64,000 bases of DNA from Candidatus Kaiserbacteria bacterium. Its GTDB lineage: Bacteria > Patescibacteriota > Minisyncoccia > Phycocordibacterales > UBA2100. A model generated the notes under the pieces. It did no database searches, was not told where the DNA came from, and saw nothing but the letters and a program-made list of their open reading frames with translations. Made by a program: the position numbers and the translations under genes. Where the stretch lies: positions 1,837 to 65,836 of the forward strand of contig JACRFI010000016.1 in the NCBI GenBank assembly GCA_016217965.1. The letters run 5' to 3'. This document shows, in pieces, positions 1 through 64,000 of the stretch (the first letter of the stretch is position 1; each line of letters starts with the position of its first letter).

Positions 1-111
1 AAAAAGCGGCTTATTGCAGCGTTATCAGAAAGAATCCAAAAAGATCGAAAAGCATTTCTCTCTGCACTCACTGTGATGCTCGATAAGAAACGGAAAGACT
101 TGATACACTGA
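1..111 (+). CDS. 3' end of an upstream gene running off the window (hypothetical)
   Basis: Open frame from window edge, stop TGA at 109-111 (…KKRLIAALSERIQKDRKAFLSALTVMLDKKRKDLIH*); no recognisable domain. Confidence 0.25.
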   Translation, partial: KKRLIAALSERIQKDRKAFLSALTVMLDKKRKDLIH

Positions 112-115
112 CGAC

Positions 116-982
116 ATGCGAGAAGGAGAGAGGGCCGTACAACCAAAACGGCATGACGTCGCGGCGCACTGGGATCCTGGGCCGGATATGGCAGGGCCTA
201 TCTATGCGATGCTTAATACATCGGGAGTCGATGCAATCGATGAACTAGGGGAAAAGTTAAAGCATATAGCGGAGATCGATCATTTTCATGGCGGCAGTGA
301 CGAGACGACCGAGATTTTGAGATTGATGATGAATATCCCGCCTTCATACGATTTGCACGGTCTAGATGTCGGATGCGGCGTAGGCGGACCTATGCGTTGG
401 TTTGCCCACAAAACGGGCGCCAAGATGGAAGGGGTCGACATCACTTCCGATTTCGTTGCGATTGCGAACGGAATCTCGAATCGCCTCGGTATGCAGGGTG
501 CCTGCACTGCGCAGGAGGGCGATGCGACAAATCTACCGTACCCAGGAGCTTCCTTTGATTTCGCAACAATGATGGCGGTGAGTCCCAACGTAATCGACAG
601 GCCGAAGCTGTATCAGTCGATTGAACGAGTTATAAAGCCCGGTGGAATAATCGGCATGTTGGATTTAACGCAAGGGGCAGGAGGTCCGCCCATATTTCCT
701 GCACCTTGGTCTATCGACGGTTCACCAAAGACGAGCCTGCTGTTAACCCACGAGGATACGGTCGCGGAAGCTGGGAAAGCCGGACTTACTTTATCCGATA
801 CGCGAAACATAACCCCTGAAGTATTGAGATGGTTTCAGAAAGAGCAAAAAGAACTTAAGGTAGGTCGACGAGTAGGACGCGAGCAATACCTGGGACGCTA
901 CCAAGAGATGGTCGATAATCAGATACGGAATCTGAGCGAAGATCGGGTAAGATTCGAATGTCTCGTATTCAGAAAGCAATGA
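116..982 (+). CDS. class I SAM-dependent methyltransferase
   Basis: Glycine-rich motif I 'LDVGCGVGGP', acidic motif II 'VDIT'; 288 aa ORF. Confidence 0.7.
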   Translation: MREGERAVQPKRHDVAAHWDPGPDMAGPIYAMLNTSGVDAIDELGEKLKHIAEIDHFHGGSDETTEILRLMMNIPPSYDLHGLDVGCGVGGPMRWFAHKTGAKMEGVDITSDFVAIANGISNRLGMQGACTAQEGDATNLPYPGASFDFATMMAVSPNVIDRPKLYQSIERVIKPGGIIGMLDLTQGAGGPPIFPAPWSIDGSPKTSLLLTHEDTVAEAGKAGLTLSDTRNITPEVLRWFQKEQKELKVGRRVGREQYLGRYQEMVDNQIRNLSEDRVRFECLVFRKQ

Positions 983-1488
983 AAGAAATCCTTGTCCTCA
1001 ATCCTGAAAATGCGTCCGAGGACGAGGTAAAGACGTATCGGATACGGAATGCTGCGCGAGCTATCGTTACCGACGATGTAGGCTTGATTGCATTGCTCCA
1101 CGTGTCGAATCATGGGTATTACAAACTTCCAGGCGGCGGGTTTGAAGAGGGAGAAGGTACGGAAGCGGCGCTGCGACGAGAATGTTTAGAGGAAATTGGA
1201 TGCGAGATAGAGGTGTTGAACGAGATAGGGTCTGTCGTTGAACATCGGAAATTCAAGTCGCTGAAACAAATCTCATATTGCTACACGGCGCGAGTGAAGG
1301 GCGAAAAAGGTGTGTCGAATTTTACAGAGCATGAAATGAAAGGTGGCTTCGCGCTTGTATGGGTGACATACGATGAAGCGTTGCGTTTCATGGCAGAAAG
1401 CTCAAAAACGGCGAAAAATATAGAAGGGGAAAAATACATCGTTCCTAGGGATACGCGTGTGTTAAAGGAGGGCAAATCGCTGCTTTGA
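979..1488 (+). CDS. NUDIX hydrolase
   Basis: Nudix box 'GGGFEEGEGTEAALRRECLEEIG' (GX5EX7REUXEEXGU). ATG at 979 overlaps methyltransferase stop as ATGA; ORF track offers 958 as alternative start. Confidence 0.8.
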   Translation: MKEILVLNPENASEDEVKTYRIRNAARAIVTDDVGLIALLHVSNHGYYKLPGGGFEEGEGTEAALRRECLEEIGCEIEVLNEIGSVVEHRKFKSLKQISYCYTARVKGEKGVSNFTEHEMKGGFALVWVTYDEALRFMAESSKTAKNIEGEKYIVPRDTRVLKEGKSLL

Positions 1489-1518
1489 CCACGATGACAG
1501 TATTTCTCATGAGTATGC

Positions 1519-1887
1519 ATGTTCCGGGTCATGCGCGAGACATGTTACTGTGGGCGTATGACAACACGGCGCGTTCGGTCAGCAGAGTTTGGAGGTTACG
1601 ACAAGGCATTGGAAAAGCGGAAAGAAATAGAGCGGAAGCTTTCAGAAGCGGGTTGGCGATCAACAGGGGATTTGCCATATTTCTTTGGACATTCTCTCGG
1701 TTTGCAGAAGAAAACGGTGCATATAACAAGTCAGATAAAGGGTTTTCTCGGTGAGGTGATGGAAGGACGCGATGATGAATATCGAAACAATCATGTTAAG
1801 AAACTCGGACTCAAGACTTATGTGAGTCCCGAAGTTATTCAAGGACTCGAAATGAAGGTCAGGGAGAGATTTCTCACTTCTGAATAA
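1519..1887 (+). CDS. hypothetical protein
   Basis: 122-aa charged ORF between NUDIX and membrane protein; no domain recognised. Confidence 0.3.
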   Translation: MFRVMRETCYCGRMTTRRVRSAEFGGYDKALEKRKEIERKLSEAGWRSTGDLPYFFGHSLGLQKKTVHITSQIKGFLGEVMEGRDDEYRNNHVKKLGLKTYVSPEVIQGLEMKVRERFLTSE

Positions 1888-1890
1888 AAG

Positions 1891-2328
1891 TTGCTATCGT
1901 ATAATGTCCCTATAGCACTCACCGATATCAGCATGTTAAAAAGCATTTTCGCAGTAGTCGCAGGGTTTCTTACCGTCGTCGTTCTATCTATGGGTACAGA
2001 TATGGTTCTTGAAAAGACGGGCATCTTTCCTCCGCCATCTGAAATGGGACTCTTTGTAACGTGGATGCTCGCTCTCGCTCTTTTCTATCGCACCATCTAC
2101 ACGATACTCGGTGGGTATGTGACCGCGTGGCTCGCACCGCAGAATGCGATGAAGCATGTGTGGACCTTGGCTGCATTGGGGCAACTTGGTGGCATCGCGG
2201 GCGTTATCGCTGGATGGAATCTTTCTGCACACTGGTACCCGATAGCGCTCGCTGTCCTCGCTATCCCTTCCGTCTGGCTTGGCGGTTGGCTCAGAACTCG
2301 AAACGATTTGAACACTACTGCTCTGTAA
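1891..2328 (+). CDS. hypothetical polytopic membrane protein
   Basis: 145 aa with about 4 hydrophobic helices. Confidence 0.5.
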   Translation: MLSYNVPIALTDISMLKSIFAVVAGFLTVVVLSMGTDMVLEKTGIFPPPSEMGLFVTWMLALALFYRTIYTILGGYVTAWLAPQNAMKHVWTLAALGQLGGIAGVIAGWNLSAHWYPIALAVLAIPSVWLGGWLRTRNDLNTTAL

Positions 2329-3396
2329 CTACCCCTGTTTCTCAAGCCAATCCAAGACTTGTTCGTTGCGGAGGGCGTGCGAGAGGTGCGCGTGGAGCGC
2401 GTCGGGATCCGCTTGCGGATGATGTTTCTTGGCGTGCTCGAATTCGTGTGCCAATTTTTCTGGGTCGGCCTCTACCTTTTCTTGCCGAGCTATCTCACTG
2501 AGTACCAAGCGGATTTTCGCGCGCTTGTCTGCCGCGTCTTTCCACTCAGCGCGGAGCTGTTCACGTGTTTTTTTCGTTTCAGCGAGGTACGAGTCGAGTT
2601 TCTTGCCCATCCTTTCAACGTCGCTCTGGAGCCGTCCTTCCATGTCATCGAGCTCATACTCACGAAGCATCGAAGGGTAAGAGATACGTGAGTCTTTCAC
2701 GAGCGCCTCCAATAGCTCGGCGCGGAATTTGTTCTTCGCCCCCAATTCTTTTTCCGTCTTGATGTGTTCGCGCAGCTTGTTCGAGAAATCTTCTGCGCTC
2801 TCATAGCCTAGGCTTTTCACGAACTCGTCGTCGAGAGCGGGCAAGTCCTTTTCTTCTGCCTTCTGCGCTTCTTCGAGCGCTTTGTCCGGCGCTGCTCCCG
2901 CTTCTATCTTTTCTATGCGCGCTCGTTCGCGGCGCAAATGGATCGTGGTGTCCTTGTGTTCGTCGTCAGAAACGGTGATCACCTCTTTTTTTGCCACCAT
3001 TTTCTTCGCGATTCCTTTGTAGTCGGGAAGTTTTATTTCCGGCGCGAGGGGCGCACGGGCAGAGAATTTGAGAGGGGAGCCGGCGACGGGCGTATCGACA
3101 GATACTCGCGGCGCCTCGACGATATTCGCTTTCTCCTCCGCCAAAATTTCTGGCAACTCACTCTTCACGGCAAGTTCCGCGGCTTCATTCAAAATCGCGG
3201 TTTCACCGTACTGTTTTATCAAAACCGTTTCTGGTACATGTCCTGGCCTGAATCCGGCGATTTGGGCATTTCTCCCAATATCCTTCAGCGCCTCAGCTCG
3301 ATATTTCTGGACTACGTCCGCAGGCAACTCTGCTTCCAGGACGAATTCCCAGTTCTTCTCGTCGCGCGACACTTTAACGTTTTTTGCAGAAGACAT
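2329..3396 (-). CDS. tig: trigger factor (short form)
   Basis: N-terminal ribosome-binding signature 'GFRPGHVP', acidic C-terminal arm; 355 aa. Confidence 0.75.
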   Translation of the reverse strand: MSSAKNVKVSRDEKNWEFVLEAELPADVVQKYRAEALKDIGRNAQIAGFRPGHVPETVLIKQYGETAILNEAAELAVKSELPEILAEEKANIVEAPRVSVDTPVAGSPLKFSARAPLAPEIKLPDYKGIAKKMVAKKEVITVSDDEHKDTTIHLRRERARIEKIEAGAAPDKALEEAQKAEEKDLPALDDEFVKSLGYESAEDFSNKLREHIKTEKELGAKNKFRAELLEALVKDSRISYPSMLREYELDDMEGRLQSDVERMGKKLDSYLAETKKTREQLRAEWKDAADKRAKIRLVLSEIARQEKVEADPEKLAHEFEHAKKHHPQADPDALHAHLSHALRNEQVLDWLEKQG

Positions 3397-3534
3397 CGCG
3401 AGAGTCTACCCGGTAGTAGAATTTGAGCAAGGGGATAGTTAACATTTTTTGTCGTCAACGTTCAAATTTCACTCCGGGTCTACCAGAAAAAAGCGTTCCA
3501 GCACATACGGGAGCGCTTTACACGAACAGGAAAA

Positions 3535-3873
3535 CTAGAGCGAGGAATCGACTGCTTGCATGTCTGCTTCAACTCCACTTTCGAACGTATTCATATCTGT
3601 TGCCGCAACGTCCGCCTCGATATCTGCCATCGAATCTGACGAGCGTGTTGGCGGAAGCCCGGCCGAATCATCGCCCAATATCATCGGCGGCGCGTTATTC
3701 GCACGATCTTTATTCAGTTTTGCACCCCAAAAATAAAGCCCTCCTGCGGCGAGGATGACAAGGATGATAAGTGCGCCGACAATAGGGCCGACGGAGCTTT
3801 TCTCGGGCACAGATACCGATGGCTCTGGCGCTTGTGGTGCTCCGCTCTGAGGCGCTGTGTTCATTTGTTCCAT
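3535..3873 (-). CDS. small Pro/Ala-rich single-pass membrane protein
   Basis: One TM helix 'VGPIVGALIILVILAAGGLYFW'; same strand as neighbours. Confidence 0.35.
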   Translation of the reverse strand: MEQMNTAPQSGAPQAPEPSVSVPEKSSVGPIVGALIILVILAAGGLYFWGAKLNKDRANNAPPMILGDDSAGLPPTRSSDSMADIEADVAATDMNTFESGVEADMQAVDSSL

Positions 3874-3898
3874 GAAAAATGTGATTAATTAGTAATAA

Positions 3899-4789
3899 TT
3901 AGTTACCAGTATCCACTGACCCTTCTGCTTCGACTGATGCGGAAGCATCAACCGAAGGAATGATGCTCTTCAAGGTACGGACAGCTTCTTTCAGTGCAGC
4001 ATGTGCCTCCTTGACCGCATCAACGGCAGCGCGGACTGCTGCGCGCACTTCTTCCAGATGTTCTCGCGGCGTCTCGGAGGCTGCTGCAACATCTATTGCG
4101 GCTTTTGCATCTGCAACCGCGGCTGTTGCGACATCAATGGAGGCGCTTGCCTCTGCGCTAGCTGTTACGGCGGCGGCTACATCTACGCCATCTTCCTGAA
4201 GTTTCTCGATGCGCGAATCGATGCGAGCGAGGATTTGGTCGAATCTCTCAAGCGCGTTTACAAGGCGGCTCATTATCATGTGGAAACGTTCTGCCACGAG
4301 TTCTTTGGCGCTTGCTCGAACGCCCTTCCACTCTGCCTTGAAACCGGCGCGCATGTCAGCCGAATCCTCCTTCACCTGCATGCGGAATTCTGCGCGATCC
4401 TTTCGTGCATCTTGCAGGATTGCCTGTTTTTCCTCTGGTGTTGCTGCGGCATCGAGCTCTGCTTTTACGCCCGATTGCATTTGCATGCGATCGCCTTTCA
4501 CGCCAGACCAGAAGTCCATTCGCTCGGTTTTGATGCCCGCTTTTACGTCTTTAGCTCCCTCAATGAATGCTTTTTTATCATCGCGAAACTCTTGATTCTG
4601 CATCTGGATGTTGGCCTTGACCTGTCCCGCCTTGTCCTTCAGTGCTTTCAGAGGATTTCGGGGGAGCCCTACCGGCGTTATCTGTACCTCTGCTTCAGCA
4701 TCGACTGATACGTCTTGCGCGGCTGCAAATTGGAAGCCCACTGACGCTATAAGGGCGGAAACGAAGAGAACTAAGAATGATTTTTTCAT
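3899..4789 (-). CDS. secreted amphipathic-helix repeat protein (hypothetical)
   Basis: Signal peptide 'MKKSFLVLFVSALIASVGFQFAAA'; repeated 'KAG.K.E / DFWSGVKGDRMQMQSGVKAE' apolipoprotein/LEA-like units, Ala-rich C-terminus. Confidence 0.5.
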   Translation of the reverse strand: MKKSFLVLFVSALIASVGFQFAAAQDVSVDAEAEVQITPVGLPRNPLKALKDKAGQVKANIQMQNQEFRDDKKAFIEGAKDVKAGIKTERMDFWSGVKGDRMQMQSGVKAELDAAATPEEKQAILQDARKDRAEFRMQVKEDSADMRAGFKAEWKGVRASAKELVAERFHMIMSRLVNALERFDQILARIDSRIEKLQEDGVDVAAAVTASAEASASIDVATAAVADAKAAIDVAAASETPREHLEEVRAAVRAAVDAVKEAHAALKEAVRTLKSIIPSVDASASVEAEGSVDTGN

Positions 4790-4891
4790 ATGTTGAGATT
4801 AAAAACTGTTTCTACTAGAATAGCACGCAACAGATGCGTGCTACTCGCTTCAGACGGGCGAATATGGGGATTTCTTACTGTCCCGCTTACC

Positions 4892-5479
4892 TTAGTCTAC
4901 GAGCTTCGGCTTGTACTCTTTCTCGTACCGCTCAGCGCACTCTTTGATGATGTCGCGGGCCTCTTTCACATCGAAAAATCCGAGCACTTTGCACGTGCCG
5001 GGTTTCTTGAGGTCTTTGTAGTGCTCGAAATAGTGCTGCGTTTCTTTCTGCCAGTGCTCGCCCAGATCTTCGTACGAATCGATATGGTCCATCCGTTTGT
5101 CGTCCGAAAGAACGGTGATGACTTTGTCGTCACGCTCGCCGCCATCTTCAAATTTCATGATGCCAATGACTCGGACTTCTGCGAGAGAGCCGGGAACGAG
5201 CGGTTCCGTCACGTTCGCAATGATGAAATCAAGCATATCGTTGTCCTGGTCCCACGTCTGGGGGATAAGGCCGTATGCAACAGGGTAGGTGAGCGAGGAG
5301 TAGCCAACACGGTCCAATTTCAGCTGGCCTGATTCGGTGATGAATTCGTACTTATTGATGGAGTTCGTATTTATCTCCACAAGCCCGTTCAATACCCCTT
5401 TTTCCTCGTTCGCGTATGGCGGAAGGACGTGCAACAGGTTGTACGTGTATCTCGAGGGTTTGATATCTATGTTTGCCAT
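4892..5479 (-). CDS. ppa: inorganic pyrophosphatase (family I)
   Basis: Full-length similarity to soluble PPase, Asp-rich active-site segments 'DQDNDMLD', 'DDKV'. Confidence 0.9.
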   Translation of the reverse strand: MANIDIKPSRYTYNLLHVLPPYANEEKGVLNGLVEINTNSINKYEFITESGQLKLDRVGYSSLTYPVAYGLIPQTWDQDNDMLDFIIANVTEPLVPGSLAEVRVIGIMKFEDGGERDDKVITVLSDDKRMDHIDSYEDLGEHWQKETQHYFEHYKDLKKPGTCKVLGFFDVKEARDIIKECAERYEKEYKPKLVD

Positions 5480-5537
5480 ACGGGTGGGTTATAGGTACTA
5501 GCTTCTTGCTGCTAGGTAATGCACAGAGTGTACCAGA

Positions 5538-6743
5538 TTACGCAGCCTCTTTCTCGCTCTTTTCCTCAGGTTTTTCCGCCTCCGTCTCCGTTGGCTTTTC
5601 TTCCGGCAACGATTCAGGAGCTGCTTCTTTTTTCTCTAATGTTTCGCCGCTAGCAGAACGGATATCTATCTTCCATCCCGTGAGGCGGGCTGCGAGGCGC
5701 ACATTTTGTCCGCCACGGCCGATAGCGAGCGATTGCTGGTCTTCCGCGACTTGCACTTCCGCACGGTTTTCGTCTTCAAACAGTTGGATGCCCAGAACTT
5801 GTGCCGGTTTCAGCGCTTCTTTCACGAAGTCTCCCGGATTTTCGGACCATTCGACAACGTCTATTTTCTCGCCGCCGAGTTCCGACGTGACGACCGCGAC
5901 GCGTACGCCGCGTTGCCCGACGAGAGCGCCAACAGGGTCAACGTGCTCGTCCTTCGAAGAAACAGCTATCTTTGCGCGGCTTCCCGGCTCACGAACAATC
6001 CCCTTTGCTTCGACGATCTTGTTAGCCATCTCGGGGACCTCGACTTCAAAAAGTTTTTCGAGGAAGCGAGGATGAGAGCGGGAGAGGCGGATGAATGTGC
6101 CGCGTACGCCTTCGTCCACGCGAAGGAGAAGCGCGCGCACGCGCTCGCCCTGACGGTACCGCTCGCCCGGGATCTGTTCGTCATACGGAAGGATGGCGGT
6201 CGCGCGGCCGAGGTCAACATAGAGGTTGCCACGCTCGAAACGTTGTACGTGTCCCGTTACAATCTCGCCTTCGCGCTCGCCGTATTCGGAAATGATAGAG
6301 CTTCTCTCTGCTTCGCGGATCTTTTGCATGATGACCTGCTTTGCTGCTTGAGCCGCGATACGCCCGAAATCTTCTCGAGTTTCAAGGGGGAACGAAATCT
6401 CTTCATCGAGCTTCGCGTCTTTTTTGATGCGCTTGGCGTCCTCGAGCATGATGTGTTGCTCGGGATTGAAGCGAGAGCGATGGTCGTCATCACCTGTCGG
6501 CTCCTCGTCTTCCTTTCGGACCAGTGTTTCATCTACCACTATTTTTGCCTGGCGAAATTCGATGTCGCCAGTTTGTGCGTTGAACGTCGCACGGATTATT
6601 TGTCCGCGTTTGCCGTATTCGCGGCGATATGCGGCAGCGAGTGCCGTTGCGAGAGCATCGACGACGCTTTCGCGAGAGATGCCGCGCTCCTGTTGGAGCT
6701 CGTCTAGGGCTGCATTAAGAGTTTTGAGGTCGAATAACGCCAT
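5538..6743 (-). CDS. nusA: transcription termination/antitermination factor NusA
   Basis: NusA N-terminal domain, S1 and KH regions recognisable; acidic Lys/Glu-rich tail. Confidence 0.9.
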   Translation of the reverse strand: MALFDLKTLNAALDELQQERGISRESVVDALATALAAAYRREYGKRGQIIRATFNAQTGDIEFRQAKIVVDETLVRKEDEEPTGDDDHRSRFNPEQHIMLEDAKRIKKDAKLDEEISFPLETREDFGRIAAQAAKQVIMQKIREAERSSIISEYGEREGEIVTGHVQRFERGNLYVDLGRATAILPYDEQIPGERYRQGERVRALLLRVDEGVRGTFIRLSRSHPRFLEKLFEVEVPEMANKIVEAKGIVREPGSRAKIAVSSKDEHVDPVGALVGQRGVRVAVVTSELGGEKIDVVEWSENPGDFVKEALKPAQVLGIQLFEDENRAEVQVAEDQQSLAIGRGGQNVRLAARLTGWKIDIRSASGETLEKKEAAPESLPEEKPTETEAEKPEEKSEKEAA

Positions 6744-6856
6744 ATTATAGGTAGCTTCTAGTTGCTAGCTTCAAGTGATTAGTAAAGACAAAATGTACAG
6801 CCTTTTAAAAAAAACGTCCCGCAAGGCGGGACTAAATACATCGCTGTATTCAGCTG

Positions 6857-7408
6857 TTGTGCGAGTGTAGCAGGAAAAAGGTTCTTGTCAAATTTGGTGC
6901 TACACTTTTATGCATGATTAATTCTTCTGAGCCCAAACCACAGGGCGAAACAATTCCTGGCCTGCCGCAAGATTTACAGCTAGTTGGCCGGTATTTCCTA
7001 AGCAAAGTTAAAGACGTCGAATTTGAAATAGGTTACAGAGAAAGAGATAAACGAGCAATCGAGGTTGATCCTACGGAAGAAGAACTGGACATTGAAGAAG
7101 AGGCGAAGATCTTTGGCATGAATAAAAAAGAGCTTGCGGCAGAAAAAGAGCAACGTTTAAATCCGGACAAACTTCAAGAAGAAATCGATGACTTGCGAAA
7201 CGAGCGAGAGTATTATCTTGGGTTACTGGACGGATTAAAGAAGGGTGAGTTCAAGCCATGTATTGATTATTTAAGACAGAGCCTGGAAGCAAAAGAACTG
7301 GCGAAGTCGCTCATAACATTTGAACATACAAGCCCTCAGTACAAGGAGAAAAGTTTGGCAGAAACGCGAGTGTTACGCGAGTATATACGTTTACTAGAGA
7401 GTAAATAG
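6857..7408 (+). CDS. hypothetical acidic coiled-coil protein
   Basis: 183-aa ORF (start may be internal at MINSSEP…); no domain recognised. Confidence 0.35.
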   Translation: MCECSRKKVLVKFGATLLCMINSSEPKPQGETIPGLPQDLQLVGRYFLSKVKDVEFEIGYRERDKRAIEVDPTEEELDIEEEAKIFGMNKKELAAEKEQRLNPDKLQEEIDDLRNEREYYLGLLDGLKKGEFKPCIDYLRQSLEAKELAKSLITFEHTSPQYKEKSLAETRVLREYIRLLESK

Positions 7409-7517
7409 TGAAAATTCCACGCACATTGCCTGCTATACTGTTCATGCGTGCGATTCCACCTCACTGTATGTTGAATTTTCCTAGCAGCTAGAAGCTCGCA
7501 CCTAGAAGCTATCCAAT

Positions 7518-9254
7518 ATGTACATCTCCGACACACATCTAAAATCCTTTCTCGCCGACGCGAACTTAGTGTCGCAGAAAGATTTCGATGCAGCAGAAAC
7601 AGAGGCCAAATCAAGCGGCAAAACGATAGGTGATATTCTGACGGCGCGGGGCGCTATCGGGGAAGACGAGTTGCGCCGCACGTACGCATACATTCTCGGC
7701 ATACCATTCGTCTCTCTCGTTGGCACGAGCATCCCATATGACACGCTATCTCAGATACCGGAGCCGGTTGCCCGCCGCAACAATATTATTTCGTACAGCC
7801 GAAAAGGGGATGAGCTTGAGGTCGCCATGCTCGACACCGACGATCTGGCCGCAATCGATTTCATAAAGAAAAAAACACACCTCAAGATATTGCCGCGCCT
7901 CACTGATGCGGCATCCATCAAAACCGCGCTCAAACAGTACCAACAGGGGCTCAAAGATACGCTGGGCGATGTCATTAAACGCGAAACGACCGCGCTCGAG
8001 AAAGAAAAGGGAGGGGATGGGGAAGCGGCGCTGAAACAAATGGCAGAAGGCGTGTCTGCCGTGCGCATCGTAGACACGCTCCTGCGCCACGCGAGCGCAC
8101 AGAACGCGTCCGACATCCATATAGAACCGCTAGAAAATTCACTCCTTATTCGCTACCGAATCGACGGCATCCTCCACGACGCGATGGAATTGCCGAAACA
8201 TGCAGCTCCTGCGATAACTGCTCGCGTTAAAGTGCTTTCGAACATGCGCCTCGACGAGCATCGGCTGCCACAAGATGGGCGTTTCAGTGCCGAGTCGGCA
8301 GGCGAGAGGATATCGTTTCGTGTATCTATATTGCCGACTTACTACGGCGAGAAGATCGTCATGCGCCTCCTTCGCGATTCTATTTCCGGCTTCACACTGG
8401 AGGGCATTGGTTTTCACGGCACGGGATTGGAACGAATGCATGATGCGATGCGCCGCACGACGGGCATGATACTGACGACCGGCCCCACTGGCGCGGGTAA
8501 ATCGACGACGCTCTACACTCTTCTCGACATCATCAACACGCCGGATGTGAACATCTCAACTGTCGAAGATCCTATTGAATATCAAATGGCGAGAGTGAAC
8601 CAAACGCAAGTGCGTCCGGAGATAGGTTTCACTTTTGCCTCCGGCCTTCGCTCACTTGTTCGCCAGGACCCGGATATCATCATGGTCGGTGAAATTCGCG
8701 ACAAAGAAACTGCTTCCCTTGCTATCAATGCCGCGCTCACTGGCCACTTGGTGCTCTCCACGCTCCATACAAATTCCGCGTCCGGTGCCATTCCACGCCT
8801 TCTCGACATGGGCGTCGAGCCATTCCTTCTTGTCTCGACGCTTCGCGTTGTCATCGGGCAGCGCCTCGTGCGGAAACTTGCGGCGCACGATCCGTATGAA
8901 CTCTCGCGCGACGAACAGACGCAACTCGAGAAATTAGTTGACCCCGCAGCTGTCCTGAAGCATCTCAAAGAAGAAAAAGCCGTTGCAAAAGAAATGACCT
9001 GGAACAAGGTCCCGTTCTACAAGCCAAAACCCACCCCGACAAGCCAAGACGGATACGCTGGCCGCATCGGCATCTACGAAGTCTTGCCGGTCACGTCGAC
9101 GATAAAAGACCTCGTCATGAAAAATGCGACGGGGGATGAAATAGACAAGCAAGCAAAGAGCGAAGGCATGCTCACAATGGCGGAAGACGGGATATTTAAG
9201 GCCGTCCAGGGTATAACCACCATAGAGGAAGTTCTCCGCGTCATTTCAGAATAG
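7518..9254 (+). CDS. pilB: type IV pilus assembly ATPase PilB (GspE family)
   Basis: N-terminal GspII_E domain, Walker A 'TGPTGAGKST', Asp box, Walker B, tetracysteine-less CPR-type. Confidence 0.9.
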   Translation: MYISDTHLKSFLADANLVSQKDFDAAETEAKSSGKTIGDILTARGAIGEDELRRTYAYILGIPFVSLVGTSIPYDTLSQIPEPVARRNNIISYSRKGDELEVAMLDTDDLAAIDFIKKKTHLKILPRLTDAASIKTALKQYQQGLKDTLGDVIKRETTALEKEKGGDGEAALKQMAEGVSAVRIVDTLLRHASAQNASDIHIEPLENSLLIRYRIDGILHDAMELPKHAAPAITARVKVLSNMRLDEHRLPQDGRFSAESAGERISFRVSILPTYYGEKIVMRLLRDSISGFTLEGIGFHGTGLERMHDAMRRTTGMILTTGPTGAGKSTTLYTLLDIINTPDVNISTVEDPIEYQMARVNQTQVRPEIGFTFASGLRSLVRQDPDIIMVGEIRDKETASLAINAALTGHLVLSTLHTNSASGAIPRLLDMGVEPFLLVSTLRVVIGQRLVRKLAAHDPYELSRDEQTQLEKLVDPAAVLKHLKEEKAVAKEMTWNKVPFYKPKPTPTSQDGYAGRIGIYEVLPVTSTIKDLVMKNATGDEIDKQAKSEGMLTMAEDGIFKAVQGITTIEEVLRVISE

Positions 9255-9360
9255 TTCTCAATCGCACTCATCCTAGAGGGTTTTTAGAGTGAATTGCGAG
9301 CTTGCGTGCCAATAATCCAGCGCTATCATTACCGTATTACTTAACTAATCTGGCTAGAAT

Positions 9361-9678
9361 ATGAGCATGAGGGGAATGAATAAGATGAATCGGATGGATC
9401 CGGAGGAGAGGAAGGCTATGATGGATAAGTGGCGCAGCGACAGTGAATTTATAGATGAGTTCCACAAAAAACATGAAGAGGTAGTAAGGGCAACGCTGGA
9501 AAGAAGCGGAGAAGGAGTCGATGCAAAAAAAGTAACTAATATTTTGGCGAATCGTCATTTGAACAATCCGGATTTGCAACGAGAGGGGAATCTTCCAATT
9601 GCGGAAATTACAGCTGCGCAAGAGACATTGACGGCAAGACGTAAGCGAAAGGAGGATGATTTCTATAAAGATAAGTAA
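9361..9678 (+). CDS. hypothetical small charged protein
   Basis: 105 aa between pilB and pilC. Confidence 0.3.
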   Translation: MSMRGMNKMNRMDPEERKAMMDKWRSDSEFIDEFHKKHEEVVRATLERSGEGVDAKKVTNILANRHLNNPDLQREGNLPIAEITAAQETLTARRKRKEDDFYKDK

Positions 9679-9724
9679 TCTGTTGTTGTCGGACAATTCT
9701 GGCGGCTAAAATGTGCGATAATAC

Positions 9725-10948
9725 TTGTTAATGTCGCGGTTTACATACACCGCCGAGAAAGCGGACGGCGAGGTCTACAAAGGCGTTGCGGAAGCGCGCG
9801 ACCGTTTTGACCTCTATACCATCGTCCGGCGCGAAGGCGGGCGCATCATTGGCGTTGATGAGTCGAAGAGCCGTGATCTTCTCAGCCTTTCATATTGGAA
9901 TTCAAAGCTGACCACCGTTTCGGAATACGAGCGAATTCTTCTCGCGCGCAACCTTGGTGCAATGCTTTCGGCCGGCCTCGCTCTTTCCCGCGCGCTCGCC
10001 GTTTTGGAGCGGCAGACAAGGAACGCGAAACTATCGAATGTAGTATCGCAACTTGCGAGCGAAGTGAGGCGCGGCGACCCTCTGCACACTGCACTATCGA
10101 AATTTCCGAATATTTTCTCGAAACTGTTCGTCGCGATGGTGCGCTCGGGGGAAGAAGGGGGAGATTTGCCGCAGTCCCTCTCGGTCATCGCGGACCAAAT
10201 GGAGCGGATGTACAACCTGAAGAAAAAAGTGCGAGGCGCGCTCATCTATCCCGCTATCGTCCTCGGCGCGATAGTCGGCATCGGGGTTCTCATGATGATA
10301 AAAGTGGTGCCGACTCTGGCGCAGACATTTGCCGAAATGGGAGCGGAGTTGCCCGCTTCCACGCAAACCATCATTGCTATCAGTAATTTCCTCGTCCGCT
10401 ACACCATCCTTGCTGCAGCGCTTTTCATTTTTATCGTTGGAAGCATTTATTTTGCGGTTAAAACGCCAGTTGGGGGGCGGGTGCTCGATTTCATTTTCCT
10501 CAAGCTGCCTCTCATCGGAAAATTAGTGCGGGAAGTGAATGCTGCACGCACATCGCGCACGCTCTCCTCGCTCCTTTCATCTGGCGTGGACATGCTTACG
10601 TCCCTAGATATCACCACAGAAGTCATACAAAATAGTTATTTCAAAGAAGTCGTTCAGATTGCAAAAGCGAGCGTTGGAAAGGGCGAACCTCTTTCGGCGG
10701 CGTTCACCAGGCGCGAAGACCTCTATCCGGCGTTCGTGGGGGAGATGATGTCCGTCGGCGAAGAAACGGGGCAACTGACAGAAATGATGAAGCGCCTTGC
10801 TATCTACTATGAGGACGAAGTGGATAGGCAGACGAAAGATATGTCGACCGTTATCGAACCGTTCCTCATGGTATTCATCGGCGGCGCTGTCGGATTCTTT
10901 GCAGTCTCGATGATCTCTCCGATATATTCTCTTTCGCAGGCGATTTGA
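9725..10948 (+). CDS. pilC: type IV pilus inner-membrane platform protein PilC (GspF family)
   Basis: Two T2SS-F repeats, 3 TM segments, 407 aa. Confidence 0.85.
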   Translation: MLMSRFTYTAEKADGEVYKGVAEARDRFDLYTIVRREGGRIIGVDESKSRDLLSLSYWNSKLTTVSEYERILLARNLGAMLSAGLALSRALAVLERQTRNAKLSNVVSQLASEVRRGDPLHTALSKFPNIFSKLFVAMVRSGEEGGDLPQSLSVIADQMERMYNLKKKVRGALIYPAIVLGAIVGIGVLMMIKVVPTLAQTFAEMGAELPASTQTIIAISNFLVRYTILAAALFIFIVGSIYFAVKTPVGGRVLDFIFLKLPLIGKLVREVNAARTSRTLSSLLSSGVDMLTSLDITTEVIQNSYFKEVVQIAKASVGKGEPLSAAFTRREDLYPAFVGEMMSVGEETGQLTEMMKRLAIYYEDEVDRQTKDMSTVIEPFLMVFIGGAVGFFAVSMISPIYSLSQAI

Positions 10949-10951
10949 TGC

Positions 10952-13198
10952 ATGTCGGAGATGAAAGACAGCTTGGGAGGTGGGGAACATGCTCTTGAAC
11001 TTGAGGAGCAGGTAGAAAAACGGCACGGTGACATATACATAAATCTCTATGAGAAGAATAAAAAAAGAGAATGGGTCGAGGACCCGGAAGATAAAACAAA
11101 AAAAATCGAAAAACCAGCAGCATTTGCAAAGCTACACGAGTATGAAGATTTTTTTTACATCAAGTACATGTATGTGGATCCCGAATACCGGGAAAAGGGC
11201 ATCGGGAGTAAGTTTTTGCATCCAAAAATAAAGCGGTTCTTGGATGCTCAAACTGGTACAAAAAAGCTCGGACTTCGTTTTAGTGAGCGTTCCTATGACC
11301 ACGCTGAGCCTGAAATAGCGGCTGATCTCGGATGGAAGAAATTGTCTTCACGCCCTTGGTATATGTATGTGCCTGAGGGTGCCAGTATGCCCGATGAAGA
11401 ACGCGTCATGCAAATGATACTCACTGCGGCGCCAGAATACGAAGAGTATTTGGTTCGCTCTGGAGCGCGTGGAGTAACACTCATCGACACCATCGTCGGC
11501 ACGGCGCTTCTTGTGCTTGTCTTTGTTGGGATTACTGCCGCATTTCAGCTCTCTGTTGATGTCGTGACAAATAATAAAGCGAGGGCGGGGGCCATCGCGC
11601 TTGCGAACGAGCGTATCGAATACATCCGCAGCCTTCCGTATGATTCTGTCGGCACAACGGGCGGCGTTCCAGCGGGGACTATCGTCCAGACGGAAGCTGT
11701 GGAACTGAATGGCATTTCCTACACACGCCGCACCATCATTCTCTATCGTGACGACCCGAAAGACGGCACGGGCGCGGGGGATACCAATGCGAACACCGCC
11801 GATTACAAAGCGGCAAAAACTGAAGTTTCGTGGGTGCCGCGCCAGGGCGGGCTTCGCAAAATTTCGCTTACAACTCGCGTTTCTCCCATCGGCATCGAGC
11901 AGGCGGTGCCGGGTGGAACACTTGCGCTCAGTATCCTGAACGCTGGTGCCGCGCCTGTCCCCGACGCACAGGTATTCATACAGAACAACAGCACGTTTCC
12001 CACGATACAAATGACTCTGTTTTCAGATGCTAACGGGAACGTAACAGTCATCGGGGCCCCCGCCAGTGCTGGGTATCGAATAGTGGTATCGAAAAGCGGA
12101 TACTCGACGGCGCAAACGTACGATTCGTCCGCGGAGAATACGAATCCGACGCCGGGGCATCTCACTGTTGCGTTGAACCAGACGACATCGTTCCCATTTT
12201 CGATAGACGTTATATCAATTAAGAACGTAAGGACATTTTCTCCTGTCGAGTCGTCGACAACAACTGACCCGCTGAATGACTCATCAAGCATTGCGGATAT
12301 CGCAAATGTTGAGATCGTGGGGGGCAGCGCAAAACTTGTCGGGCCTGCGCCCCACTCGACGCCAGGGCATCTGCGCTCTACTGCGATCGCGCCGACATAT
12401 CTGCAGGCGTGGAGAATGTTCAATTGGAGCGATGTGAAGCCAGCTCAAACAAATATCCTGCACCGCCTATACTCAGGTGATGGAAGCCAGCTGATTCCAG
12501 ATGAGATGGTGCCGGGGAATAGTTTGGGGTTCAGCATGCCGCCTATCGATATTTCACTTGTTTCGACCACAACGTATCCATCACTCGCACTCCATGCAAC
12601 ACTTGGCACTGCAGACGAGAATACAACGCCTGAACTCTTGATGTGGGAAGTATCGTACGACGAAGGCCCGATCCCGCTTCCCAACATCACGTTTGGGTTG
12701 AAGGGTGCAAAGACAATCGGGAATGGCCCGGGCGGGCTTGTCTACAAATACAGTACGACCACACTCGCGACAGGAGCGACAGCAGGCGTCGGCGTCGGCA
12801 ATCTTGAGTACGACACATACACGACGACTGTTGATTCGGCGACGGGATACGACATTGCCTCGTCATGCGAGCCGCAACCAGAGAGCCTTCCCCCCAACAC
12901 CTACCAAGAAACAAAACTTATTCTTGTTCCCCACACAACTAATTCGCTTCTTGTGGACGTGAGAGCGAATAATGCGCTTGTCCCGAATGCAACGGTGCGC
13001 CTGTATCGGTCGCCCGGATACAACATCACGGAAACAGCAGATTATTGCGGCCAAGCGTTCTTTGAAGGTCTTGGAGTTGGGACGCAGGGGGGCGGAAACC
13101 CGTATTCAATAGAAGTATCGGCGCCCGGATATGCCACCTTTAATGCGGCGGATGTGAATGTGTCAGGGACTTCACGGCTGTCGGTAGTGCTAAATTAG
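10952..13198 (+). CDS. large pseudopilin-like protein with GNAT-like N-terminal extension
   Basis: Prepilin-type segment 'RG|VTLIDTIVGTALLVLVFVGITAAF' at residues about 165-190 preceded by about 145 aa containing GNAT motif-A-like 'YVDPEYREKGIGSKFL'; C-terminal about 560 aa beta-rich with CarboxypepD_reg-like end. Alternative internal starts at 11387/11408/11414. Confidence 0.55.
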   Translation: MSEMKDSLGGGEHALELEEQVEKRHGDIYINLYEKNKKREWVEDPEDKTKKIEKPAAFAKLHEYEDFFYIKYMYVDPEYREKGIGSKFLHPKIKRFLDAQTGTKKLGLRFSERSYDHAEPEIAADLGWKKLSSRPWYMYVPEGASMPDEERVMQMILTAAPEYEEYLVRSGARGVTLIDTIVGTALLVLVFVGITAAFQLSVDVVTNNKARAGAIALANERIEYIRSLPYDSVGTTGGVPAGTIVQTEAVELNGISYTRRTIILYRDDPKDGTGAGDTNANTADYKAAKTEVSWVPRQGGLRKISLTTRVSPIGIEQAVPGGTLALSILNAGAAPVPDAQVFIQNNSTFPTIQMTLFSDANGNVTVIGAPASAGYRIVVSKSGYSTAQTYDSSAENTNPTPGHLTVALNQTTSFPFSIDVISIKNVRTFSPVESSTTTDPLNDSSSIADIANVEIVGGSAKLVGPAPHSTPGHLRSTAIAPTYLQAWRMFNWSDVKPAQTNILHRLYSGDGSQLIPDEMVPGNSLGFSMPPIDISLVSTTTYPSLALHATLGTADENTTPELLMWEVSYDEGPIPLPNITFGLKGAKTIGNGPGGLVYKYSTTTLATGATAGVGVGNLEYDTYTTTVDSATGYDIASSCEPQPESLPPNTYQETKLILVPHTTNSLLVDVRANNALVPNATVRLYRSPGYNITETADYCGQAFFEGLGVGTQGGGNPYSIEVSAPGYATFNAADVNVSGTSRLSVVLN

Positions 13199-13229
13199 TC
13201 ACCAGTCATTAGTCATAAGTCACAAGAGC

Positions 13230-13862
13230 ATGCAATTCCCCAAAAACACTCATGACTGCAGACTCATGACCCATGACTGTTCGCGTTCACGCGGCATGAC
13301 ATTCATTGAGGTACTTGTTTCCATAGCGGTGTTCGTGTTCGCTATTATCGCCATCGTTTCTTCGGTTCTGTACTTCTATCGCACGAACACATATGCCATC
13401 GAGCAGGCGAGCGCTGTCTCAAGCGCGCAGCGCGGCATCGAGGAAACGGTGAAAACCATTCGTGAGGCGTCATATGCATCAAATGGCGCGTATCCTGTCG
13501 TGTCGATTGCGCCGAACGACTTTACGTTCTATGCGGACATTGATGCAGACCCATTCGTCGAACGTATCCGGTATTATGTGCAAGGGACATCGTTCTTCCG
13601 CGACGTTACGAACCCGGCGGGCGACCCGCCTACGTATGGCGCGCCACAAACGACCTCGGTCATCTCGGAGACAGTACGCAATATCGAACAGGGCATTCCG
13701 ACATTCCAATACTATAATTTAACTGGAGGGGAGATAACGAACTTTGCGCAGATAGCGGAAGTGCGGCTTGTCACAATGAATATCGTGGTCAACGTGGACC
13801 CGTACCGGTTGCCGAACCAATTAACACTGCGCTCGAATGCGGCACTCCGAAACCTGAAATAG
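13230..13862 (+). CDS. type IV pilin/pseudopilin (prepilin-type N-terminal cleavage/methylation domain)
   Basis: Canonical 'G|MTFIEVLVSIAVFVFAIIAIV'; leader 'MQFPKNTHDCRLMTHDCSRSRG' (alternative start 13266 gives 10-aa leader). Confidence 0.75.
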   Translation: MQFPKNTHDCRLMTHDCSRSRGMTFIEVLVSIAVFVFAIIAIVSSVLYFYRTNTYAIEQASAVSSAQRGIEETVKTIREASYASNGAYPVVSIAPNDFTFYADIDADPFVERIRYYVQGTSFFRDVTNPAGDPPTYGAPQTTSVISETVRNIEQGIPTFQYYNLTGGEITNFAQIAEVRLVTMNIVVNVDPYRLPNQLTLRSNAALRNLK

Positions 13863-13878
13863 TCCAAAGTCCAAAGTC

Positions 13879-15411
13879 ATGAGTCATAAGAAAATACAAA
13901 AGAATAGATTGCGTCCCACTGATGACTCAAGACTCATGACTCATGACTGCTCGCGAAGCTCGCGTGGTGTGACCATCATTCTCGTCGTTGCCTACATGGC
14001 AATTTTCGCGCTCGTCTTAGGCACTATCACGAGCTACTCCTTCATGCAGGCGCGCTACGGTAGGGCACTTTTTGCCAGGGAACAGGCCGTCCAAATTGCC
14101 GAAGCAGGGCTCGAATACTACCGATGGTTCCTCTCGCACACGGCAAGTGTCATGCAGAATGGGGTGGGACTCGAAACGCCGGTCACATATGTGGTGAGCG
14201 ATCCAGAAACGACGCGCATCGGTGATGCGACGGTGAGCGCAATCATCGCGTCTGCATGCGGCGTTCCGCAGTATGCCAATATCACATCGCTTGGCCGCTC
14301 CGACCAAAATCCGTCATTTACCCGCACGCTGCTCGCGCGTTACATGCGCCCGTCTGTTGCGGAATATTCGCACATCGTGAATCAGAACGTATGGGCTGGG
14401 TCAGATAGAAACATAACCGGCGCATACCATTCGAATGGCGGTGTGCGGATGGACGGCACGAACAATTCTGACGTGACGAGCGCGGTTTCTACGTGGATAT
14501 GCGATTCAGGCTTCGGGTGCGCACCGACGAATAACAGTGCTCCAGGCGTGTTCGGCTCCGGCTCCGGGAGCGCATTGTGGGACTACCCTGAGCCGCAGAT
14601 AAGCTTTGAAGGTATCGGCTCCAATTTTTCCGCGCTTCGCGGCTACGCGTATGTAGACGGCATTCTCTTATCCGGGACGACGACCCGCGTAAATGGCGCA
14701 CAGCAGGGGGGTTCGTATTCATCAGTTGCGGCGAGTGACCAGCGTGGATATCGGCTCGTATTCAATTCGAATGGCACAGTCAGCATCTACCGGGTGACTG
14801 GCACTTCATATGTTCGCGGATACAACAACATGCTTGGCTGGCATAACGATTACTCCATTATCTCGAGCTCGGTTTCTCTCGGCACATTCACACCGCCATC
14901 AGACTGTGCGCTCATCTATGTGAACGCTAAAACGTGGATAGAAGGAACTGTTTCCGGAAAAATAACGCTCGTCGCCGCAGACACCGGCTCGTACAGCCCG
15001 GATGTGATCTTCAATAACAACCTTACGTATGCCACAGCAGACGGCTCTACTGGGCTCACCGTTATCGCAGAGCGCTCGATCCAGGTGCCGCTCGTGTCGC
15101 CTGACACAATGACGATACGAGGTATCTTCGTCGCCCAAAGTGGCTTATTCGGGCGCAATCATTTCACCTCGTCTGGCTCGAATGAAGTGCCATCACAATA
15201 TGACCAGTATGTTTCGCAATCGACGCTGACAACGAACGGCTCCGTGGTATCGAATCTGCGCGTCGGGACAAAGTGGATCTGCGGCGGCACGTACTGCTCT
15301 GGGTATAATACGCGTGTCGACAATTACGACCGTGTGCTTGCGCTTGATCCGCCGCCATTTACGCCCGCTGCGTCGACGGACTACAAATTTGTACTATGGC
15401 GCGAGCAGTAA
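13879..15411 (+). CDS. large pilin-like (minor pilin/tip) protein
   Basis: 'RLMTHDCSRSSRG|VTIILVVAYMAIFALVLGTI' leader and hydrophobic N-terminus paralogous to 13230 gene but lacking Glu+5; about 480-aa beta-rich body. Confidence 0.6.
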   Translation: MSHKKIQKNRLRPTDDSRLMTHDCSRSSRGVTIILVVAYMAIFALVLGTITSYSFMQARYGRALFAREQAVQIAEAGLEYYRWFLSHTASVMQNGVGLETPVTYVVSDPETTRIGDATVSAIIASACGVPQYANITSLGRSDQNPSFTRTLLARYMRPSVAEYSHIVNQNVWAGSDRNITGAYHSNGGVRMDGTNNSDVTSAVSTWICDSGFGCAPTNNSAPGVFGSGSGSALWDYPEPQISFEGIGSNFSALRGYAYVDGILLSGTTTRVNGAQQGGSYSSVAASDQRGYRLVFNSNGTVSIYRVTGTSYVRGYNNMLGWHNDYSIISSSVSLGTFTPPSDCALIYVNAKTWIEGTVSGKITLVAADTGSYSPDVIFNNNLTYATADGSTGLTVIAERSIQVPLVSPDTMTIRGIFVAQSGLFGRNHFTSSGSNEVPSQYDQYVSQSTLTTNGSVVSNLRVGTKWICGGTYCSGYNTRVDNYDRVLALDPPPFTPAASTDYKFVLWREQ

Positions 15412-16283
15412 CCATTCTTGTTATAGTGTTGCTTGCGGGTATCGCATCCGCGGACCAATTTAATGACAATTATTTCCAACAGCCGGGGGATCCACCACTT
15501 GATCTCACACACGAAAGTGGGGAAAAGGGTGGATACATACCAGAACCGCCTCCCAGCAACGAAGATGATTCTGAGGAAGATGAGAAAACAAACGATGTTC
15601 CTGTCGTGCCTCCCCAGCAAACTGTAATAGAAACCGAAGAAGATGCGCTCCAGGTTCTTGTCGAAGAAGGGGCGGTGAGCGTCGAAGATGCGGGAGTAGC
15701 GGCAATCGGGATCGAGGAGGACGACGGCGGAGGGTACAGCATCGTAGTTGATGGCGACAAAGTGCGGGCCTCCGCAGGCAGCAATGTCGATATTGGAAGC
15801 GTTCTCAAATTCTGGAGAGGCATAAAAGGGAAATTCTCGACCAGTAAGGGAAAAAATGTCGCGAATAAGGGGCGACTGACAACAGGAGAGTACTATGCGC
15901 TCATCGCAAGCGAGCTTGCGGTCGATGACGAAAATCTTGATGAAGCAGCACTTTCGGCGTCCCGTTTCGAGATATCGTATCGTTCTCGGGGCAAACTGTT
16001 TGCGCTTATACCACTTTCGTTCCCCGTCCGTGTGGAGGTGACAGGTGCCGCAGAGATTTCGGCTGACCGCGTGCATATAAAACTACCGTGGTACCGGTGG
16101 TTTGTGCGCAAGTACTTCTCCGCAAGCTCGCTGGCCTCTGAAGTGGATGCAGTAGTCCTTAAAGAATTATCGGCGCTTCCACCGGAAGCGGAAGATGTGC
16201 AAGCCGTCCTATTCACTGCGGTCACGGACTTTTTACGCCAGAAAGTGCAGACTATTTCTGACTCGATCCTACTTGGTGCTTGA
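15396..16283 (+). CDS. secreted acidic protein (hypothetical, pilus-operon associated)
   Basis: Signal peptide 'MARAVTILVIVLLAGIASA', highly acidic Glu/Asp stretch. Confidence 0.4.
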   Translation: MARAVTILVIVLLAGIASADQFNDNYFQQPGDPPLDLTHESGEKGGYIPEPPPSNEDDSEEDEKTNDVPVVPPQQTVIETEEDALQVLVEEGAVSVEDAGVAAIGIEEDDGGGYSIVVDGDKVRASAGSNVDIGSVLKFWRGIKGKFSTSKGKNVANKGRLTTGEYYALIASELAVDDENLDEAALSASRFEISYRSRGKLFALIPLSFPVRVEVTGAAEISADRVHIKLPWYRWFVRKYFSASSLASEVDAVVLKELSALPPEAEDVQAVLFTAVTDFLRQKVQTISDSILLGA

Positions 16284-17318
16284 GATGGTACGAGCGATTT
16301 GTGTTTTCACAGAGAAATCGCGCCGCAGCTCTCTTTTTGTTACTTGAAATATGACATTCTCGATTTTGCGCATGAATCTCTCTACTACTTGGGCTGTATT
16401 GCCCGTACCATACTTGATTTGAAATTCGCGAGAAGGTTGATTCCCGAACTTCGTCACGTACGCATCAACCAACTCTGGATCGATGCCCGTATCCGCGAGT
16501 TGAGTCATAACACTGCTCCGAATGTCCTGGTTTCCAGAAAATAACTGGCGGAATACAGGCATCAGCAACTGTTCAATATCTGCTGTCCATCCATGTTCCG
16601 CCAGCGATTCTAAGAAATTTTTGGCATCTGATGAACGCATCATTGCGATGACACAATCTTCAGCACGATCTTCTGAATACACGAAGCCGAGTCTTTGCAG
16701 TTGTGCCGTCGCCATATCAATCTGCAGTCTACGAGCCTGTGCCCCGCGCTGATAGTCTTGGAAGAGAGACTGTAGATCAACTTCCACACGTTTCAGCTCG
16801 TCCTCGGTAAGTTTGAATTCGCGAAGCATGCGCTTTGTCGTCTTCCATGTGTTCTGTAAATGTTTGCTCATCAGTGCAGTCACAAGTGATTCAATCCCCC
16901 TGCGATCATGTGCAAGAAATATATTCGTATGTTTCGCCATAATGTTAATAGAAGGCCGTATTCGTTTTGAAGATAATGTGGCCAGATATTCTCTCGCAAT
17001 GTCTGCAGCCGGTTTTGATCGAGGGAACTCGTGTTCGAGGATGAACGGAAGAAATATCATACAGAAACGCAAGGCATTGTTTCCCATTTCTTGCACGAGA
17101 ATCTCATACTGTTTTACTGCTCGCTTAAATACAGGATCTTGTTCTCGTTCCATATCAGGCAACGTAAGAAGCCTATTAGCATCTGCGGGACCTACCAGAT
17201 CTATCATCCGTTGAACTTGCTTGCCTATGGCATCTGAAATTTCATCAGCAGAATCTACTCTGGCCTTGCCGACTCGTTCAATCACAGATTTCCGTGGTCT
17301 AGGAACGTCAATCGTCAT
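16269..17318 (-). CDS. hypothetical protein
   Basis: 349 aa, no recognisable motif. Confidence 0.45.
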   Translation of the reverse strand: MTIDVPRPRKSVIERVGKARVDSADEISDAIGKQVQRMIDLVGPADANRLLTLPDMEREQDPVFKRAVKQYEILVQEMGNNALRFCMIFLPFILEHEFPRSKPAADIAREYLATLSSKRIRPSINIMAKHTNIFLAHDRRGIESLVTALMSKHLQNTWKTTKRMLREFKLTEDELKRVEVDLQSLFQDYQRGAQARRLQIDMATAQLQRLGFVYSEDRAEDCVIAMMRSSDAKNFLESLAEHGWTADIEQLLMPVFRQLFSGNQDIRSSVMTQLADTGIDPELVDAYVTKFGNQPSREFQIKYGTGNTAQVVERFMRKIENVIFQVTKRELRRDFSVKTQIARTISSTK

Positions 17319-17413
17319 TCCTTAAGGGTATCTTGACTTGCCCGTAGCTTCAAATGCTGGCGTAGCATAATATTCCTATCTTTACCACGGGGAGGACATG
17401 CTACAATCGCGCC

Positions 17414-18166
17414 ATGTCGAAGGCGCTCATTGTGGCGAATTGGAAAATGAACCCGGCGACGTTCAAAGAAGCAAGAAAACTGCTCGACGAAACACAGAAA
17501 GCTGCGGAACGAACAAAAATCTCGGTTGTTATCGCGCCGCCCGCAATTTTCTTACGCGAATTTACCTCTCGCTCGAGAGGTGCGCGCATCTCCTTTGCGG
17601 CGCAGCATGCACACCAAGAGGCGGGCGGCGCACATACCGGCGAAATTTCTATCCAGCAAATGAGGGACGCGAAAGCAAAATACGTGCTCATCGGCCATGC
17701 GGAGCGCCGCGCTCGGGGAGAGACGAACGATGATACGAGGCTTAAAGTTGCCGCATCGCTCGCAAAGGGCCTTACGCCCATCCTGTGTGTTGGCGAAACA
17801 AAACGTACGCAGAGCGGCGAATATTTCAATGTGATAGCCGAGCAGCTACGAACGGCGCTCGCGGATGTTGCTGCGAACAAACTCGCTCACATCATCATCG
17901 TGTACGAGCCACTCTGGACGATAGGGTCGGACAAAACGATGGACCCTCGCGAGATGCAGATGATGGCGATTTTCATTCGAAAGACCATTGTGGATTCATT
18001 CGGCGAAGGCGGACACGATATAAGAATACTCTATGGAGGTTCGGTAGATGCGGCGAGTGCACCTGCAATGCTTCGGGATGGAGATGTCCACGGTCTCCTC
18101 GTCGGGCGGGCGAGTTGGAGTGCGGTAGAATTTGCGCATCTTTTAACCGCTGCAGAAAATGCATGA
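17414..18166 (+). CDS. tpiA: triosephosphate isomerase
   Basis: 'VANWKMN' N-terminus, catalytic 'IGHAERR', 'YEPLWTIG' (TIM signature). Confidence 0.9.
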   Translation: MSKALIVANWKMNPATFKEARKLLDETQKAAERTKISVVIAPPAIFLREFTSRSRGARISFAAQHAHQEAGGAHTGEISIQQMRDAKAKYVLIGHAERRARGETNDDTRLKVAASLAKGLTPILCVGETKRTQSGEYFNVIAEQLRTALADVAANKLAHIIIVYEPLWTIGSDKTMDPREMQMMAIFIRKTIVDSFGEGGHDIRILYGGSVDAASAPAMLRDGDVHGLLVGRASWSAVEFAHLLTAAENA

Positions 18167-19299
18167 AAATTATTACTGATCTTCCCGCGAGTGATTTGAA
18201 AGGAAAGCGGGTTGTTGTGCGTGCAGATTTTAATGTGCCTATTGGGCAGGATGGAGAAGTTGCGGAAGCCTTTCGCCTAAAACAAGGATGGAGCACCATC
18301 CAATATTTGAAAGAAAGGGGCGCGAAAGTCATCGTGCTTTCGCACATCGGCAGGAAGCCGGAAGAGACGCTCGCGCCAGTAGGGAGGGCGCTCAAGCACA
18401 TTGGACAGGCTGTGTATGTTCCGGATCTCTTGGGGCCAGCCGCGAGGGGCGCTGTCCAGTCGATCAAAGATGGCGAAGTGTTACTTTTGGAGAACGTGCG
18501 CAGTGACGCGAGAGAGACGGAAAATGATGAGTCGCTTGCGAAAGAGCTTGCCTCGTATGGAGAACTTTTTGTGAATGACGCTTTTGCAGCGGCGCATCGC
18601 GCACATGCCTCGACAGTCGGCATCGCGAAATTCCTACCATCGTACGCAGGACTCCTTGTCCGCGACGAAGTGTTGCAGCTTGAGGCAGCTTTGTCTCCCC
18701 AAAGTCCCTCGTTCGCAATCCTTGGAGGCGCGAAATTCGAAACAAAAGCGCCACTCATAAAATCCCTTCTGCAGAATTATGATCATTTGTTCATCACGGG
18801 TGCGCTTGCGAACGATGTTTTCAAGGCTCGAGGGCTTCCTGTTGGGCGCTCGCTTATCTCAAAAGAATTGCCGAGTGAAGATATCTTGAAACACCCGGGC
18901 TTTATTGCTCCTGTTGACGTGACCGCGGAACGCTCCGACGGGCAAGCGCGAGTAAAAGAACCGGAAGATGTCGAAGCTGACGATAAAATTGTCGATATAG
19001 GGCCGGATTCTTTGGCGCTCATCGCACCATACATTGAAAAAGCTAATTTTATTCTTTGGAACGGCCCCACCGGCCTCTACGAAGATGGCTACACGTCGTG
19101 GACGCATGCAATCGCTGTACTTGTTGCAAAGGCTCATGCGCGAGGCGCATCTGTAGTTATCGGTGGCGGCGATACTATCGCAGCTATCGAAGGGTCAGGC
19201 ATAAAACAGTCTGACCTTGGATTTCTCTCAACAGGTGGCGGCGCTATGCTTGAGTATCTTATGAAAGGAACACTTCCTGCGATTGAGGTTTTGGGGTAG
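18163..19299 (+). CDS. pgk: phosphoglycerate kinase
   Basis: 'KRVVVRADFNVP' N-terminal signature; ATG 18163 overlaps tpiA stop as ATGA (the track's 17785 start is a spurious upstream extension). Confidence 0.9.
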   Translation: MKIITDLPASDLKGKRVVVRADFNVPIGQDGEVAEAFRLKQGWSTIQYLKERGAKVIVLSHIGRKPEETLAPVGRALKHIGQAVYVPDLLGPAARGAVQSIKDGEVLLLENVRSDARETENDESLAKELASYGELFVNDAFAAAHRAHASTVGIAKFLPSYAGLLVRDEVLQLEAALSPQSPSFAILGGAKFETKAPLIKSLLQNYDHLFITGALANDVFKARGLPVGRSLISKELPSEDILKHPGFIAPVDVTAERSDGQARVKEPEDVEADDKIVDIGPDSLALIAPYIEKANFILWNGPTGLYEDGYTSWTHAIAVLVAKAHARGASVVIGGGDTIAAIEGSGIKQSDLGFLSTGGGAMLEYLMKGTLPAIEVLG

Positions 19300-19308
19300 T
19301 CTCGAAGC

Positions 19309-20001
19309 ATGCAGGCTGTTGTACTTGCCGCGGGTCTAGGAACGCGGATGGGGGAATGGACAAAAACGAAACCGAAATCGCTCGTTGAAATTGCTGGGAA
19401 GACGATTCTCGAGCATAAATTTGATGAGTTCCCGGAACCAATAGATGAACTGGTGCTTGTGATAGGTCATTTTGGCGAGCAAATTCGAGCGAAATTTGGC
19501 AATGTCTACAAAGGAAAAAAAATTACCTACGTCGATTGCCCGAACCCAGTGGGGGGGACGATGTATGCTCTCGCATGCGCGAGATCAGTTTTGCATGGAA
19601 GATTTCTTGCAACAAACGGGGACGATATCCATCTGAAAGGCGACATTGAGAACTGTTTGCAACACGAATGGGCACTTGCCATCATGCAATTGGCTGACCT
19701 GGGAACTGCTTCGAAAGTTGAAATTGACGCAAGTGGAAAGATTTTGAATATTGTCGAAGCGGACACACATGGGGGCGGTGCCGGGCTTGGTGGCGTTGGC
19801 CTGTACATTCTCGATCAAAGAGTTTTCGATGTACCGCCTGTTGTAGTGCGCGGACGCACCGAAACTGGTCTCCCACAGACGATGGTGGCCGCGTCCAAAG
19901 CGCTAGGTATACCAATAACGACTGTTAAGGTCTCGAAAGTTGTACACATCACAACACTTCGTGACGTGGTGGCCGCAGAAGCGGAGAAAATATTTGGGTA
20001 A
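19309..20001 (+). CDS. sugar-phosphate nucleotidyltransferase (NTP_transferase family)
   Basis: 'VLAAGLGTRMGEWTKTKPK' G-x-G-T-R signature. Confidence 0.7.
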   Translation: MQAVVLAAGLGTRMGEWTKTKPKSLVEIAGKTILEHKFDEFPEPIDELVLVIGHFGEQIRAKFGNVYKGKKITYVDCPNPVGGTMYALACARSVLHGRFLATNGDDIHLKGDIENCLQHEWALAIMQLADLGTASKVEIDASGKILNIVEADTHGGGAGLGGVGLYILDQRVFDVPPVVVRGRTETGLPQTMVAASKALGIPITTVKVSKVVHITTLRDVVAAEAEKIFG

Positions 20002-20069
20002 GAAATCCACACCCGTGGCGTCAGAGGGTGTATGATAACCGCATTACTTATTAGCGCCCTTTCATATCT

Positions 20070-21677
20070 ATGGCTAAAAAGACGATCGCGGGCCTCATAA
20101 TCGGCTCGGCTGTGTTTTTCTCCTTCGGCATCAGTGTTTTGCCGGCGTCCGCTCTTACAATCGACGAGGTCCAGTCCCAGATACAATCGCTTTTGCAGCA
20201 GATATCGAGCCTTACCAATATCCTCAATTCTCTCAAAGGGCAGACCAACGCATCTATACAATCATCGGTGAATTCAGCTATCTCGATAGCCCCATCACAG
20301 CATCGAATCTGCAATGTTCTCGCAAGAAATCTTGCGCAGGGCACACAGGGCGATGATGTGATGAGTCTGCAAGAGTTTCTAAAAGCAGAAGGATATCTCT
20401 CCGCAAATGCGACTGGCTATTTTGGTCCAATGACAGCACAAGCTGTTGCAAAGTGGCAGGCGAAAGAAGGAGTATCCGCGGTCGGGCATTTTGGCCCGAT
20501 GTCACGCGAGCGCATCAAAATTTGGTGTGGAGGCGGAGGATGGGGTAACCAAGAGCGATTCTCGGCATCTCCCGCGCGCGGCTCGGCGCCACTAACGGTG
20601 GTTTTCGACACGTGGCTATCGGGTTTCAGGGTGCAGAGCATCTACTACACCATCGATTTTGGTGATGGAACGAGCGAAAGAGCTGCTGACTGCTATGCGC
20701 CGGCAGATGCGTGTTTGTCTCCTGGACAGAATAAGCATACGTACTCGCAAAATGGAACGTATACGGCGACCTTGAACAAGATCAGCGATCCATGCCAGGG
20801 AAATCCGGCATGCATGGCGCCGATATCTTCAGAAGTTGTCGCAAAACAGCAGATACATGTGGGGCAAACGGCATGTACAAAAGAATATGTACCGATGTGT
20901 GGCTCCAAACAGATCTACTGCATCACGACACCGTGCAATCCTATCCAGCAAACGTACAGCAATCGCTGCATGATGGAGGCAGATGGTGCATCGTTCTTGC
21001 ATGACGGCCAGTGCCGATCAGATTGGGAGGACCCCGCAAACGACCCGCGGTGCAAGGCTTGGTATGATGGGTGCAATAGTTGTTCGCGTTCTGCACCCGG
21101 ACAGCCTGCGATGTGTACGCTCCGTGCATGTATGTCCGACATGATGGCGAAACCATACTGCACTGCGTACTTCGACGGCACTACAAACAAACCGCCAACG
21201 ATCTCTGGCTTTTCGGGGCCTACGACGCTCAGAGTAAATGAAGCAGGCACATGGACGATCAATGCATCGGACCCAGAAAACGGGCAGCTGAGCTACCAAG
21301 TGTGGTGGGGAGATGAAGGCTACGCGCCGATGGCGAACATGGCTTCGTATGCGCGTGAGTTCACACAGACTACGACGTTCACGCATGCGTATGTAAACTC
21401 GGGTACCTACACCGTGTCGATCATTGTGCGCGACTCATCTGGACAGGAAGCGAAAACTTCCGCGACGGTGAACGTGAACACCGATGTCGCATGCATCGCG
21501 ATATACGATCCAGTCTGCGGCAGGCCCACAGGATGCGCAAACACGTGTCCTCCTGGGCAGTACTGCACTATGATCTGCCAACTGAAACGTCCGGAAACGT
21601 ATTCAAACCGCTGCGCGCTCAATGCAGCAGGAGCAGAATTTCTCTACAACGGCAACTGTGCGAGCACGACGTACTAG
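20070..21677 (+). CDS. secreted peptidoglycan-binding-domain protein with PKD-like and Kazal-like modules
   Basis: Signal peptide, coiled coil 'IQSLLQQISSLTNILNSLKG', PG_binding_1-like 'DDVMSLQEFLKAEGYL…GYFGPMTAQAVAKWQ', 'FGDGTS' PKD-like, Cys patterns 'C..PMCG…TYSNRC…C' Kazal-like (twice). Confidence 0.65.
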   Translation: MAKKTIAGLIIGSAVFFSFGISVLPASALTIDEVQSQIQSLLQQISSLTNILNSLKGQTNASIQSSVNSAISIAPSQHRICNVLARNLAQGTQGDDVMSLQEFLKAEGYLSANATGYFGPMTAQAVAKWQAKEGVSAVGHFGPMSRERIKIWCGGGGWGNQERFSASPARGSAPLTVVFDTWLSGFRVQSIYYTIDFGDGTSERAADCYAPADACLSPGQNKHTYSQNGTYTATLNKISDPCQGNPACMAPISSEVVAKQQIHVGQTACTKEYVPMCGSKQIYCITTPCNPIQQTYSNRCMMEADGASFLHDGQCRSDWEDPANDPRCKAWYDGCNSCSRSAPGQPAMCTLRACMSDMMAKPYCTAYFDGTTNKPPTISGFSGPTTLRVNEAGTWTINASDPENGQLSYQVWWGDEGYAPMANMASYAREFTQTTTFTHAYVNSGTYTVSIIVRDSSGQEAKTSATVNVNTDVACIAIYDPVCGRPTGCANTCPPGQYCTMICQLKRPETYSNRCALNAAGAEFLYNGNCASTTY

Positions 21678-22102
21678 ATAACGCCCCGGATCTTTTCGGC
21701 GATTTTTGCAGCTTCTCCCGCACCGTATGGCTTTCCTTTCCATAGCTCATGCCCGTCGTTCTGGAAGCGAGGCATGATGTGAACGTGCGCGTGAAAAACA
21801 ACTTGCCCTGCTCCGCTTTTATTGTTCATACCAAGATTTATTCCCGTTGGTTGGAGTGCTTTTTCTACTGCTAGCGAAATTTTCTTGACTGCCCCCATTA
21901 CGGCATTCCACTCCTCTTCGTCTATCTCGAACACATCGACAGCGTGTTTTTTGGGCACTACCAGCGTGTGTCCCGGATTTACGGGATTGATATCGAGAAA
22001 CGCAAACGTCTTTTCATCCTCGTATATCTTATTTGTGGGCAATTCTCCGCGAATTATTTTGCAAAAAAGGCAATCAGGCATGGAACTCAGTATAGGATAC
22101 AA
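21674..22102 (-). CDS. HIT-family (histidine triad) nucleotide hydrolase
   Basis: 'HAHVHIMPR' histidine triad, 'CLFCKI' N-terminus. Confidence 0.85.
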   Translation of the reverse strand: MYPILSSMPDCLFCKIIRGELPTNKIYEDEKTFAFLDINPVNPGHTLVVPKKHAVDVFEIDEEEWNAVMGAVKKISLAVEKALQPTGINLGMNNKSGAGQVVFHAHVHIMPRFQNDGHELWKGKPYGAGEAAKIAEKIRGVI

Positions 22103-23790
22103 TGGTCGGAATGGAAGTTTCAGATTTGGTGCGCACGTTGCTTGGGAAACGAGGCATCATCGAGAAAGATACCGTCGATAGATTTTTGGTCCCGGATTTT
22201 TTACGGGACACGCACGATCCGTTCCTGTTAGAAGGAATGGAACGTGCGGTTGCCAGGATTTTCGCGGTGATGGCTCAGAATGAACGCATCGCGATATACG
22301 CCGACTTCGATTGTGACGGAATTCCGGGTGCGGCACTTTTGTCGGATTTTTTTAGGAAAATTGGTTACGAGAATGTTCAAGTCTATATTCCGCATCGGGA
22401 TAGAGAAGGGTATGGATTCCACATTGCCGCGATAGAAAAACTGAAGCAGCAAGGTGTGTCTCTTATCATCACCATAGACGTTGGCACGACTGCGATTGAG
22501 GCTGTAAAACGAGCGAAAGAACTTGGTATCGATGTCATTGTCACCGACCATCATGAATTGAAAGACATTCTTCCTGACGCGGTTGCCGTAATTAACCCTA
22601 AGAACGGTACATATCCCTTTAAAGATCTCTGTGGAGCGGCAGTTGCATGGAAATTAGCATGTGCGCTCCTTGTTGAAGGCCGGAAGCGGGGCGATGCGCG
22701 ATTCACTTCAATTCCGGAGGGATGGGAAAAATGGCTTTTGGATATGGTTGCGATTGCGACCGTTGCAGATCTCGTGCCTCTCGTCGGGGAAAATAGGACT
22801 CTCGCGCACTACGGGCTTAAGGTTCTTCGTAAATCTCCGCGGCTTGGCATAAAGGCGCTCTGTGCGCGTGCACGAGTGCGGCAATTCGAAATTACGGAAG
22901 ACGATATCGCTTTTTCTTTTGCGCCGCGCATCAATGCGGCATCCCGCATGGATGAGCCGGAAGCTGCTTTCAGGTTGTTGACGACGACTGATGGTGACGA
23001 GGCCGAAAAATGCGCGGCGCATCTTGAAAGTTTAAATACGAAACGTCGAGGCGTCGTGGGAGCGGTTGTTCGGGAGGCAAGAAATCGCATCAAGGCACGT
23101 TTTTCGACAGGTGAAAAAGTCATCGTGCTTGGAGATACTGCGTGGAAACCGGCGCTCATGGGACTCGCGGCGAATTCCATCATGGGAGAACGTGGCGGGG
23201 TCGTCTGTATGTGGGGCAGGGACGCAAATGGGCGTCTAAAAGGTTCATGTCGTTCCGACGGCAGCCTATCTGTTGTCGAACTGTTCACGCGCGCCAGTGT
23301 TTCATTTGAGGAATTCGGCGGGCACCATGCATCCGGTGGATTTTCCGTCTCGCATGAATCGGTACACACGCTACACGAATCCCTATCGCGCGCAGCCGGA
23401 GATTTACCGCCCGCAAACGACATCGAAAAGAGGGATCCAGATGCAGAACTCTCCCTCTCGCGCGTAACGAACGTACTCCTCAAAGAACTTTCACAGATGG
23501 CGCCATTCGGGATCGGGAATCCGAAACCGCTTTTTCGTGTCCGAAACACGCGCATTACATTTGCACGCCAATTTGGGAAAGATATGAATCACACCGAAGT
23601 GACATTGGTATGTCCCGATTCTGGCGCGCAGTGCCGCGGATTCCAATTTTTCAAAACCCCAATGGATTTTACTGTTGCACCGTCTCCCGACACACTTGTC
23701 GACGTCTTGGCAACTGTGGAAAGAGACACATTTCGGGGGCCGGATCGCCTAGCGCTCAGGCTCTCTGATATTGTTGCGCCTCTGCAATAG
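22102..23790 (+). CDS. recJ: single-stranded-DNA-specific exonuclease RecJ (DHH family)
   Basis: DHH motifs 'DFDCDG', 'ITIDVG', 'VTDHHE', DHHA1-like C-terminal part. Confidence 0.85.
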   Translation: MVGMEVSDLVRTLLGKRGIIEKDTVDRFLVPDFLRDTHDPFLLEGMERAVARIFAVMAQNERIAIYADFDCDGIPGAALLSDFFRKIGYENVQVYIPHRDREGYGFHIAAIEKLKQQGVSLIITIDVGTTAIEAVKRAKELGIDVIVTDHHELKDILPDAVAVINPKNGTYPFKDLCGAAVAWKLACALLVEGRKRGDARFTSIPEGWEKWLLDMVAIATVADLVPLVGENRTLAHYGLKVLRKSPRLGIKALCARARVRQFEITEDDIAFSFAPRINAASRMDEPEAAFRLLTTTDGDEAEKCAAHLESLNTKRRGVVGAVVREARNRIKARFSTGEKVIVLGDTAWKPALMGLAANSIMGERGGVVCMWGRDANGRLKGSCRSDGSLSVVELFTRASVSFEEFGGHHASGGFSVSHESVHTLHESLSRAAGDLPPANDIEKRDPDAELSLSRVTNVLLKELSQMAPFGIGNPKPLFRVRNTRITFARQFGKDMNHTEVTLVCPDSGAQCRGFQFFKTPMDFTVAPSPDTLVDVLATVERDTFRGPDRLALRLSDIVAPLQ

Positions 23791-23807
23791 GTTGTTACAC
23801 TTGCGCC

Positions 23808-24455
23808 ATGAATACCTTTTCAGTAGGTGAGGCGATCAGGTTCGGGTGGGAATTATTCAAGAAACGTCCCTGGCTCGTGATCGGTGCATTTGTGCTGACT
23901 GGAATGCTTAGTGTCAGTATCCAGTTCACTTTTGGCCCAGAAGAAGGAGCTCCCGTGAATATCCCCGCTATGGTCCTCATTGGCATTTTGTCGGTTGTCG
24001 TGGGCACGCTCGCAGAGATAGGCATGATCACCTTTTCGCTTCGAGCGCATGATGCTATCGATACAGTCGGGATCAGAGACATCTGGAACCCGAAACTGTT
24101 CCTTCCGTATGTATTCGGCAGGATTCTGGTGGGAATCGTCGTCATCGTCGGACTCATCCTTTTAATTGTACCGGGCGTGATCTTGTCATTCGGTTTCATG
24201 TTTACTTCCTACCTGATTGTCGATAAAGGTCTCGGGCCTGTTGCGGCGATGAAGGAGAGTTGGCGTATCACGAAAGGTCATAAGTGGCAGCTTGCTTTGC
24301 TTGGTCTTGCATTTGCAGGATTAAACATTCTCGGACTGCTAGCCTTGGTAGTCGGACTCCTCGTCACGATACCCGTTACTTTGCTTGCGGCTGTGCACGT
24401 GTATCGAACTCTCGAGCACAAAGCGAGCGAAATGGTTTCCTCAACGGGCGTATAA
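23808..24455 (+). CDS. polytopic membrane protein (DUF975/YciC-like, hypothetical)
   Basis: 215 aa, 5-6 TM helices. Confidence 0.55.
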   Translation: MNTFSVGEAIRFGWELFKKRPWLVIGAFVLTGMLSVSIQFTFGPEEGAPVNIPAMVLIGILSVVVGTLAEIGMITFSLRAHDAIDTVGIRDIWNPKLFLPYVFGRILVGIVVIVGLILLIVPGVILSFGFMFTSYLIVDKGLGPVAAMKESWRITKGHKWQLALLGLAFAGLNILGLLALVVGLLVTIPVTLLAAVHVYRTLEHKASEMVSSTGV

Positions 24456-24464
24456 ATTCGTGAT

Positions 24465-24527
24465 ATGTCGGTAGTCATTTACACCGACGGCGGAGCGCGC
24501 GGCAACCCTGAGCCGTCGTCGCAATGA
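24465..24527 (+). pseudogene. rnhA 5' fragment (20 codons, MSVVIYTDGGARGNPEPSSQ*)
   Basis: Encodes the RNase HI N-terminal motif (I-YTDGGARGNPGP) with GC-rich codons unlike the intact rnhA 116 bp downstream; followed by GC-rich hairpins 24528-24640. Confidence 0.5.
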
Positions 24528-24642
24528 ACTGCTCCTCCTTGAGAACCCTCGGTTCTCAACGGCTTCGCCTGCTCTCCGACACGGGGAACTCCCGTTCCCC
24601 GACCCTCTTCCCCGACCCCGGATTACCTGTAGACTGTTTCTG

Positions 24643-25077
24643 ATGTCAGCGACACAAAACATAATTATTTATACAGATGGAGGAGCAAGAGGTAATCCGG
24701 GACCGGCAGGTGCTGGGATTGTTGCTTATAATGACGAGAAGAAGATTTTTGAATTAAAGAAATATCTTGGCGATAACCGGACAAATAATTGGGCGGAATA
24801 CGAAGCGCTTATTCTTGCGCTAACTGAGGCAAAGAAGAAGGGTCTGGGAGGAAAAGAACTTGAAATTCGCATGGACAGCGAACTTATTGTGCGGCAGATG
24901 ACGAATGAATATCAAGTAAAAGAAGAAACTCTCTGGCCGCAGTACATGAAAGCGCACAATCTTCTTGTTGCCCATTTTCCGAATGTGAAGTTCGTTCACG
25001 TCCGTCGTGAAGAAAACAAAGAGGCAGACAAGTTGGTAAACGAGGCTATAGACACAATGTTACAGGTCACTGATTAA
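24643..25077 (+). CDS. rnhA: ribonuclease HI
   Basis: 'IIYTDGGARGNPGPAG', catalytic D/E/D, 'YEALILAL' motif. Confidence 0.9.
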   Translation: MSATQNIIIYTDGGARGNPGPAGAGIVAYNDEKKIFELKKYLGDNRTNNWAEYEALILALTEAKKKGLGGKELEIRMDSELIVRQMTNEYQVKEETLWPQYMKAHNLLVAHFPNVKFVHVRREENKEADKLVNEAIDTMLQVTD

Positions 25078-25833
25078 ACTCTTTAGTCTAGATTTCTGCT
25101 CCAGATCGAGTCTCGCAATGACAGCTCGCAGATATTCTTCTGAGAGCCGCACGCGAAAACCTTTTCTCATCTCGTACAGACCTTTTGCTACGTCGCTTAT
25201 TTTTACACCGGAAGATAAGGCCGATTGTTGTGTATCTATCTGAAGCGCAATTTGTTCCAGCACCTCGAATTTCCTGTGAGGGTTAGATGGGAGCAAAATA
25301 CCGATTTCCGACACACTCGACACAGTGTCAGCGGGGTCTCTCTCGATATTCTTTTTTCTGAAATCTCTTTTTTGCTTTCCGACCACGGTAACGCCAAATG
25401 CTTCTACAAGGCCTGGATATCGTTGATATAAATACTGGTAGATGGCCCCGGGCTTTTTCTCGATTCGAGTAGCATATTCAGTATAGGTTATAGTTTTTTC
25501 TTGCGTCTGCGCAGTCTCCCAAAGTGGTGTGCGGTAAATTTTGTAAATGGTAACGATGAGTTCAAATTTTTTTACGTGTTCTTCGAGCAAGTGGAGCAAA
25601 TCAGTGGCGTTGCTCATTGTGCAGACGGCTTCGAGTATGTCGAATGCGCGAGTTCCATCTCTCAGCTCTTCGGAGATAGCTTCTAGAGACACCCTCTCCC
25701 CCCTTCCTTCTAGGTTTGTGATGGCACCTTCGCACTTTTCATATGAGACCTCCCTGAAACCAGGCATTGTTATGTCTCGGTTGATATTCTCGTCTGGCGC
25801 GAGCGCAGGTTTGGGGTCCCAGATCTCTTTCAT
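25060..25833 (-). CDS. hypothetical protein
   Basis: 257 aa, no motif recognised; 3' end overlaps rnhA by 18 bp on opposite strand. Confidence 0.45.
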   Translation of the reverse strand: MKEIWDPKPALAPDENINRDITMPGFREVSYEKCEGAITNLEGRGERVSLEAISEELRDGTRAFDILEAVCTMSNATDLLHLLEEHVKKFELIVTIYKIYRTPLWETAQTQEKTITYTEYATRIEKKPGAIYQYLYQRYPGLVEAFGVTVVGKQKRDFRKKNIERDPADTVSSVSEIGILLPSNPHRKFEVLEQIALQIDTQQSALSSGVKISDVAKGLYEMRKGFRVRLSEEYLRAVIARLDLEQKSRLKSLISDL

Positions 25834-25890
25834 GTTGCTCAGTATATCGCAAGACGCATGCTACACTTTTTGCATTATGAGTAATGCTAC

Positions 25891-26352
25891 TTGCTAACAG
25901 CTACAAGCTATTTGCGTATGGAAATTCCAATTAACTATCTTGCCGTACTGGCAGCGGCGATATCAAACATGGTCCTTGGTTTTTTGTGGTATGGGCCTCT
26001 TTTCGGGAAAATGTGGTCTCAGCTCATGGGTTGGGGCGAGATGACGCCTGAAAAAATGGCGGAAATGCAGAAAAAGGCACGATCCGCCTATGCAGCGAGC
26101 TTCGTAGGAGCGCTTGTTATGAGTTACGTTCTGGCACACGCCATCATTTTTGGGACGACGTACACGCAGATGTTTGGTGTACTCGGAGGAATGACCGGGG
26201 CATTTTGGTACTGGCTTGGATTCGTTGCTCCCGTCACCGTCGGCTCTGTTCTGTGGGATGGGAAGCCGTGGAAATTGTGGTTCATAAATGCCGGCTATTA
26301 CCTAGCAGCAATGCTAGTGATGGGCGCTATTTTGGGAGGTTGGACGGCATAG
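25891..26352 (+). CDS. DUF1761-like membrane protein
   Basis: 'LGFLWYGPLFGKMW' N-terminal signature, 4 TM. Confidence 0.5.
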   Translation: MLTATSYLRMEIPINYLAVLAAAISNMVLGFLWYGPLFGKMWSQLMGWGEMTPEKMAEMQKKARSAYAASFVGALVMSYVLAHAIIFGTTYTQMFGVLGGMTGAFWYWLGFVAPVTVGSVLWDGKPWKLWFINAGYYLAAMLVMGAILGGWTA

Positions 26353-26353
26353 T

Positions 26354-26737
26354 ATGGCCGACGAAGAGATAAAAATTGTTCCTGATGAGCCGCGTCGAGG
26401 ATGGCGCGAGCGGGGACAAACCATTTTTGCCGCTCCGAGAAGCGGGCTTGTTGGATTTGCAGATTTTATACGCGAGCGCGGTGTGATGGGACTTGCGATA
26501 GGATTTGTCTTGGGTACCTCGGTGCAGAAAGTGGTGACGGCATTCGTGAACGACATTGTGACACCATTCATAAATATTTTCTTGGGGCGCACTGACGGGT
26601 TTGCAAAATTCACTGTGGGACCCTTCGCGATAGGGGATTTTTTGTCGGTGACTATCGATTTCCTCATCCTCCTTGCGATAATCTACTTTGTTTTTAAAGG
26701 CCTTGGTTTAGATCGGTTGGATAAGCAGAAGGAATGA
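26354..26737 (+). CDS. mscL: large-conductance mechanosensitive channel
   Basis: 'FIRERGVMGLAIGFVLGTSVQKVVTAFVNDIVTP' MscL signature. Confidence 0.85.
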   Translation: MADEEIKIVPDEPRRGWRERGQTIFAAPRSGLVGFADFIRERGVMGLAIGFVLGTSVQKVVTAFVNDIVTPFINIFLGRTDGFAKFTVGPFAIGDFLSVTIDFLILLAIIYFVFKGLGLDRLDKQKE

Positions 26738-26831
26738 TCTGTCCCGTTAGAGGCAGGTCGCGTTTTCGCCGAAATATTGCAAAGAATAAAATGTGGATGT
26801 TCGGTACTATGTCACTTAACTCTGATGACTT

Positions 26832-28352
26832 GTGACCGCGGCCTCTAACGGGATGCGTTCGCACTTATTTTGGGTGGCAGTACTTGGATTCTTAGTTGGT
26901 GTTTTTGTTCGTTCGTTTCTTCCGCTTGGTTGGTACGCAGGACTCTTCGTTTTGCTTCTCGCCGGAGCACTTTTTCTCCTTACTATCGCCACGCGCCGCA
27001 CCCCGGCGATTATCCTAGGAGTTGCACTTGCTTCCAGCAGTGTAGGGGTTGTTCGTATGCACGTTTCAACTCTCGTTCTCGCCCCGGAGTTGCATGCGCA
27101 ATTGGAGAAAAAAGTCACTCTGGAGGGATATATATTCGAAGAACCGGACGCACGCGAGAGTAACGCCCGCTTTTCTATCCGGGTCGATACATTGGTAACG
27201 AGAGCAGGAACAACAGCCATTTCTGCAGGAGTTCTCGCCATTGGCCCATTGCATGCGAGTGTCGAATACGGGGATCGCGTACGTGCGGAAGGAGAATTGC
27301 GGCTTCCCGAGAGTTTTGAATCCGGCACAGGGCGTGAATTCAATTACCCCGCATACCTTAAGAAAGATGGTATTGGATACGAGCTTGCGTTTGCCCAGAT
27401 AGAAAAAATCGGCGAAGGTAGACAGAACCCGATTAAAGCCGGTGCGATTTGGATAAAACAAATATATCTCGCGGGTATTGCACTTGCGCTGCCGGAGCCT
27501 CATGCAGGACTTGCTGGCGGTATCACTGCCGGAGACAAGCGTGCGCTCGGAGGAGAACTCACAGATATATTCCGGACCGTCGGGCTTATTCATATCATCG
27601 TTCTTTCCGGCTATAACATCATGGTCGTTATCGGTTTCATTGACCGCATATTCAGTCCACGGCCCGTCGTGTTGAAAGTTTTTGGCGGCGCGCACCGGTG
27701 GGTTCGATTCTCTCTTGGCATTCTAGTCGCTATATTTTTTGCGCTCATAACTGGGCTTGCCGCCGCATCGGTGCGCGCGGCGGCGATGGCAATCATTGCA
27801 ATATTGGGGAAAGCGAGCGGCCGAACGTATCTTGCGCTCCGCGCACTGGCTCTCGTTGCATTCGGAATGGTGTTGTGGAACCCGTGGATACTCGCGTTCG
27901 ATCCTGGCTTTCAACTCTCCATTATCGCAACGTGGGGAATCATCTCTATTTCGCCTCTTATCGCTTCGCGGCTAGGTTTCGTCACGGAAAGACTGGGGCT
28001 CAGAGAGATTGCTGCGACAACAATCGGTACGCAAATTGCCGTACTACCGCTTCTGCTATATCAAAGCGGCACGTTATCCCTCGTTTCGCTGCCTGCGAAC
28101 TTGCTCACGCTCATCGTGGTTCCTTGGGCGATGCTCGCCTCTTTTATTGCAGGGGTTTTTGGAATACTTGCTGGACCGCTTGCGCCTATCGTCGGCTTTC
28201 CCGCATACGTTTTGCTCTCGTACATTCTTTTCGTCGCCGACTTGGCAGCACGCCTGCCGTTCGCGTCAATCTCGGTGGGCATCGTTGGCTTCTGGGTGTT
28301 GGTCCTGTCCTATGCATTGATAGGTGCCGTGTTTGCGAAAAGAGAAAAGTAA
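26832..28352 (+). CDS. comEC: ComEC/Rec2 competence membrane channel domain (DUF4131 + Competence), no MBL domain
   Basis: Multi-TM, 'IIVLSGYNIMVV' competence-domain signature. Confidence 0.75.
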   Translation: MTAASNGMRSHLFWVAVLGFLVGVFVRSFLPLGWYAGLFVLLLAGALFLLTIATRRTPAIILGVALASSSVGVVRMHVSTLVLAPELHAQLEKKVTLEGYIFEEPDARESNARFSIRVDTLVTRAGTTAISAGVLAIGPLHASVEYGDRVRAEGELRLPESFESGTGREFNYPAYLKKDGIGYELAFAQIEKIGEGRQNPIKAGAIWIKQIYLAGIALALPEPHAGLAGGITAGDKRALGGELTDIFRTVGLIHIIVLSGYNIMVVIGFIDRIFSPRPVVLKVFGGAHRWVRFSLGILVAIFFALITGLAAASVRAAAMAIIAILGKASGRTYLALRALALVAFGMVLWNPWILAFDPGFQLSIIATWGIISISPLIASRLGFVTERLGLREIAATTIGTQIAVLPLLLYQSGTLSLVSLPANLLTLIVVPWAMLASFIAGVFGILAGPLAPIVGFPAYVLLSYILFVADLAARLPFASISVGIVGFWVLVLSYALIGAVFAKREK

Positions 28353-28372
28353 CCGTATTGCTGCTGCGCTCC

Positions 28373-28708
28373 CTACCATTTCTTTTTTTGATCAGGATCA
28401 GAGTTCAATAGGTCTTCAAGCATTTCACCAACATCCATTTCTTGAGGCACAGTCGTGAGTTTGTTGATGACGCCAAGTTCCTGGGCTTTTTCAAGAACAG
28501 CTTCGAGTGCGGCAACCTTCGCATCATGTTCAAGAGCCGAATCGAATGTTTGTTGGCCTATGTTGTGCAATGCTTCCACCGCATTTGAATCTTCCTTTGT
28601 GATCTTGCCGAGAGCGGCACTGATCTCTTCGGGGGCCGTCCCCCCAGCGATGTTTTTTCTTTCTACCGATCTTTTTGATGGAGACACGTCTCGATCATCA
28701 AGATTCAT
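28373..28708 (-). CDS. hypothetical protein
   Basis: Track ORF 28373..28936 trimmed to internal ATG (MNLDDRD…) whose start overlaps sodA stop (ATGA). Confidence 0.4.
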   Translation of the reverse strand: MNLDDRDVSPSKRSVERKNIAGGTAPEEISAALGKITKEDSNAVEALHNIGQQTFDSALEHDAKVAALEAVLEKAQELGVINKLTTVPQEMDVGEMLEDLLNSDPDQKKKW

Positions 28709-29292
28709 ATATGTACCGTTGCGAACCTCTTTTCGATCACACCCCAATTCAAATTCTTGAAGAACGCGTCGATGTATTTTCCTTTGCCCGTTGCGCCATA
28801 GTCGAGGATAAATGCGTGTTCCCATACATCCATAGCGAGAATAATAGGGAGCGTAACGAAATGCCCCTGATGTTGCTCGCCCGTGAATCCGGCGAGAAAT
28901 TGCTCCGCCTCGGGATCCCAGTACAGGATAGCCCACCCTGGTCCGCGCATATTTCCTATCGCTTTGAAATACTGCTCGAAGTAACCCATGTATTCTTTCT
29001 GCAATTGCTTGGCGAGCGCACTCTCTGAGCCTAGTCCTTTTGCGCCACCTTCGAATTGCGAGAAATATAATTCGTGCAGGCGCATGCCACCGAATTCAAA
29101 CGAGCGGCGGCGGATCAATTCAGAGAGTGCGTGGGCATTTTTTTCGGTGTCAGCCGCATATTCGATTAGTTTCGCCGATATCGCATTGAAATTTTTTACA
29201 TAGCCTTGGTACAACCCCAGGTGTTCGTCCATCGTCTTTTTCGAGATGCCTTCTGTTTCGGGGAGGTTGAATGTTTTTGCAGTGTAGTCCAT
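28705..29292 (-). CDS. sodA: Fe/Mn superoxide dismutase
   Basis: 'HH..HH' N-terminal metal ligands, 'DVWEHAF' C-terminal signature (DxWEHAYY). Confidence 0.9.
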   Translation of the reverse strand: MDYTAKTFNLPETEGISKKTMDEHLGLYQGYVKNFNAISAKLIEYAADTEKNAHALSELIRRRSFEFGGMRLHELYFSQFEGGAKGLGSESALAKQLQKEYMGYFEQYFKAIGNMRGPGWAILYWDPEAEQFLAGFTGEQHQGHFVTLPIILAMDVWEHAFILDYGATGKGKYIDAFFKNLNWGVIEKRFATVHI

Positions 29293-29378
29293 AAGAAGAT
29301 TCGTATTTGGTATTCAGTATACGGTATGCGGTATGAAATGCGAAGGAAGACCGAGCAATAGAGCAGTATAATTTCCAA

Positions 29379-30242
29379 ATGCAAAAAAGCACGAAAGTTC
29401 TACTCCTCGTGCTCGCGATACTTGTTCTCATCAACGCGGTTATCTGGTATGCGGTTATCCGGAATCAACGAGACGGCACGCTCACCGTTTCATTTCTCAA
29501 TATTGGGCAAGGGGACGCGACATTCATTGAATCGCCCAGTGGCGTACAGGTCCTCATCGACGGCGGCAAAGGGCGTGCGGTACTTCGTGAACTGTCTGGC
29601 GTCATGCCATGGTTCGATCGTTCAATCGATGTTGTTATCGGCACTCATCCGGACCAAGACCACATCGGCGGGCTTCCTGATGTGCTTGCACGGTATCGCG
29701 TTTCGACGGTACTACGCTCGAGCGTTTTGGACGAAGAGGGTTCGGATTTTGCCGCATTCAACGAGGCAATCGCCAAAGAAAAAGAATCCGGCGGAGTGGA
29801 AATGATAGCTGAGCGCGGACAGGTATTTGACCTTGGAGATGGGGCCACGCTCACCATTTTATTTCCTGATCGAGATGTTCCTGGACTCGAAACAAATACA
29901 GGCTCTGTCGTCGCGCGGCTCAAATACGGAAACACATCGTTCATGCTGACGGGGGATTCGCCGCAAAGTATTGAAGAATATTTAGTGCGGCTCGATGGTG
30001 AGGCACTGCACTCGAGCGTCCTCAAAGCGGGACACCATGGTTCTCGCACGTCGTCATCGCCGCTTTTCGTGGGGTTTGTGGATCCGGAATACGCCGTGTT
30101 TTCTCGCGGATGCGACAATTCATACGGTCATCCGCATGAAGAAGTCGTGGAATTATTCAAACGGTTCGAAGTGCAAACGCGTGACACCTGCGATGGCAGG
30201 GTCACGTTCGTATCAGACGGGCAGAGTGTGCGGACTAGATGA
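29379..30242 (+). CDS. MBL-fold metallo-hydrolase (ComEC C-terminal beta-lactamase-like domain as separate gene)
   Basis: N-terminal TM, 'VSFLNIGQGDA', 'GTHPDQDHIGG' HxHxDH motif. Confidence 0.75.
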   Translation: MQKSTKVLLLVLAILVLINAVIWYAVIRNQRDGTLTVSFLNIGQGDATFIESPSGVQVLIDGGKGRAVLRELSGVMPWFDRSIDVVIGTHPDQDHIGGLPDVLARYRVSTVLRSSVLDEEGSDFAAFNEAIAKEKESGGVEMIAERGQVFDLGDGATLTILFPDRDVPGLETNTGSVVARLKYGNTSFMLTGDSPQSIEEYLVRLDGEALHSSVLKAGHHGSRTSSSPLFVGFVDPEYAVFSRGCDNSYGHPHEEVVELFKRFEVQTRDTCDGRVTFVSDGQSVRTR

Positions 30243-30477
30243 GTCCGGCTTTCTTGAGAGTCAAAAACGCACCTCTTTTTTGCATGGTCTTCAGGGCCTT
30301 TGCGGAAACAGTAACAGTGACTTTTCTTCCGAGTTCTGGAATGAAAAGCGTCTTTTTCTGCATGTTTACCTGTCGGCGGCGTGCACCGGTAGGGTTGAAT
30401 TTGGTCGCACGTGTGCGATTAGAATAGCCACCTCCGACGCGGCTTCTTTTCCCTGTGATGTCGCAAACTCGTGACAT
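30235..30477 (-). CDS. rpmB: 50S ribosomal protein L28
   Basis: 'MSRVCDITGKR' L28 N-terminus; ORF track start 30507 is an upstream extension. Confidence 0.75.
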   Translation of the reverse strand: MSRVCDITGKRSRVGGGYSNRTRATKFNPTGARRRQVNMQKKTLFIPELGRKVTVTVSAKALKTMQKRGAFLTLKKAGLI

Positions 30478-30515
30478 AGCGCCGCGAATACTAGCATTAG
30501 CGGGCATTCAAAGCA

Positions 30516-31163
30516 ATGTGCTACCATGCAGCGATGGAAATTTTCGACTCCATATTTGTTGTCGCCATCATCATGTTCTCTGCGGTCATTCATGAGGTGA
30601 TGCATGGCGTCGCAGCAGACAAATTGGGTGATCCGACCGCACGGTATGCGGGGCGCCTTACCTTGAACCCGATAAAGCACCTCGACCCGTTTGGTTCCGT
30701 TCTCCTTCCGGTCATTCTTGTGCTCACCAATTCTCCGATACTGTTTGGTTGGGCGAAACCCGTTCCCTACAATCCCTACAATCTCGTGCGTTCGCCAAAG
30801 TGGGGGGAAGCGATAGTCGCGGGAGCGGGGCCTGCCTCTAACTTTGCAATTGCACTCATCGCATCGGTGTTTATCCGCGCAAATTTTTTCTCGTCGGAAC
30901 TCGACAGCGTTCTTTTCCTAATAGTTTCCGTAAATGTGATGCTCGGCATATTCAATCTGATACCGATACCGCCCCTCGATGGCTCCAAAGTTCTTTCTGC
31001 ACTATTGCCCCGTGGCCTCGCGCGGGCGTATGACGAATTCCGGGTCCGCCTCGAATACAATCCGTTTCTTGGGTTCGGGCTCGTCCTCGTCATTATCATG
31101 GTCTTCGGCGGTGCGTTCGGGAGCCTGATCTATAGCGTTGCGAGGTTTCTTGCGGGAATGTAG
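30516..31163 (+). CDS. site-2 protease family (peptidase M50) membrane metalloprotease
   Basis: 'HEVMH' zinc motif in TM helix, 'PLDGSKV' second motif. Confidence 0.7.
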   Translation: MCYHAAMEIFDSIFVVAIIMFSAVIHEVMHGVAADKLGDPTARYAGRLTLNPIKHLDPFGSVLLPVILVLTNSPILFGWAKPVPYNPYNLVRSPKWGEAIVAGAGPASNFAIALIASVFIRANFFSSELDSVLFLIVSVNVMLGIFNLIPIPPLDGSKVLSALLPRGLARAYDEFRVRLEYNPFLGFGLVLVIIMVFGGAFGSLIYSVARFLAGM

Positions 31164-31236
31164 CCCTAATCTTGCATTCCGGGGTTCTCCATAGTACATT
31201 TCTCGGTACCCCGCACAGGGGTTTTAGTTTGCTTTC

Positions 31237-31653
31237 ATGGCCACAATCAACCAATTGATCAAACGCGGCAGGCACGACAAAATACGCCGCACAAAGACCA
31301 TCGCCCTGGGGCGCGGTTTCAATACGCTCAAAAACAGGCCTACGTTCTATCCTGCGCCCTTCAAACGCGGTGTGTGCACTCGCGTCACCACGAAAACCCC
31401 TCGTAAACCGAACTCGGCTATCCGAAAGATCGCCCGCGTCCGCCTCACGAACGGCATGGAGATCACCGCATACATTCCAGGAGAGGGACACAATTTGCAG
31501 GAACACTCGGTTGTCTTGGTACGCGGAGGTCGCGTGAAGGACATCGGACTTCGATACACAATAGTACGTGGCAAGCTTGATACCGCAGGCATCGAGAAGC
31601 GCCGACGTGGCCGTTCGCTCTATGGTGCAAAGCGCCCGAAAGGAGATAAATAA
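31237..31653 (+). CDS. rpsL: 30S ribosomal protein S12 (with about 14-aa N-terminal insertion)
   Basis: 'KRGVCTRV…PNSA(I)RK…RVRLTNG…[10 protein letters not shown](V)RGGRVKD' conserved core. Confidence 0.9.
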
Positions 31654-31656
31654 TCT

Positions 31657-32118
31657 ATGAGACGCGCCGTAAAAAACAGAAAGCAACCGGAACCAGATCC
31701 TGTATACGGATCATTCAAAGTCGCGAAGCTCGTCAATTACGTGATGGAGCGCGGCAAGAAGGATACGGCGCGCAAGATTGTGTACAAAGTGATGGAAGAG
31801 TTGAAGAAAGAAGGGGACCCTGTCCTCATTCTTGAAGATGCGCTTGATAAGGCATCTCCGACGGTGGAAGTCCGCTCTCGCCGCGTTGGTGGTGCGAACT
31901 ACCAGGTTCCGCGCGAAGTTCGTCCTGAAAGGCGTCTCGCGCTCGGTATGCGTTGGATTGTTGAAGCTGCGGAATCAAAAAAAGGAGTCCCGATGGCAGA
32001 AGCGCTTCTCGTAGAATTGAAAGCGGCTCACAAAGGAGAGGGTGAGGCAGTCACGAAGAAAGAAACGACTCATAGGATGGCAGAGGCAAACAAAGCGTTT
32101 GCGCACTTTGCGTGGTAA
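31657..32118 (+). CDS. rpsG: 30S ribosomal protein S7
   Basis: S7 core 'VEVRSRRVGGANYQVP'. Confidence 0.9.
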   Translation: MRRAVKNRKQPEPDPVYGSFKVAKLVNYVMERGKKDTARKIVYKVMEELKKEGDPVLILEDALDKASPTVEVRSRRVGGANYQVPREVRPERRLALGMRWIVEAAESKKGVPMAEALLVELKAAHKGEGEAVTKKETTHRMAEANKAFAHFAW

Positions 32119-32164
32119 TTTCGGGTACCTGAGCGCACTCTAGGCGCGTGCTAGTATTTTTCGC

Positions 32165-32482
32165 ATGGTGAAAGGCATTGCGATCATTGCCGCCGTTATT
32201 GTTGTCTCGTTTTATTTTCTTTTCCGGCCGGCCTTTATCAATGGCACGGTGCTAGAGAACGGGACGGCGATTCAGACACATTTTGGCTTCTGTTACCACC
32301 CATTAGGGATGCCGATACCGTTCAGGACGACACTCGTCAAGATACCGAAGAACGTCGAGCCTATCCAAAATGCAGATACACGCGGGACGAATTGGACATC
32401 ATGTAAGGATCGATACGGTATTGTTTTCGGGCTTCTCTTGCCGCTGCGCGAAACAATAGTGGTTGAGGTAAGATACCAGTAA
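32165..32482 (+). CDS. small hypothetical membrane protein (possibly spurious, in rpsG-fusA spacer)
   Basis: 105 aa, one TM; unusual position inside str operon. Confidence 0.25.
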   Translation: MVKGIAIIAAVIVVSFYFLFRPAFINGTVLENGTAIQTHFGFCYHPLGMPIPFRTTLVKIPKNVEPIQNADTRGTNWTSCKDRYGIVFGLLLPLRETIVVEVRYQ

Positions 32483-32563
32483 GTTCGCGGATTAGTACGC
32501 TCCGTGAAAGTCCCCTTGTTTCTTGCATTTCCCCTAGTTTCCGCTACATTATGAGGCGCTAGG

Positions 32564-32590
32564 GCTCCGCCAGAAAGGCGGATATTTTTT
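32564..32590 (+). terminator. hairpin + T-run immediately upstream of fusA (attenuator/terminator-like)
   Basis: 'ctccgccagaaaggcggatatttttt'. Confidence 0.35.
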
Positions 32591-32598
32591 GAAAAATC

Positions 32599-34740
32599 AT
32601 GGCAAGAGACTATCCACTAGAAAAAGTCCGTAACTTTGGGATTGTCGCGCACGTGGACGCGGGCAAAACAACCACATCCGAACGAATTCTGTACTACACC
32701 GGAGAGAGCCATAAGATCGGCGAAGTGCACGAAGGGAACACGGTCACAGACTGGATGGAACAAGAGAGGGAGCGCGGCATCACCATCACCGCCGCTGCCA
32801 TCACATGCTTCTGGAACCCAACGTACATGGGGACGGATATATCGCAGAAAGTCCGCTTCAACATTATTGATACCCCAGGACACATCGACTTTACGTCTGA
32901 AGTGAAGCGTTCGATGCGTGTTCTCGACGGAGCGGTTGTCGTGTTTGACGGCGTTGCAGGCGTTGAACCGCAGTCAGAGACGAACTGGCGCTACGCAGAA
33001 GAAGCAGAAGTGCCGAGAATTTGTTACATCAACAAATTGGACCGCACCGGAGCGTCTTTTGAGAAGTCCTATGCGTCCATTCTTGATAGGCTTTCTACCA
33101 AGGCAGTTCGCCTGCAGATCCCAATCGGCGCTGAGGGAGATTTTGAAGGTGTCGTGGATGTTTTGGAAATGAAAGCGTTCAAATTCGAAGGCGAGATGGG
33201 GAAGAATGTCGTTGCATACGATATCCCGGATAGCCTCAAGGCCGATGCGCAGAAATATCACGATGAGGTGGTAGAACGAATTGTTGAGACTGATGATGCG
33301 ATGATGACGGAATTTCTCGAGGGGAAGAAGCCGTCGCTTGAGGCGCTCAAGAAGCAATTGCGCGCTGCCGTCTGCACGAACAAGCTCTTTCCAGTCCTCA
33401 CGGGATCGTCTCTCAAGAACAAGGGGGTGCAGCGCGTTCTTGATGCGGTTGTTGACTATCTGCCGTCGCCTCTCGATCTTCCATCGGCGAAGGGAATCAA
33501 TACTGATACTGGTGCCGAAGAAACTCGCCCAGCAACCGACGATGGACCGTTTGCTGCGCTTGTATTCAAGCTCCAAGTTGACCCATTCGTCGGCGCTCTC
33601 ACATTCTTCCGCGTATATTCTGGGCATGTTGCTGCGGGGGACACTGTATACAATTCTGCGAACAACAAGAAAGAACGCATTGGGCGCATGGTGCGTTTGC
33701 AGGCGGACAAGCGCGAGGACGTGAAAGAAGTTTTTGCGGGCGAAATTGCTGCATTCGTCGGCATGAAAGAAGTAAAAATTGGAAATACGGTCTGCGACGC
33801 AGAGCATCCAATTGCGCTCGAGAAAATAATCTTCCCGGAACCCGTTGTTTCGATGCGCATCGAGCCGAAGACAAAGGCAGACCAGGAGAAAATGGGCATC
33901 GCACTCTCGCGCCTTTCGGACGAGGACCCGACATTCCGCATCAAATCTGATCCGGAGACCGGAGAGACCATCATTTCCGGAATGGGTGAGCTGCACCTAG
34001 AGATAATCGTCGATCGCATGAAGCGCGAATTTGCAGTTGAAGCGACGACAGGAAAACCGCAAGTTGCGTACCGCGAGACGATAACAGGTACGGCGGATGT
34101 CGAATACAAGCACATCAAGCAGACAGGCGGTCGCGGCCAGTACGGCCATGTGAAGATCCGCATGAAGCCGCTCGAACCAGTCGAGGAGGGAAAAAAGGTG
34201 AAGAACAACGTCGAGCGCGAAGACCATTTCGAATTCATCAACAACATCAAAGGCGGCGTCATCCCGCAGGAATACATCCAGCCCATCAAGAAGGGACTCA
34301 AAGAAGCGATGGATCGCGGCGTTCTCGCGGGCTTTCCCGTTGTTGATGTATCAGTCGATCTCTACGACGGTTCATATCACGAAGTTGACTCGTCCGAGAT
34401 CGCATTCAAACTCGCTGCCATTAATGCATTCCAAGATGCGGCTAAACTCGCGAAGCCTGCACTTCTCGAGCCGATCATGAAATTGGAAGTCGTCACGCCG
34501 GAAAAATTCATGGGCGATGTGACGGGCATGATAAATAGTAAGCGTGGTTCCATAGAGGCTATGGGCGAGCGCGGCCAAGCGCGAGTCATCACCTCCAAAG
34601 TCCCACTTTCGGAGCTTTTCGGATTCACCACACAGCTTCGCTCCGCGACCGAAGGCCGCGGTGTTCCCAACGTCGAATTCTCGCATTACGCCGTTGTACC
34701 GCGGAATGTGGCAGACGAAGTTATTGCAAGCAGAAAGTAG
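32599..34740 (+). CDS. fusA: elongation factor G
   Basis: G-domain 'AHVDAGKTT', 'DTPGH', full five-domain EF-G length 713 aa. Confidence 0.95.
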   Translation: MARDYPLEKVRNFGIVAHVDAGKTTTSERILYYTGESHKIGEVHEGNTVTDWMEQERERGITITAAAITCFWNPTYMGTDISQKVRFNIIDTPGHIDFTSEVKRSMRVLDGAVVVFDGVAGVEPQSETNWRYAEEAEVPRICYINKLDRTGASFEKSYASILDRLSTKAVRLQIPIGAEGDFEGVVDVLEMKAFKFEGEMGKNVVAYDIPDSLKADAQKYHDEVVERIVETDDAMMTEFLEGKKPSLEALKKQLRAAVCTNKLFPVLTGSSLKNKGVQRVLDAVVDYLPSPLDLPSAKGINTDTGAEETRPATDDGPFAALVFKLQVDPFVGALTFFRVYSGHVAAGDTVYNSANNKKERIGRMVRLQADKREDVKEVFAGEIAAFVGMKEVKIGNTVCDAEHPIALEKIIFPEPVVSMRIEPKTKADQEKMGIALSRLSDEDPTFRIKSDPETGETIISGMGELHLEIIVDRMKREFAVEATTGKPQVAYRETITGTADVEYKHIKQTGGRGQYGHVKIRMKPLEPVEEGKKVKNNVEREDHFEFINNIKGGVIPQEYIQPIKKGLKEAMDRGVLAGFPVVDVSVDLYDGSYHEVDSSEIAFKLAAINAFQDAAKLAKPALLEPIMKLEVVTPEKFMGDVTGMINSKRGSIEAMGERGQARVITSKVPLSELFGFTTQLRSATEGRGVPNVEFSHYAVVPRNVADEVIASRK

Positions 34741-34784
34741 GTTGCGCTGGCAAAAATCCACAGTTATCGCTCAAATAGACTTGC

Positions 34785-34809
34785 ATTATCGCTCATAATG
34801 AGCGATAAT
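34785..34809. promoter_or_regulatory. perfect 12+1+12 palindrome ATTATCGCTCAT-a-ATGAGCGATAAT (operator-like) upstream of fic-like gene
   Basis: Half-site 'TTATCGCTCA' also at 34764-34774 and as 'ATGAGCGATA' overlapping the ATG at 34820. Confidence 0.5.
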
Positions 34810-34819
34810 GTGATTTAAT

Positions 34820-35875
34820 ATGAGCGATAGTAATCTCAGTCAAAGACAGGCTTCCATACTTGCCAGTATGGGACTTGATACAGACTATTCAGCAGAAAGC
34901 TTGGCGAACTTGTTCGACATTGCTCCTGCCCCAGCGACATTGCGCAGAGACATGCAAAAATTGGAATTACACGGCTACGTAACTCGGCGAGGAGAAAAAA
35001 GGGGAAGGAAATATGCAAAGACGGAACTTGGTGCCCTCTTGAGCCCCTTGGATGCACACGCGTACTTCCTCAAAGAAACAGATGTGCGCCGCGGATTAAA
35101 GACGTATCGTCACGGACTCTGGAATGCCGTACCTGAATCTCTTTTCACCACAGGTGAGCGAGCCGCATTCGCTGCTGCTACCGACATCTATCACGCGCGA
35201 TCGCGCGATATTTCCGAGGTCGTGCGTGCGAAGGAGCTTGAACGCTTCGTGATCGAGCTTTCGTGGAAATCTTCGAGGATCGAAGGCAATACGTATACGC
35301 TTCTTGATACCGAGCGCCTTCTGCGTGAGGGAGTGGAGGCACCCGGGCATGGGAAAGGCGAGGCTATGATGATTCTCAACCACAAGAAAGCGTTCCAGTA
35401 TATCTTGGAATCAAAAAATAAGCGTGAGTTTGTGAATAAGCATTTTGTCGAGGATGTGCATGGCATTCTTGTCGAGAATCTCGGCGTATCACGAGGATTC
35501 AGAAAGGGCGTTGTCGGGGTCACCGGCTCTTCGTATCGGCCTCTCGACATTCCCGCGCAACTGGAAGAAGAGACTGGCGTCTTGTGCCAGGCTGCGGCAC
35601 AGATCAAAGACGCGTATTCGCAAGCACTTCTCATGCTCGTTGGAATAAGTTATATACAGCCTTTTGAAGATGGCAATAAGCGCACCGCGCGACTCATTGC
35701 AAATGCGGTTCTCATTGCGCACGAGAAGGCGCCGCTCTCATATCGAAGCGTCGATGAAACGCTCTATCGCGAAAGTATGCTTACGTTCTACGAACAACTC
35801 TCCATCGTCCCAATGAAAAAGATATTCTCTGATCAATATCTTTTCGCCTGCGAACAGTATCTGAAAAGTTCGTAA
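34820..35875 (+). CDS. Fic/Doc-family protein with N-terminal wHTH-like region and degenerate motif [12 protein letters not shown]
   Basis: Fic/Doc core '[20 protein letters not shown]' (canonical HxFx[DE]GN[GK]R; His replaced by Gln). Confidence 0.7.
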
Positions 35876-35933
35876 AAACGGGTTTTCCGTCAAACACTCC
35901 AGTAGAATCTGCCAGCTTCAAGAGCCTGACCAT

Positions 35934-36081
35934 TGCCAAAGTGCCGCTTTCGGAGCTTTTCGGATTCACCACACAGCTTCGCTCCGCGACCGAAGGCCGC
36001 GCCGTCCCGAACCTTGAGTTCTCGCACTACGTCGTAGTACCACGTAATGTGCAGGAGGAGATAATTGCGTCTCGTAAGTAA
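35934..36081 (+). repeat. fusA 3'-end remnant copy 1 (encodes …[47 protein letters not shown])
   Basis: About 56 nt identical to 34601-34656 of resident fusA then diverged; ends with in-frame stop. Confidence 0.85.
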
Positions 36082-36129
36082 TTCCCAAATACCTGTCCCC
36101 ACCGCGGCCGCCCTGAGCGAAGTCGAAGG

Positions 36130-38412
36130 GTGGCCGCGTGTCATGATGTGTGCATGAACAAAAGCGTTGTAGCGTTTGTGGCAGTCGTCGCGTCGTTTTT
36201 CGTCCCCTTTTTCGCCTCGGCACAAGTTCCTACACCGTCTGCCGGAGGACCGTATTCTGGCGGCGTAAATCCAACCATCAGTTCCCAAAGTGGTACTTCC
36301 GTCGGCGTGTCTATCTCTTCTGTCGGGTCGAACACGTCTATTTCACAATCTTTTGTATGTCCGACGTTGATTCGCACCCTTGTCCGCGGTTCTCGAGGCG
36401 GTGATGTCGCTGGAGTACAAAATTTTCTCATCGCCCAAAAAGATTTGGCGGCAGGCAACAACACCGGCTACTTCGGTACTCTCACTGAAACGGCAGTGAA
36501 ATCGTTCCAGCGAAGAAATAATATAGTCTCAAGTGGCACACCAGGAACGACGGGGTATGGCCTCGTCGGCGCAAAGACACGTGCGGCGATCCAAAGAGCA
36601 TGTGCTGGATCAATGGCCGCACCAACCAATTCGTACTCGTCTCCATCACTAGGTTCGAATTCAGAAATAGACAAACTCCTCGCGCAGATTCAATCGCTTC
36701 AGGCGCAAATGAACCAGGAAGCTAACAAGAGCACTGGAAATTCTTCGGGGACAACGTATGTGCAAGGCTCGTACGCACAAACAAACGCGCCTGTGTATTC
36801 GGAAACGAATTATTACAATCAGGGATCATATACACCCACAGACGACCAGGTCCGACCAGCTTCACCACCGTACTATGGGGTTAACTATTTCGCATCTGGA
36901 TACGGGAATTTCCTCACGGACCAGTTCGATGTGTCAAGGACGCGCATCCAGAACGACATCGGACTCATGCAAAGCATGGGAATCAACGTCGTACGTATAA
37001 GCGTCGCCGGTTTCGCCAACGGGCTTGTGCCATGGACCTACAACCAACCGCGGGGACGAGAATATTTCGACACAGCAAATTGGGAGCTTGCCGGAAACAA
37101 CCTTGCAAAGTTGATCAAGCAATTTAAAGCAGCCCGCATAAAAGTTATTGTGGATTTTGTATCGATAAATTATTTCTTGTTCGCACCGAGCGCGACTGAA
37201 CTCGCCATCCACCCAGTAAGCCAGGCATGCAAAGACGGGTTTGCGTCCGGTTCGATGGGCGTATGGTGGCAGTGCCGGTATCCGAACAGATGGGATGATT
37301 TTGTATGGGACTATACGACCTGGGTGAACGGCATCGTGTGGCTCGTCGAGAATGATTCCGAGGCAGCGTCAAACGTCCTCTACTACGATCCGATCGGAGA
37401 ACTCCAATTTTCGGACCGGACAGGCACCGACATGAAGGCATTCGCGAACATCATTATCGCAAACAACAACATTCCGGCAGGGAAACTTGGCATATCGGTA
37501 CTTAATCCTGAATCGACCACTCCCGCCTCAATCGCGCTTCCGAACCTTAAAACTCTTCTCGATGCGGCAGGCAAAAAACTTTCGTTCATTGATGTGCATT
37601 GTTATCCTGGTATCTCTTGTGCGTTTGGTAGCCAGACTGTTGCCCAGTGGTTTACGGACGCATATACAAATGCGCGGAGATCATTTCCCGCATCTGAAAC
37701 AAAGTTTGTCGTGGGAGAATGGGGCTCCAATTATGATGGTGGAAAAGGCTTGGGCCAAGCGAATTACGATGCACAAGTTGTCAATTGGGCGAAATCCAAC
37801 GGCGATGTCACGGCGCTCGTGCACTGGAATCTCTATGATGACAATCCGAGTTACAACGAATATCACATCGGAGTTGCGCCGACGGCCGGCGTTGCGCAAG
37901 GTACACGAAATACCTATATGGTCCTCGGGACGATGCGCGGGGACTTAATCGATGGTGATTTTGAAAGTGGTATTTCGAAGTGGTTTAACGGCGGCAGTGG
38001 GTCGAACCTAAAGCAGATGCCCATCGAAGCAGTGACGGGTTCGTACTATGGACGCATGCAGGTGACGGCACCCGGACAAAATTGGTTCTGCACGCCAAAT
38101 TTCGTGCTCGCCAATGGCACGCATGTCGCGACCGGCGGTTTCATTCGGACAGCACTTGCAAATGTGACGCTTTCGACCCGATATTTCGATTCAAATTGGA
38201 AACTGATCGGGCAAGATGACATCACGCTTACACAACCAGCGGCTTGGCAGTGGCGGCAAATACAAGAGCAATCGCTGTCAAAACGCGCTACTACGTGGAC
38301 GGGTGCCCCTTATGCTGCACAGGTTTGCTTCGTTTTGAACGGTCCAGCTGGCACATCCGCTACAAATCCGCAGTATCTTGATTTGGATTCGATCACGGTG
38401 CACGATTATTAG
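36130..38412 (+). CDS. secreted peptidoglycan-binding-domain protein with GH5-like TIM-barrel glycoside hydrolase domain
   Basis: Probable true start ATG 36154 (MNKSVVAF…, signal peptide); PG_binding_1-like 'GDVAGVQNFLIAQKDL…GYFGTLTETAVKSFQ'; 'GINVVRISV' and 'VVGEWGSNYDGG' GH5-like strands. Confidence 0.6.
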   Translation: MAACHDVCMNKSVVAFVAVVASFFVPFFASAQVPTPSAGGPYSGGVNPTISSQSGTSVGVSISSVGSNTSISQSFVCPTLIRTLVRGSRGGDVAGVQNFLIAQKDLAAGNNTGYFGTLTETAVKSFQRRNNIVSSGTPGTTGYGLVGAKTRAAIQRACAGSMAAPTNSYSSPSLGSNSEIDKLLAQIQSLQAQMNQEANKSTGNSSGTTYVQGSYAQTNAPVYSETNYYNQGSYTPTDDQVRPASPPYYGVNYFASGYGNFLTDQFDVSRTRIQNDIGLMQSMGINVVRISVAGFANGLVPWTYNQPRGREYFDTANWELAGNNLAKLIKQFKAARIKVIVDFVSINYFLFAPSATELAIHPVSQACKDGFASGSMGVWWQCRYPNRWDDFVWDYTTWVNGIVWLVENDSEAASNVLYYDPIGELQFSDRTGTDMKAFANIIIANNNIPAGKLGISVLNPESTTPASIALPNLKTLLDAAGKKLSFIDVHCYPGISCAFGSQTVAQWFTDAYTNARRSFPASETKFVVGEWGSNYDGGKGLGQANYDAQVVNWAKSNGDVTALVHWNLYDDNPSYNEYHIGVAPTAGVAQGTRNTYMVLGTMRGDLIDGDFESGISKWFNGGSGSNLKQMPIEAVTGSYYGRMQVTAPGQNWFCTPNFVLANGTHVATGGFIRTALANVTLSTRYFDSNWKLIGQDDITLTQPAAWQWRQIQEQSLSKRATTWTGAPYAAQVCFVLNGPAGTSATNPQYLDLDSITVHDY

Positions 38413-38419
38413 TCTTCGC

Positions 38420-38485
38420 TTCGTTCTCGCACTATGCGATTGTCCCAAAAACGTTGCAGATGAAGTGATCGCCTCGCGCAAATAG
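38420..38485 (+). repeat. fusA 3'-end remnant copy 2 (…FSHYAIVPKNVADEVIASRK*, 1-nt frameshift)
   Basis: Matches last about 22 codons of fusA. Confidence 0.75.
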
Positions 38486-38554
38486 AAAACGTCACATGGC
38501 ATAGCCTGAACAATGTCCACAGGCGTCTCCGCTGCCCCATTGAAAAAAGCAAGA

Positions 38555-38562
38555 GGGGGGGG
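38555..38562 (+). repeat. G8 homopolymer tract 13-20 nt upstream of ATG 38575
   Basis: 'aagaGGGGGGGGtagcattgggacATG'. Confidence 0.8.
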
Positions 38563-38574
38563 TAGCATTGGGAC

Positions 38575-39858
38575 ATGAAAAACATCCCACGGGTTGGTGT
38601 GCTTATCAGTGCTATTCTCCTTGCGCCTGCGTTCGCGGCAGCTCAAGACGCGCTCGGAAGTCCTATGCCTTCAATGGGTCCGGGAATAATTTGCCAAGCG
38701 GAAATGAATGCCGCCATTGCGGTCGGTCTGCAAAATAGGGAAAAGGCCGAGGTAAAGGCGCTCGATGCGTGCCTAAAAAATAACGCGTCGACACTACCCA
38801 TGCCCTCAATGACCTCTGAGGCAAGCGACTCTGGCAGCGTAACATCGGGTATTACCCCGAACACGAATGGCAGCGGCGCTTCATGCCCCAAAATTCTTCG
38901 TACGCTTTTCGTCGGCAGCACTGGGGATGACGTGGTGGCATTGCAGGTATTCCTTATTGCGCAAGGCGATCTTGCCGCAGGCAATACCACCGGCTACTTT
39001 GGCGTTCTTACGGAAGCGGCGGTAAAAGCATTTCAGTCGGCGCATGGTATAGAGAACGCTGGCATGGTGGGTCCGAAGACTCGCGCGGCGATCGCGCAAA
39101 TATGCGGCGGTACCGTTTCCACGAACACCCCTTCCTCTAGCGGCGGTTCAACGGGCAATCAATCGCTCATTGATTCGCTTCTACAGCAGATAAAAGTTCT
39201 GCAGGAGCAGATAAAGAATATCTCAGGGAACACAAACACAAACACAAATACGAATACAACGTCAACCAACACCAATACGACATCAACCAATATCAACACA
39301 ACTTCTTCGACTGCCGCGACTCCGCAAACTTTCGACTACATGGCGTCATTCCATTCCGGCCCGCAATCTGGGGGCGACCAGAGCCTGGCGCCGTACTTCG
39401 GCCAGAACCCGTCGGGACCATGGTGGTATGGGTATGCGGATTCCGTAACCGGCGCGACGAAGTTCATGTCGTGGGACGGGACCGTCCCCTCATGGATCGG
39501 CGGCTATGGAGGATTCCCGCGTCTCTACAACTGGGGTGGGTACGTCTACGGCTCGTCGGCAATAATCGTTTGGGTGGCACCGCGTGCGGGTACCGTCACG
39601 ATAGCCGGAAGTGTCTCGCGACAAGGGATTGGCGGGGCTGATGCGACGTGCTCAGGCGCGACGCCGATCGTCGCGTATGTCTATCAGGATGGAAAGGCTT
39701 TGTGGTCGGCGAGCATGATGCCGGGAGATGCTGGCAAAGCGTATTCACTCTCCGGCACAGTGAATCAGGGCAGCAACGTGTCGTTCATCATGCAGCCGGC
39801 AGGTGCAAGCCCGGCCTGCAACATCGTGTACTGGAATCCGACTGTCGTGCTTAAATAA
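38575..39858 (+). CDS. secreted peptidoglycan-binding-domain protein with (TN)n linker
   Basis: Signal peptide 'MKNIPRVGVLISAILLAPAFAAA', PG_binding_1-like 'DDVVALQVFLIAQGDL…GYFGVLTEAAVKAFQ', 'NTNTNTNTNTTSTNTNTTSTN' linker, C-terminal beta domain. Confidence 0.65.
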   Translation: MKNIPRVGVLISAILLAPAFAAAQDALGSPMPSMGPGIICQAEMNAAIAVGLQNREKAEVKALDACLKNNASTLPMPSMTSEASDSGSVTSGITPNTNGSGASCPKILRTLFVGSTGDDVVALQVFLIAQGDLAAGNTTGYFGVLTEAAVKAFQSAHGIENAGMVGPKTRAAIAQICGGTVSTNTPSSSGGSTGNQSLIDSLLQQIKVLQEQIKNISGNTNTNTNTNTTSTNTNTTSTNINTTSSTAATPQTFDYMASFHSGPQSGGDQSLAPYFGQNPSGPWWYGYADSVTGATKFMSWDGTVPSWIGGYGGFPRLYNWGGYVYGSSAIIVWVAPRAGTVTIAGSVSRQGIGGADATCSGATPIVAYVYQDGKALWSASMMPGDAGKAYSLSGTVNQGSNVSFIMQPAGASPACNIVYWNPTVVLK

Positions 39859-39879
39859 AAAGTTCGCATACCCACTAAC

Positions 39880-39945
39880 CCAAAGTTTGATGCTGGGTGC
39901 TGAATTTGGAATTCTCTCACTACGCTATCGTCCCCAGAAATGCCT
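39880..39945 (+). repeat. fusA 3'-end remnant copy 3 (internally deleted; …EFSHYAIVPRN…)
   Basis: 'ccaaagt' junction plus 'gaattctctcactacgctatcgtccccagaaatg'. Confidence 0.65.
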
Positions 39946-40044
39946 GCCCCGTTAGAACTTTAGTTTCTAATGGGGTTGCTAACTAAGTGATAGGCGCGAG
40001 GACGCTCGTATTGACGAATTGGCTAATTGGGCTACTATTGGCGC

Positions 40045-40314
40045 ATGAGCAAGATAACCATGCCTACATTTGCGGCGAGCGAGGCGAAGAATAACTTCGG
40101 GAGGCTTATCGATGCCGCGCAGCGCTCGCCTGTCGCGATCAAGCGGCGCGGCCGCTCCGTTGCGTTCGTCATCTCGCCGTCAGACATGGAGACGATTGAG
40201 GATCTATGGCTGGGTATGCAAGCGCATAAAGCGATGCGGCGAGGTAAATTCTTGAGCGCTGAGGAAACGAAGAAATATATGGACGGTGTGCTGAAGCACC
40301 ATGCTCGACGTTAG
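40045..40314 (+). CDS. Phd/YefM-family antitoxin
   Basis: 'MPTFAASEAKNNFGRLIDAAQRSPVAIKRRGRSVAFVISPSDMETIEDL' YefM fold signature; overlaps toxin gene by 14 nt. Confidence 0.7.
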   Translation: MSKITMPTFAASEAKNNFGRLIDAAQRSPVAIKRRGRSVAFVISPSDMETIEDLWLGMQAHKAMRRGKFLSAEETKKYMDGVLKHHARR

Positions 40315-40576
40315 GATACTCGACGAGGCGCAGGAAATCCTGGATGCGCTATCAGAAAAACATCGGCATCAAATTGTCAAAAAGATCGCACTGCTCGCGC
40401 AGCAGCCATATCACCCGCGTTCGAAACAGTTGGAAGGATATGCGCCGCTTCGACGCATGTCTTCTGGAGAATATCGCATTGTGTATTTCATTGAGGGCAA
40501 AGTTCTGAAAGTTCCGCTTATCGATAAGCGAGGGGATAACAAAGTATACCGACGACTTAAGCAGTTATTCGGATGA
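40301..40576 (+). CDS. RelE/ParE-family toxin
   Basis: 91 aa, 'PLRRMSSGEYRIVYFIEGKVLKV' RelE/ParE C-terminal core. Confidence 0.75.
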   Translation: MLDVRILDEAQEILDALSEKHRHQIVKKIALLAQQPYHPRSKQLEGYAPLRRMSSGEYRIVYFIEGKVLKVPLIDKRGDNKVYRRLKQLFG

Positions 40577-40605
40577 TAAATTGCTTTGAACGTCGTTATC
40601 GAAAA

Positions 40606-40773
40606 AAAGCCTGCTCTCCGAAATGTTCGGATTTACAACACAATTACGGTCGTTGACGGAGGGAAGATCTGTCCCAAACCTCGAGTTTTCTCACTACCCC
40701 AGTAGGTGATTGTACTCAATCAGCTGTTGTCCCTCGAAATGTTGCGGATGAAGTTATTGCGGCGAGGAAATAG
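40606..40773 (+). repeat. fusA 3'-end remnant copy 4 (…[26 protein letters not shown]-[28-bp insert]-VVPRNVADEVIAARK*)
   Basis: Translated similarity to EF-G C-terminus ending in in-frame TAG. Confidence 0.8.
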
Positions 40774-40785
40774 AAAAATCCTCTC

Positions 40786-40836
40786 CACACACTGCCGCGC
40801 TTAATGCGCGGCAGTGTGTCATGATTACCGCATTAC
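40786..40836 (+). promoter_or_regulatory. 14-bp perfect hairpin (CACACACTGCCGCGC-ttaat-GCGCGGCAGTGTGT) followed by GTGTCATGATTACCGCATTAC box
   Basis: Same architecture at 20008-20048, 36103-36147, 42595-42636 upstream of paralogous genes. Confidence 0.55.
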
Positions 40837-42577
40837 ACATCACCCATCTCTATTCATGCTAAAAAAAGTCGCATTCAGCAGCATCGGATTACTCCTCCTA
40901 ATCTCTCCGTTCGCAGCATCTGCAGATCTCCTTAGCGACCTCCAAGCGCAGATACAAGCACTTCTTGCGCAGATTGCGGCATTGCAGGGGACATCAATGA
41001 TCCCTGACTCGGACACTCCGACAGAGCATCCGACATCATCATGCCCACATCTGACAGTCGCTCTCCAACGGGGCAGTCGCGATGCAAATACGGGAGGACA
41101 AGTCTCAGAACTTCAAATATTTCTCGCAAATCGTTACGGTCTCAACGACGATGATATCGTGAGCGGATTCTTCGGCGCAATGACAGAGAAATACGTCATC
41201 AAATTCCAACAAGAACAAGGACTTCCCGTGTTCGGCCTCGTAGGTCCTATGACCAGGGCGAAGATCGCAGAGGTGTGCGGGGGCATCATCTCTCCGTCGA
41301 ATGCCGCATCCGAGGCAAACCCGGTACTTGTCTTTCCGCCTCGTAGAATCACGAGCGACACAAACAGCTTCTCCAACAGCTTCTCCGCGTCGCCGATGTC
41401 AGGAAGTGCGCCACTCACCGTAACGTTCTCCATGACTCAATACGGGGCGAGATCCCTACTGATAGATTTCGGAGACGGTGCGGTACAAAAAACCGACGAC
41501 TCTTGCCTTGTCGGCCCGGATTGTAAAGAACCGTACGTACGTTCGCACACTTACATCTCACCAGGCACGTATATTGTCCGACTCTCAAATGCATCCGTCT
41601 GCGACGCGCCACCCGGGGTACTGTGTTCACTCGCCCCCGATCAGATTGTCGGTACGGTGACGATCACCGTCACGGACGGGACCCGCAAATGTGGTGTAAA
41701 TTCATTTAAAGTAGTGAACCAATGTGGCACAAGCGAATACAGAAATGCGTACTTCCAGTGTTATGACGGGTATGAGCAGACCATCGGTGAGAGCAGTTCG
41801 TGCAAACCGCCCTCGGTATGGGAAGAATATGCCCGCGATGCGTGTGCCAAACATTGTTCGAACACTGCAAGCAGTATTACCGTCACATCACCCAATGGCG
41901 GAGAGCAGATCGAAATCGGACAGCCACATAAAATTACTTGGAAACAAGTCGGGCTCTCGAATGTATCCATTGCACTGTACAGAGACGATCAAGTGAAACA
42001 GTGGATTGCGCGAGATATTAGCTTGGAGAAAGATGCCGTTGACACATATGCGTACGTCTGGACACCGGCGCAAACCGACACTAACATTAATGCGTTCACA
42101 ATCTACATCACCGGCCCAAAAGCCGACGGCACAGGCTCCATCGACGACAAAAGTGACGCTCCATTCAGTTTTGCCAGTGATGCAAGCGGAGTGTGTCAAG
42201 TTGTTGACCTCTACGCCACGCAAGTCCCGGGGTATGTCTACTCTGATCTCTTTATGGTCGTGCGCGGACTGCCGACAGGATCTGGTCAGGTTAGTATCAC
42301 CGGAGCAGATTCATGGAACAATTTGATGTTCTCTTCCCAGGGGCTTGATTCTGCGGGAAATCTCCTCTTGCAAGCAAATCAAACGATTAATTCGACGGGT
42401 GTCTCGTATATTCTTGAGCGCGAGAATGCCATCACGCCAATTTCCTACGGCGGTGTATCAATATCGTGTCAATCTATTTCTGGCACGACCGCATCCGCAC
42501 AGAGTACGCAATTAGCATCAGCACTCGTTGCACTCGAATCAGCCCTCAAAGCAATGCTGAAATTGTTGGGGCAATAG
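40814..42577 (+). CDS. secreted peptidoglycan-binding-domain protein with PKD-like domains
   Basis: Probable true start ATG 40856 (MLKKVAFSS… signal peptide); coiled coil; 'GQVSELQIFLANRYGL…GFFGAMTEKYVIKFQ'; 'FGDGAVQKTDDSC' PKD-like. Confidence 0.65.
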   Translation: MCHDYRITHHPSLFMLKKVAFSSIGLLLLISPFAASADLLSDLQAQIQALLAQIAALQGTSMIPDSDTPTEHPTSSCPHLTVALQRGSRDANTGGQVSELQIFLANRYGLNDDDIVSGFFGAMTEKYVIKFQQEQGLPVFGLVGPMTRAKIAEVCGGIISPSNAASEANPVLVFPPRRITSDTNSFSNSFSASPMSGSAPLTVTFSMTQYGARSLLIDFGDGAVQKTDDSCLVGPDCKEPYVRSHTYISPGTYIVRLSNASVCDAPPGVLCSLAPDQIVGTVTITVTDGTRKCGVNSFKVVNQCGTSEYRNAYFQCYDGYEQTIGESSSCKPPSVWEEYARDACAKHCSNTASSITVTSPNGGEQIEIGQPHKITWKQVGLSNVSIALYRDDQVKQWIARDISLEKDAVDTYAYVWTPAQTDTNINAFTIYITGPKADGTGSIDDKSDAPFSFASDASGVCQVVDLYATQVPGYVYSDLFMVVRGLPTGSGQVSITGADSWNNLMFSSQGLDSAGNLLLQANQTINSTGVSYILERENAITPISYGGVSISCQSISGTTASAQSTQLASALVALESALKAMLKLLGQ

Positions 42578-42649
42578 TTTCAATGGGATCTATCCACACA
42601 AAGCTGCCTCGATCGAGGCGGCTTTGTGTCATGATGAGGGTATAACGGC

Positions 42650-43276
42650 ATGGCTTCTTTCATCATGTTTAAAAAGGTAGCGTGTGGCCTCGGATTATTT
42701 CTGCTCGTTACCCCGCTCGCTGCATCAGCGGCTCCGGTGGACGAACTCTACCTGGAATCACAATTGCACGTGTCAGAGATACTCGCTCTTCAAGTACGTT
42801 TGAACGCATTATTGACGCAGCTTGCGATATTGCAGGGACAACAGACCAACCAAGTGCCACTGCATCCAACCACGTGCCCCAAGCTCACTGTTTCTTTTTC
42901 ATTCGGTGCGTACGGCAATGATGTCTTAGAACTCCAGCGATATTTGGTCACCAACGGCTATTTAACCGCAGATTCAGTCACAGGGTTTTTTGGCGATACA
43001 ACCGATGCCGCTGTCAGGCGTTTTCAACTGGACCGAGGCATTGTGCATGGAGGAACGACGCGAACGACCGGGATCGGGATAGTGGGCCCTGCGACGAGGT
43101 TGGCGATCGCGACAAGTTGCAGTTATGGAACAGACGGCAATTACGCAACATCAACCATCGCCGCTTCGACATCGCCATCAACTACGAATACGGATCTAGT
43201 GTCGCAACTCACGATCATCTCGCAACAATTGCAGATATTGCGCGAACAAGTTCTTAACCTGCAGGCGCAGCATTGA
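42650..43276 (+). CDS. secreted peptidoglycan-binding-domain protein (short paralog)
   Basis: Signal peptide, 'NDVLELQRYLVTNGYL…GFFGDTTDAAVRRFQ', C-terminal coiled coil; RBS 'gaggg' 9 nt upstream. Confidence 0.65.
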   Translation: MASFIMFKKVACGLGLFLLVTPLAASAAPVDELYLESQLHVSEILALQVRLNALLTQLAILQGQQTNQVPLHPTTCPKLTVSFSFGAYGNDVLELQRYLVTNGYLTADSVTGFFGDTTDAAVRRFQLDRGIVHGGTTRTTGIGIVGPATRLAIATSCSYGTDGNYATSTIAASTSPSTTNTDLVSQLTIISQQLQILREQVLNLQAQH

Positions 43277-43336
43277 AAAGAGTATCCCCACTGCAGCCGC
43301 CCAATAGGGCAGTCGCGTTCGTTTTGGCTGTACACT

Positions 43337-44857
43337 GTGTCCATGCTTTCGCGCGCACGTGCATTTGGGAGGATGATGCTTCGTATCCTGTTACTCTTAG
43401 TAATATTTGGCGTGTTCGCGCCGAACTTTACATTCGCGCAGTCCTGTTCCATTTCAATTTCGCCCCAGACGGGCGTTGCGGGTTCGGGAAGGACGTTGTA
43501 TTGGTCCGTCAGCGATTATGTCGGGACGCTCGACATCAGTGGTATCGGACGTGTGGTTACAACATGTTATGCATCGGGAGAGGGTAACGGCGGTTGTACC
43601 ATGCCCCCAGTTTCCGGATCTCTCGGTATTTCGCCGTCCTATTCCACAACCTACACTGGTACAGCAGTAGACGTCTGGGGGACGGATACCTACTGCTCCG
43701 ACACCGCATACGCCACGCCCGCATACTCCCAGGCTAGTTACTACGCCCAATCCTACTACCAATCCTCATACTACAGCCCCGCCTCCTGCTCCGTCTCCCT
43801 CTCGCCAAACCCCAAATCATACGCCGGCAGCGCCACGCTCTCATGGTCCTCCTCGCAGGCACACTACTGGGTCTACATCAATAACGTCGGCTATGTGGGA
43901 GGGAGCGGCTCCATTTCAGTCTCACCATCATCAAGCACCGACTATTCCTGCTACGCGAATGGCTACGGCGGCTCTGACGGCTGGCACAGCTACACACTCA
44001 CGGTGAATCCGCCTGCCAACTGTTCCTTCAACGGCTCGACAGTCAATCACGGCAGTTCAGTCACGGCATACCAAGCAGCCACCGTCCCATACGGGCAGTC
44101 ATGTGCTTCACAATCACAATCACGCAGCTGCTCAAACGGCACGCTCTCGGGCACATACCAGTACGAAAGCTGTACCGTCGACAACCCAGCGCCTACTTGC
44201 TCTATTGCTGTCGCACCAACCACCATCACATCAGGAGAGTCTTCAACACTCACCTGGTCCTCATCAAACGCTACGACTTGCACCGGCACCAATTTCTCAA
44301 CTGGTGGTGCGACATCAGGCTCCACATCGGTCTCTCCTTCATCTAGCACCAACTACTCTGCAAGTTGCACTGGTACTGGTGGCACGACAGCATGCACTGA
44401 CACGAGCAGTGGAGGAGGGGGCGACACCACAGCCACTCTGTCAGTTGCTTGCACCGAAAGCTGGGCATGCACCGGTTCTCCAAGCAACACCATCACACAC
44501 ACCTTAGCGAATTGCTCGACAGAAACCGTTGACACCTGCGTCACGCCAGAGTTTTGTACCACAGGCTCCGCCACCTGCCTCTACAACGCGGTCTCAGGCT
44601 CCATCAGCGCTTCCCCCCGCTTGGTACGATCCGGCGCCACCACACAAGTCTCGTGGAGCACTGACGATGCGTCCTCGTGCACCGTCACAGGCAATGGAGA
44701 CACGTGGACCGGCACCACAGGCTCACAAACATCAAGCCCGATCACCGAACTCACCACCTACACCATCCATTGTGATGATGGTGATCCTGACAGTACACAA
44801 GATGATTTCACAGACAGGGTGATTGTGGTGAGGTTGCCGGGGTGGTTGGAGTTATAA
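43337..44857 (+). CDS. secreted Cys-rich Ig-like repeat surface protein (paralog of 47073 gene)
   Basis: Signal peptide, repeated 'C…SLSPNPK…TLSWSS…', Ser/Thr/Gly-rich; last about 360 aa about 85-90% identical to 47073 product; C-terminal 'VRLPGWLEL'. Confidence 0.6.
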   Translation: MSMLSRARAFGRMMLRILLLLVIFGVFAPNFTFAQSCSISISPQTGVAGSGRTLYWSVSDYVGTLDISGIGRVVTTCYASGEGNGGCTMPPVSGSLGISPSYSTTYTGTAVDVWGTDTYCSDTAYATPAYSQASYYAQSYYQSSYYSPASCSVSLSPNPKSYAGSATLSWSSSQAHYWVYINNVGYVGGSGSISVSPSSSTDYSCYANGYGGSDGWHSYTLTVNPPANCSFNGSTVNHGSSVTAYQAATVPYGQSCASQSQSRSCSNGTLSGTYQYESCTVDNPAPTCSIAVAPTTITSGESSTLTWSSSNATTCTGTNFSTGGATSGSTSVSPSSSTNYSASCTGTGGTTACTDTSSGGGGDTTATLSVACTESWACTGSPSNTITHTLANCSTETVDTCVTPEFCTTGSATCLYNAVSGSISASPRLVRSGATTQVSWSTDDASSCTVTGNGDTWTGTTGSQTSSPITELTTYTIHCDDGDPDSTQDDFTDRVIVVRLPGWLEL

Positions 44858-45405
44858 ATGCTTATTCAATTAAAAAATGTATGGACCACATGTCACTTCG
44901 AACGCAGATAGGGCTTCTCGCGCTTCTCCTTGCATGCGTTTTTATACTGTACTTATTTACAAAAGGCGGCTCGCGCGAACTTGGCAATGCAAGCAATACT
45001 TCTCAACGACAGATGGAAAGTTCTCTATCGGAGAGCATTCGGGAGGGGAAGGTGCCGCTTCCGGAATTTACGGACGAGACCAAGGCGAAACTCGATGCAA
45101 GCAAAGGCTTCCAACACTTGGTGTCCTACACGGATGGTGGCTTCGAACCCAGGGCGCTCGCGATGTCACGAGGCGAAAGTGTACGATTTACGAATAATTC
45201 TTCAATGAATCTTTGGATAGCTGCAGATGGATCAGAGGTGCAGATATATCCGCGTACGAAAGAAGTGTGTGGTTCAAGTGATCTCGATTCTTGTGAGCCA
45301 TTCATGCCGCAAGATTTTTGGGAGTTCACATTCGAGAATGCGGGGACATGGGGCATCGTGAATAATTTGGACAAAGCGAAGAGCGGGATAATCATCGTCG
45401 AATAG
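44842..45405 (+). CDS. membrane-anchored protein with cupredoxin-like domain (hypothetical)
   Basis: TM 'IGLLALLLACVFILYLF' (likely start about 44890); beta-sandwich-like 'RGESVRFTNNSS…GTWGIVNN…GIIIV'. Confidence 0.4.
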   Translation: MVGVINAYSIKKCMDHMSLRTQIGLLALLLACVFILYLFTKGGSRELGNASNTSQRQMESSLSESIREGKVPLPEFTDETKAKLDASKGFQHLVSYTDGGFEPRALAMSRGESVRFTNNSSMNLWIAADGSEVQIYPRTKEVCGSSDLDSCEPFMPQDFWEFTFENAGTWGIVNNLDKAKSGIIIVE

Positions 45406-45411
45406 GCTTCG

Positions 45412-46938
45412 CTACGTAGCACGTGCCGCTTTCTTGAACCACGAGAGCAGCCTCTCCACATCTGCCTTCCGATCCTCCGAACCGAGGACGATGATAGCGA
45501 CAGTTGCAGTTTCGTTGTGCGTAAGAACTTCAAAAATAGTTACCATTGTTTCGCGCGCTTCGTCCGTGTAGCCCGTCTTGCCACCAAGGAAGCCTTCTTT
45601 GCCGGCGAACACATTGAAGTTATTCAGCGTGTAATTGCGGCCGCTCTCCGCGCGTATCTCTTTGGTTTTCTCACGGCTGATATTGAGAATGTACGATTGG
45701 TTGTCATGAATATAGCGGGTGAGAAGAAAGAGGTCGTTTGCGGTAGACGTATTGTGGGGCGAAATGCCTGATGGGTCTTCGAGCGATGTGTTCTTCATCC
45801 CTATCGCTTGTGCCTTATCATTCATCCAGCGCAGAAAATTATCCGCTCCGTAATATCGCGACAGTGCGTACGCGACGGAATTATTCGATTCCATGAGAAG
45901 GGGATACAGAAGATTGCCGACTGCGAACGAATCATTTGCGGCGATAGAGCCTGGCGTGCCCTCTGTTTGCCTGCGGTCTTCTGCCGTAATGGCTAGTGTG
46001 CGGTCGTACTGTATTGTCTCATTCGCGACGAGCGCGGTGAGGAGTTTTGAGAGCGATGCGATCGCGCGCGGCCCATCAGTATCCCGCTCGGCGAAAACCT
46101 GGCCGCTATGTACATCGGCGATGAGAAATGCTCTTGCCGAGATTTTCGGCAGTGGCACGCCGCTCAAATTTATGACCTGCTCGTCCCTCGCGGGATCGAG
46201 GGAACCACCTGCGGTGAGCGTAGACGACTTGTCCTGAGTGGAGTCGAAGGAACTGTTCCACACAAAAATCGGCGTTCCGTTCGCAGCGAAATCGAATATC
46301 GCGGTCGCATCTTCGTTTGAGAGCCGGATGCAGCCGCCGGAATATCCTTCGGATACGGGCGTGCCATTCGGGTAGTACGGCCAGCCGTGGATGAAAAAGT
46401 TGCCGAAGAATTGCATTGAGTGAGGCATATGCACTTCACCGATTGATGAAAAATGATCATCCTCTTTCGATTGGATTTTATAGAGACCGGTCGGCGTTTC
46501 CCAGCGACTGCCGCGTTTGCCTTTGGAAAGAATGTCATATTCGGCTACGGCCTCGCCATGTTCAAAAAGGTACAGCTTCATCGCGGAAAGATCCGCTCCG
46601 ATGAGCCGCTCGTGCGCCATCTTCAGCGTTTCTATTGAAGCGGTTCCGATGGTGCGCGTTGCCAACTTGCGTTCATATTCGTTCAGTTCCTGCAAAAGCT
46701 GCACTTCGCCGACAGAGCGCATCGTGCGTTTCGCTTTTATTTCCTCAATTTGCAGCTCCAGGTTTGCTATTTCAGGGTTAAGAGCGGCGGCGATCACCAT
46801 CTCGGAACCGAACGCGGTGCCAAAGTGCGCGATAGAAACCAACACAAGGAAGCCCGCGGTGAATTTCGTAATAAATCGGAGTCCGTGCGAATCGTACGAA
46901 ATGCCCGCTTCCGAATCGCGCTCTTTTGAATCGAACAT
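45412..46938 (-). CDS. bifunctional L,D-transpeptidase (YkuD) / D-Ala-D-Ala carboxypeptidase (S11) fusion
   Basis: YkuD catalytic 'HGWPYYPNGTPVSEGYSGGCIRL'; S11 'ASLSKLLTA' SxxK motif; N-terminal membrane anchor. Confidence 0.75.
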   Translation of the reverse strand: MFDSKERDSEAGISYDSHGLRFITKFTAGFLVLVSIAHFGTAFGSEMVIAAALNPEIANLELQIEEIKAKRTMRSVGEVQLLQELNEYERKLATRTIGTASIETLKMAHERLIGADLSAMKLYLFEHGEAVAEYDILSKGKRGSRWETPTGLYKIQSKEDDHFSSIGEVHMPHSMQFFGNFFIHGWPYYPNGTPVSEGYSGGCIRLSNEDATAIFDFAANGTPIFVWNSSFDSTQDKSSTLTAGGSLDPARDEQVINLSGVPLPKISARAFLIADVHSGQVFAERDTDGPRAIASLSKLLTALVANETIQYDRTLAITAEDRRQTEGTPGSIAANDSFAVGNLLYPLLMESNNSVAYALSRYYGADNFLRWMNDKAQAIGMKNTSLEDPSGISPHNTSTANDLFLLTRYIHDNQSYILNISREKTKEIRAESGRNYTLNNFNVFAGKEGFLGGKTGYTDEARETMVTIFEVLTHNETATVAIIVLGSEDRKADVERLLSWFKKAARAT

Positions 46939-47072
46939 GTATCACTATTGTAATGGACAAAAGTTCACGCAGTCTGTCCTTTTCCCCACCACAAGGCCGC
47001 ATGTTTCGTACACTCAAGCGTACCTGGGGATAGCGCACCGACGCAGCCCATCCCGACGCTATACTTTCTCAT

Positions 47073-48680
47073 ATGTCGGGGACGCGTTCCTATGTCGTCG
47101 TTCTTACGTTTGTGGCGCTCTCTATCGCCCCGTATTTTGCGCACGCTGCGTCGCTGCCGGGCGGTGTCTTCAACCTCATCATGCGCTCCGACGGCCTGTG
47201 CATGGACGTGTACGCCAACCAGGCCGTGAGCGGCCAAAACATCGACAACTGGCACTGCAACGGTACGACAGCTCAGACGTTCCGCGCCGAGTCGCTCGGC
47301 GGCGATGTGTACCGCATCATCAACACAAATTCCGGCATGTGCGTGGACGTCTACGGAAACGACACCAGTGAAGGAGCAGATGTGGTCCAAGCGTGGTGCA
47401 ATGGGTCCAGCGCGCAATCGTTCCAGGCTGCTGATGCTGGCAGCGGGTATGTGTATCTCGTCAACACCAATAGCGGCAAGTGCGTAGGATTCGGCGGCAC
47501 GTTCCAGTGGCAAAATACCGACCAAGGCAATTGGCAGTGGGTTCCGGACGTGCGGATGTATTCGTGTAATGGCGCCGCCGACCGGCAGTGGTATCCGGCA
47601 GCGCCCGCATCGTGTTCCATCTCCCTCTCACCGAATCCGAAAGACTATGCCGCAGCGGCGACGCTTTCCTGGTCAAGCTCATACGCAAACTCCTGGCTCT
47701 ACATCAATAACGTGGGATACGTGGGGGCTTCCGGCGCAGTTACCGTCGCGCCAACTTCAAATACCGACTATTCATGCGTCGCCTACGGTTCCGGCGGCAG
47801 CGACGGCTGGCACAGCGCAATCTTGTACGTGAATGCTCCTTCCAATTGCACCGCGCCGTGGGGAAGCGCAGTCTCGCACGGCTCGTCTGTCATCGCATAC
47901 CAAGCAGCAACGGTGCCATATGGTTCCTTGTGCGTTTCCCAAACACGCTCTTGTTCTAACGGAAGCCTCAGCGACTCATACGAGTATCAATCCTGCTCCG
48001 TGGATAATCCTGCACCCACCTGCTCCATCTCTGTCGCTCCAACCACAATTACCTCAGGAGAATCATCAACACTCACCTGGTCCTCATCAAATGCCACGAC
48101 CTGTACCGGTACCAATTTCTCCACAGGAGGCGCCACCTCCGGCTCGACATCAGTATCTCCCTCATCCAGCACCAACTACTCTGCAAGTTGCACAGGTACC
48201 GGGGGCACAACAGCATGCACTGACACGAGCAGTGGAGGAGGAGGCGACACCACCGCCACTCTGTCAGTTGCATGCACTGAAAGTTGGGCTTGCACCGGCG
48301 CAGGCGGAAGCACCATCACACACACCTTAGCGAATTGCTCAACAGAAACCATCGACACCTGCGTCAGCCCTGAGTTCTGCACCACAGGCTCTGCCCTCTG
48401 CCTCTACGACGCCGTCACCGGTTCCATCACTGCTTCCCCCCGCCTCGTCACCTCAGGCAAGACGACAACCGTCTCCTGGTCTACTGACGATGCCGTCTCC
48501 TGCACTGTCACAGGAAACGGAGACACCTGGATTGGTACCTCAGGCTCACAGACATCAAGCCCCATCACCGAACTCACTACGTACACCATCCGCTGTGATG
48601 ATGGCGACCCTGATACCACACAAGACGATTTCACAGACAAAGTGCATATCGTGCGGTTGCCGGGGTGGTTGGAGTTATAA
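47073..48680 (+). CDS. secreted ricin-B-lectin + Ig-like repeat surface protein
   Basis: Signal peptide; beta-trefoil repeats with Q-x-W ('AQTF','AQSF','RQWY') and 'CMDVY/CVDVY'; C-terminal about 360 aa paralogous to 43337 gene. Confidence 0.7.
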   Translation: MSGTRSYVVVLTFVALSIAPYFAHAASLPGGVFNLIMRSDGLCMDVYANQAVSGQNIDNWHCNGTTAQTFRAESLGGDVYRIINTNSGMCVDVYGNDTSEGADVVQAWCNGSSAQSFQAADAGSGYVYLVNTNSGKCVGFGGTFQWQNTDQGNWQWVPDVRMYSCNGAADRQWYPAAPASCSISLSPNPKDYAAAATLSWSSSYANSWLYINNVGYVGASGAVTVAPTSNTDYSCVAYGSGGSDGWHSAILYVNAPSNCTAPWGSAVSHGSSVIAYQAATVPYGSLCVSQTRSCSNGSLSDSYEYQSCSVDNPAPTCSISVAPTTITSGESSTLTWSSSNATTCTGTNFSTGGATSGSTSVSPSSSTNYSASCTGTGGTTACTDTSSGGGGDTTATLSVACTESWACTGAGGSTITHTLANCSTETIDTCVSPEFCTTGSALCLYDAVTGSITASPRLVTSGKTTTVSWSTDDAVSCTVTGNGDTWIGTSGSQTSSPITELTTYTIRCDDGDPDTTQDDFTDKVHIVRLPGWLEL

Positions 48681-48920
48681 CTCAAGCCGCACAAAGAATT
48701 TCGATGTAGCGAGAATCGTGAGAATTTTACTTGCACTCCAGAAGTCTTTTGATACTATGCCGGTACGCACGCTCTGTGCGTATTTCTTTGCCTAATTTCT
48801 TCTGTGTGGAGTAGCGACCCACCATCAAGCAGGGAGGGGCGGCAAGAAACTACCGGAGCACCGAGGCGTTCGCCTCACTCGCGTTGGCAATTATCATTAC
48901 TAGTTAATTTATTTTTTGCG

Positions 48921-48953
48921 GCTGCTAGCTACAAGCTACCAGCTACAAGCTAA
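48921..48953 (+). promoter_or_regulatory. CTAGCT/AGCTAC-type repeat block upstream of tuf
   Basis: 'gctgctagctacaagctaccagctacaagcta'; related blocks at 5505-5530, 6749-6775, 7481-7512, 25884-25912, 50161-50205. Confidence 0.4.
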
Positions 48954-48958
48954 TCTAT

Positions 48959-50158
<1,200 letters not shown>

Positions 50159-50160
50159 AA

Positions 50161-50205
50161 TAGCTTCTAGCTTCTAGCTTCTAGCTTCTAGGTGCTAGCT
50201 GCTAG
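50161..50205 (+). repeat. tandem octamer (CTTCTAGC)x4 plus degenerate units directly after tuf stop
   Basis: 'tagcttctagcttctagcttctagcttctaggtgctagctgctag'. Confidence 0.85.
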
Positions 50206-50210
50206 AAAAG

Positions 50211-50236
50211 AAAACCCGCCGAGAGGCGGGTTTTCT
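50211..50236 (+). terminator. rho-independent terminator of tuf
   Basis: 'aaaacccgcc-gagag-gcgggtttt'. Confidence 0.75.
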
Positions 50237-50298
50237 CGTGCTTGACAGCCTTTACACCCTGATTAGAATGTTGTTATAACAAAAATAAGCATCACGAT

Positions 50299-50529
50299 AT
50301 GACTCAAAAAGTTCTTAAGGTCGGCTCTTCGGCAGCGGTCACGATACCAAAGAAGTCTCTTGCCGAACTCGGCCTCAAGATCGGCGATCGCGTGACTTTG
50401 ACCGTCAATAGGGAGCATAAGAGTATCGTGGTTCAGCCATCTGTGTCTGTGGACGCCGAGACGGTGCAATGGGCGCGAGATTTCATCGAAAAATATCGCT
50501 CTGCGCTCGAGGCGTTGGCGCGTCAGTAG
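50299..50529 (+). CDS. AbrB/MazE/SpoVT-type antitoxin (Phd-equivalent for Doc)
   Basis: 'KVLKVGSSAAVTIPKKSLAELGLKIGDRVTL' swapped-hairpin motif; 2-nt spacing to toxin gene. Confidence 0.65.
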   Translation: MTQKVLKVGSSAAVTIPKKSLAELGLKIGDRVTLTVNREHKSIVVQPSVSVDAETVQWARDFIEKYRSALEALARQ

Positions 50530-50530
50530 C

Positions 50531-50932
50531 ATGCGATACCTCTCAGCGGAGGAATTACTAGTCCTCCATGCGCTCGTTGTTGATGAGACAGGCGGTTCGC
50601 ATGGCGTGCGTGATACGGCGCTTCTCGCGTCAATTGCGCACAAGCCGCAAGCAAAATTTGATGGGAAAGATCTATACCCAACTATTTTTCTGAAAGCGGC
50701 GATACTTCTCGAAGCGGTTGCTAATTACCACGTTTTTATCGACGGGAACAAACGTACGTCGTTCATTGCGGCTGCGAGATTCTTGTTCGTGAATGGATAT
50801 AACATTACGGCAGACAACGTAGATGTCGAGAAGATTGTAGTTGCTGTCGCAATGAAGAAGTTAGCGATTGGGGAGCTTGCGGAATGGCTTAAAGAAAATA
50901 GTTCGAGTATCTACATCCATGCCAAAAAATGA
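50531..50932 (+). CDS. doc: Doc (death-on-curing) Fic-family toxin
   Basis: 'HVFIDGNKRTSF' Doc motif HxFxDGNKR. Confidence 0.8.
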   Translation: MRYLSAEELLVLHALVVDETGGSHGVRDTALLASIAHKPQAKFDGKDLYPTIFLKAAILLEAVANYHVFIDGNKRTSFIAAARFLFVNGYNITADNVDVEKIVVAVAMKKLAIGELAEWLKENSSSIYIHAKK

Positions 50933-51304
50933 TGCCGGACACGTTATCTCTCGGCACTCATCGAGAGTTGGGTTTTCAACACCGTTATGCACTCATTTTC
51001 CACAGAATCGCCTCGATTTGCTTCATCTAAGCATAATCTGTGGTTGATATAGTCACTCTTGTAACGCTTTACGGCGCTACAGCGAAGAAGGAAACCTTTC
51101 GCAAGTCAGGATTCCTTCTCTCGCTTCCCAGATTCGCTAGATGGCGCTTACGTCTAGCCACTCGGGAGATTTGGATCAGAGAGTCAAGTGAACGCGTAGA
51201 GGGATGTCGAAGAGATTCGGAATCCCAGATACCAGAGCCACGGTGTTAAGCAGCCTATTCATCTCTGGAATCGCAGCTAAACCGAATCGTAATGATCCAT
51301 AGCA

Positions 51305-51335
51305 GAAGCCTCCCGTAAGGGAGGCTTCTTGCTTT
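51305..51335 (+). terminator. hairpin 'gaagcctccc-gtaa-gggaggcttc' + T-rich tail
   Basis: 10-bp perfect stem. Confidence 0.4.
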
Positions 51336-51478
51336 ACGGCACTGTTTGCTATAGCGCTTCCATTATATGCGCTAGGGGGCAATAGTTGAGATCCCGGTGG
51401 GGATAGCGAATTCTCCTGGAGAAGATGAGATACATCGGTGACACCTCAGACGTCCAGATTTGAGGCAGAATTGGCGGC

Positions 51479-52726
51479 GTGATTAGCAGCCTCACGCACC
51501 CATATATGGCACTCGCAGCCTCTGTTCGGCAGGTTAACCTGTGGCTCGTCCCAGAGGTCACACTCCTCTCCACTCATGAGCGTTGGAGAAAGCAGGCAGA
51601 GATACTAAGGCTCTCCAAAGAAGCCCGCATACGTCTCGAGTGGTTCATCTGGCACAAAGAACACGGAAAGAATGCCTCCAAGACCGCGCGTCACTTCGGC
51701 ATCTCACGTCAGTGCTTCCACACGTGGAAGAAGAGATTCGATGCAGTCAATCTTCGCTCGCTCGAGACACACGATCGCGCTCCGAGGCGGGTGAGGCAGA
51801 AAGAGATCACTCCGGAAGAGGAAGGCAGGGTCATCATGCTCCGACACGCGCACATCCGCTGGGGCAAGATGAAGATCGCGAAGGTGTACGAGGCAACATA
51901 CAGAAAGAAGATCTCTGCATGGAAGGTACAGTACACGATCAAGAAGAATGCTCTGTACTATCATCCGAAAAAGAACGCACAGACACACGCCAAACGGAAA
52001 CGTTCGAAAGAGAAGAAGCGCATCACAACACTCCACAAGAAGCCCTTCCCCGGCTTCCTCATTGCACTCGATACCATCGTCCTGTGGATCGGCAACCAGA
52101 GGCGGTACGTGTTCACGGCGATCGATACGGTCTCCAAGATCGCCTTTGCGCGAATGTATACGACCAAAAGCTCGAAGAACGCAGCGGATTTCGTGAAGCG
52201 CATGGTGTATCTCTTGGATCATGAGGTCTGGAATGCGGGGCATGACAACGGGAGCGAGTTCCACAAACATTTCCAAGCAACGGTCACACAGCTCGGTCTT
52301 GGCGACTATTGGAGCCGTGTGAAGACCCCCACCGACAACCCGATCAACGAACGCTTCAACAGGACACTGCAAGAAGAGTTCATCGCACTCGGACATCTCA
52401 CTGACGACACCGAGAGATTCAATCACGAACTCACAAACTGGCTCATCGAGTACACATTCGTGCGTCCGCATCAGTCGCTTGGATACGAAACTCCTTGGCA
52501 GTATTATTCCAAGGCCGCCAAAGTGTCACCGATGTACTCGTCTCGTACATCTCCTTGTTTTTTGCGGGAAGATAGTGCATACTCCCTCGCGTTCCTTTAC
52601 ATATGCCTGCAGCAAAGACGAAAAAAACAGCGAAGTCTCCGCGCGCTAAGAAAGGCGATGCAGGAGCACATCGTCTGCGCATCAAAGTGCGCGCGTATGA
52701 ACATGGGGTTCTCGATACGTCGGTGA
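51479..52726 (+). mobile_element. IS481-like (IS3-superfamily) DDE transposase gene; 3' boundary uncertain, ORF overlaps rpsJ start
   Basis: N-terminal HTH, rve core with D ('ALDTIV'), D ('AGHDNGSEF'), E ('NERFNRTLQEE'); last about 40 codons are probably read-through. Confidence 0.65.
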
Positions 52727-52971
52727 AGCAGATAATCGATACAGCGGCTCGCTACAGCGCGACTGTTGTGGGTCCAGTTCCTCTTCCTATAGACATAAAA
52801 AAGTACACGGTGAATCGCGCGGCATTTATCGACAAAGATTCTCGCGAGCAATTTGAAATGCGCATCCACAAGCGCATGATAGACATTTTAAATCCAGCGC
52901 CGAAAGTCATCGAAGCGCTCACAAATATCGACCTTCCTTCAGGAGTTTCAATAGACGTGAAGATGATGTAG
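52603..52971 (+). CDS. rpsJ: 30S ribosomal protein S10 with Lys-rich N-terminal extension
   Basis: 'HRLRIKVRAYEH…GPVPLP…[12 protein letters not shown]' S10 core. Confidence 0.85.
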   Translation: MPAAKTKKTAKSPRAKKGDAGAHRLRIKVRAYEHGVLDTSVKQIIDTAARYSATVVGPVPLPIDIKKYTVNRAAFIDKDSREQFEMRIHKRMIDILNPAPKVIEALTNIDLPSGVSIDVKMM

Positions 52972-52977
52972 CAGGTG

Positions 52978-53646
52978 CTACTTTATAATGCTTTGCGCCA
53001 GTGTTTTTGCTTCTGCTTGACAAAATGTGCGCCATTCCTTTGGATCCAAAGCGTTGATCATTCTCGGCAAATCCTCGGCTCCTTCGGATTTTAGAAGTTG
53101 CGCACTCATCTGCAGCGGATCAAGATGATGATCAAATTTGATCTGCGCTTTACGCATGAGGTCGGACATGCTCCACTCTGGCTTCTCGCGTAAGATGAAA
53201 TAGAGATCGATAAAATCGCGCGCGCGGGGCTTCTGATAGATCGTAAACACTTTATTCACTGCGATATCCAAAAGGCTATCGACGCGAAGGGCCCCGATCG
53301 TCGGCCCCTTTTCTATAGCTGGGAATGGGAAATAGGTGAATTCTGTCTTAATGACATCATCGCCGATATGGAGGAAGAAGAGGTTGCGGTTGAAACTTTG
53401 TTCAAAGGTGAACGAATCGATACTAAGGGAACCCTGCAATTTCTTGAGGAAGACCGATATCGCCTGCGGGTCGAATTCGTGTTCCGTGAAAAAATCGAGA
53501 TCTTCAGAATAACGATGATGCAAGTAAAATTCAGCAAGAGCCGTTCCGCCGGAGAGAATAAATGCAGCTGTAATCGCTCTCTCGCGGGCAATTGCTGAGA
53601 GAACTTTCTGTTGGTTCGCAGAAAGAATTGTGGGCATGCTACTCAA
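52978..53646 (-). CDS. AbiEii/DUF1814-family nucleotidyltransferase (type IV TA toxin-like)
   Basis: 'FILSGGTALAEFYLHHRYSEDLDFF' (GGTAL + S-x-D-L-D-F signature). Confidence 0.65.
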   Translation of the reverse strand: MSSMPTILSANQQKVLSAIARERAITAAFILSGGTALAEFYLHHRYSEDLDFFTEHEFDPQAISVFLKKLQGSLSIDSFTFEQSFNRNLFFLHIGDDVIKTEFTYFPFPAIEKGPTIGALRVDSLLDIAVNKVFTIYQKPRARDFIDLYFILREKPEWSMSDLMRKAQIKFDHHLDPLQMSAQLLKSEGAEDLPRMINALDPKEWRTFCQAEAKTLAQSIIK

Positions 53647-53824
53647 GCGCGAGTGCGAGCGCCTTGCGTTTCCACGGATCTATAATGATTGCATCCCATT
53701 CACTACGCAGCACTTCAGCGGATATTTTTTCATCCCCGATACCGAAGTTTATCCGCTGTTCGAGGCTCCACGTAGAGCTTGGGGCATTTTGAACCGACCA
53801 GTGTTTTTTTATCATTACCCGCAT
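53639..53824 (-). CDS. small ORF upstream of AbiEii-like gene (possible truncated partner/antitoxin)
   Basis: 61 aa overlapping toxin start by 8 nt; no domain. Confidence 0.25.
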   Translation of the reverse strand: MRVMIKKHWSVQNAPSSTWSLEQRINFGIGDEKISAEVLRSEWDAIIIDPWKRKALALALE

Positions 53825-53854
53825 TATACCACATATTGAGCCGTCTTTTCCGGA

Positions 53855-54586
53855 TTATTCTCTCGCAAGTTTCAGGAGCGGCTCTTGCCAATCAAAGCAG
53901 GTCTCTCGGTCTTCGAGAATTTTGAACTGCCCTAGACATGAAGGTTCGAGCGCAGCGAATTGCTCCAACATCTTTACCGCAGACTCGATAAATCCGCCTA
54001 CAGTGCCGTCTGAATCATCAACGCCGCCTTGGCACAATTTCTTATCGAGCTTGAGTAGGGTTTGTATAACCATTCGTGCCGCTTCTTCACAGACGGGAAG
54101 TTTGGAGAAGACAGCTGACAGGCGGTTGCATCCTTCGGCGAGTCCGCCTTGATACGCGAACCACATTCGCGAAGGTCCGCGATATGCTTTGATGAATTTC
54201 ATTACGACTTTGATGGCGGATTGCGTTGAAAGCAATTCGTCTTTGCTTAGTGGTCCGATTCTCCCGCTGCAGAGAGGTTCACTTTGCATTTCCTTGTCGG
54301 TCTCTGAGAGAGGTTGGCCTGCTGCGGCAGCATGTATGGCAACTGCGACCATATGCTTACAGAGCTCTTCTTTTTGACCGACATAGCAATTACATTCTCC
54401 CACATCGAATTTCTCACTCGACACCCATACTTCGTATGAGTTACTGCCAATTACAACAGCAGAGAAAATGCCGTCAGTTTTCTTGCATTGTGTGACCTTG
54501 CCAAGCTCATACAAATAAACAGCCCTCGACCATGTGGGGTTTCCCGTTGCGAACTTTATCTTTGGCACGTCATATGCGGGAACCAT
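53855..54586 (-). CDS. SWIM zinc-finger domain protein
   Basis: '[15 protein letters not shown]' CxCx9CxH SWIM signature. Confidence 0.55.
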
Positions 54587-54619
54587 ACTGTCAATCTACC
54601 AGCACTTTGCACATTCTCC

Positions 54620-54763
54620 ATCAATAAAGATTCGCGCGAACAATTCGAAATGCGCATCCACAAGCGCATGACAGATATTTTAAATCCAGCGCCGAAAGTC
54701 ATCGAAGCGCTCACAAATATAGATCTCCCATCAGGTGTTTCAATCGACGTCAAGATGATGTAG
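54620..54763 (+). repeat. rpsJ 3'-end remnant (…[47 protein letters not shown]), direct repeat of 52828-52971
   Basis: About 90% nt identity over 144 bp. Confidence 0.85.
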
Positions 54764-54790
54764 CTGTTCCCACAGAGCAACCCAGTCCAT

Positions 54791-56647
54791 CTATTCGGTG
54801 GGTGCTACGTACATGCCAAACATTCCCATAGCACCTCGTATAGGCACCTCAAACCCATTGTCATACACGGCCTCTATTGAGAGCACGTCTTCCTTTTTAA
54901 GAGCGATCTCAGTTGCGTAGTGAGGAGTGTCATAACGATAGGGATTATCATTTGATCTTACCGTCTCGAAGACGGACAAAAGTTCACCGTTACGTCTTAT
55001 GGCAACGTTCTTGCCGCTTTGCCAACCATGCAAATGAGCTCCCATATACACAATTGTCGCATTGTGCTCGATGATCATCCGGTTTTGGCCCTTCTCTACC
55101 CAACCAGGACCGCCATATACATATCCTTTCGAATGCGGCGGCACTGTGAACACATGAGTCTGGGAAGCACACGCATCCTCGTCAAGCTTGAGGACGTGAA
55201 AATAAACCGGAGTTGCTCGCTCAGGGTTGCTAACGCTCTTTAGTTTAACGGTGGCAAACACGTCCTCAAAGGTTCCGCCTGGTCCGATGGGGGGTAGTGG
55301 ATTGTGCAGCGCTACGGCGAGCTGGAGCCGAGTGCCTTTTATGATCGTAAGCGCATAATCTTGCGGAAGAGAAATCTTTCTCGTGTGCATCTGATCCTGG
55401 CCGACGGCAGCGAGTTCCCTCCCGTAAAACTGCGGGCAAATGACGTCCGGTTTATCGATGTCAACCAATAGAGCATGATGCAGAATAATATCCGGCGCAT
55501 TATGTATCTCAAACTCTATCTCTGAGACGTTTACATCATCCGGAACCGTATATATGGGAGAATATATTTCATAATGGTGGCCTTTATCTATTGCTGAATC
55601 TCCAGCAACGTGGGGATGTGAAGATAGCTCTGGCAGATGTTGCGTTTCTAGAACGATTGTCGGACGGTGAGAGACGAAAAAACCGCTAAGAATTACGATT
55701 GCCAGGACACATGTTCCCATCAGTACGTACGCCAACTTCCTCGTGGACCGGCTAAACTCGGAGATGTGCTTCCAAATAGCATCTGGTATCCAACGTGAGT
55801 CGAACAGGAAGAGGAAGTATAGCAGCATCCCCAGGACGACTTCCGTAAGATCAAGAGTGGCCAGCACATATATAAACATGAGTACCCAAAGCAGCCATAT
55901 GATGCTCCGGGTTCTCTCCCAGAATATCAGTGGAAGTGAGAGTGTGTATGTTGATGCGGCGGCCCATGTTTGCCCGGCGATGGTCCAGTGTGGAAGTGAT
56001 TGAAGATAGTGCACGAACCAATAGTCGAATGCGATCGGTTGATGAAGGATATAATACATTGCCGTCCCGTTTTGCCACGTCTCTGAAAATAACCTATCGA
56101 TGCCGCTTGCAGTAAACGAGAGCCCAAGCACGAACCATGCGCCCCAATACACGCCCCACGGCATATACCATTCCTCTGGACCTCTCCTTCCAAAAAGAAA
56201 TCGATCGGTCGACAAAGGCTCTCTGGACGGAATGATGCAAAGGAATATGAGAAGCAATCCCGTAAAAGGAAGCGAGGGGTCTTCGGTTAGTACATTCCGC
56301 CCGAAGAGCATGGAGAGTATCAGCCACGTAATAAGTGCATTCGGAAGCCGAAAAAAGCCGATAATTATGCAGATCACGCTCAAAAACAGGACGGCAAATA
56401 CGAGAGTGATCGTTTCAGGAGAATCGAATACGTTAAGAAAATTCGGAAGGTAACCGTATATGTAACTGATGACTGGGTCTGGCAACATGCCGACGGATGT
56501 ATACAATTCGTATCGGTAGGGAAACTCTCGGATCGCGTAGAAGAGAAGGTAGATGCCGAACAGGGCGCGCCACAAAGAGAATTGTACTGGAGCGTATGTT
56601 GCTACAAGGGGTATCGTCATGAAGCGCATGCGATCTCGTATTGCCAC
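54791..56647 (-). CDS. polytopic membrane protein, HTTM-like N-terminal domain + extracytoplasmic C-terminal domain
   Basis: About 8 TM helices in first 300 aa, Trp/Tyr-rich loops; beta-rich C-terminus. Confidence 0.45.
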
Positions 56648-57102
56648 ACACGGGCGTCCATAAATTCAGGTAGATATCTGATCGAGACCGAAATACTATC
56701 CAGATCCTGTAATTTCGCAACGTATGTATCGTGCACGTCTCCTTTGCAGAACATGTATGATAGCGTCGCAAGCACCATTGGACGGGGGAAGCGGGGAGCA
56801 AACCGGAGTATTTGCAAGTAAGGGATCTTTCTACGATGAGGCCCGGTTAAGGTTTCCATGAGAAAAGTGTCGAGTTCAACGTCTTGGCTTTCACCATTCC
56901 TGAAATGCAATGTATATGTGCGATATGCCAATATGCTGTCATATCCTCGTATGCCCGAGAAAGGGAACGGAAACGGAGCGAACATCAGCGACTTGGCGAA
57001 GAATTTGATATGGTCCGACCCAATGGCATATCCAAAAAGTTGGGAACAAGCCAAGAGCGTGACGACTCCCGCAGCAATGTTTATTCTCAGTTTGGCACTC
57101 AC
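56617..57102 (-). CDS. hypothetical protein
   Basis: 161 aa; N-terminal hydrophobic segment; overlaps downstream gene by 31 nt. Confidence 0.35.
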   Translation of the reverse strand: MSAKLRINIAAGVVTLLACSQLFGYAIGSDHIKFFAKSLMFAPFPFPFSGIRGYDSILAYRTYTLHFRNGESQDVELDTFLMETLTGPHRRKIPYLQILRFAPRFPRPMVLATLSYMFCKGDVHDTYVAKLQDLDSISVSIRYLPEFMDARVWQYEIACAS

Positions 57103-57157
57103 ACGGTAAATTCTAGCAATAATTCCAGGCGAAAAAGAGACGCTCTATCGTGATACG

Positions 57158-58624
57158 ATGCGTGAAATGCGTGTTCTGACGAGTGTGCTTGTTGTCTTGT
57201 TCGCTGGCATTGTTCTTGGGTGTACGACATTTACGTCCTGGCTTTGGCCCATCGCGCCTCTTTCCATAGCTTTGCTTCTCTACCTTCTTGCCGGCTCCGA
57301 GCGCGTTAATGCATTCTGGCTCGGACAAAGTTTTGGGTTTGGCGTTTTGGGAGCCTCATTTTTCTGGGGATTTGACGCATTACCCCTGGATTGGCTCGGC
57401 ATAACACAACCTCTCATTGGTTTTTTGATCGTAGGATTCTTATGGTTTTTTTATTCGTTTGTTATCGGATCCTCGATCGGCTTTTTTGCGCTTTGTATCT
57501 TGCCTCTTGCACGAAGCTTCTGGCTTCTTGCGGCTGCACCTGTCTTGTGGGTGGCCTTCGAATTTTTGCGCGCATTTGCATACTCCGCCATATCCTGGGG
57601 GCCAGGATCCGTGCTAGGCGTGGACTTCTCCGTCGGTTTTGCCGGATATGCAGCCGCTTGGTCAAGCGGCTTATTATGGTTTTCAAAATTTGGTGGTGTG
57701 GCAGCCTTGAGCGCGACAGTTGTAGTGATTGCATCCACCTTGTCCCTGCTATCGACGGGTGCCACTTCGCACAAGCGCGTAGCAACGATCTGGGTGCTGT
57801 TTGTTGCCTTTTGTTTTATCGCATGGATCGTGCCCAGTCCCATTATACTCGTCATGAACCCCGGGTTGGTCACGGTGAATGGGCTTCGCATTGTCCCCGT
57901 GTCTACACATATCAAACCAGCGATCATTATTTCTCCAGAAAAGCGCAGGACTGACTCAACTGCAATCGCGAATGCTCTTCGGCAAGCGCTGGAACAGAGG
58001 CCGGATATCGTCATCTTGCCGGAATATGCGCGCTACGTGCGCAGAGAGGGGCAGATACCGGAGGCATTAGCAGCGGATATACGGAAGAGCCTCAAAGAGA
58101 CAAAAACTCTGGTCGTTGATTCAGAGCCAGGATACCAGAATCTGAATGGTGGACATCCATCGATCATCCTCATCGATGGCGAATCAGGCGAAGTACTCAA
58201 AAGGCAACACAAACGGTATCTCATCCCGCTTGGAGAATTTCTCCCGTACTTTGTCGAGAGAGCGTTGCGCTTGTTTGGCCTCGGTCCCACTATTGATGTC
58301 GTTCGAGAAAATAGGACGTATGCTCCCTCACTCGAATCGTATGCGTCCCGCGTTGTCGAGTGGCATGGTATCAAATTCGCGGCACTTCTTTGCTCGGAAT
58401 CGTTCTCCCCGTTCGGATACCGAAGCGTATCGGATGGCGGCGCAGACGTGCTCATCAATCTCGCATCGCATGCATTCTTTAGAGAACGATCAAGCATTAT
58501 CTTTGGCGAGACGCTCGCGATGGCCCTCGTTCATTCTGCATTTACCGGGAAAGTATATGTGCAAGCAACTAACTACGGCCCGTCGCTTGCCATATATCCG
58601 CGTGGCAAAGTGCCCGCGCCCTGA
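57158..58624 (+). CDS. apolipoprotein N-acyltransferase-like (polytopic N-domain + CN-hydrolase domain)
   Basis: About 6-8 TM N-terminus; nitrilase-fold 'IVILPEYA' (Glu), 'ALLCSESF' (Cys). Confidence 0.6.
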   Translation: MREMRVLTSVLVVLFAGIVLGCTTFTSWLWPIAPLSIALLLYLLAGSERVNAFWLGQSFGFGVLGASFFWGFDALPLDWLGITQPLIGFLIVGFLWFFYSFVIGSSIGFFALCILPLARSFWLLAAAPVLWVAFEFLRAFAYSAISWGPGSVLGVDFSVGFAGYAAAWSSGLLWFSKFGGVAALSATVVVIASTLSLLSTGATSHKRVATIWVLFVAFCFIAWIVPSPIILVMNPGLVTVNGLRIVPVSTHIKPAIIISPEKRRTDSTAIANALRQALEQRPDIVILPEYARYVRREGQIPEALAADIRKSLKETKTLVVDSEPGYQNLNGGHPSIILIDGESGEVLKRQHKRYLIPLGEFLPYFVERALRLFGLGPTIDVVRENRTYAPSLESYASRVVEWHGIKFAALLCSESFSPFGYRSVSDGGADVLINLASHAFFRERSSIIFGETLAMALVHSAFTGKVYVQATNYGPSLAIYPRGKVPAP

Positions 58625-58668
58625 TCGCGGCTCGTGACAGCGCAGGGCGCATTGCATACACTGGCAGG

Positions 58669-60489
58669 GTGAAGTGCGCAGATTACATAGCTGAGTTTCT
58701 CGCGAAGCGAGGGTTTAAAGATGTTTTCGCAGTTACTGGTGGGGCCATCGCGCACACTATTGATGCCATCGGCAGAAGATCGGCCTCACGCGGTGATGTT
58801 TCCTACACCTGTGTCGTACACGAACAAGCAGGAGCGATGGCGGCTGAAGCGTACTCGCGGCTTTCGCAGGGTATAGGAGTGGTGATGGCCACGAGCGGGC
58901 CAGGCGCGACAAACCTCATTACCGGCATCTGTGGAAGCTGGTTTGACTCAATACCGGCGCTTTTCATTACTGGGCAAGTTGGTAGAAGAGAATCAGTTGC
59001 TGCTTCAGATGCAAATCCGCGCCAAGTCGGATTTCAAGAAACTGATATTATTTCAATTGCGAAGCCTGTGACGAAGTACGCACGCGCTGTCGAATATCCT
59101 GAAGATATACGATATGTCCTGGAAGAAGCGATTTATATCGCGAGAAGCGGCCGACCGGGCCCCGTGCTCGTCGATATCCCGATAGATGTGCAGATGGCAA
59201 ACATCGAACCTTCCAAACTCAAAAGTTTCTCCCCAAAGGATACGCCGAAATTACATCCTTCCGCTACGGTGTTCAAAAAGAAAGTAAAGAGGATAGTTGC
59301 GTTACTTGCACAAGCGAAGCGGCCAGTGATTCTTCTTGGCGGAGGTGTCCGTATTGCGGGTGCAGAGAATGCGGCGCGAGATCTTTCCCTCCGGATAGGC
59401 GCGCCCGTTGTTTTGTCATGGAGTGGTTTCGATCTCCTGCCAGATAATTTTCCCTTGCTCGTAGGGCATGTGGGCATCTATGGCAGTCGCGGCGCGAACT
59501 TCACGGTACAAAACGCCGATCTCGTCCTTTCGATTGGTTCGCGGCTCGATACGAGGCAAACCGGCTCACGTCCGGAGTCTTTTGCGCGCGCGGCGAAGAT
59601 TGTTATGGTCGATATTGATGCGAATGAGATAAAAAAAGGAAGAGGGCTTTCGGTGGACGTCGGGGTTGTTGCCGAGGCGGGAGCGTTCATAAAAGAGCTC
59701 AGATCTCGGCTCCCAAAAAGATCCCCACGGCGTGACGATTGGTTTTTGCATGTACGGGCGTGGCAAGAATATCGCTATCCCGAGAGCTTATGTTCCAAAC
59801 GGGACAATCCGATGAGCGCGTATCCTGCCCTGCGCGCGTTGTCCGACTCACTCGCCAAGAATGATGTCGTTATTGCCGACGAGGGCGGAAATCTTGTGTG
59901 GACGATGCAGTCGTTTCGGATCAAAGACGGACAGCGGCTCATCTCGACCTTCGGCAATTCTCCGATGGGGTACGCGCTTCCCGCCGCAATCGGTGCGGCG
60001 CGCGCTCTTCCAGGGAAACGCATCGTTTGCATCGACGGTGACGGCGGATTCCAGCTCAACATCCAGGAATTACAGACAATTAGGTATTACGATCTGCCGA
60101 TTAAGATCTTCATCATCAATAATGAGAGCATGGGAATCATCAAGCAATTCCAAGAGCAGTATTTTGACGGAAGATTCCATGCCTCTTCTCCTGATCATGG
60201 CTATCGTGCTCCTGATTTCGTGAAGATAGCGAGGGCATATGGCATTCCTGCGCTACGAGCGCGCCGATTATCAGAAATCAAAGCCGTTATCCGAAAGGCG
60301 CTTGCGCAAAAAGGGCCAGTCTTGGTAGATGTGCGGGTTGATGAGAAACAAGAATTGCTGCCGAAAGTCGAATTCGGGCGCCCTATCGAAGACATGTCGC
60401 CGTATCTTGATCGAGACGTGCTGAAAAAACTAATGCTCATCGATCTACTGCCCGAATCAAAAGATATTCCGAGAAAAAAGCCTCGGTAG
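58669..60489 (+). CDS. thiamine-pyrophosphate-dependent enzyme (acetolactate-synthase-like)
   Basis: Pyr, central and PP domains; 'GDGGFQLNIQELQT' TPP-binding motif. Confidence 0.75.
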   Translation: MKCADYIAEFLAKRGFKDVFAVTGGAIAHTIDAIGRRSASRGDVSYTCVVHEQAGAMAAEAYSRLSQGIGVVMATSGPGATNLITGICGSWFDSIPALFITGQVGRRESVAASDANPRQVGFQETDIISIAKPVTKYARAVEYPEDIRYVLEEAIYIARSGRPGPVLVDIPIDVQMANIEPSKLKSFSPKDTPKLHPSATVFKKKVKRIVALLAQAKRPVILLGGGVRIAGAENAARDLSLRIGAPVVLSWSGFDLLPDNFPLLVGHVGIYGSRGANFTVQNADLVLSIGSRLDTRQTGSRPESFARAAKIVMVDIDANEIKKGRGLSVDVGVVAEAGAFIKELRSRLPKRSPRRDDWFLHVRAWQEYRYPESLCSKRDNPMSAYPALRALSDSLAKNDVVIADEGGNLVWTMQSFRIKDGQRLISTFGNSPMGYALPAAIGAARALPGKRIVCIDGDGGFQLNIQELQTIRYYDLPIKIFIINNESMGIIKQFQEQYFDGRFHASSPDHGYRAPDFVKIARAYGIPALRARRLSEIKAVIRKALAQKGPVLVDVRVDEKQELLPKVEFGRPIEDMSPYLDRDVLKKLMLIDLLPESKDIPRKKPR

Positions 60490-60509
60490 GCCTTCCGCGG
60501 CCTCGACGC

Positions 60510-61454
60510 ATGAAAAAGATATTGATAACAGGGGCGAGCGGATTTATTGGCTCTCATCTAGCGCGCACCCTCTCAAGGCGTGATCGCGTGCATGTGTGGC
60601 TACGCCCGACATCGAATACATGGAGGCTGCGGGACGTGCTTTCGAATGTTCGTGTTCACTACGTAGACATTACCGATTCGGCGGCGGTCTGGTCCTCGAT
60701 AGGTGAGGTTAAGCCCGACGTGATATATCACACGGCGAATGTCGGCGTGTATGCTGGAATTCCAACGTCTTCCTTAATGGATGCGGTAAATAGGGTCGGG
60801 TTTACGAACCTCATAGAAGCGGCATCTGCTACTTCGTGTTCAGCGTTCATCAACATTGGCAGCGTGTCAGAATATGGCCCAAAGAATACACCGATGTCGG
60901 AAGATGATGTCTGTGAGCCGGTGACCGAATACGGCCGTTCAAAATTGGCTGCGACGCTAGCAGCAGTGCAGTTGGGGGAAAGCGGATTTCCGATTGCTAC
61001 ATTTCGGCTTTTTTCTCCCTATGGTCCCTTTGATGACGAACGCCGCATCATCGCAAAAACGATACTCTCCATTGCCTCCGGTACTATGATGTGGCTTCCT
61101 TCGGAGCGCTTAGTTCGTGATTATCTTTTTGTGGAAGATGCGATTGATTTCCTTGCAGAAGTCTCAGGCCATATCAAATATCACGCTGGAGAAATATTTA
61201 ACTTGTCTGGTGGAGCGGAGATAAGAGCCATTGATGTAATGCGGGAGATCGCGAGAGAAATGGGAAAGGAGATTTCGTGGCCTAAAAAAGATGTGCCCCT
61301 CGAGGCGGAATCACCTACAGTTCAGGCGGATATGTCCAAGACCTTTAGCGCCTTTCCGTGGCGTCCCAAAGTGCCGCTTGAAACTGGCATCACAAAGACG
61401 ATTGATTGGTTCGTTCGGGAATATCCGGCGATTCGGCCCGCGCATTCGCGTTGA
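60510..61454 (+). CDS. NAD-dependent epimerase/dehydratase (SDR extended)
   Basis: 'ILITGASGFIGSHL' Rossmann motif, 'YGRSK' catalytic YxxxK. Confidence 0.8.
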   Translation: MKKILITGASGFIGSHLARTLSRRDRVHVWLRPTSNTWRLRDVLSNVRVHYVDITDSAAVWSSIGEVKPDVIYHTANVGVYAGIPTSSLMDAVNRVGFTNLIEAASATSCSAFINIGSVSEYGPKNTPMSEDDVCEPVTEYGRSKLAATLAAVQLGESGFPIATFRLFSPYGPFDDERRIIAKTILSIASGTMMWLPSERLVRDYLFVEDAIDFLAEVSGHIKYHAGEIFNLSGGAEIRAIDVMREIAREMGKEISWPKKDVPLEAESPTVQADMSKTFSAFPWRPKVPLETGITKTIDWFVREYPAIRPAHSR

Positions 61455-61481
61455 TGCCCGTCGTTATGCTACCTTTCCCAC

Positions 61482-62198
61482 ATGAAAAGAAAAGTAGGAG
61501 CGGTTATCCTTGCTGCAGGCCTCGGCTCGCGAATCGGAAAGAACTTACCGAAGCAGTTTTTGGAGATCGGCGGCAAAGAAATCTACATCTATTCTGTTGA
61601 AACATTCCTCGCTCACGAGGATATATCGAATGTGGTCGTTGTCGCGCCGCCTGCGAAATTGGGCCACGTGCGGCATACGATGTTGAAGTCATTCGGCGCA
61701 AAGGCTCGGCTGCGGGTTGTCGCGGGCGGCGCGACAAGGCGTGCATCATGCCTTGCAGGCATTCGCGCGATGGATCGCACTTTACGCGGCAATGATCTTG
61801 TTGTTTTTCACGATGCTGTCCGTCCGTTTATGACGGAGAGGCACCTTTCTGTTGTGATCAGAGCAGCTGCGAAACACGGCAGTGCCATCATCGGTACGAA
61901 GCCGCCAGAATTACTGGTCGTGGTCGAGGGCGGGCGCGTTACGCACTCAACGCACAGGAAGATACCGTATTTCTTATACCAAACTCCTGAATGTTTTCAT
62001 TTCCGCGCAATCCGCGATGCGCACGCGCGCATGCCATCCGGCGTCGATGCGACGAATCTCGAACTGATGCTACACGCTGGAAAGACGGTCCCATTTGTTT
62101 TGATTGATGATTTCAATACAAAACTGACATACGCAGGAGACATTCCCGTGTTTCGGACTTTGCTTCGGGGCCAGAAAGGACTCAGAGCCGCTTCATGA
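61482..62198 (+). CDS. IspD/TarI-family cytidylyltransferase
   Basis: 'GAVILAAGLGSRIGKNLPKQFLEIGGKEI' signature. Confidence 0.75.
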   Translation: MKRKVGAVILAAGLGSRIGKNLPKQFLEIGGKEIYIYSVETFLAHEDISNVVVVAPPAKLGHVRHTMLKSFGAKARLRVVAGGATRRASCLAGIRAMDRTLRGNDLVVFHDAVRPFMTERHLSVVIRAAAKHGSAIIGTKPPELLVVVEGGRVTHSTHRKIPYFLYQTPECFHFRAIRDAHARMPSGVDATNLELMLHAGKTVPFVLIDDFNTKLTYAGDIPVFRTLLRGQKGLRAAS

Positions 62199-62559
62199 AC
62201 TCTTCTGGGGTGGCTAGCACTTCGCGAAACAGCACATGGCGGCAAATTTCGTCGTCCTCCGAGAGAGCATAAAGTGGTTTTCCTGATGCAACCGCGAAGC
62301 CAATTTCTAGGGTGGTGCTGTTTCCGCAGTATCTGTCCTTGTTGTACACGAACACAACATCGGCAACACGGATCTTGTAAAAATGATCATGCGTGAGCCC
62401 CAGAGCCACGAACTTCTTTTCATCGCTTGATAAATGTTTCGCCTCGTTATCGTAGAGGTATGGCTCATGGACGACGGCGCCTAAGTCTTTGAGGCGTTTT
62501 GCGAATGCGCGTATTTCCTGTTTGAAGCGGCGGCTGCCGCAGATCGCGACTGATTTCAT
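62182..62559 (-). CDS. nucleoside 2-deoxyribosyltransferase-like protein
   Basis: Trimmed to internal ATG (MKSVAICGSRRF…); 'ADVVFVY…TTLEIGFAVASGKP' pattern. Confidence 0.4.
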   Translation of the reverse strand: MKSVAICGSRRFKQEIRAFAKRLKDLGAVVHEPYLYDNEAKHLSSDEKKFVALGLTHDHFYKIRVADVVFVYNKDRYCGNSTTLEIGFAVASGKPLYALSEDDEICRHVLFREVLATPEEFMKRL

Positions 62560-62630
62560 CGCACCACTGTACAATATTTTCTGCGCAGGCGTAATTGTGC
62601 ACGGCTCATAGTGTGATGTAATTGCGTTAC

Positions 62631-64000
62631 ATGGATTCGAACAATAATCGTGTGTACGATGGAAAACCGAATCCGCATGCACGTATCGGCTTCGTTGTAT
62701 TCTATCCGTTTCATTTCTACGTATATAAGAACATTTTTGCCAAACTCCGAGACGAAGCCGAATTCATAGTTGATCTCGGGGCTTATCGTCCGATGCGGCA
62801 GCCTCCTCAGCTACTGCACGACATTTGTCAGCTTCTCGACATGCATGACGTGCCGTATCGTATCCTGAACCACGACGATTATTTCTTCTCGAATTATCTT
62901 TCTAGTTTCTTCAAGCAATACGAAGCATTGGTCGGCGTGTGGGAGAGGGGCTGTATGTCAATCAAGGAAACGAGCAGGATAAAGAAGATTGATGTCGCTT
63001 ACGGCGCAGGCAAAGAGCTTACGATGGCGCGGCCTTCGCTCAGCATCTTCGATCTTGTCCTCGCGTTTGGTCCTCGTGATGCGAAACTTTGTTCGCATCA
63101 GACGAATGTTGCGATAGTGGGGAATTCAAAGTTCGACGATTGGTTCACCGGCACGGTTGATATCGGGGTGGCGAAGGATATCGCATCCCGCCTTCATCCT
63201 GAGAAGAAAACTGTTCTCTATCTTCCCACACACGGGGATTTATCATCTATTGATCTTCTGGCGCGCGATCTCATATCTCTTTCGCGCGAATATAACGTCA
63301 TCGTGAAAATGCACTATTTCACTCCGAGGGAAGAGCCAGAGCGCGTGAAGCTCCTTACACATAATTCAATCATTCTGTGCGCCGATGATACGGATCTTCT
63401 CCCGCTCTTAAAGCTTGCGGACGTGGTCGTAAGCGATAATTCGAGCGCGATATTCGACGCAATCCTAGCGGATAAGCCGCTCGTGGTGGCAGATTTCTGG
63501 GACGAACGGTATCTCGATGAGGTGCACAGAGAGCCAACGCTTTTACGCCGCGGACCGCAAGGGGCATTAACGTACTCACAGAGTATTGAGCAAGTTATCA
63601 AGCGCGAAGGAAAAGTGATAACGCTTAGGAAACGCGATTCTCTGAAGGAAAAAATTGCAGAGGCGCTTAGGGACGAGGAGAGGTACAAAAGTGCGCGCGC
63701 AGAAATTCGACAGAGCACATTCGCATTCAATGACGGAAGGTGCGCAGAGCGCGCTGCGAAAGCGATTGTTAGCTTCCTTGTGGATGTATCGGCAACTCAG
63801 CGTCCCATCATGTTCCATGTGTTCGAGTCTTTTAAGCGCCGCATCGGAATACTGTCGTATGCGAAAGAACGGGAGTTGAATAGGAAGGTAGCAGAATACC
63901 AAGCGTTTCTCTCTAAGAGTGAAGTTGAAAACGGCGAGGGCGTACTTTTCAGCATCATTCTCTTTGGAGATTTGCGCGGCTCAGGCCTCCTTTCGCTGCG
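62631..64000 (+). CDS. CDP-glycerol/ribitol glycerophosphotransferase (TagB/TagF family), 3' end beyond window
   Basis: Not in ORF track (no stop in window); open from ATG 62631 to window end; 'KKTVLYLPTHGD' and 'VVSDNSSAIFDAILADKPLVV' TagF motifs. Confidence 0.6.
   Translation, partial: MDSNNNRVYDGKPNPHARIGFVVFYPFHFYVYKNIFAKLRDEAEFIVDLGAYRPMRQPPQLLHDICQLLDMHDVPYRILNHDDYFFSNYLSSFFKQYEALVGVWERGCMSIKETSRIKKIDVAYGAGKELTMARPSLSIFDLVLAFGPRDAKLCSHQTNVAIVGNSKFDDWFTGTVDIGVAKDIASRLHPEKKTVLYLPTHGDLSSIDLLARDLISLSREYNVIVKMHYFTPREEPERVKLLTHNSIILCADDTDLLPLLKLADVVVSDNSSAIFDAILADKPLVVADFWDERYLDEVHREPTLLRRGPQGALTYSQSIEQVIKREGKVITLRKRDSLKEKIAEALRDEERYKSARAEIRQSTFAFNDGRCAERAAKAIVSFLVDVSATQRPIMFHVFESFKRRIGILSYAKERELNRKVAEYQAFLSKSEVENGEGVLFSIILFGDLRGSGLLSL

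Follow-up and report, generated by a model that had tools for sequence, protein, structure and literature searches.

Among the described systems that resemble the locus considered here, the insertion with long target duplication (ILTD) of restriction-modification (RM) complexes, which are small gene units of a selfish or addictive kind, is characterized by long, variable direct repeats (30 to ~420 bp) which often lie over the stop or start of a gene; neither a transposase nor an integrase takes part, the hosts are mostly naturally competent bacteria, and it has been hypothesised that the units insert, amplify and are released again by way of the repeats (PMC2853133). Streptococcal IMEs and ICEs are bordered by short or long direct repeats and undergo tandem accretion with decayed elements (PMC5357655). 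In natural transformation, Campbell-type insertion-duplication and homology-facilitated illegitimate recombination allow a single homologous anchor to integrate foreign DNA (PMC3240628). Among the CPR bacteria, a Saccharibacterium has been shown to undergo comEC-dependent natural transformation and to recombine the incoming DNA by homology, and the com genes are conserved across this group (PMC10633639). The present locus, from a member of the Kaiserbacteria (CPR) with a tiny genome, lies downstream of an intact rpsJ gene in the window, that is, the whole 64-kb stretch of DNA that was analysed. In our judgement, held with about even confidence, it is the scar of a recombinase-free insertion-duplication, in which DNA of related lineages entered by homologous recombination with conserved gene ends as its anchor, and addiction cargo would stabilise the insert. 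We know of no earlier account, and literature searches gave none, in which such a process acts naturally and recurrently on the 3' ends of essential genes and brings in addiction modules.

When the window is compared with itself by blastn, the 3' end of rpsJ pairs with a second copy further downstream (145 nt, 90.3% identity, E=3e-51; Table 1), which confirms the repeat of about 90% announced in a preliminary description of this DNA; a repeat-finding run paired 52828-52981 with 54620-54773 (154 nt at 88%). The similarity sets in at codon I75 (ATC, 52828) and ends 1 nt past the TAG stop, and tblastn matched amino acids 68-122 of the protein at 54584-54760 (E=8e-27). The insert between the copies, of 1,647 nt (~1.65 kb), holds the AbiEii-like and SWIM genes noticed earlier (matches in Table 1); both of these minus-strand genes are present as described, but a third ORF between them (53639-53824, minus strand) had been overlooked. 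The hairpin at 52968-52981 covers two convergent stops, the TAG of rpsJ and the CTA of AbiEii, and the left edge of the cargo lies there, merely 6 nt past the rpsJ stop. Within the remnant, the antisense promoter-like sequence at 54716-54743 is the best consensus match of the region and is oriented toward the SWIM gene, the small ORF and AbiEii, while its counterpart in copy 1 reaches 9/12 (GATATT); this hints at a possible co-option of the sequence as a promoter.

Table 1. Features of the window, with their positions, strands and the evidence for each.
Feature	Position	Strand	Evidence
fusA (EF-G), anchor gene of the parallel array	32599..34740	+	Pfam EF-G domains
fusA-side cassette array, four fusA remnants	34820..40770	+	tblastn, blastn, Pfam, codon comparison
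Fic-HTH, fusA array	34820-35875	+	Pfam
fusA remnant 1	35935-36078	+	tblastn, blastn
PG_binding protein, between fusA remnants 1 and 2	36130-38412	+	Pfam
fusA remnant 2	38421-38482	+	tblastn, blastn
PG_binding protein, between fusA remnants 2 and 3	38575-39858	+	Pfam
fusA remnant 3	39897-39947	+	tblastn, blastn
Phd, fusA array	40027-40314	+	Pfam
ParE, fusA array	40301-40576	+	Pfam
fusA remnant 4	40596-40770	+	tblastn, blastn
MazE-Doc toxin-antitoxin pair, inserted after tuf	50299..50932	+	Pfam, tblastn
rpsJ, intact, ribosomal protein S10, 122 aa	52603..52971	+	Pfam Ribosomal_S10 6.3e-30, profile positions 1-98 of 98
Repeat copy 1, functional rpsJ 3' end (codons 75-122, stop and 1 nt)	52828..52972	+	blastn self-match, alignments
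Hairpin GTAGC-AGGT-GCTAC, then T-rich tail	52968..52981	+	Terminator-like scan, sequence
Cargo gene 1, AbiEii-family nucleotidyltransferase	52978..53646	-	Pfam PF08843 1.2e-17; PADLOC AbiEii 1e-14
Cargo gene 2, small ORF, 58-61 aa	53639..53824	-	Called as a 58-aa gene in L081
Cargo gene 3, SWIM-like protein, 243 aa, NCBI HY969_03310	53855..54586	-	Pfam SWIM 4.3e-4; PADLOC PDC-S62 N-terminus 8.4e-14
Spacer upstream of the SWIM gene, cargo/remnant junction at its end (...ATTCTCC/ATC...)	54587..54619		Alignments
Repeat copy 2, rpsJ 3' remnant (codons 75-122 and stop) without the 5' part	54620..54764	+	blastn, tblastn, codon comparison
Promoter-like TTGAAA-16-TATATT (10 of 12), antisense within the remnant	54716..54743	-	Consensus scan

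The likeness to ILTD is that the rpsJ insert lies between direct repeats longer than 30 bp (145 nt), stays well under 20 kb and is not linked to mobility genes. However, the cassettes described here carry toxin-antitoxin, Abi, and SWIM or cell-wall-binding proteins, with no R or M genes in the rpsJ insert; the host bacteria belong to the CPR; the 3' ends of essential translation genes serve as anchors and are reused, with arrays of up to four remnants; and the repeats are two diverged functional alleles and not a duplication of the resident target. ILTD itself is reportedly also to be attributed to Nobusato et al. 2000, Gene 259:99.

AbiEii-family nucleotidyltransferases are the toxins of type IV toxin-antitoxin and abortive-infection systems. 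A protein identical to that of the window (P0001) is annotated by NCBI as belonging to the AbiEii/AbiGii toxin family and has 2,891 homologs. As in AbiE systems, the nucleotidyltransferase gene (PF08843) is directly preceded by a gene which overlaps it; in the window, however, this gene encodes only 58-61 aa and lacks an AbiEi match (wHTH, COG5340-type), and its equivalent in related cassettes is DUF6922-like. The small ORF has no family match of its own in Pfam, NCBIfam or PADLOC, but shows 57% identity to the ORF that immediately precedes the AbiEii homologs in L082-L085 (genes of 51-70 aa are called there); the DUF6922 assignment of the equivalent gene in other lineages is weak in our own scans and appears as a precomputed Pfam match in L094. 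The preliminary description had proposed a search for an AbiEi partner elsewhere, whereas the order of these two genes, conserved in the homologs, makes the adjacent small ORF the likely cognate partner of AbiEii and an antitoxin candidate. The Pfam score of the SWIM-like protein, 4.3e-4, barely passes the cut-off; of its 1,191 homologs, the 120 best are 52-72% identical to it. Its AF2 model (pLDDT 94.7) does not have the fold of a recombinase or nuclease, and nothing in the PDB matches it at E<=0.001, ZSWIM8 being the best of the weak structural matches. The gene adjoins type I RM genes in L089-93, and the protein is associated with defence islands.

It is important to distinguish this insertion from the absence of the S10 operon. 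No rplC was found downstream of rpsJ within the window, so that the absence of the operon noted previously stands, but its connection with the insertion does not: of the 12 closest relatives whose sequence extends far enough past rpsJ, not one has rplC as the next gene, and only one of these (L011) has rplC at all, 3.8 kb from rpsJ. The closest clade as a whole thus lacks the operon at this place, and the insertion is not the cause. The parallel that had been drawn with fusA is well founded, as four remnants of this gene follow it in the window. In remnant 1 the changed codons are 13 synonymous and 7 nonsynonymous, and in remnant 2 they are 10 and 2, with 12 of 14 amino acids identical despite only 55% nucleotide identity; remnants 2 and 4 are frameshifted. 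The rnhA fragment cited in the same context is a weak match (E=0.5). Beside the MazE-Doc pair after tuf, which is homologous to the pairs after rpsJ in L010 and L094 (tblastn), a tuf remnant was looked for and not detected.

The differences between the two rpsJ ends bear on their origin. In the window, the copies show 12 nucleotide differences over 45 clearly homologous codons, and 11 of the 12 changed codons are synonymous, with a single nonsynonymous one. Random substitution would give 8.7 nonsynonymous codons, and none of 100,000 simulations was as low as the observed value; a model of duplication in situ, with one copy constrained and the other neutral, would give 7.3 (P(<=1)=5e-5). Five genomes pooled yield 57 synonymous versus 5 nonsynonymous changes (P ~1e-12 to 1e-17), and in L009 and L010 even the stop codons differ between gene and remnant. 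This almost exclusively synonymous divergence indicates that the copies come from two functional rpsJ alleles, one of them foreign to the locus, and the ends are therefore not duplicated in place, as had been supposed. Within each genome, gene and remnant have lineage-specific residues in common (A/E/D at position 99, N116 in L094), which indicates that the donors were close relatives, as homologous recombination requires. The rpsJ of the window is 64-94% identical to the rpsJ at 80 Paceibacteria loci, and the relatives are at most 89% identical in nucleotides.

The same architecture is found elsewhere. In seven further assemblies of Paceibacteria (L006, L009, L010, L027, L086, L087/88 and L094) a gene-end remnant lies behind rpsJ, tuf or fusA, which bears out the recurrence suspected from the window. 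The cargo is unlike from case to case and consists mostly of toxin-antitoxin modules: Fic at tuf (L006), a Rossmann protein at fusA (L027) and, at rpsJ, DCC1 with MNT-HepT (L009), MazE-Doc (L010), AbiEii with SWIM (L087), or these last two plus MazE-Doc (L094). A toxin domain of this type (Fic/Doc, AbiEii, HepT or ParE) is present in 9 of the 12 remnant-delimited cargo blocks, and the cassettes measure 0.6-2.3 kb, with 1-3 genes each. The left edges of the remnants vary (rpsJ codons 75, 90, 91, ~92 and ~93; fusA codons 664-700), while on the right all of them extend past the stop codon and pass into the native DNA beyond, an asymmetry which a crossover inside the 3' homology segment would produce. 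In L027 and L009 a cargo ORF continues into the remnant, and this resembles an illegitimate junction more than a designed att site. The longest identical runs of gene and remnant differ by genome (codons 95-109, 90-100, 100-104 and 118-123), and the remnant alignments revealed no identical core common to independent insertions.

Among the loci of the 80 relatives, only L009 and L010 have a genuine second rpsJ end, the apparent one in L028 being a scaffold-gap artefact (identical copies separated by 100 N). Downstream of rpsJ, synteny with the window was seen in none of the 80, and neither an exact-junction scan nor downstream-neighbour searches gave an empty site or a donor genome. Expanded junctions (>400 nt) were counted between fusA and tuf in 26 of 34 loci, between tuf and rpsJ in 9 of 67, and between rpsJ and rplC in 28 of 55, with very heterogeneous cargo, so the junctions after these three genes are insertion hotspots across Paceibacteria. 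Most of the expanded junctions in relatives lack a detectable remnant, which indicates that further insertion routes operate too. The cargo census relied on crude ORF calling and on the best 25 families per set.

No machinery dedicated to this insertion was recovered. Pfam searches gave no integrase in the 12 remnant-delimited blocks, and none among the matches listed (best 25 families per set) when the strong matches of 208 cargo ORFs were considered; XerC and lambda Int had no tblastn match in 1.35 Mb (the window and 98 loci, from 80+ genomes), serine recombinases being covered by the Pfam lists only. No relaxase or excisionase lies in or near any cassette. Inverted repeats of at least 20 nt are absent from 51000-57000 and none flank the cassette. 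With regard to attC-like structures, both copies fold no better than shuffled sequence (DNA folding z of -0.6, -0.26 and +0.16), and an Rfam search returned nothing relevant. A DNA transposon with target-site duplication was also considered and rejected, given the lack of inverted repeats and the length and allelic nature of the 145-nt repeat. The earlier proposal of a mechanism that 'targets' housekeeping genes thus finds neither a recombinase, nor a shared core, nor an attC-like structure in its favour, and homologous recombination anchored in the most conserved DNA is a simpler reading than dedicated targeting machinery.

According to the insertion-duplication that we favour, DNA from a related member of the Paceibacteria would bring its own rpsJ 3' end together with the small ORF, AbiEii and the SWIM-like gene, and the incoming end would recombine with the resident one, either by a single (Campbell-type) crossover of a circularised fragment or by a double crossover of a donor segment already bearing rpsJ ends on both sides. 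The product would in either case be an intact rpsJ, the cargo, a 5'-truncated rpsJ end and the native downstream DNA. The anchor would be the most conserved DNA between diverged lineages, namely the ends of the translation genes fusA, tuf and rpsJ. An element-encoded recombinase would not be needed, RecA of the host together with its competence machinery (ComEC, type IV pilus, RecJ) being enough; the window itself encodes ComEC, PilB/PilC-like proteins and RecJ. Successive rounds would build arrays such as that at fusA. Because the repeats can recombine it out, an insert between duplicated ends would be inherently unstable, and toxin-antitoxin or abortive-infection cargo, which would penalise its loss, would preferentially be seen with a remnant still recognisable. 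We infer in this way the route by homologous recombination and natural transformation, the circular intermediate and the stabilisation of the cassette by addiction.

Some features are those of Campbell-type integration, in which one crossover with a circle leaves a copy of the anchor at either side of the insert, the gene is spared only when its 3' end belongs to the anchor, and the second junction is illegitimate, as with the cargo ORFs that are cut by, or read into, the remnants described here; this process is, however, known from laboratory and experimental settings, whereas its use in these bacteria would be natural and recurrent. On the side that speaks against insertion-duplication, the homology arms, of ~90-145 nt and 10-23% diverged, make a poor RecA substrate; the grouping of left edges at rpsJ codons 90-93 could mean a preferred cleavage or crossover site; and the stop-codon edge of L027 is what one would expect of an att segment that an element carries and that is formed so as to restore the gene.

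These last traits lead to the main, if rather doubtful, alternative, i.e., the scar of a site-specific integration. The attP with the rpsJ 3' end would have been carried by an integrative element, or by a cis-mobilisable derivative without an integrase, and the tyrosine or serine recombinase that served it would be encoded at another place or have been lost since; the repeats would be attL and attR, and tandem accretion would have formed the fusA array. Direct repeats of a gene 3' end that reach the exact gene end are the classical signature of such events, and streptococcal IMEs and ICEs use the 3' ends of rpsI, rplL, rpmG and rpmE (PMC5357655). Integrase islands in the 3' ends of tRNA or protein genes likewise come to lie after an intact conserved gene, ribosomal-protein genes included, form arrays by successive events, and supply the gene 3' end from the incoming DNA, the displaced end becoming the distal direct repeat (PMC5357655), which agrees with an intact rpsJ and a distal copy of another allele. 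An element-borne gene end would also account for the synonymous-only divergence. Five of the rpsJ-remnant left edges cluster within ~4 codons (90-93), the right edge of L027 falls exactly at the stop codon though ~95 nt of its repeat are 100% identical, the SWIM/remnant junction is common to two lineages, and a recombinase acting in trans could be encoded beyond the 64-kb window. Against this reading stand the negative integrase searches (the 12 blocks, the strong Pfam matches listed for the 208 ORFs, and 1.35 Mb from 80+ genomes), the lack of relaxase and excisionase, the small size of the cassettes (0.6-2.3 kb, 1-3 genes), left edges that are not fixed (rpsJ codon 75 versus 90-93; fusA 664-700), the lack of an identical core across independent events, the cargo ORFs that extend into the remnant in L027 and L009, and the use of three different genes as sites for unrelated cargo.

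It is unlikely that the structure is instead old and vertically inherited, its copies having been repeatedly overwritten by gene conversion and allelic replacement of rpsJ, in which case the synonymous pattern would be uninformative on the insertion. This explanation draws on the SWIM-like gene, which abuts an rpsJ remnant in four lineages (SWIM proteins 60-72% identical), with the same SWIM-cargo/rpsJ-remnant junction in the window and L086; on a 44-nt block that is perfectly identical within copies otherwise 10-23% diverged; and on the lineage-specific residues common to gene and remnant. However, conversion by the own gene followed by neutral decay predicts ~60% nonsynonymous changes versus the 8% seen, the junctions of L087 and L094 differ from that of the window, and the older fusA remnants decay by frameshift, which implies that remnants are not generally maintained. 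Moreover, this view, like the best explanation, has recourse to homologous recombination between lineages at the gene end, and is not a fully separate mechanism.

Duplication in situ, whether a long target-site duplication (transposition-like or by break repair) or a tandem duplication with a decaying downstream copy, is very improbable. Direct repeats do flank the insert and an IS481-like element is close by (51431-52536), but this element lies upstream of rpsJ, outside the repeat, and has 14-nt inverted repeats of its own; there are no inverted repeats around the cassette, the stop codons differ between the copies in L009 and L010, and the synonymous bias (P=5e-5 in the window, ~1e-12 or lower when pooled) effectively refutes the model. 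That the repeat is an artefact of assembly, which the preliminary description had named as its own refutation, or of binning, with contig ends duplicated or two strains joined in a chimera, deserves just as little credence. The source is a metagenome-assembled genome, and the L028 case is indeed such an artefact, but the copies of the full repeat differ at 14 positions, each being joined to unique sequence, and the architecture recurs in seven other assemblies from different studies. An independent Logan contig (L081, run SRR12113407, 1,808 bp) is 100% identical to window 52899-54706, cargo/remnant junction included, so both junctions and both alleles are supported by reads; its ends lie inside the 44-nt stretch common to both copies, as expected of a k=31 graph break. 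A diversity-generating retroelement or an attC-type integron cassette, superficially suggested by a ~140-nt, ~90% VR/TR-like repeat at a gene 3' end and by gene-plus-repeat arrays, is refuted by 12 mismatches that involve all bases at third codon positions and are not adenine-specific, by the absence of a reverse transcriptase in the window (its only RVT_3 match and the RNase H match probably fall in one protein, taken to be that of rnhA, 24643-25077) and of IntI, and by copies that fold like shuffled sequence (z -0.6 to +0.2) with nothing relevant in Rfam.

Insertion-duplication may also be extended, tentatively, to a recombinase-free mobile cassette of the Paceibacteria, of a kind not described before, in which cargo (as a rule a module of addiction or defence) and a 3' fragment of a highly conserved essential gene, rpsJ, fusA or tuf, would form a natural 'knock-in vector' with a portable homology arm. 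The unit would loop out by recombination between two gene ends, be taken up as naked DNA through competence and be re-inserted in any relative by host homologous recombination. Its 'attachment site' would be constantly refreshed from functional host genes, so that remnants would look coding, and toxin-antitoxin cargo would prevent loss; the SWIM/codon-75 junction of two lineages and the four-remnant fusA array would then be direct traces of this cycle. More speculatively, the invariant 31-codon C-terminal S10 mini-ORF present in every rpsJ remnant, or the antisense promoter-like sequence, might have a function of its own.

CPR bacteria (Patescibacteria) have tiny genomes with few recognisable mobile elements and a variable gene content that includes defence systems, and the route by which they acquire genes is poorly understood. 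A fraction of the Paceibacteria inserts bears a clear scar, namely a foreign allele of the 3' end of the anchor gene. In practical terms, such scars yield pseudo-'partial rpsJ/fusA' genes in annotations, and assemblies break at them, e.g., L081, L086 and L028. If insertion-duplication is the correct explanation, it would provide a concrete and testable mechanism of gene gain in the CPR through competence and RecA; it would extend the 'long target duplication' behaviour of RM complexes to toxin-antitoxin and abortive-infection modules; and genetic tools for CPR bacteria might be designed with a single short arm taken from a conserved gene end.

The 3' end of rpsJ is found twice in the window, and the two copies bracket the cargo. 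In a repeat search of the window they form a direct repeat of 154 nt with 88% identity (52828-52981 and 54620-54773), while blastn of the window against itself confirms the rpsJ repeat of the preliminary description with 145 nt at 90.3% (52828-52972 and 54620-54764, E=3e-51). In the alignment, the two sequences are similar from rpsJ codon I75 to one base past the TAG stop. Both minus-strand cargo genes described earlier, AbiEii-like and SWIM-like, are present, but a third gene, a small ORF, also lies between the copies. Compared with the AbiE system, the AbiEii gene is indeed a member of its Pfam family; however, its likely partner is not the AbiEi that had been proposed for checking but the small adjoining uncharacterised ORF, which is DUF6922-like in relatives. 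The GC content of the cargo (46-50%) is similar to that of the flanks, and by this comparison there is no compositional foreignness.

An assembly artefact, that is, a collapsed or duplicated contig end, was rejected, since an independently assembled Logan contig of the same population (L081, 1,808 bp, run SRR12113407) reproduces window positions 52899-54706 at 100%, so that reads support the junctions as well as both alleles. This contig ends inside a 44-nt stretch common to both copies, with a 16-nt end overlap, as expected for k=31. In a consensus scan of the region, the strongest sigma70-like match was TTGAAA-16-TATATT (10/12; minus strand, 54716-54743); it lies within the rpsJ remnant, antisense to it, and is oriented towards the SWIM/AbiEii genes. 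The -10 box of this promoter-like sequence is better than its counterpart in copy 1 owing to a "synonymous" difference of copy 2, ATC to ATA. An Rfam scan of 50000-57500 returned only sub-threshold chance matches near the tuf terminator. On the other side of the gene, 67 nt upstream of the rpsJ start, lies an IS481-like element (rve / HTH transposase, 51431-52536) with perfect 14-nt inverted repeats, whose transposase ORF has no stop within the element and which has no homolog in the 98 other loci; it is a separate event.

Features of the window and left edges of clustered rpsJ remnants in loci of relatives (handles beginning with L; locus coordinates). Handles beginning with P are protein homologs.
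Feature	Position	Strand	Remark
rnhA	24643-25077		RNase H, 144 aa
fusA	32599-34740	+	anchor of the remnant array
fusA remnant 1	35935-36078		after Fic-HTH, before PG_binding protein
fusA remnant 2	38421-38482		between two PG_binding proteins
fusA remnant 3	39897-39947		after second PG_binding protein, before Phd-ParE pair
fusA remnant 4	40596-40770		after Phd-ParE pair
rpsJ	52603-52971	+	complete S10 gene, Pfam 6e-30
AbiEii-family nucleotidyltransferase	52978-53646	-	Pfam 1e-17; PADLOC 1e-14
small ORF, 58-61 aa	53639-53824	-	between AbiEii and SWIM-like gene
SWIM-like protein, 243 aa	53855-54586	-	Pfam SWIM 4e-4; PADLOC candidate system PDC-S62 8e-14
NCBI entries identical to window proteins			P0001, P0121, P0241; locus tags HY969_033xx
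rpsJ remnant left edge, L009	1879		
rpsJ remnant left edge, L010	3550		
rpsJ remnant left edge, L086	~75		
rpsJ remnant left edge, L087	6115		
rpsJ remnant left edge, L094	5484		

The differences between the two copies are of a particular kind. Over 45 clearly homologous codons there are 12 nucleotide differences, and 11 of the 12 changed codons are synonymous at the third position, the remaining one being I to T. Random substitution is expected to produce 8.7 nonsynonymous codons (a value as low as the observed one did not occur in 100,000 simulations), and an explicit model of in-place duplication followed by decay of the remnant 7.3 (P(<=1)=5e-5). Between gene and remnant, the relatives have 10 synonymous and 1 nonsynonymous changes (L009), 14 and 2 at a nucleotide identity of only 77% (L010), 11 and 0 (L087), and 11 and 1 (L094); pooled with the window, this amounts to 57 against 5, with P about 1e-12 to 1e-17. 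In a codon-by-codon comparison of four genomes, 4/4 nonsynonymous changes were located in the remnant. Stop codons are unlike between gene and remnant in L009 and L010, and lineage-specific residues are common to gene and remnant in each genome (NP[A/E/D]PK; N116 in L094). The predominance of synonymous differences indicates that the copies diverged while each still belonged to a functioning rpsJ gene, in lineages that are related but distinct. To judge from these sequences, either one of them was brought in from outside or recombination later replaced the resident one. When the 5' part and each copy were compared by blastn with 80 relatives, no identity exceeded 89%; each copy is nearer to the other one than to anything in the relatives, and neither stands out as native in this comparison. 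In-situ duplication is thus ruled out, as is a transposon-type target duplication, which was tested at the rpsJ cassette and rejected because the copies diverged as functional alleles. Two rpsJ ends do bracket the cargo, as had been described, but they are different functional alleles and not the product of duplication in place. A diversity-generating (DGR) origin was also rejected (mismatches not A-specific, no RT).

The architecture, first described as recurrent from the window, is borne out at rpsJ, tuf and fusA in other lineages. In a survey by rpsJ in which a single genome represented each species (80 Kaiserbacteria/Paceibacteria loci, each searched with its own gene tails), downstream same-strand remnants were found for rpsJ in L009 (cargo: a DCC1-like protein and MNT-HepT) and L010 (MazE-Doc), for tuf in L006 (Fic), and for fusA in L027 (a Rossmann-fold protein), where a repeat of about 95 nt, 100% identical, stops exactly at TAA. 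A "remnant" in L028 (2489-2644) was excluded as a scaffold-gap artefact, two identical copies with exactly 100 N between them, and is a caution for automated scans seeking such scars. Three more lineages were found through the contexts of SWIM-like homologs: L086, where SWIM directly adjoins the rpsJ fragment, L087/88 (rpsJ, DUF6922-like+AbiEii, AbiEii, SWIM, remnant) and L094 (rpsJ, MazE-Doc, AbiEii+DUF6922, SWIM, remnant). Every remnant includes the last codon and the stop, followed by unrelated downstream DNA, and no 5'-end remnant was found for any window gene. The left edges vary (rpsJ codons 75, 90, 91, about 92 and about 93; fusA codons 664-700), and five rpsJ edges fall within about 4 codons (90-93) around the M92 ATG despite differing adjacent cargo. 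A 31-codon mini-ORF from M92 is intact in every rpsJ remnant, and in L009 the HepT stop overlaps this ATG (ATGA).

Absence of the S10 operon after rpsJ, observed correctly in the preliminary description, is a clade trait and not peculiar to the window: the 12 closest relatives (rpsJ at least 80% identical and enough downstream sequence; complete chromosome L003 among them) all lack rplC directly after rpsJ, and only L011 has rplC at all, 3.8 kb away. Across the class, junctions are expanded to more than 400 nt in 28/55 loci for rpsJ>rplC, 26/34 for fusA>tuf and 9/67 for tuf>rpsJ. The gap cargo is very heterogeneous (69 Pfam families in 116 ORFs and 47 in 92 ORFs, nearly all singletons), in a census by crude ORF calling and Pfam, with wrong-strand ORFs in places (e.g., L010) and the best 25 families listed per set, that gives no basis for enrichment statistics. 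The fusA, tuf and rpsJ junctions are general insertion hotspots, and the remnant-bearing inserts are their recent, recognisable subset. The MazE-Doc pair after tuf in the window (50299-50932), which is followed by no tuf remnant (best E=2.6), has homologs directly after rpsJ in L010 (2908-3492) and L094 (7227-7850), at 52-58% and 41-64% amino acid identity, respectively; one kind of cassette is therefore found at different conserved-gene junctions across lineages. Immediately downstream of rpsJ, L014 carries an AbiEii homolog (10783-11199, minus strand) and L002 a MazE homolog (6511-6621), neither with a detectable remnant, so that the same cargo types occur in the hotspot with and without scars. 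An empty site or donor genome was not found in junction, downstream-neighbour and synteny searches: the window has no downstream synteny with relatives (80 loci), metagenome contigs yielded 0 matches to the exact remnant/downstream junction and no relatives of the 618-aa downstream neighbour, which in the protein collection matches only itself and one distant entry, and the exact EF-Tu of the window was not found in the contig index.

The fusA remnants noticed earlier are present downstream of fusA, four of them, in an array (34595-40770) ordered Fic-HTH, remnant 1, PG_binding, remnant 2, PG_binding, remnant 3, Phd-ParE, remnant 4. Remnant 2 retains 55% nucleotide identity and matches 12/14 amino acids; it and remnant 4 carry frameshifts, which indicates that older scars decay. 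Remnants are shorter or more decayed farther from fusA, consistent with serial insertion beside the functional gene. The "rnhA fragment" was unconfirmed at this level, the very weak match to the rnhA N-terminus (24468-24515, E=0.5) lying upstream of rnhA. Elsewhere in the window, a 1.09-kb direct repeat (43774-44857 and 47599-48680, 77% nucleotide identity) joins the C-terminal parts of ORF 43337-44857 (no Pfam match) and a ricin-lectin protein (47073-48680), and looks like a C-terminal domain duplicated or exchanged within the fusA-tuf island. The adjoining ORFs 13230-13862 and 13879-15411, with 50% N-terminal similarity over about 54 aa, are probably tandem paralogs.

The main rival explanation, though a rather unlikely one, is that an integrase acting in trans or since lost integrated these inserts site-specifically, like the streptococcal IMEs that integrate in rpsI, rplL and rpmG and show tandem accretion (PMC5357655). 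In its favour are the right edge lying exactly at the stop codon even in the 100%-identical repeat of L027, left edges that partly cluster at codons 90-93, and the junction of the SWIM upstream region with codon 75 common to the window and L086 (L087 and L094 have other junctions). Nevertheless, no recombinase was found in the 12 remnant-delimited cargo blocks, nor among the strong Pfam matches listed for 208 cargo ORFs or for the remainder of the window; with XerC and lambda Int as queries, tblastn gave no match in 1.35 Mb (window and 98 loci), and independent events have no identical core in common. The proposed mechanism "targeting" housekeeping gene ends accordingly found no support. The SWIM-like protein, suspected of being the recombinase as a remnant neighbour in four lineages, was rejected, having no such fold and being absent from other events: its AF2 model (pLDDT 94.7), a SWIM beta-sheet with a helical domain, shows neither a nuclease nor a recombinase fold and matches nothing significantly in the PDB. 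It belongs to a large, uniform family of Paceibacteria (1,191 homologs; the best 120, P0121-P0240, at 52-72% identity), with members that adjoin type I RM genes (L089-93) and a match to the N-terminus of PADLOC PDC-S62, and this uncharacterised 243-aa protein may be defence-related. Integron attC sites were rejected as well, the repeats being without unusual secondary structure (z from -0.6 to +0.2).

Among described phenomena, the insertion with long target duplication (ILTD) of restriction-modification (RM) systems comes closest: its direct repeats are long and variable, mobility genes are lacking, the hosts are competent and the mechanism is unexplained (Nobusato 2000; Furuta 2010, PMC2853133), and the repeats often span gene stops (PMC2853133). 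The rpsJ insert resembles it in repeat length and in lacking mobility genes, but it carries no RM cargo and involves no true duplication of the resident target. With integrase-type islands it shares the restored target gene, but not the integrase or the fixed core. The rpsJ scar, akin to ILTD and 3'-end integration, bears an informative foreign-allele signature and addiction-module cargo.

Recombinase-free, homology-anchored acquisition is the best explanation, and we give it an even chance. A crossover within the 3' homology segment would produce the variable left edge, the complete right edge into native DNA, the intact essential gene and the two alleles, either by Campbell-type integration of a circular fragment (gene end plus cargo) or by double crossover with a donor segment on which two gene ends flanked the cargo beforehand. 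As the homology must reach the stop to keep the essential gene intact, selection would filter for the observed picture. It is in conserved translation genes that near-identical DNA extends furthest between diverged lineages, which would explain the use of fusA, tuf and rpsJ. In L027 and L009 a cargo ORF is joined to the remnant so that reading continues into it, as expected of an illegitimate junction. That the structure is old and its copies were repeatedly overwritten by allelic recombination seems distinctly improbable, and this view overlaps with homology-anchored acquisition.

Among the ORFs within 1-31160, the window encodes ComEC (Competence + DUF4131), T2SSE, T2SSF and RecJ, the T2SSE/T2SSF products being type IV pilus-type ATPase and platform proteins (PilB/PilC-like). 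In homology-anchored acquisition, this host transformation and recombination machinery could serve as the route. In a Saccharibacterium, transformation with homologous recombination has been shown to depend on comEC, and conservation of com genes extends across CPR (PMC10633639; see also PMC12455944). Fic/Doc, AbiEii, HepT or ParE domains are found in 9/12 remnant-delimited cargo blocks, and such addiction modules would guard an unstable, repeat-flanked insert against being recombined out. The feature is a recombination scar left where an essential gene ends and a cassette was acquired, and scars of this kind recur within the CPR class concerned.
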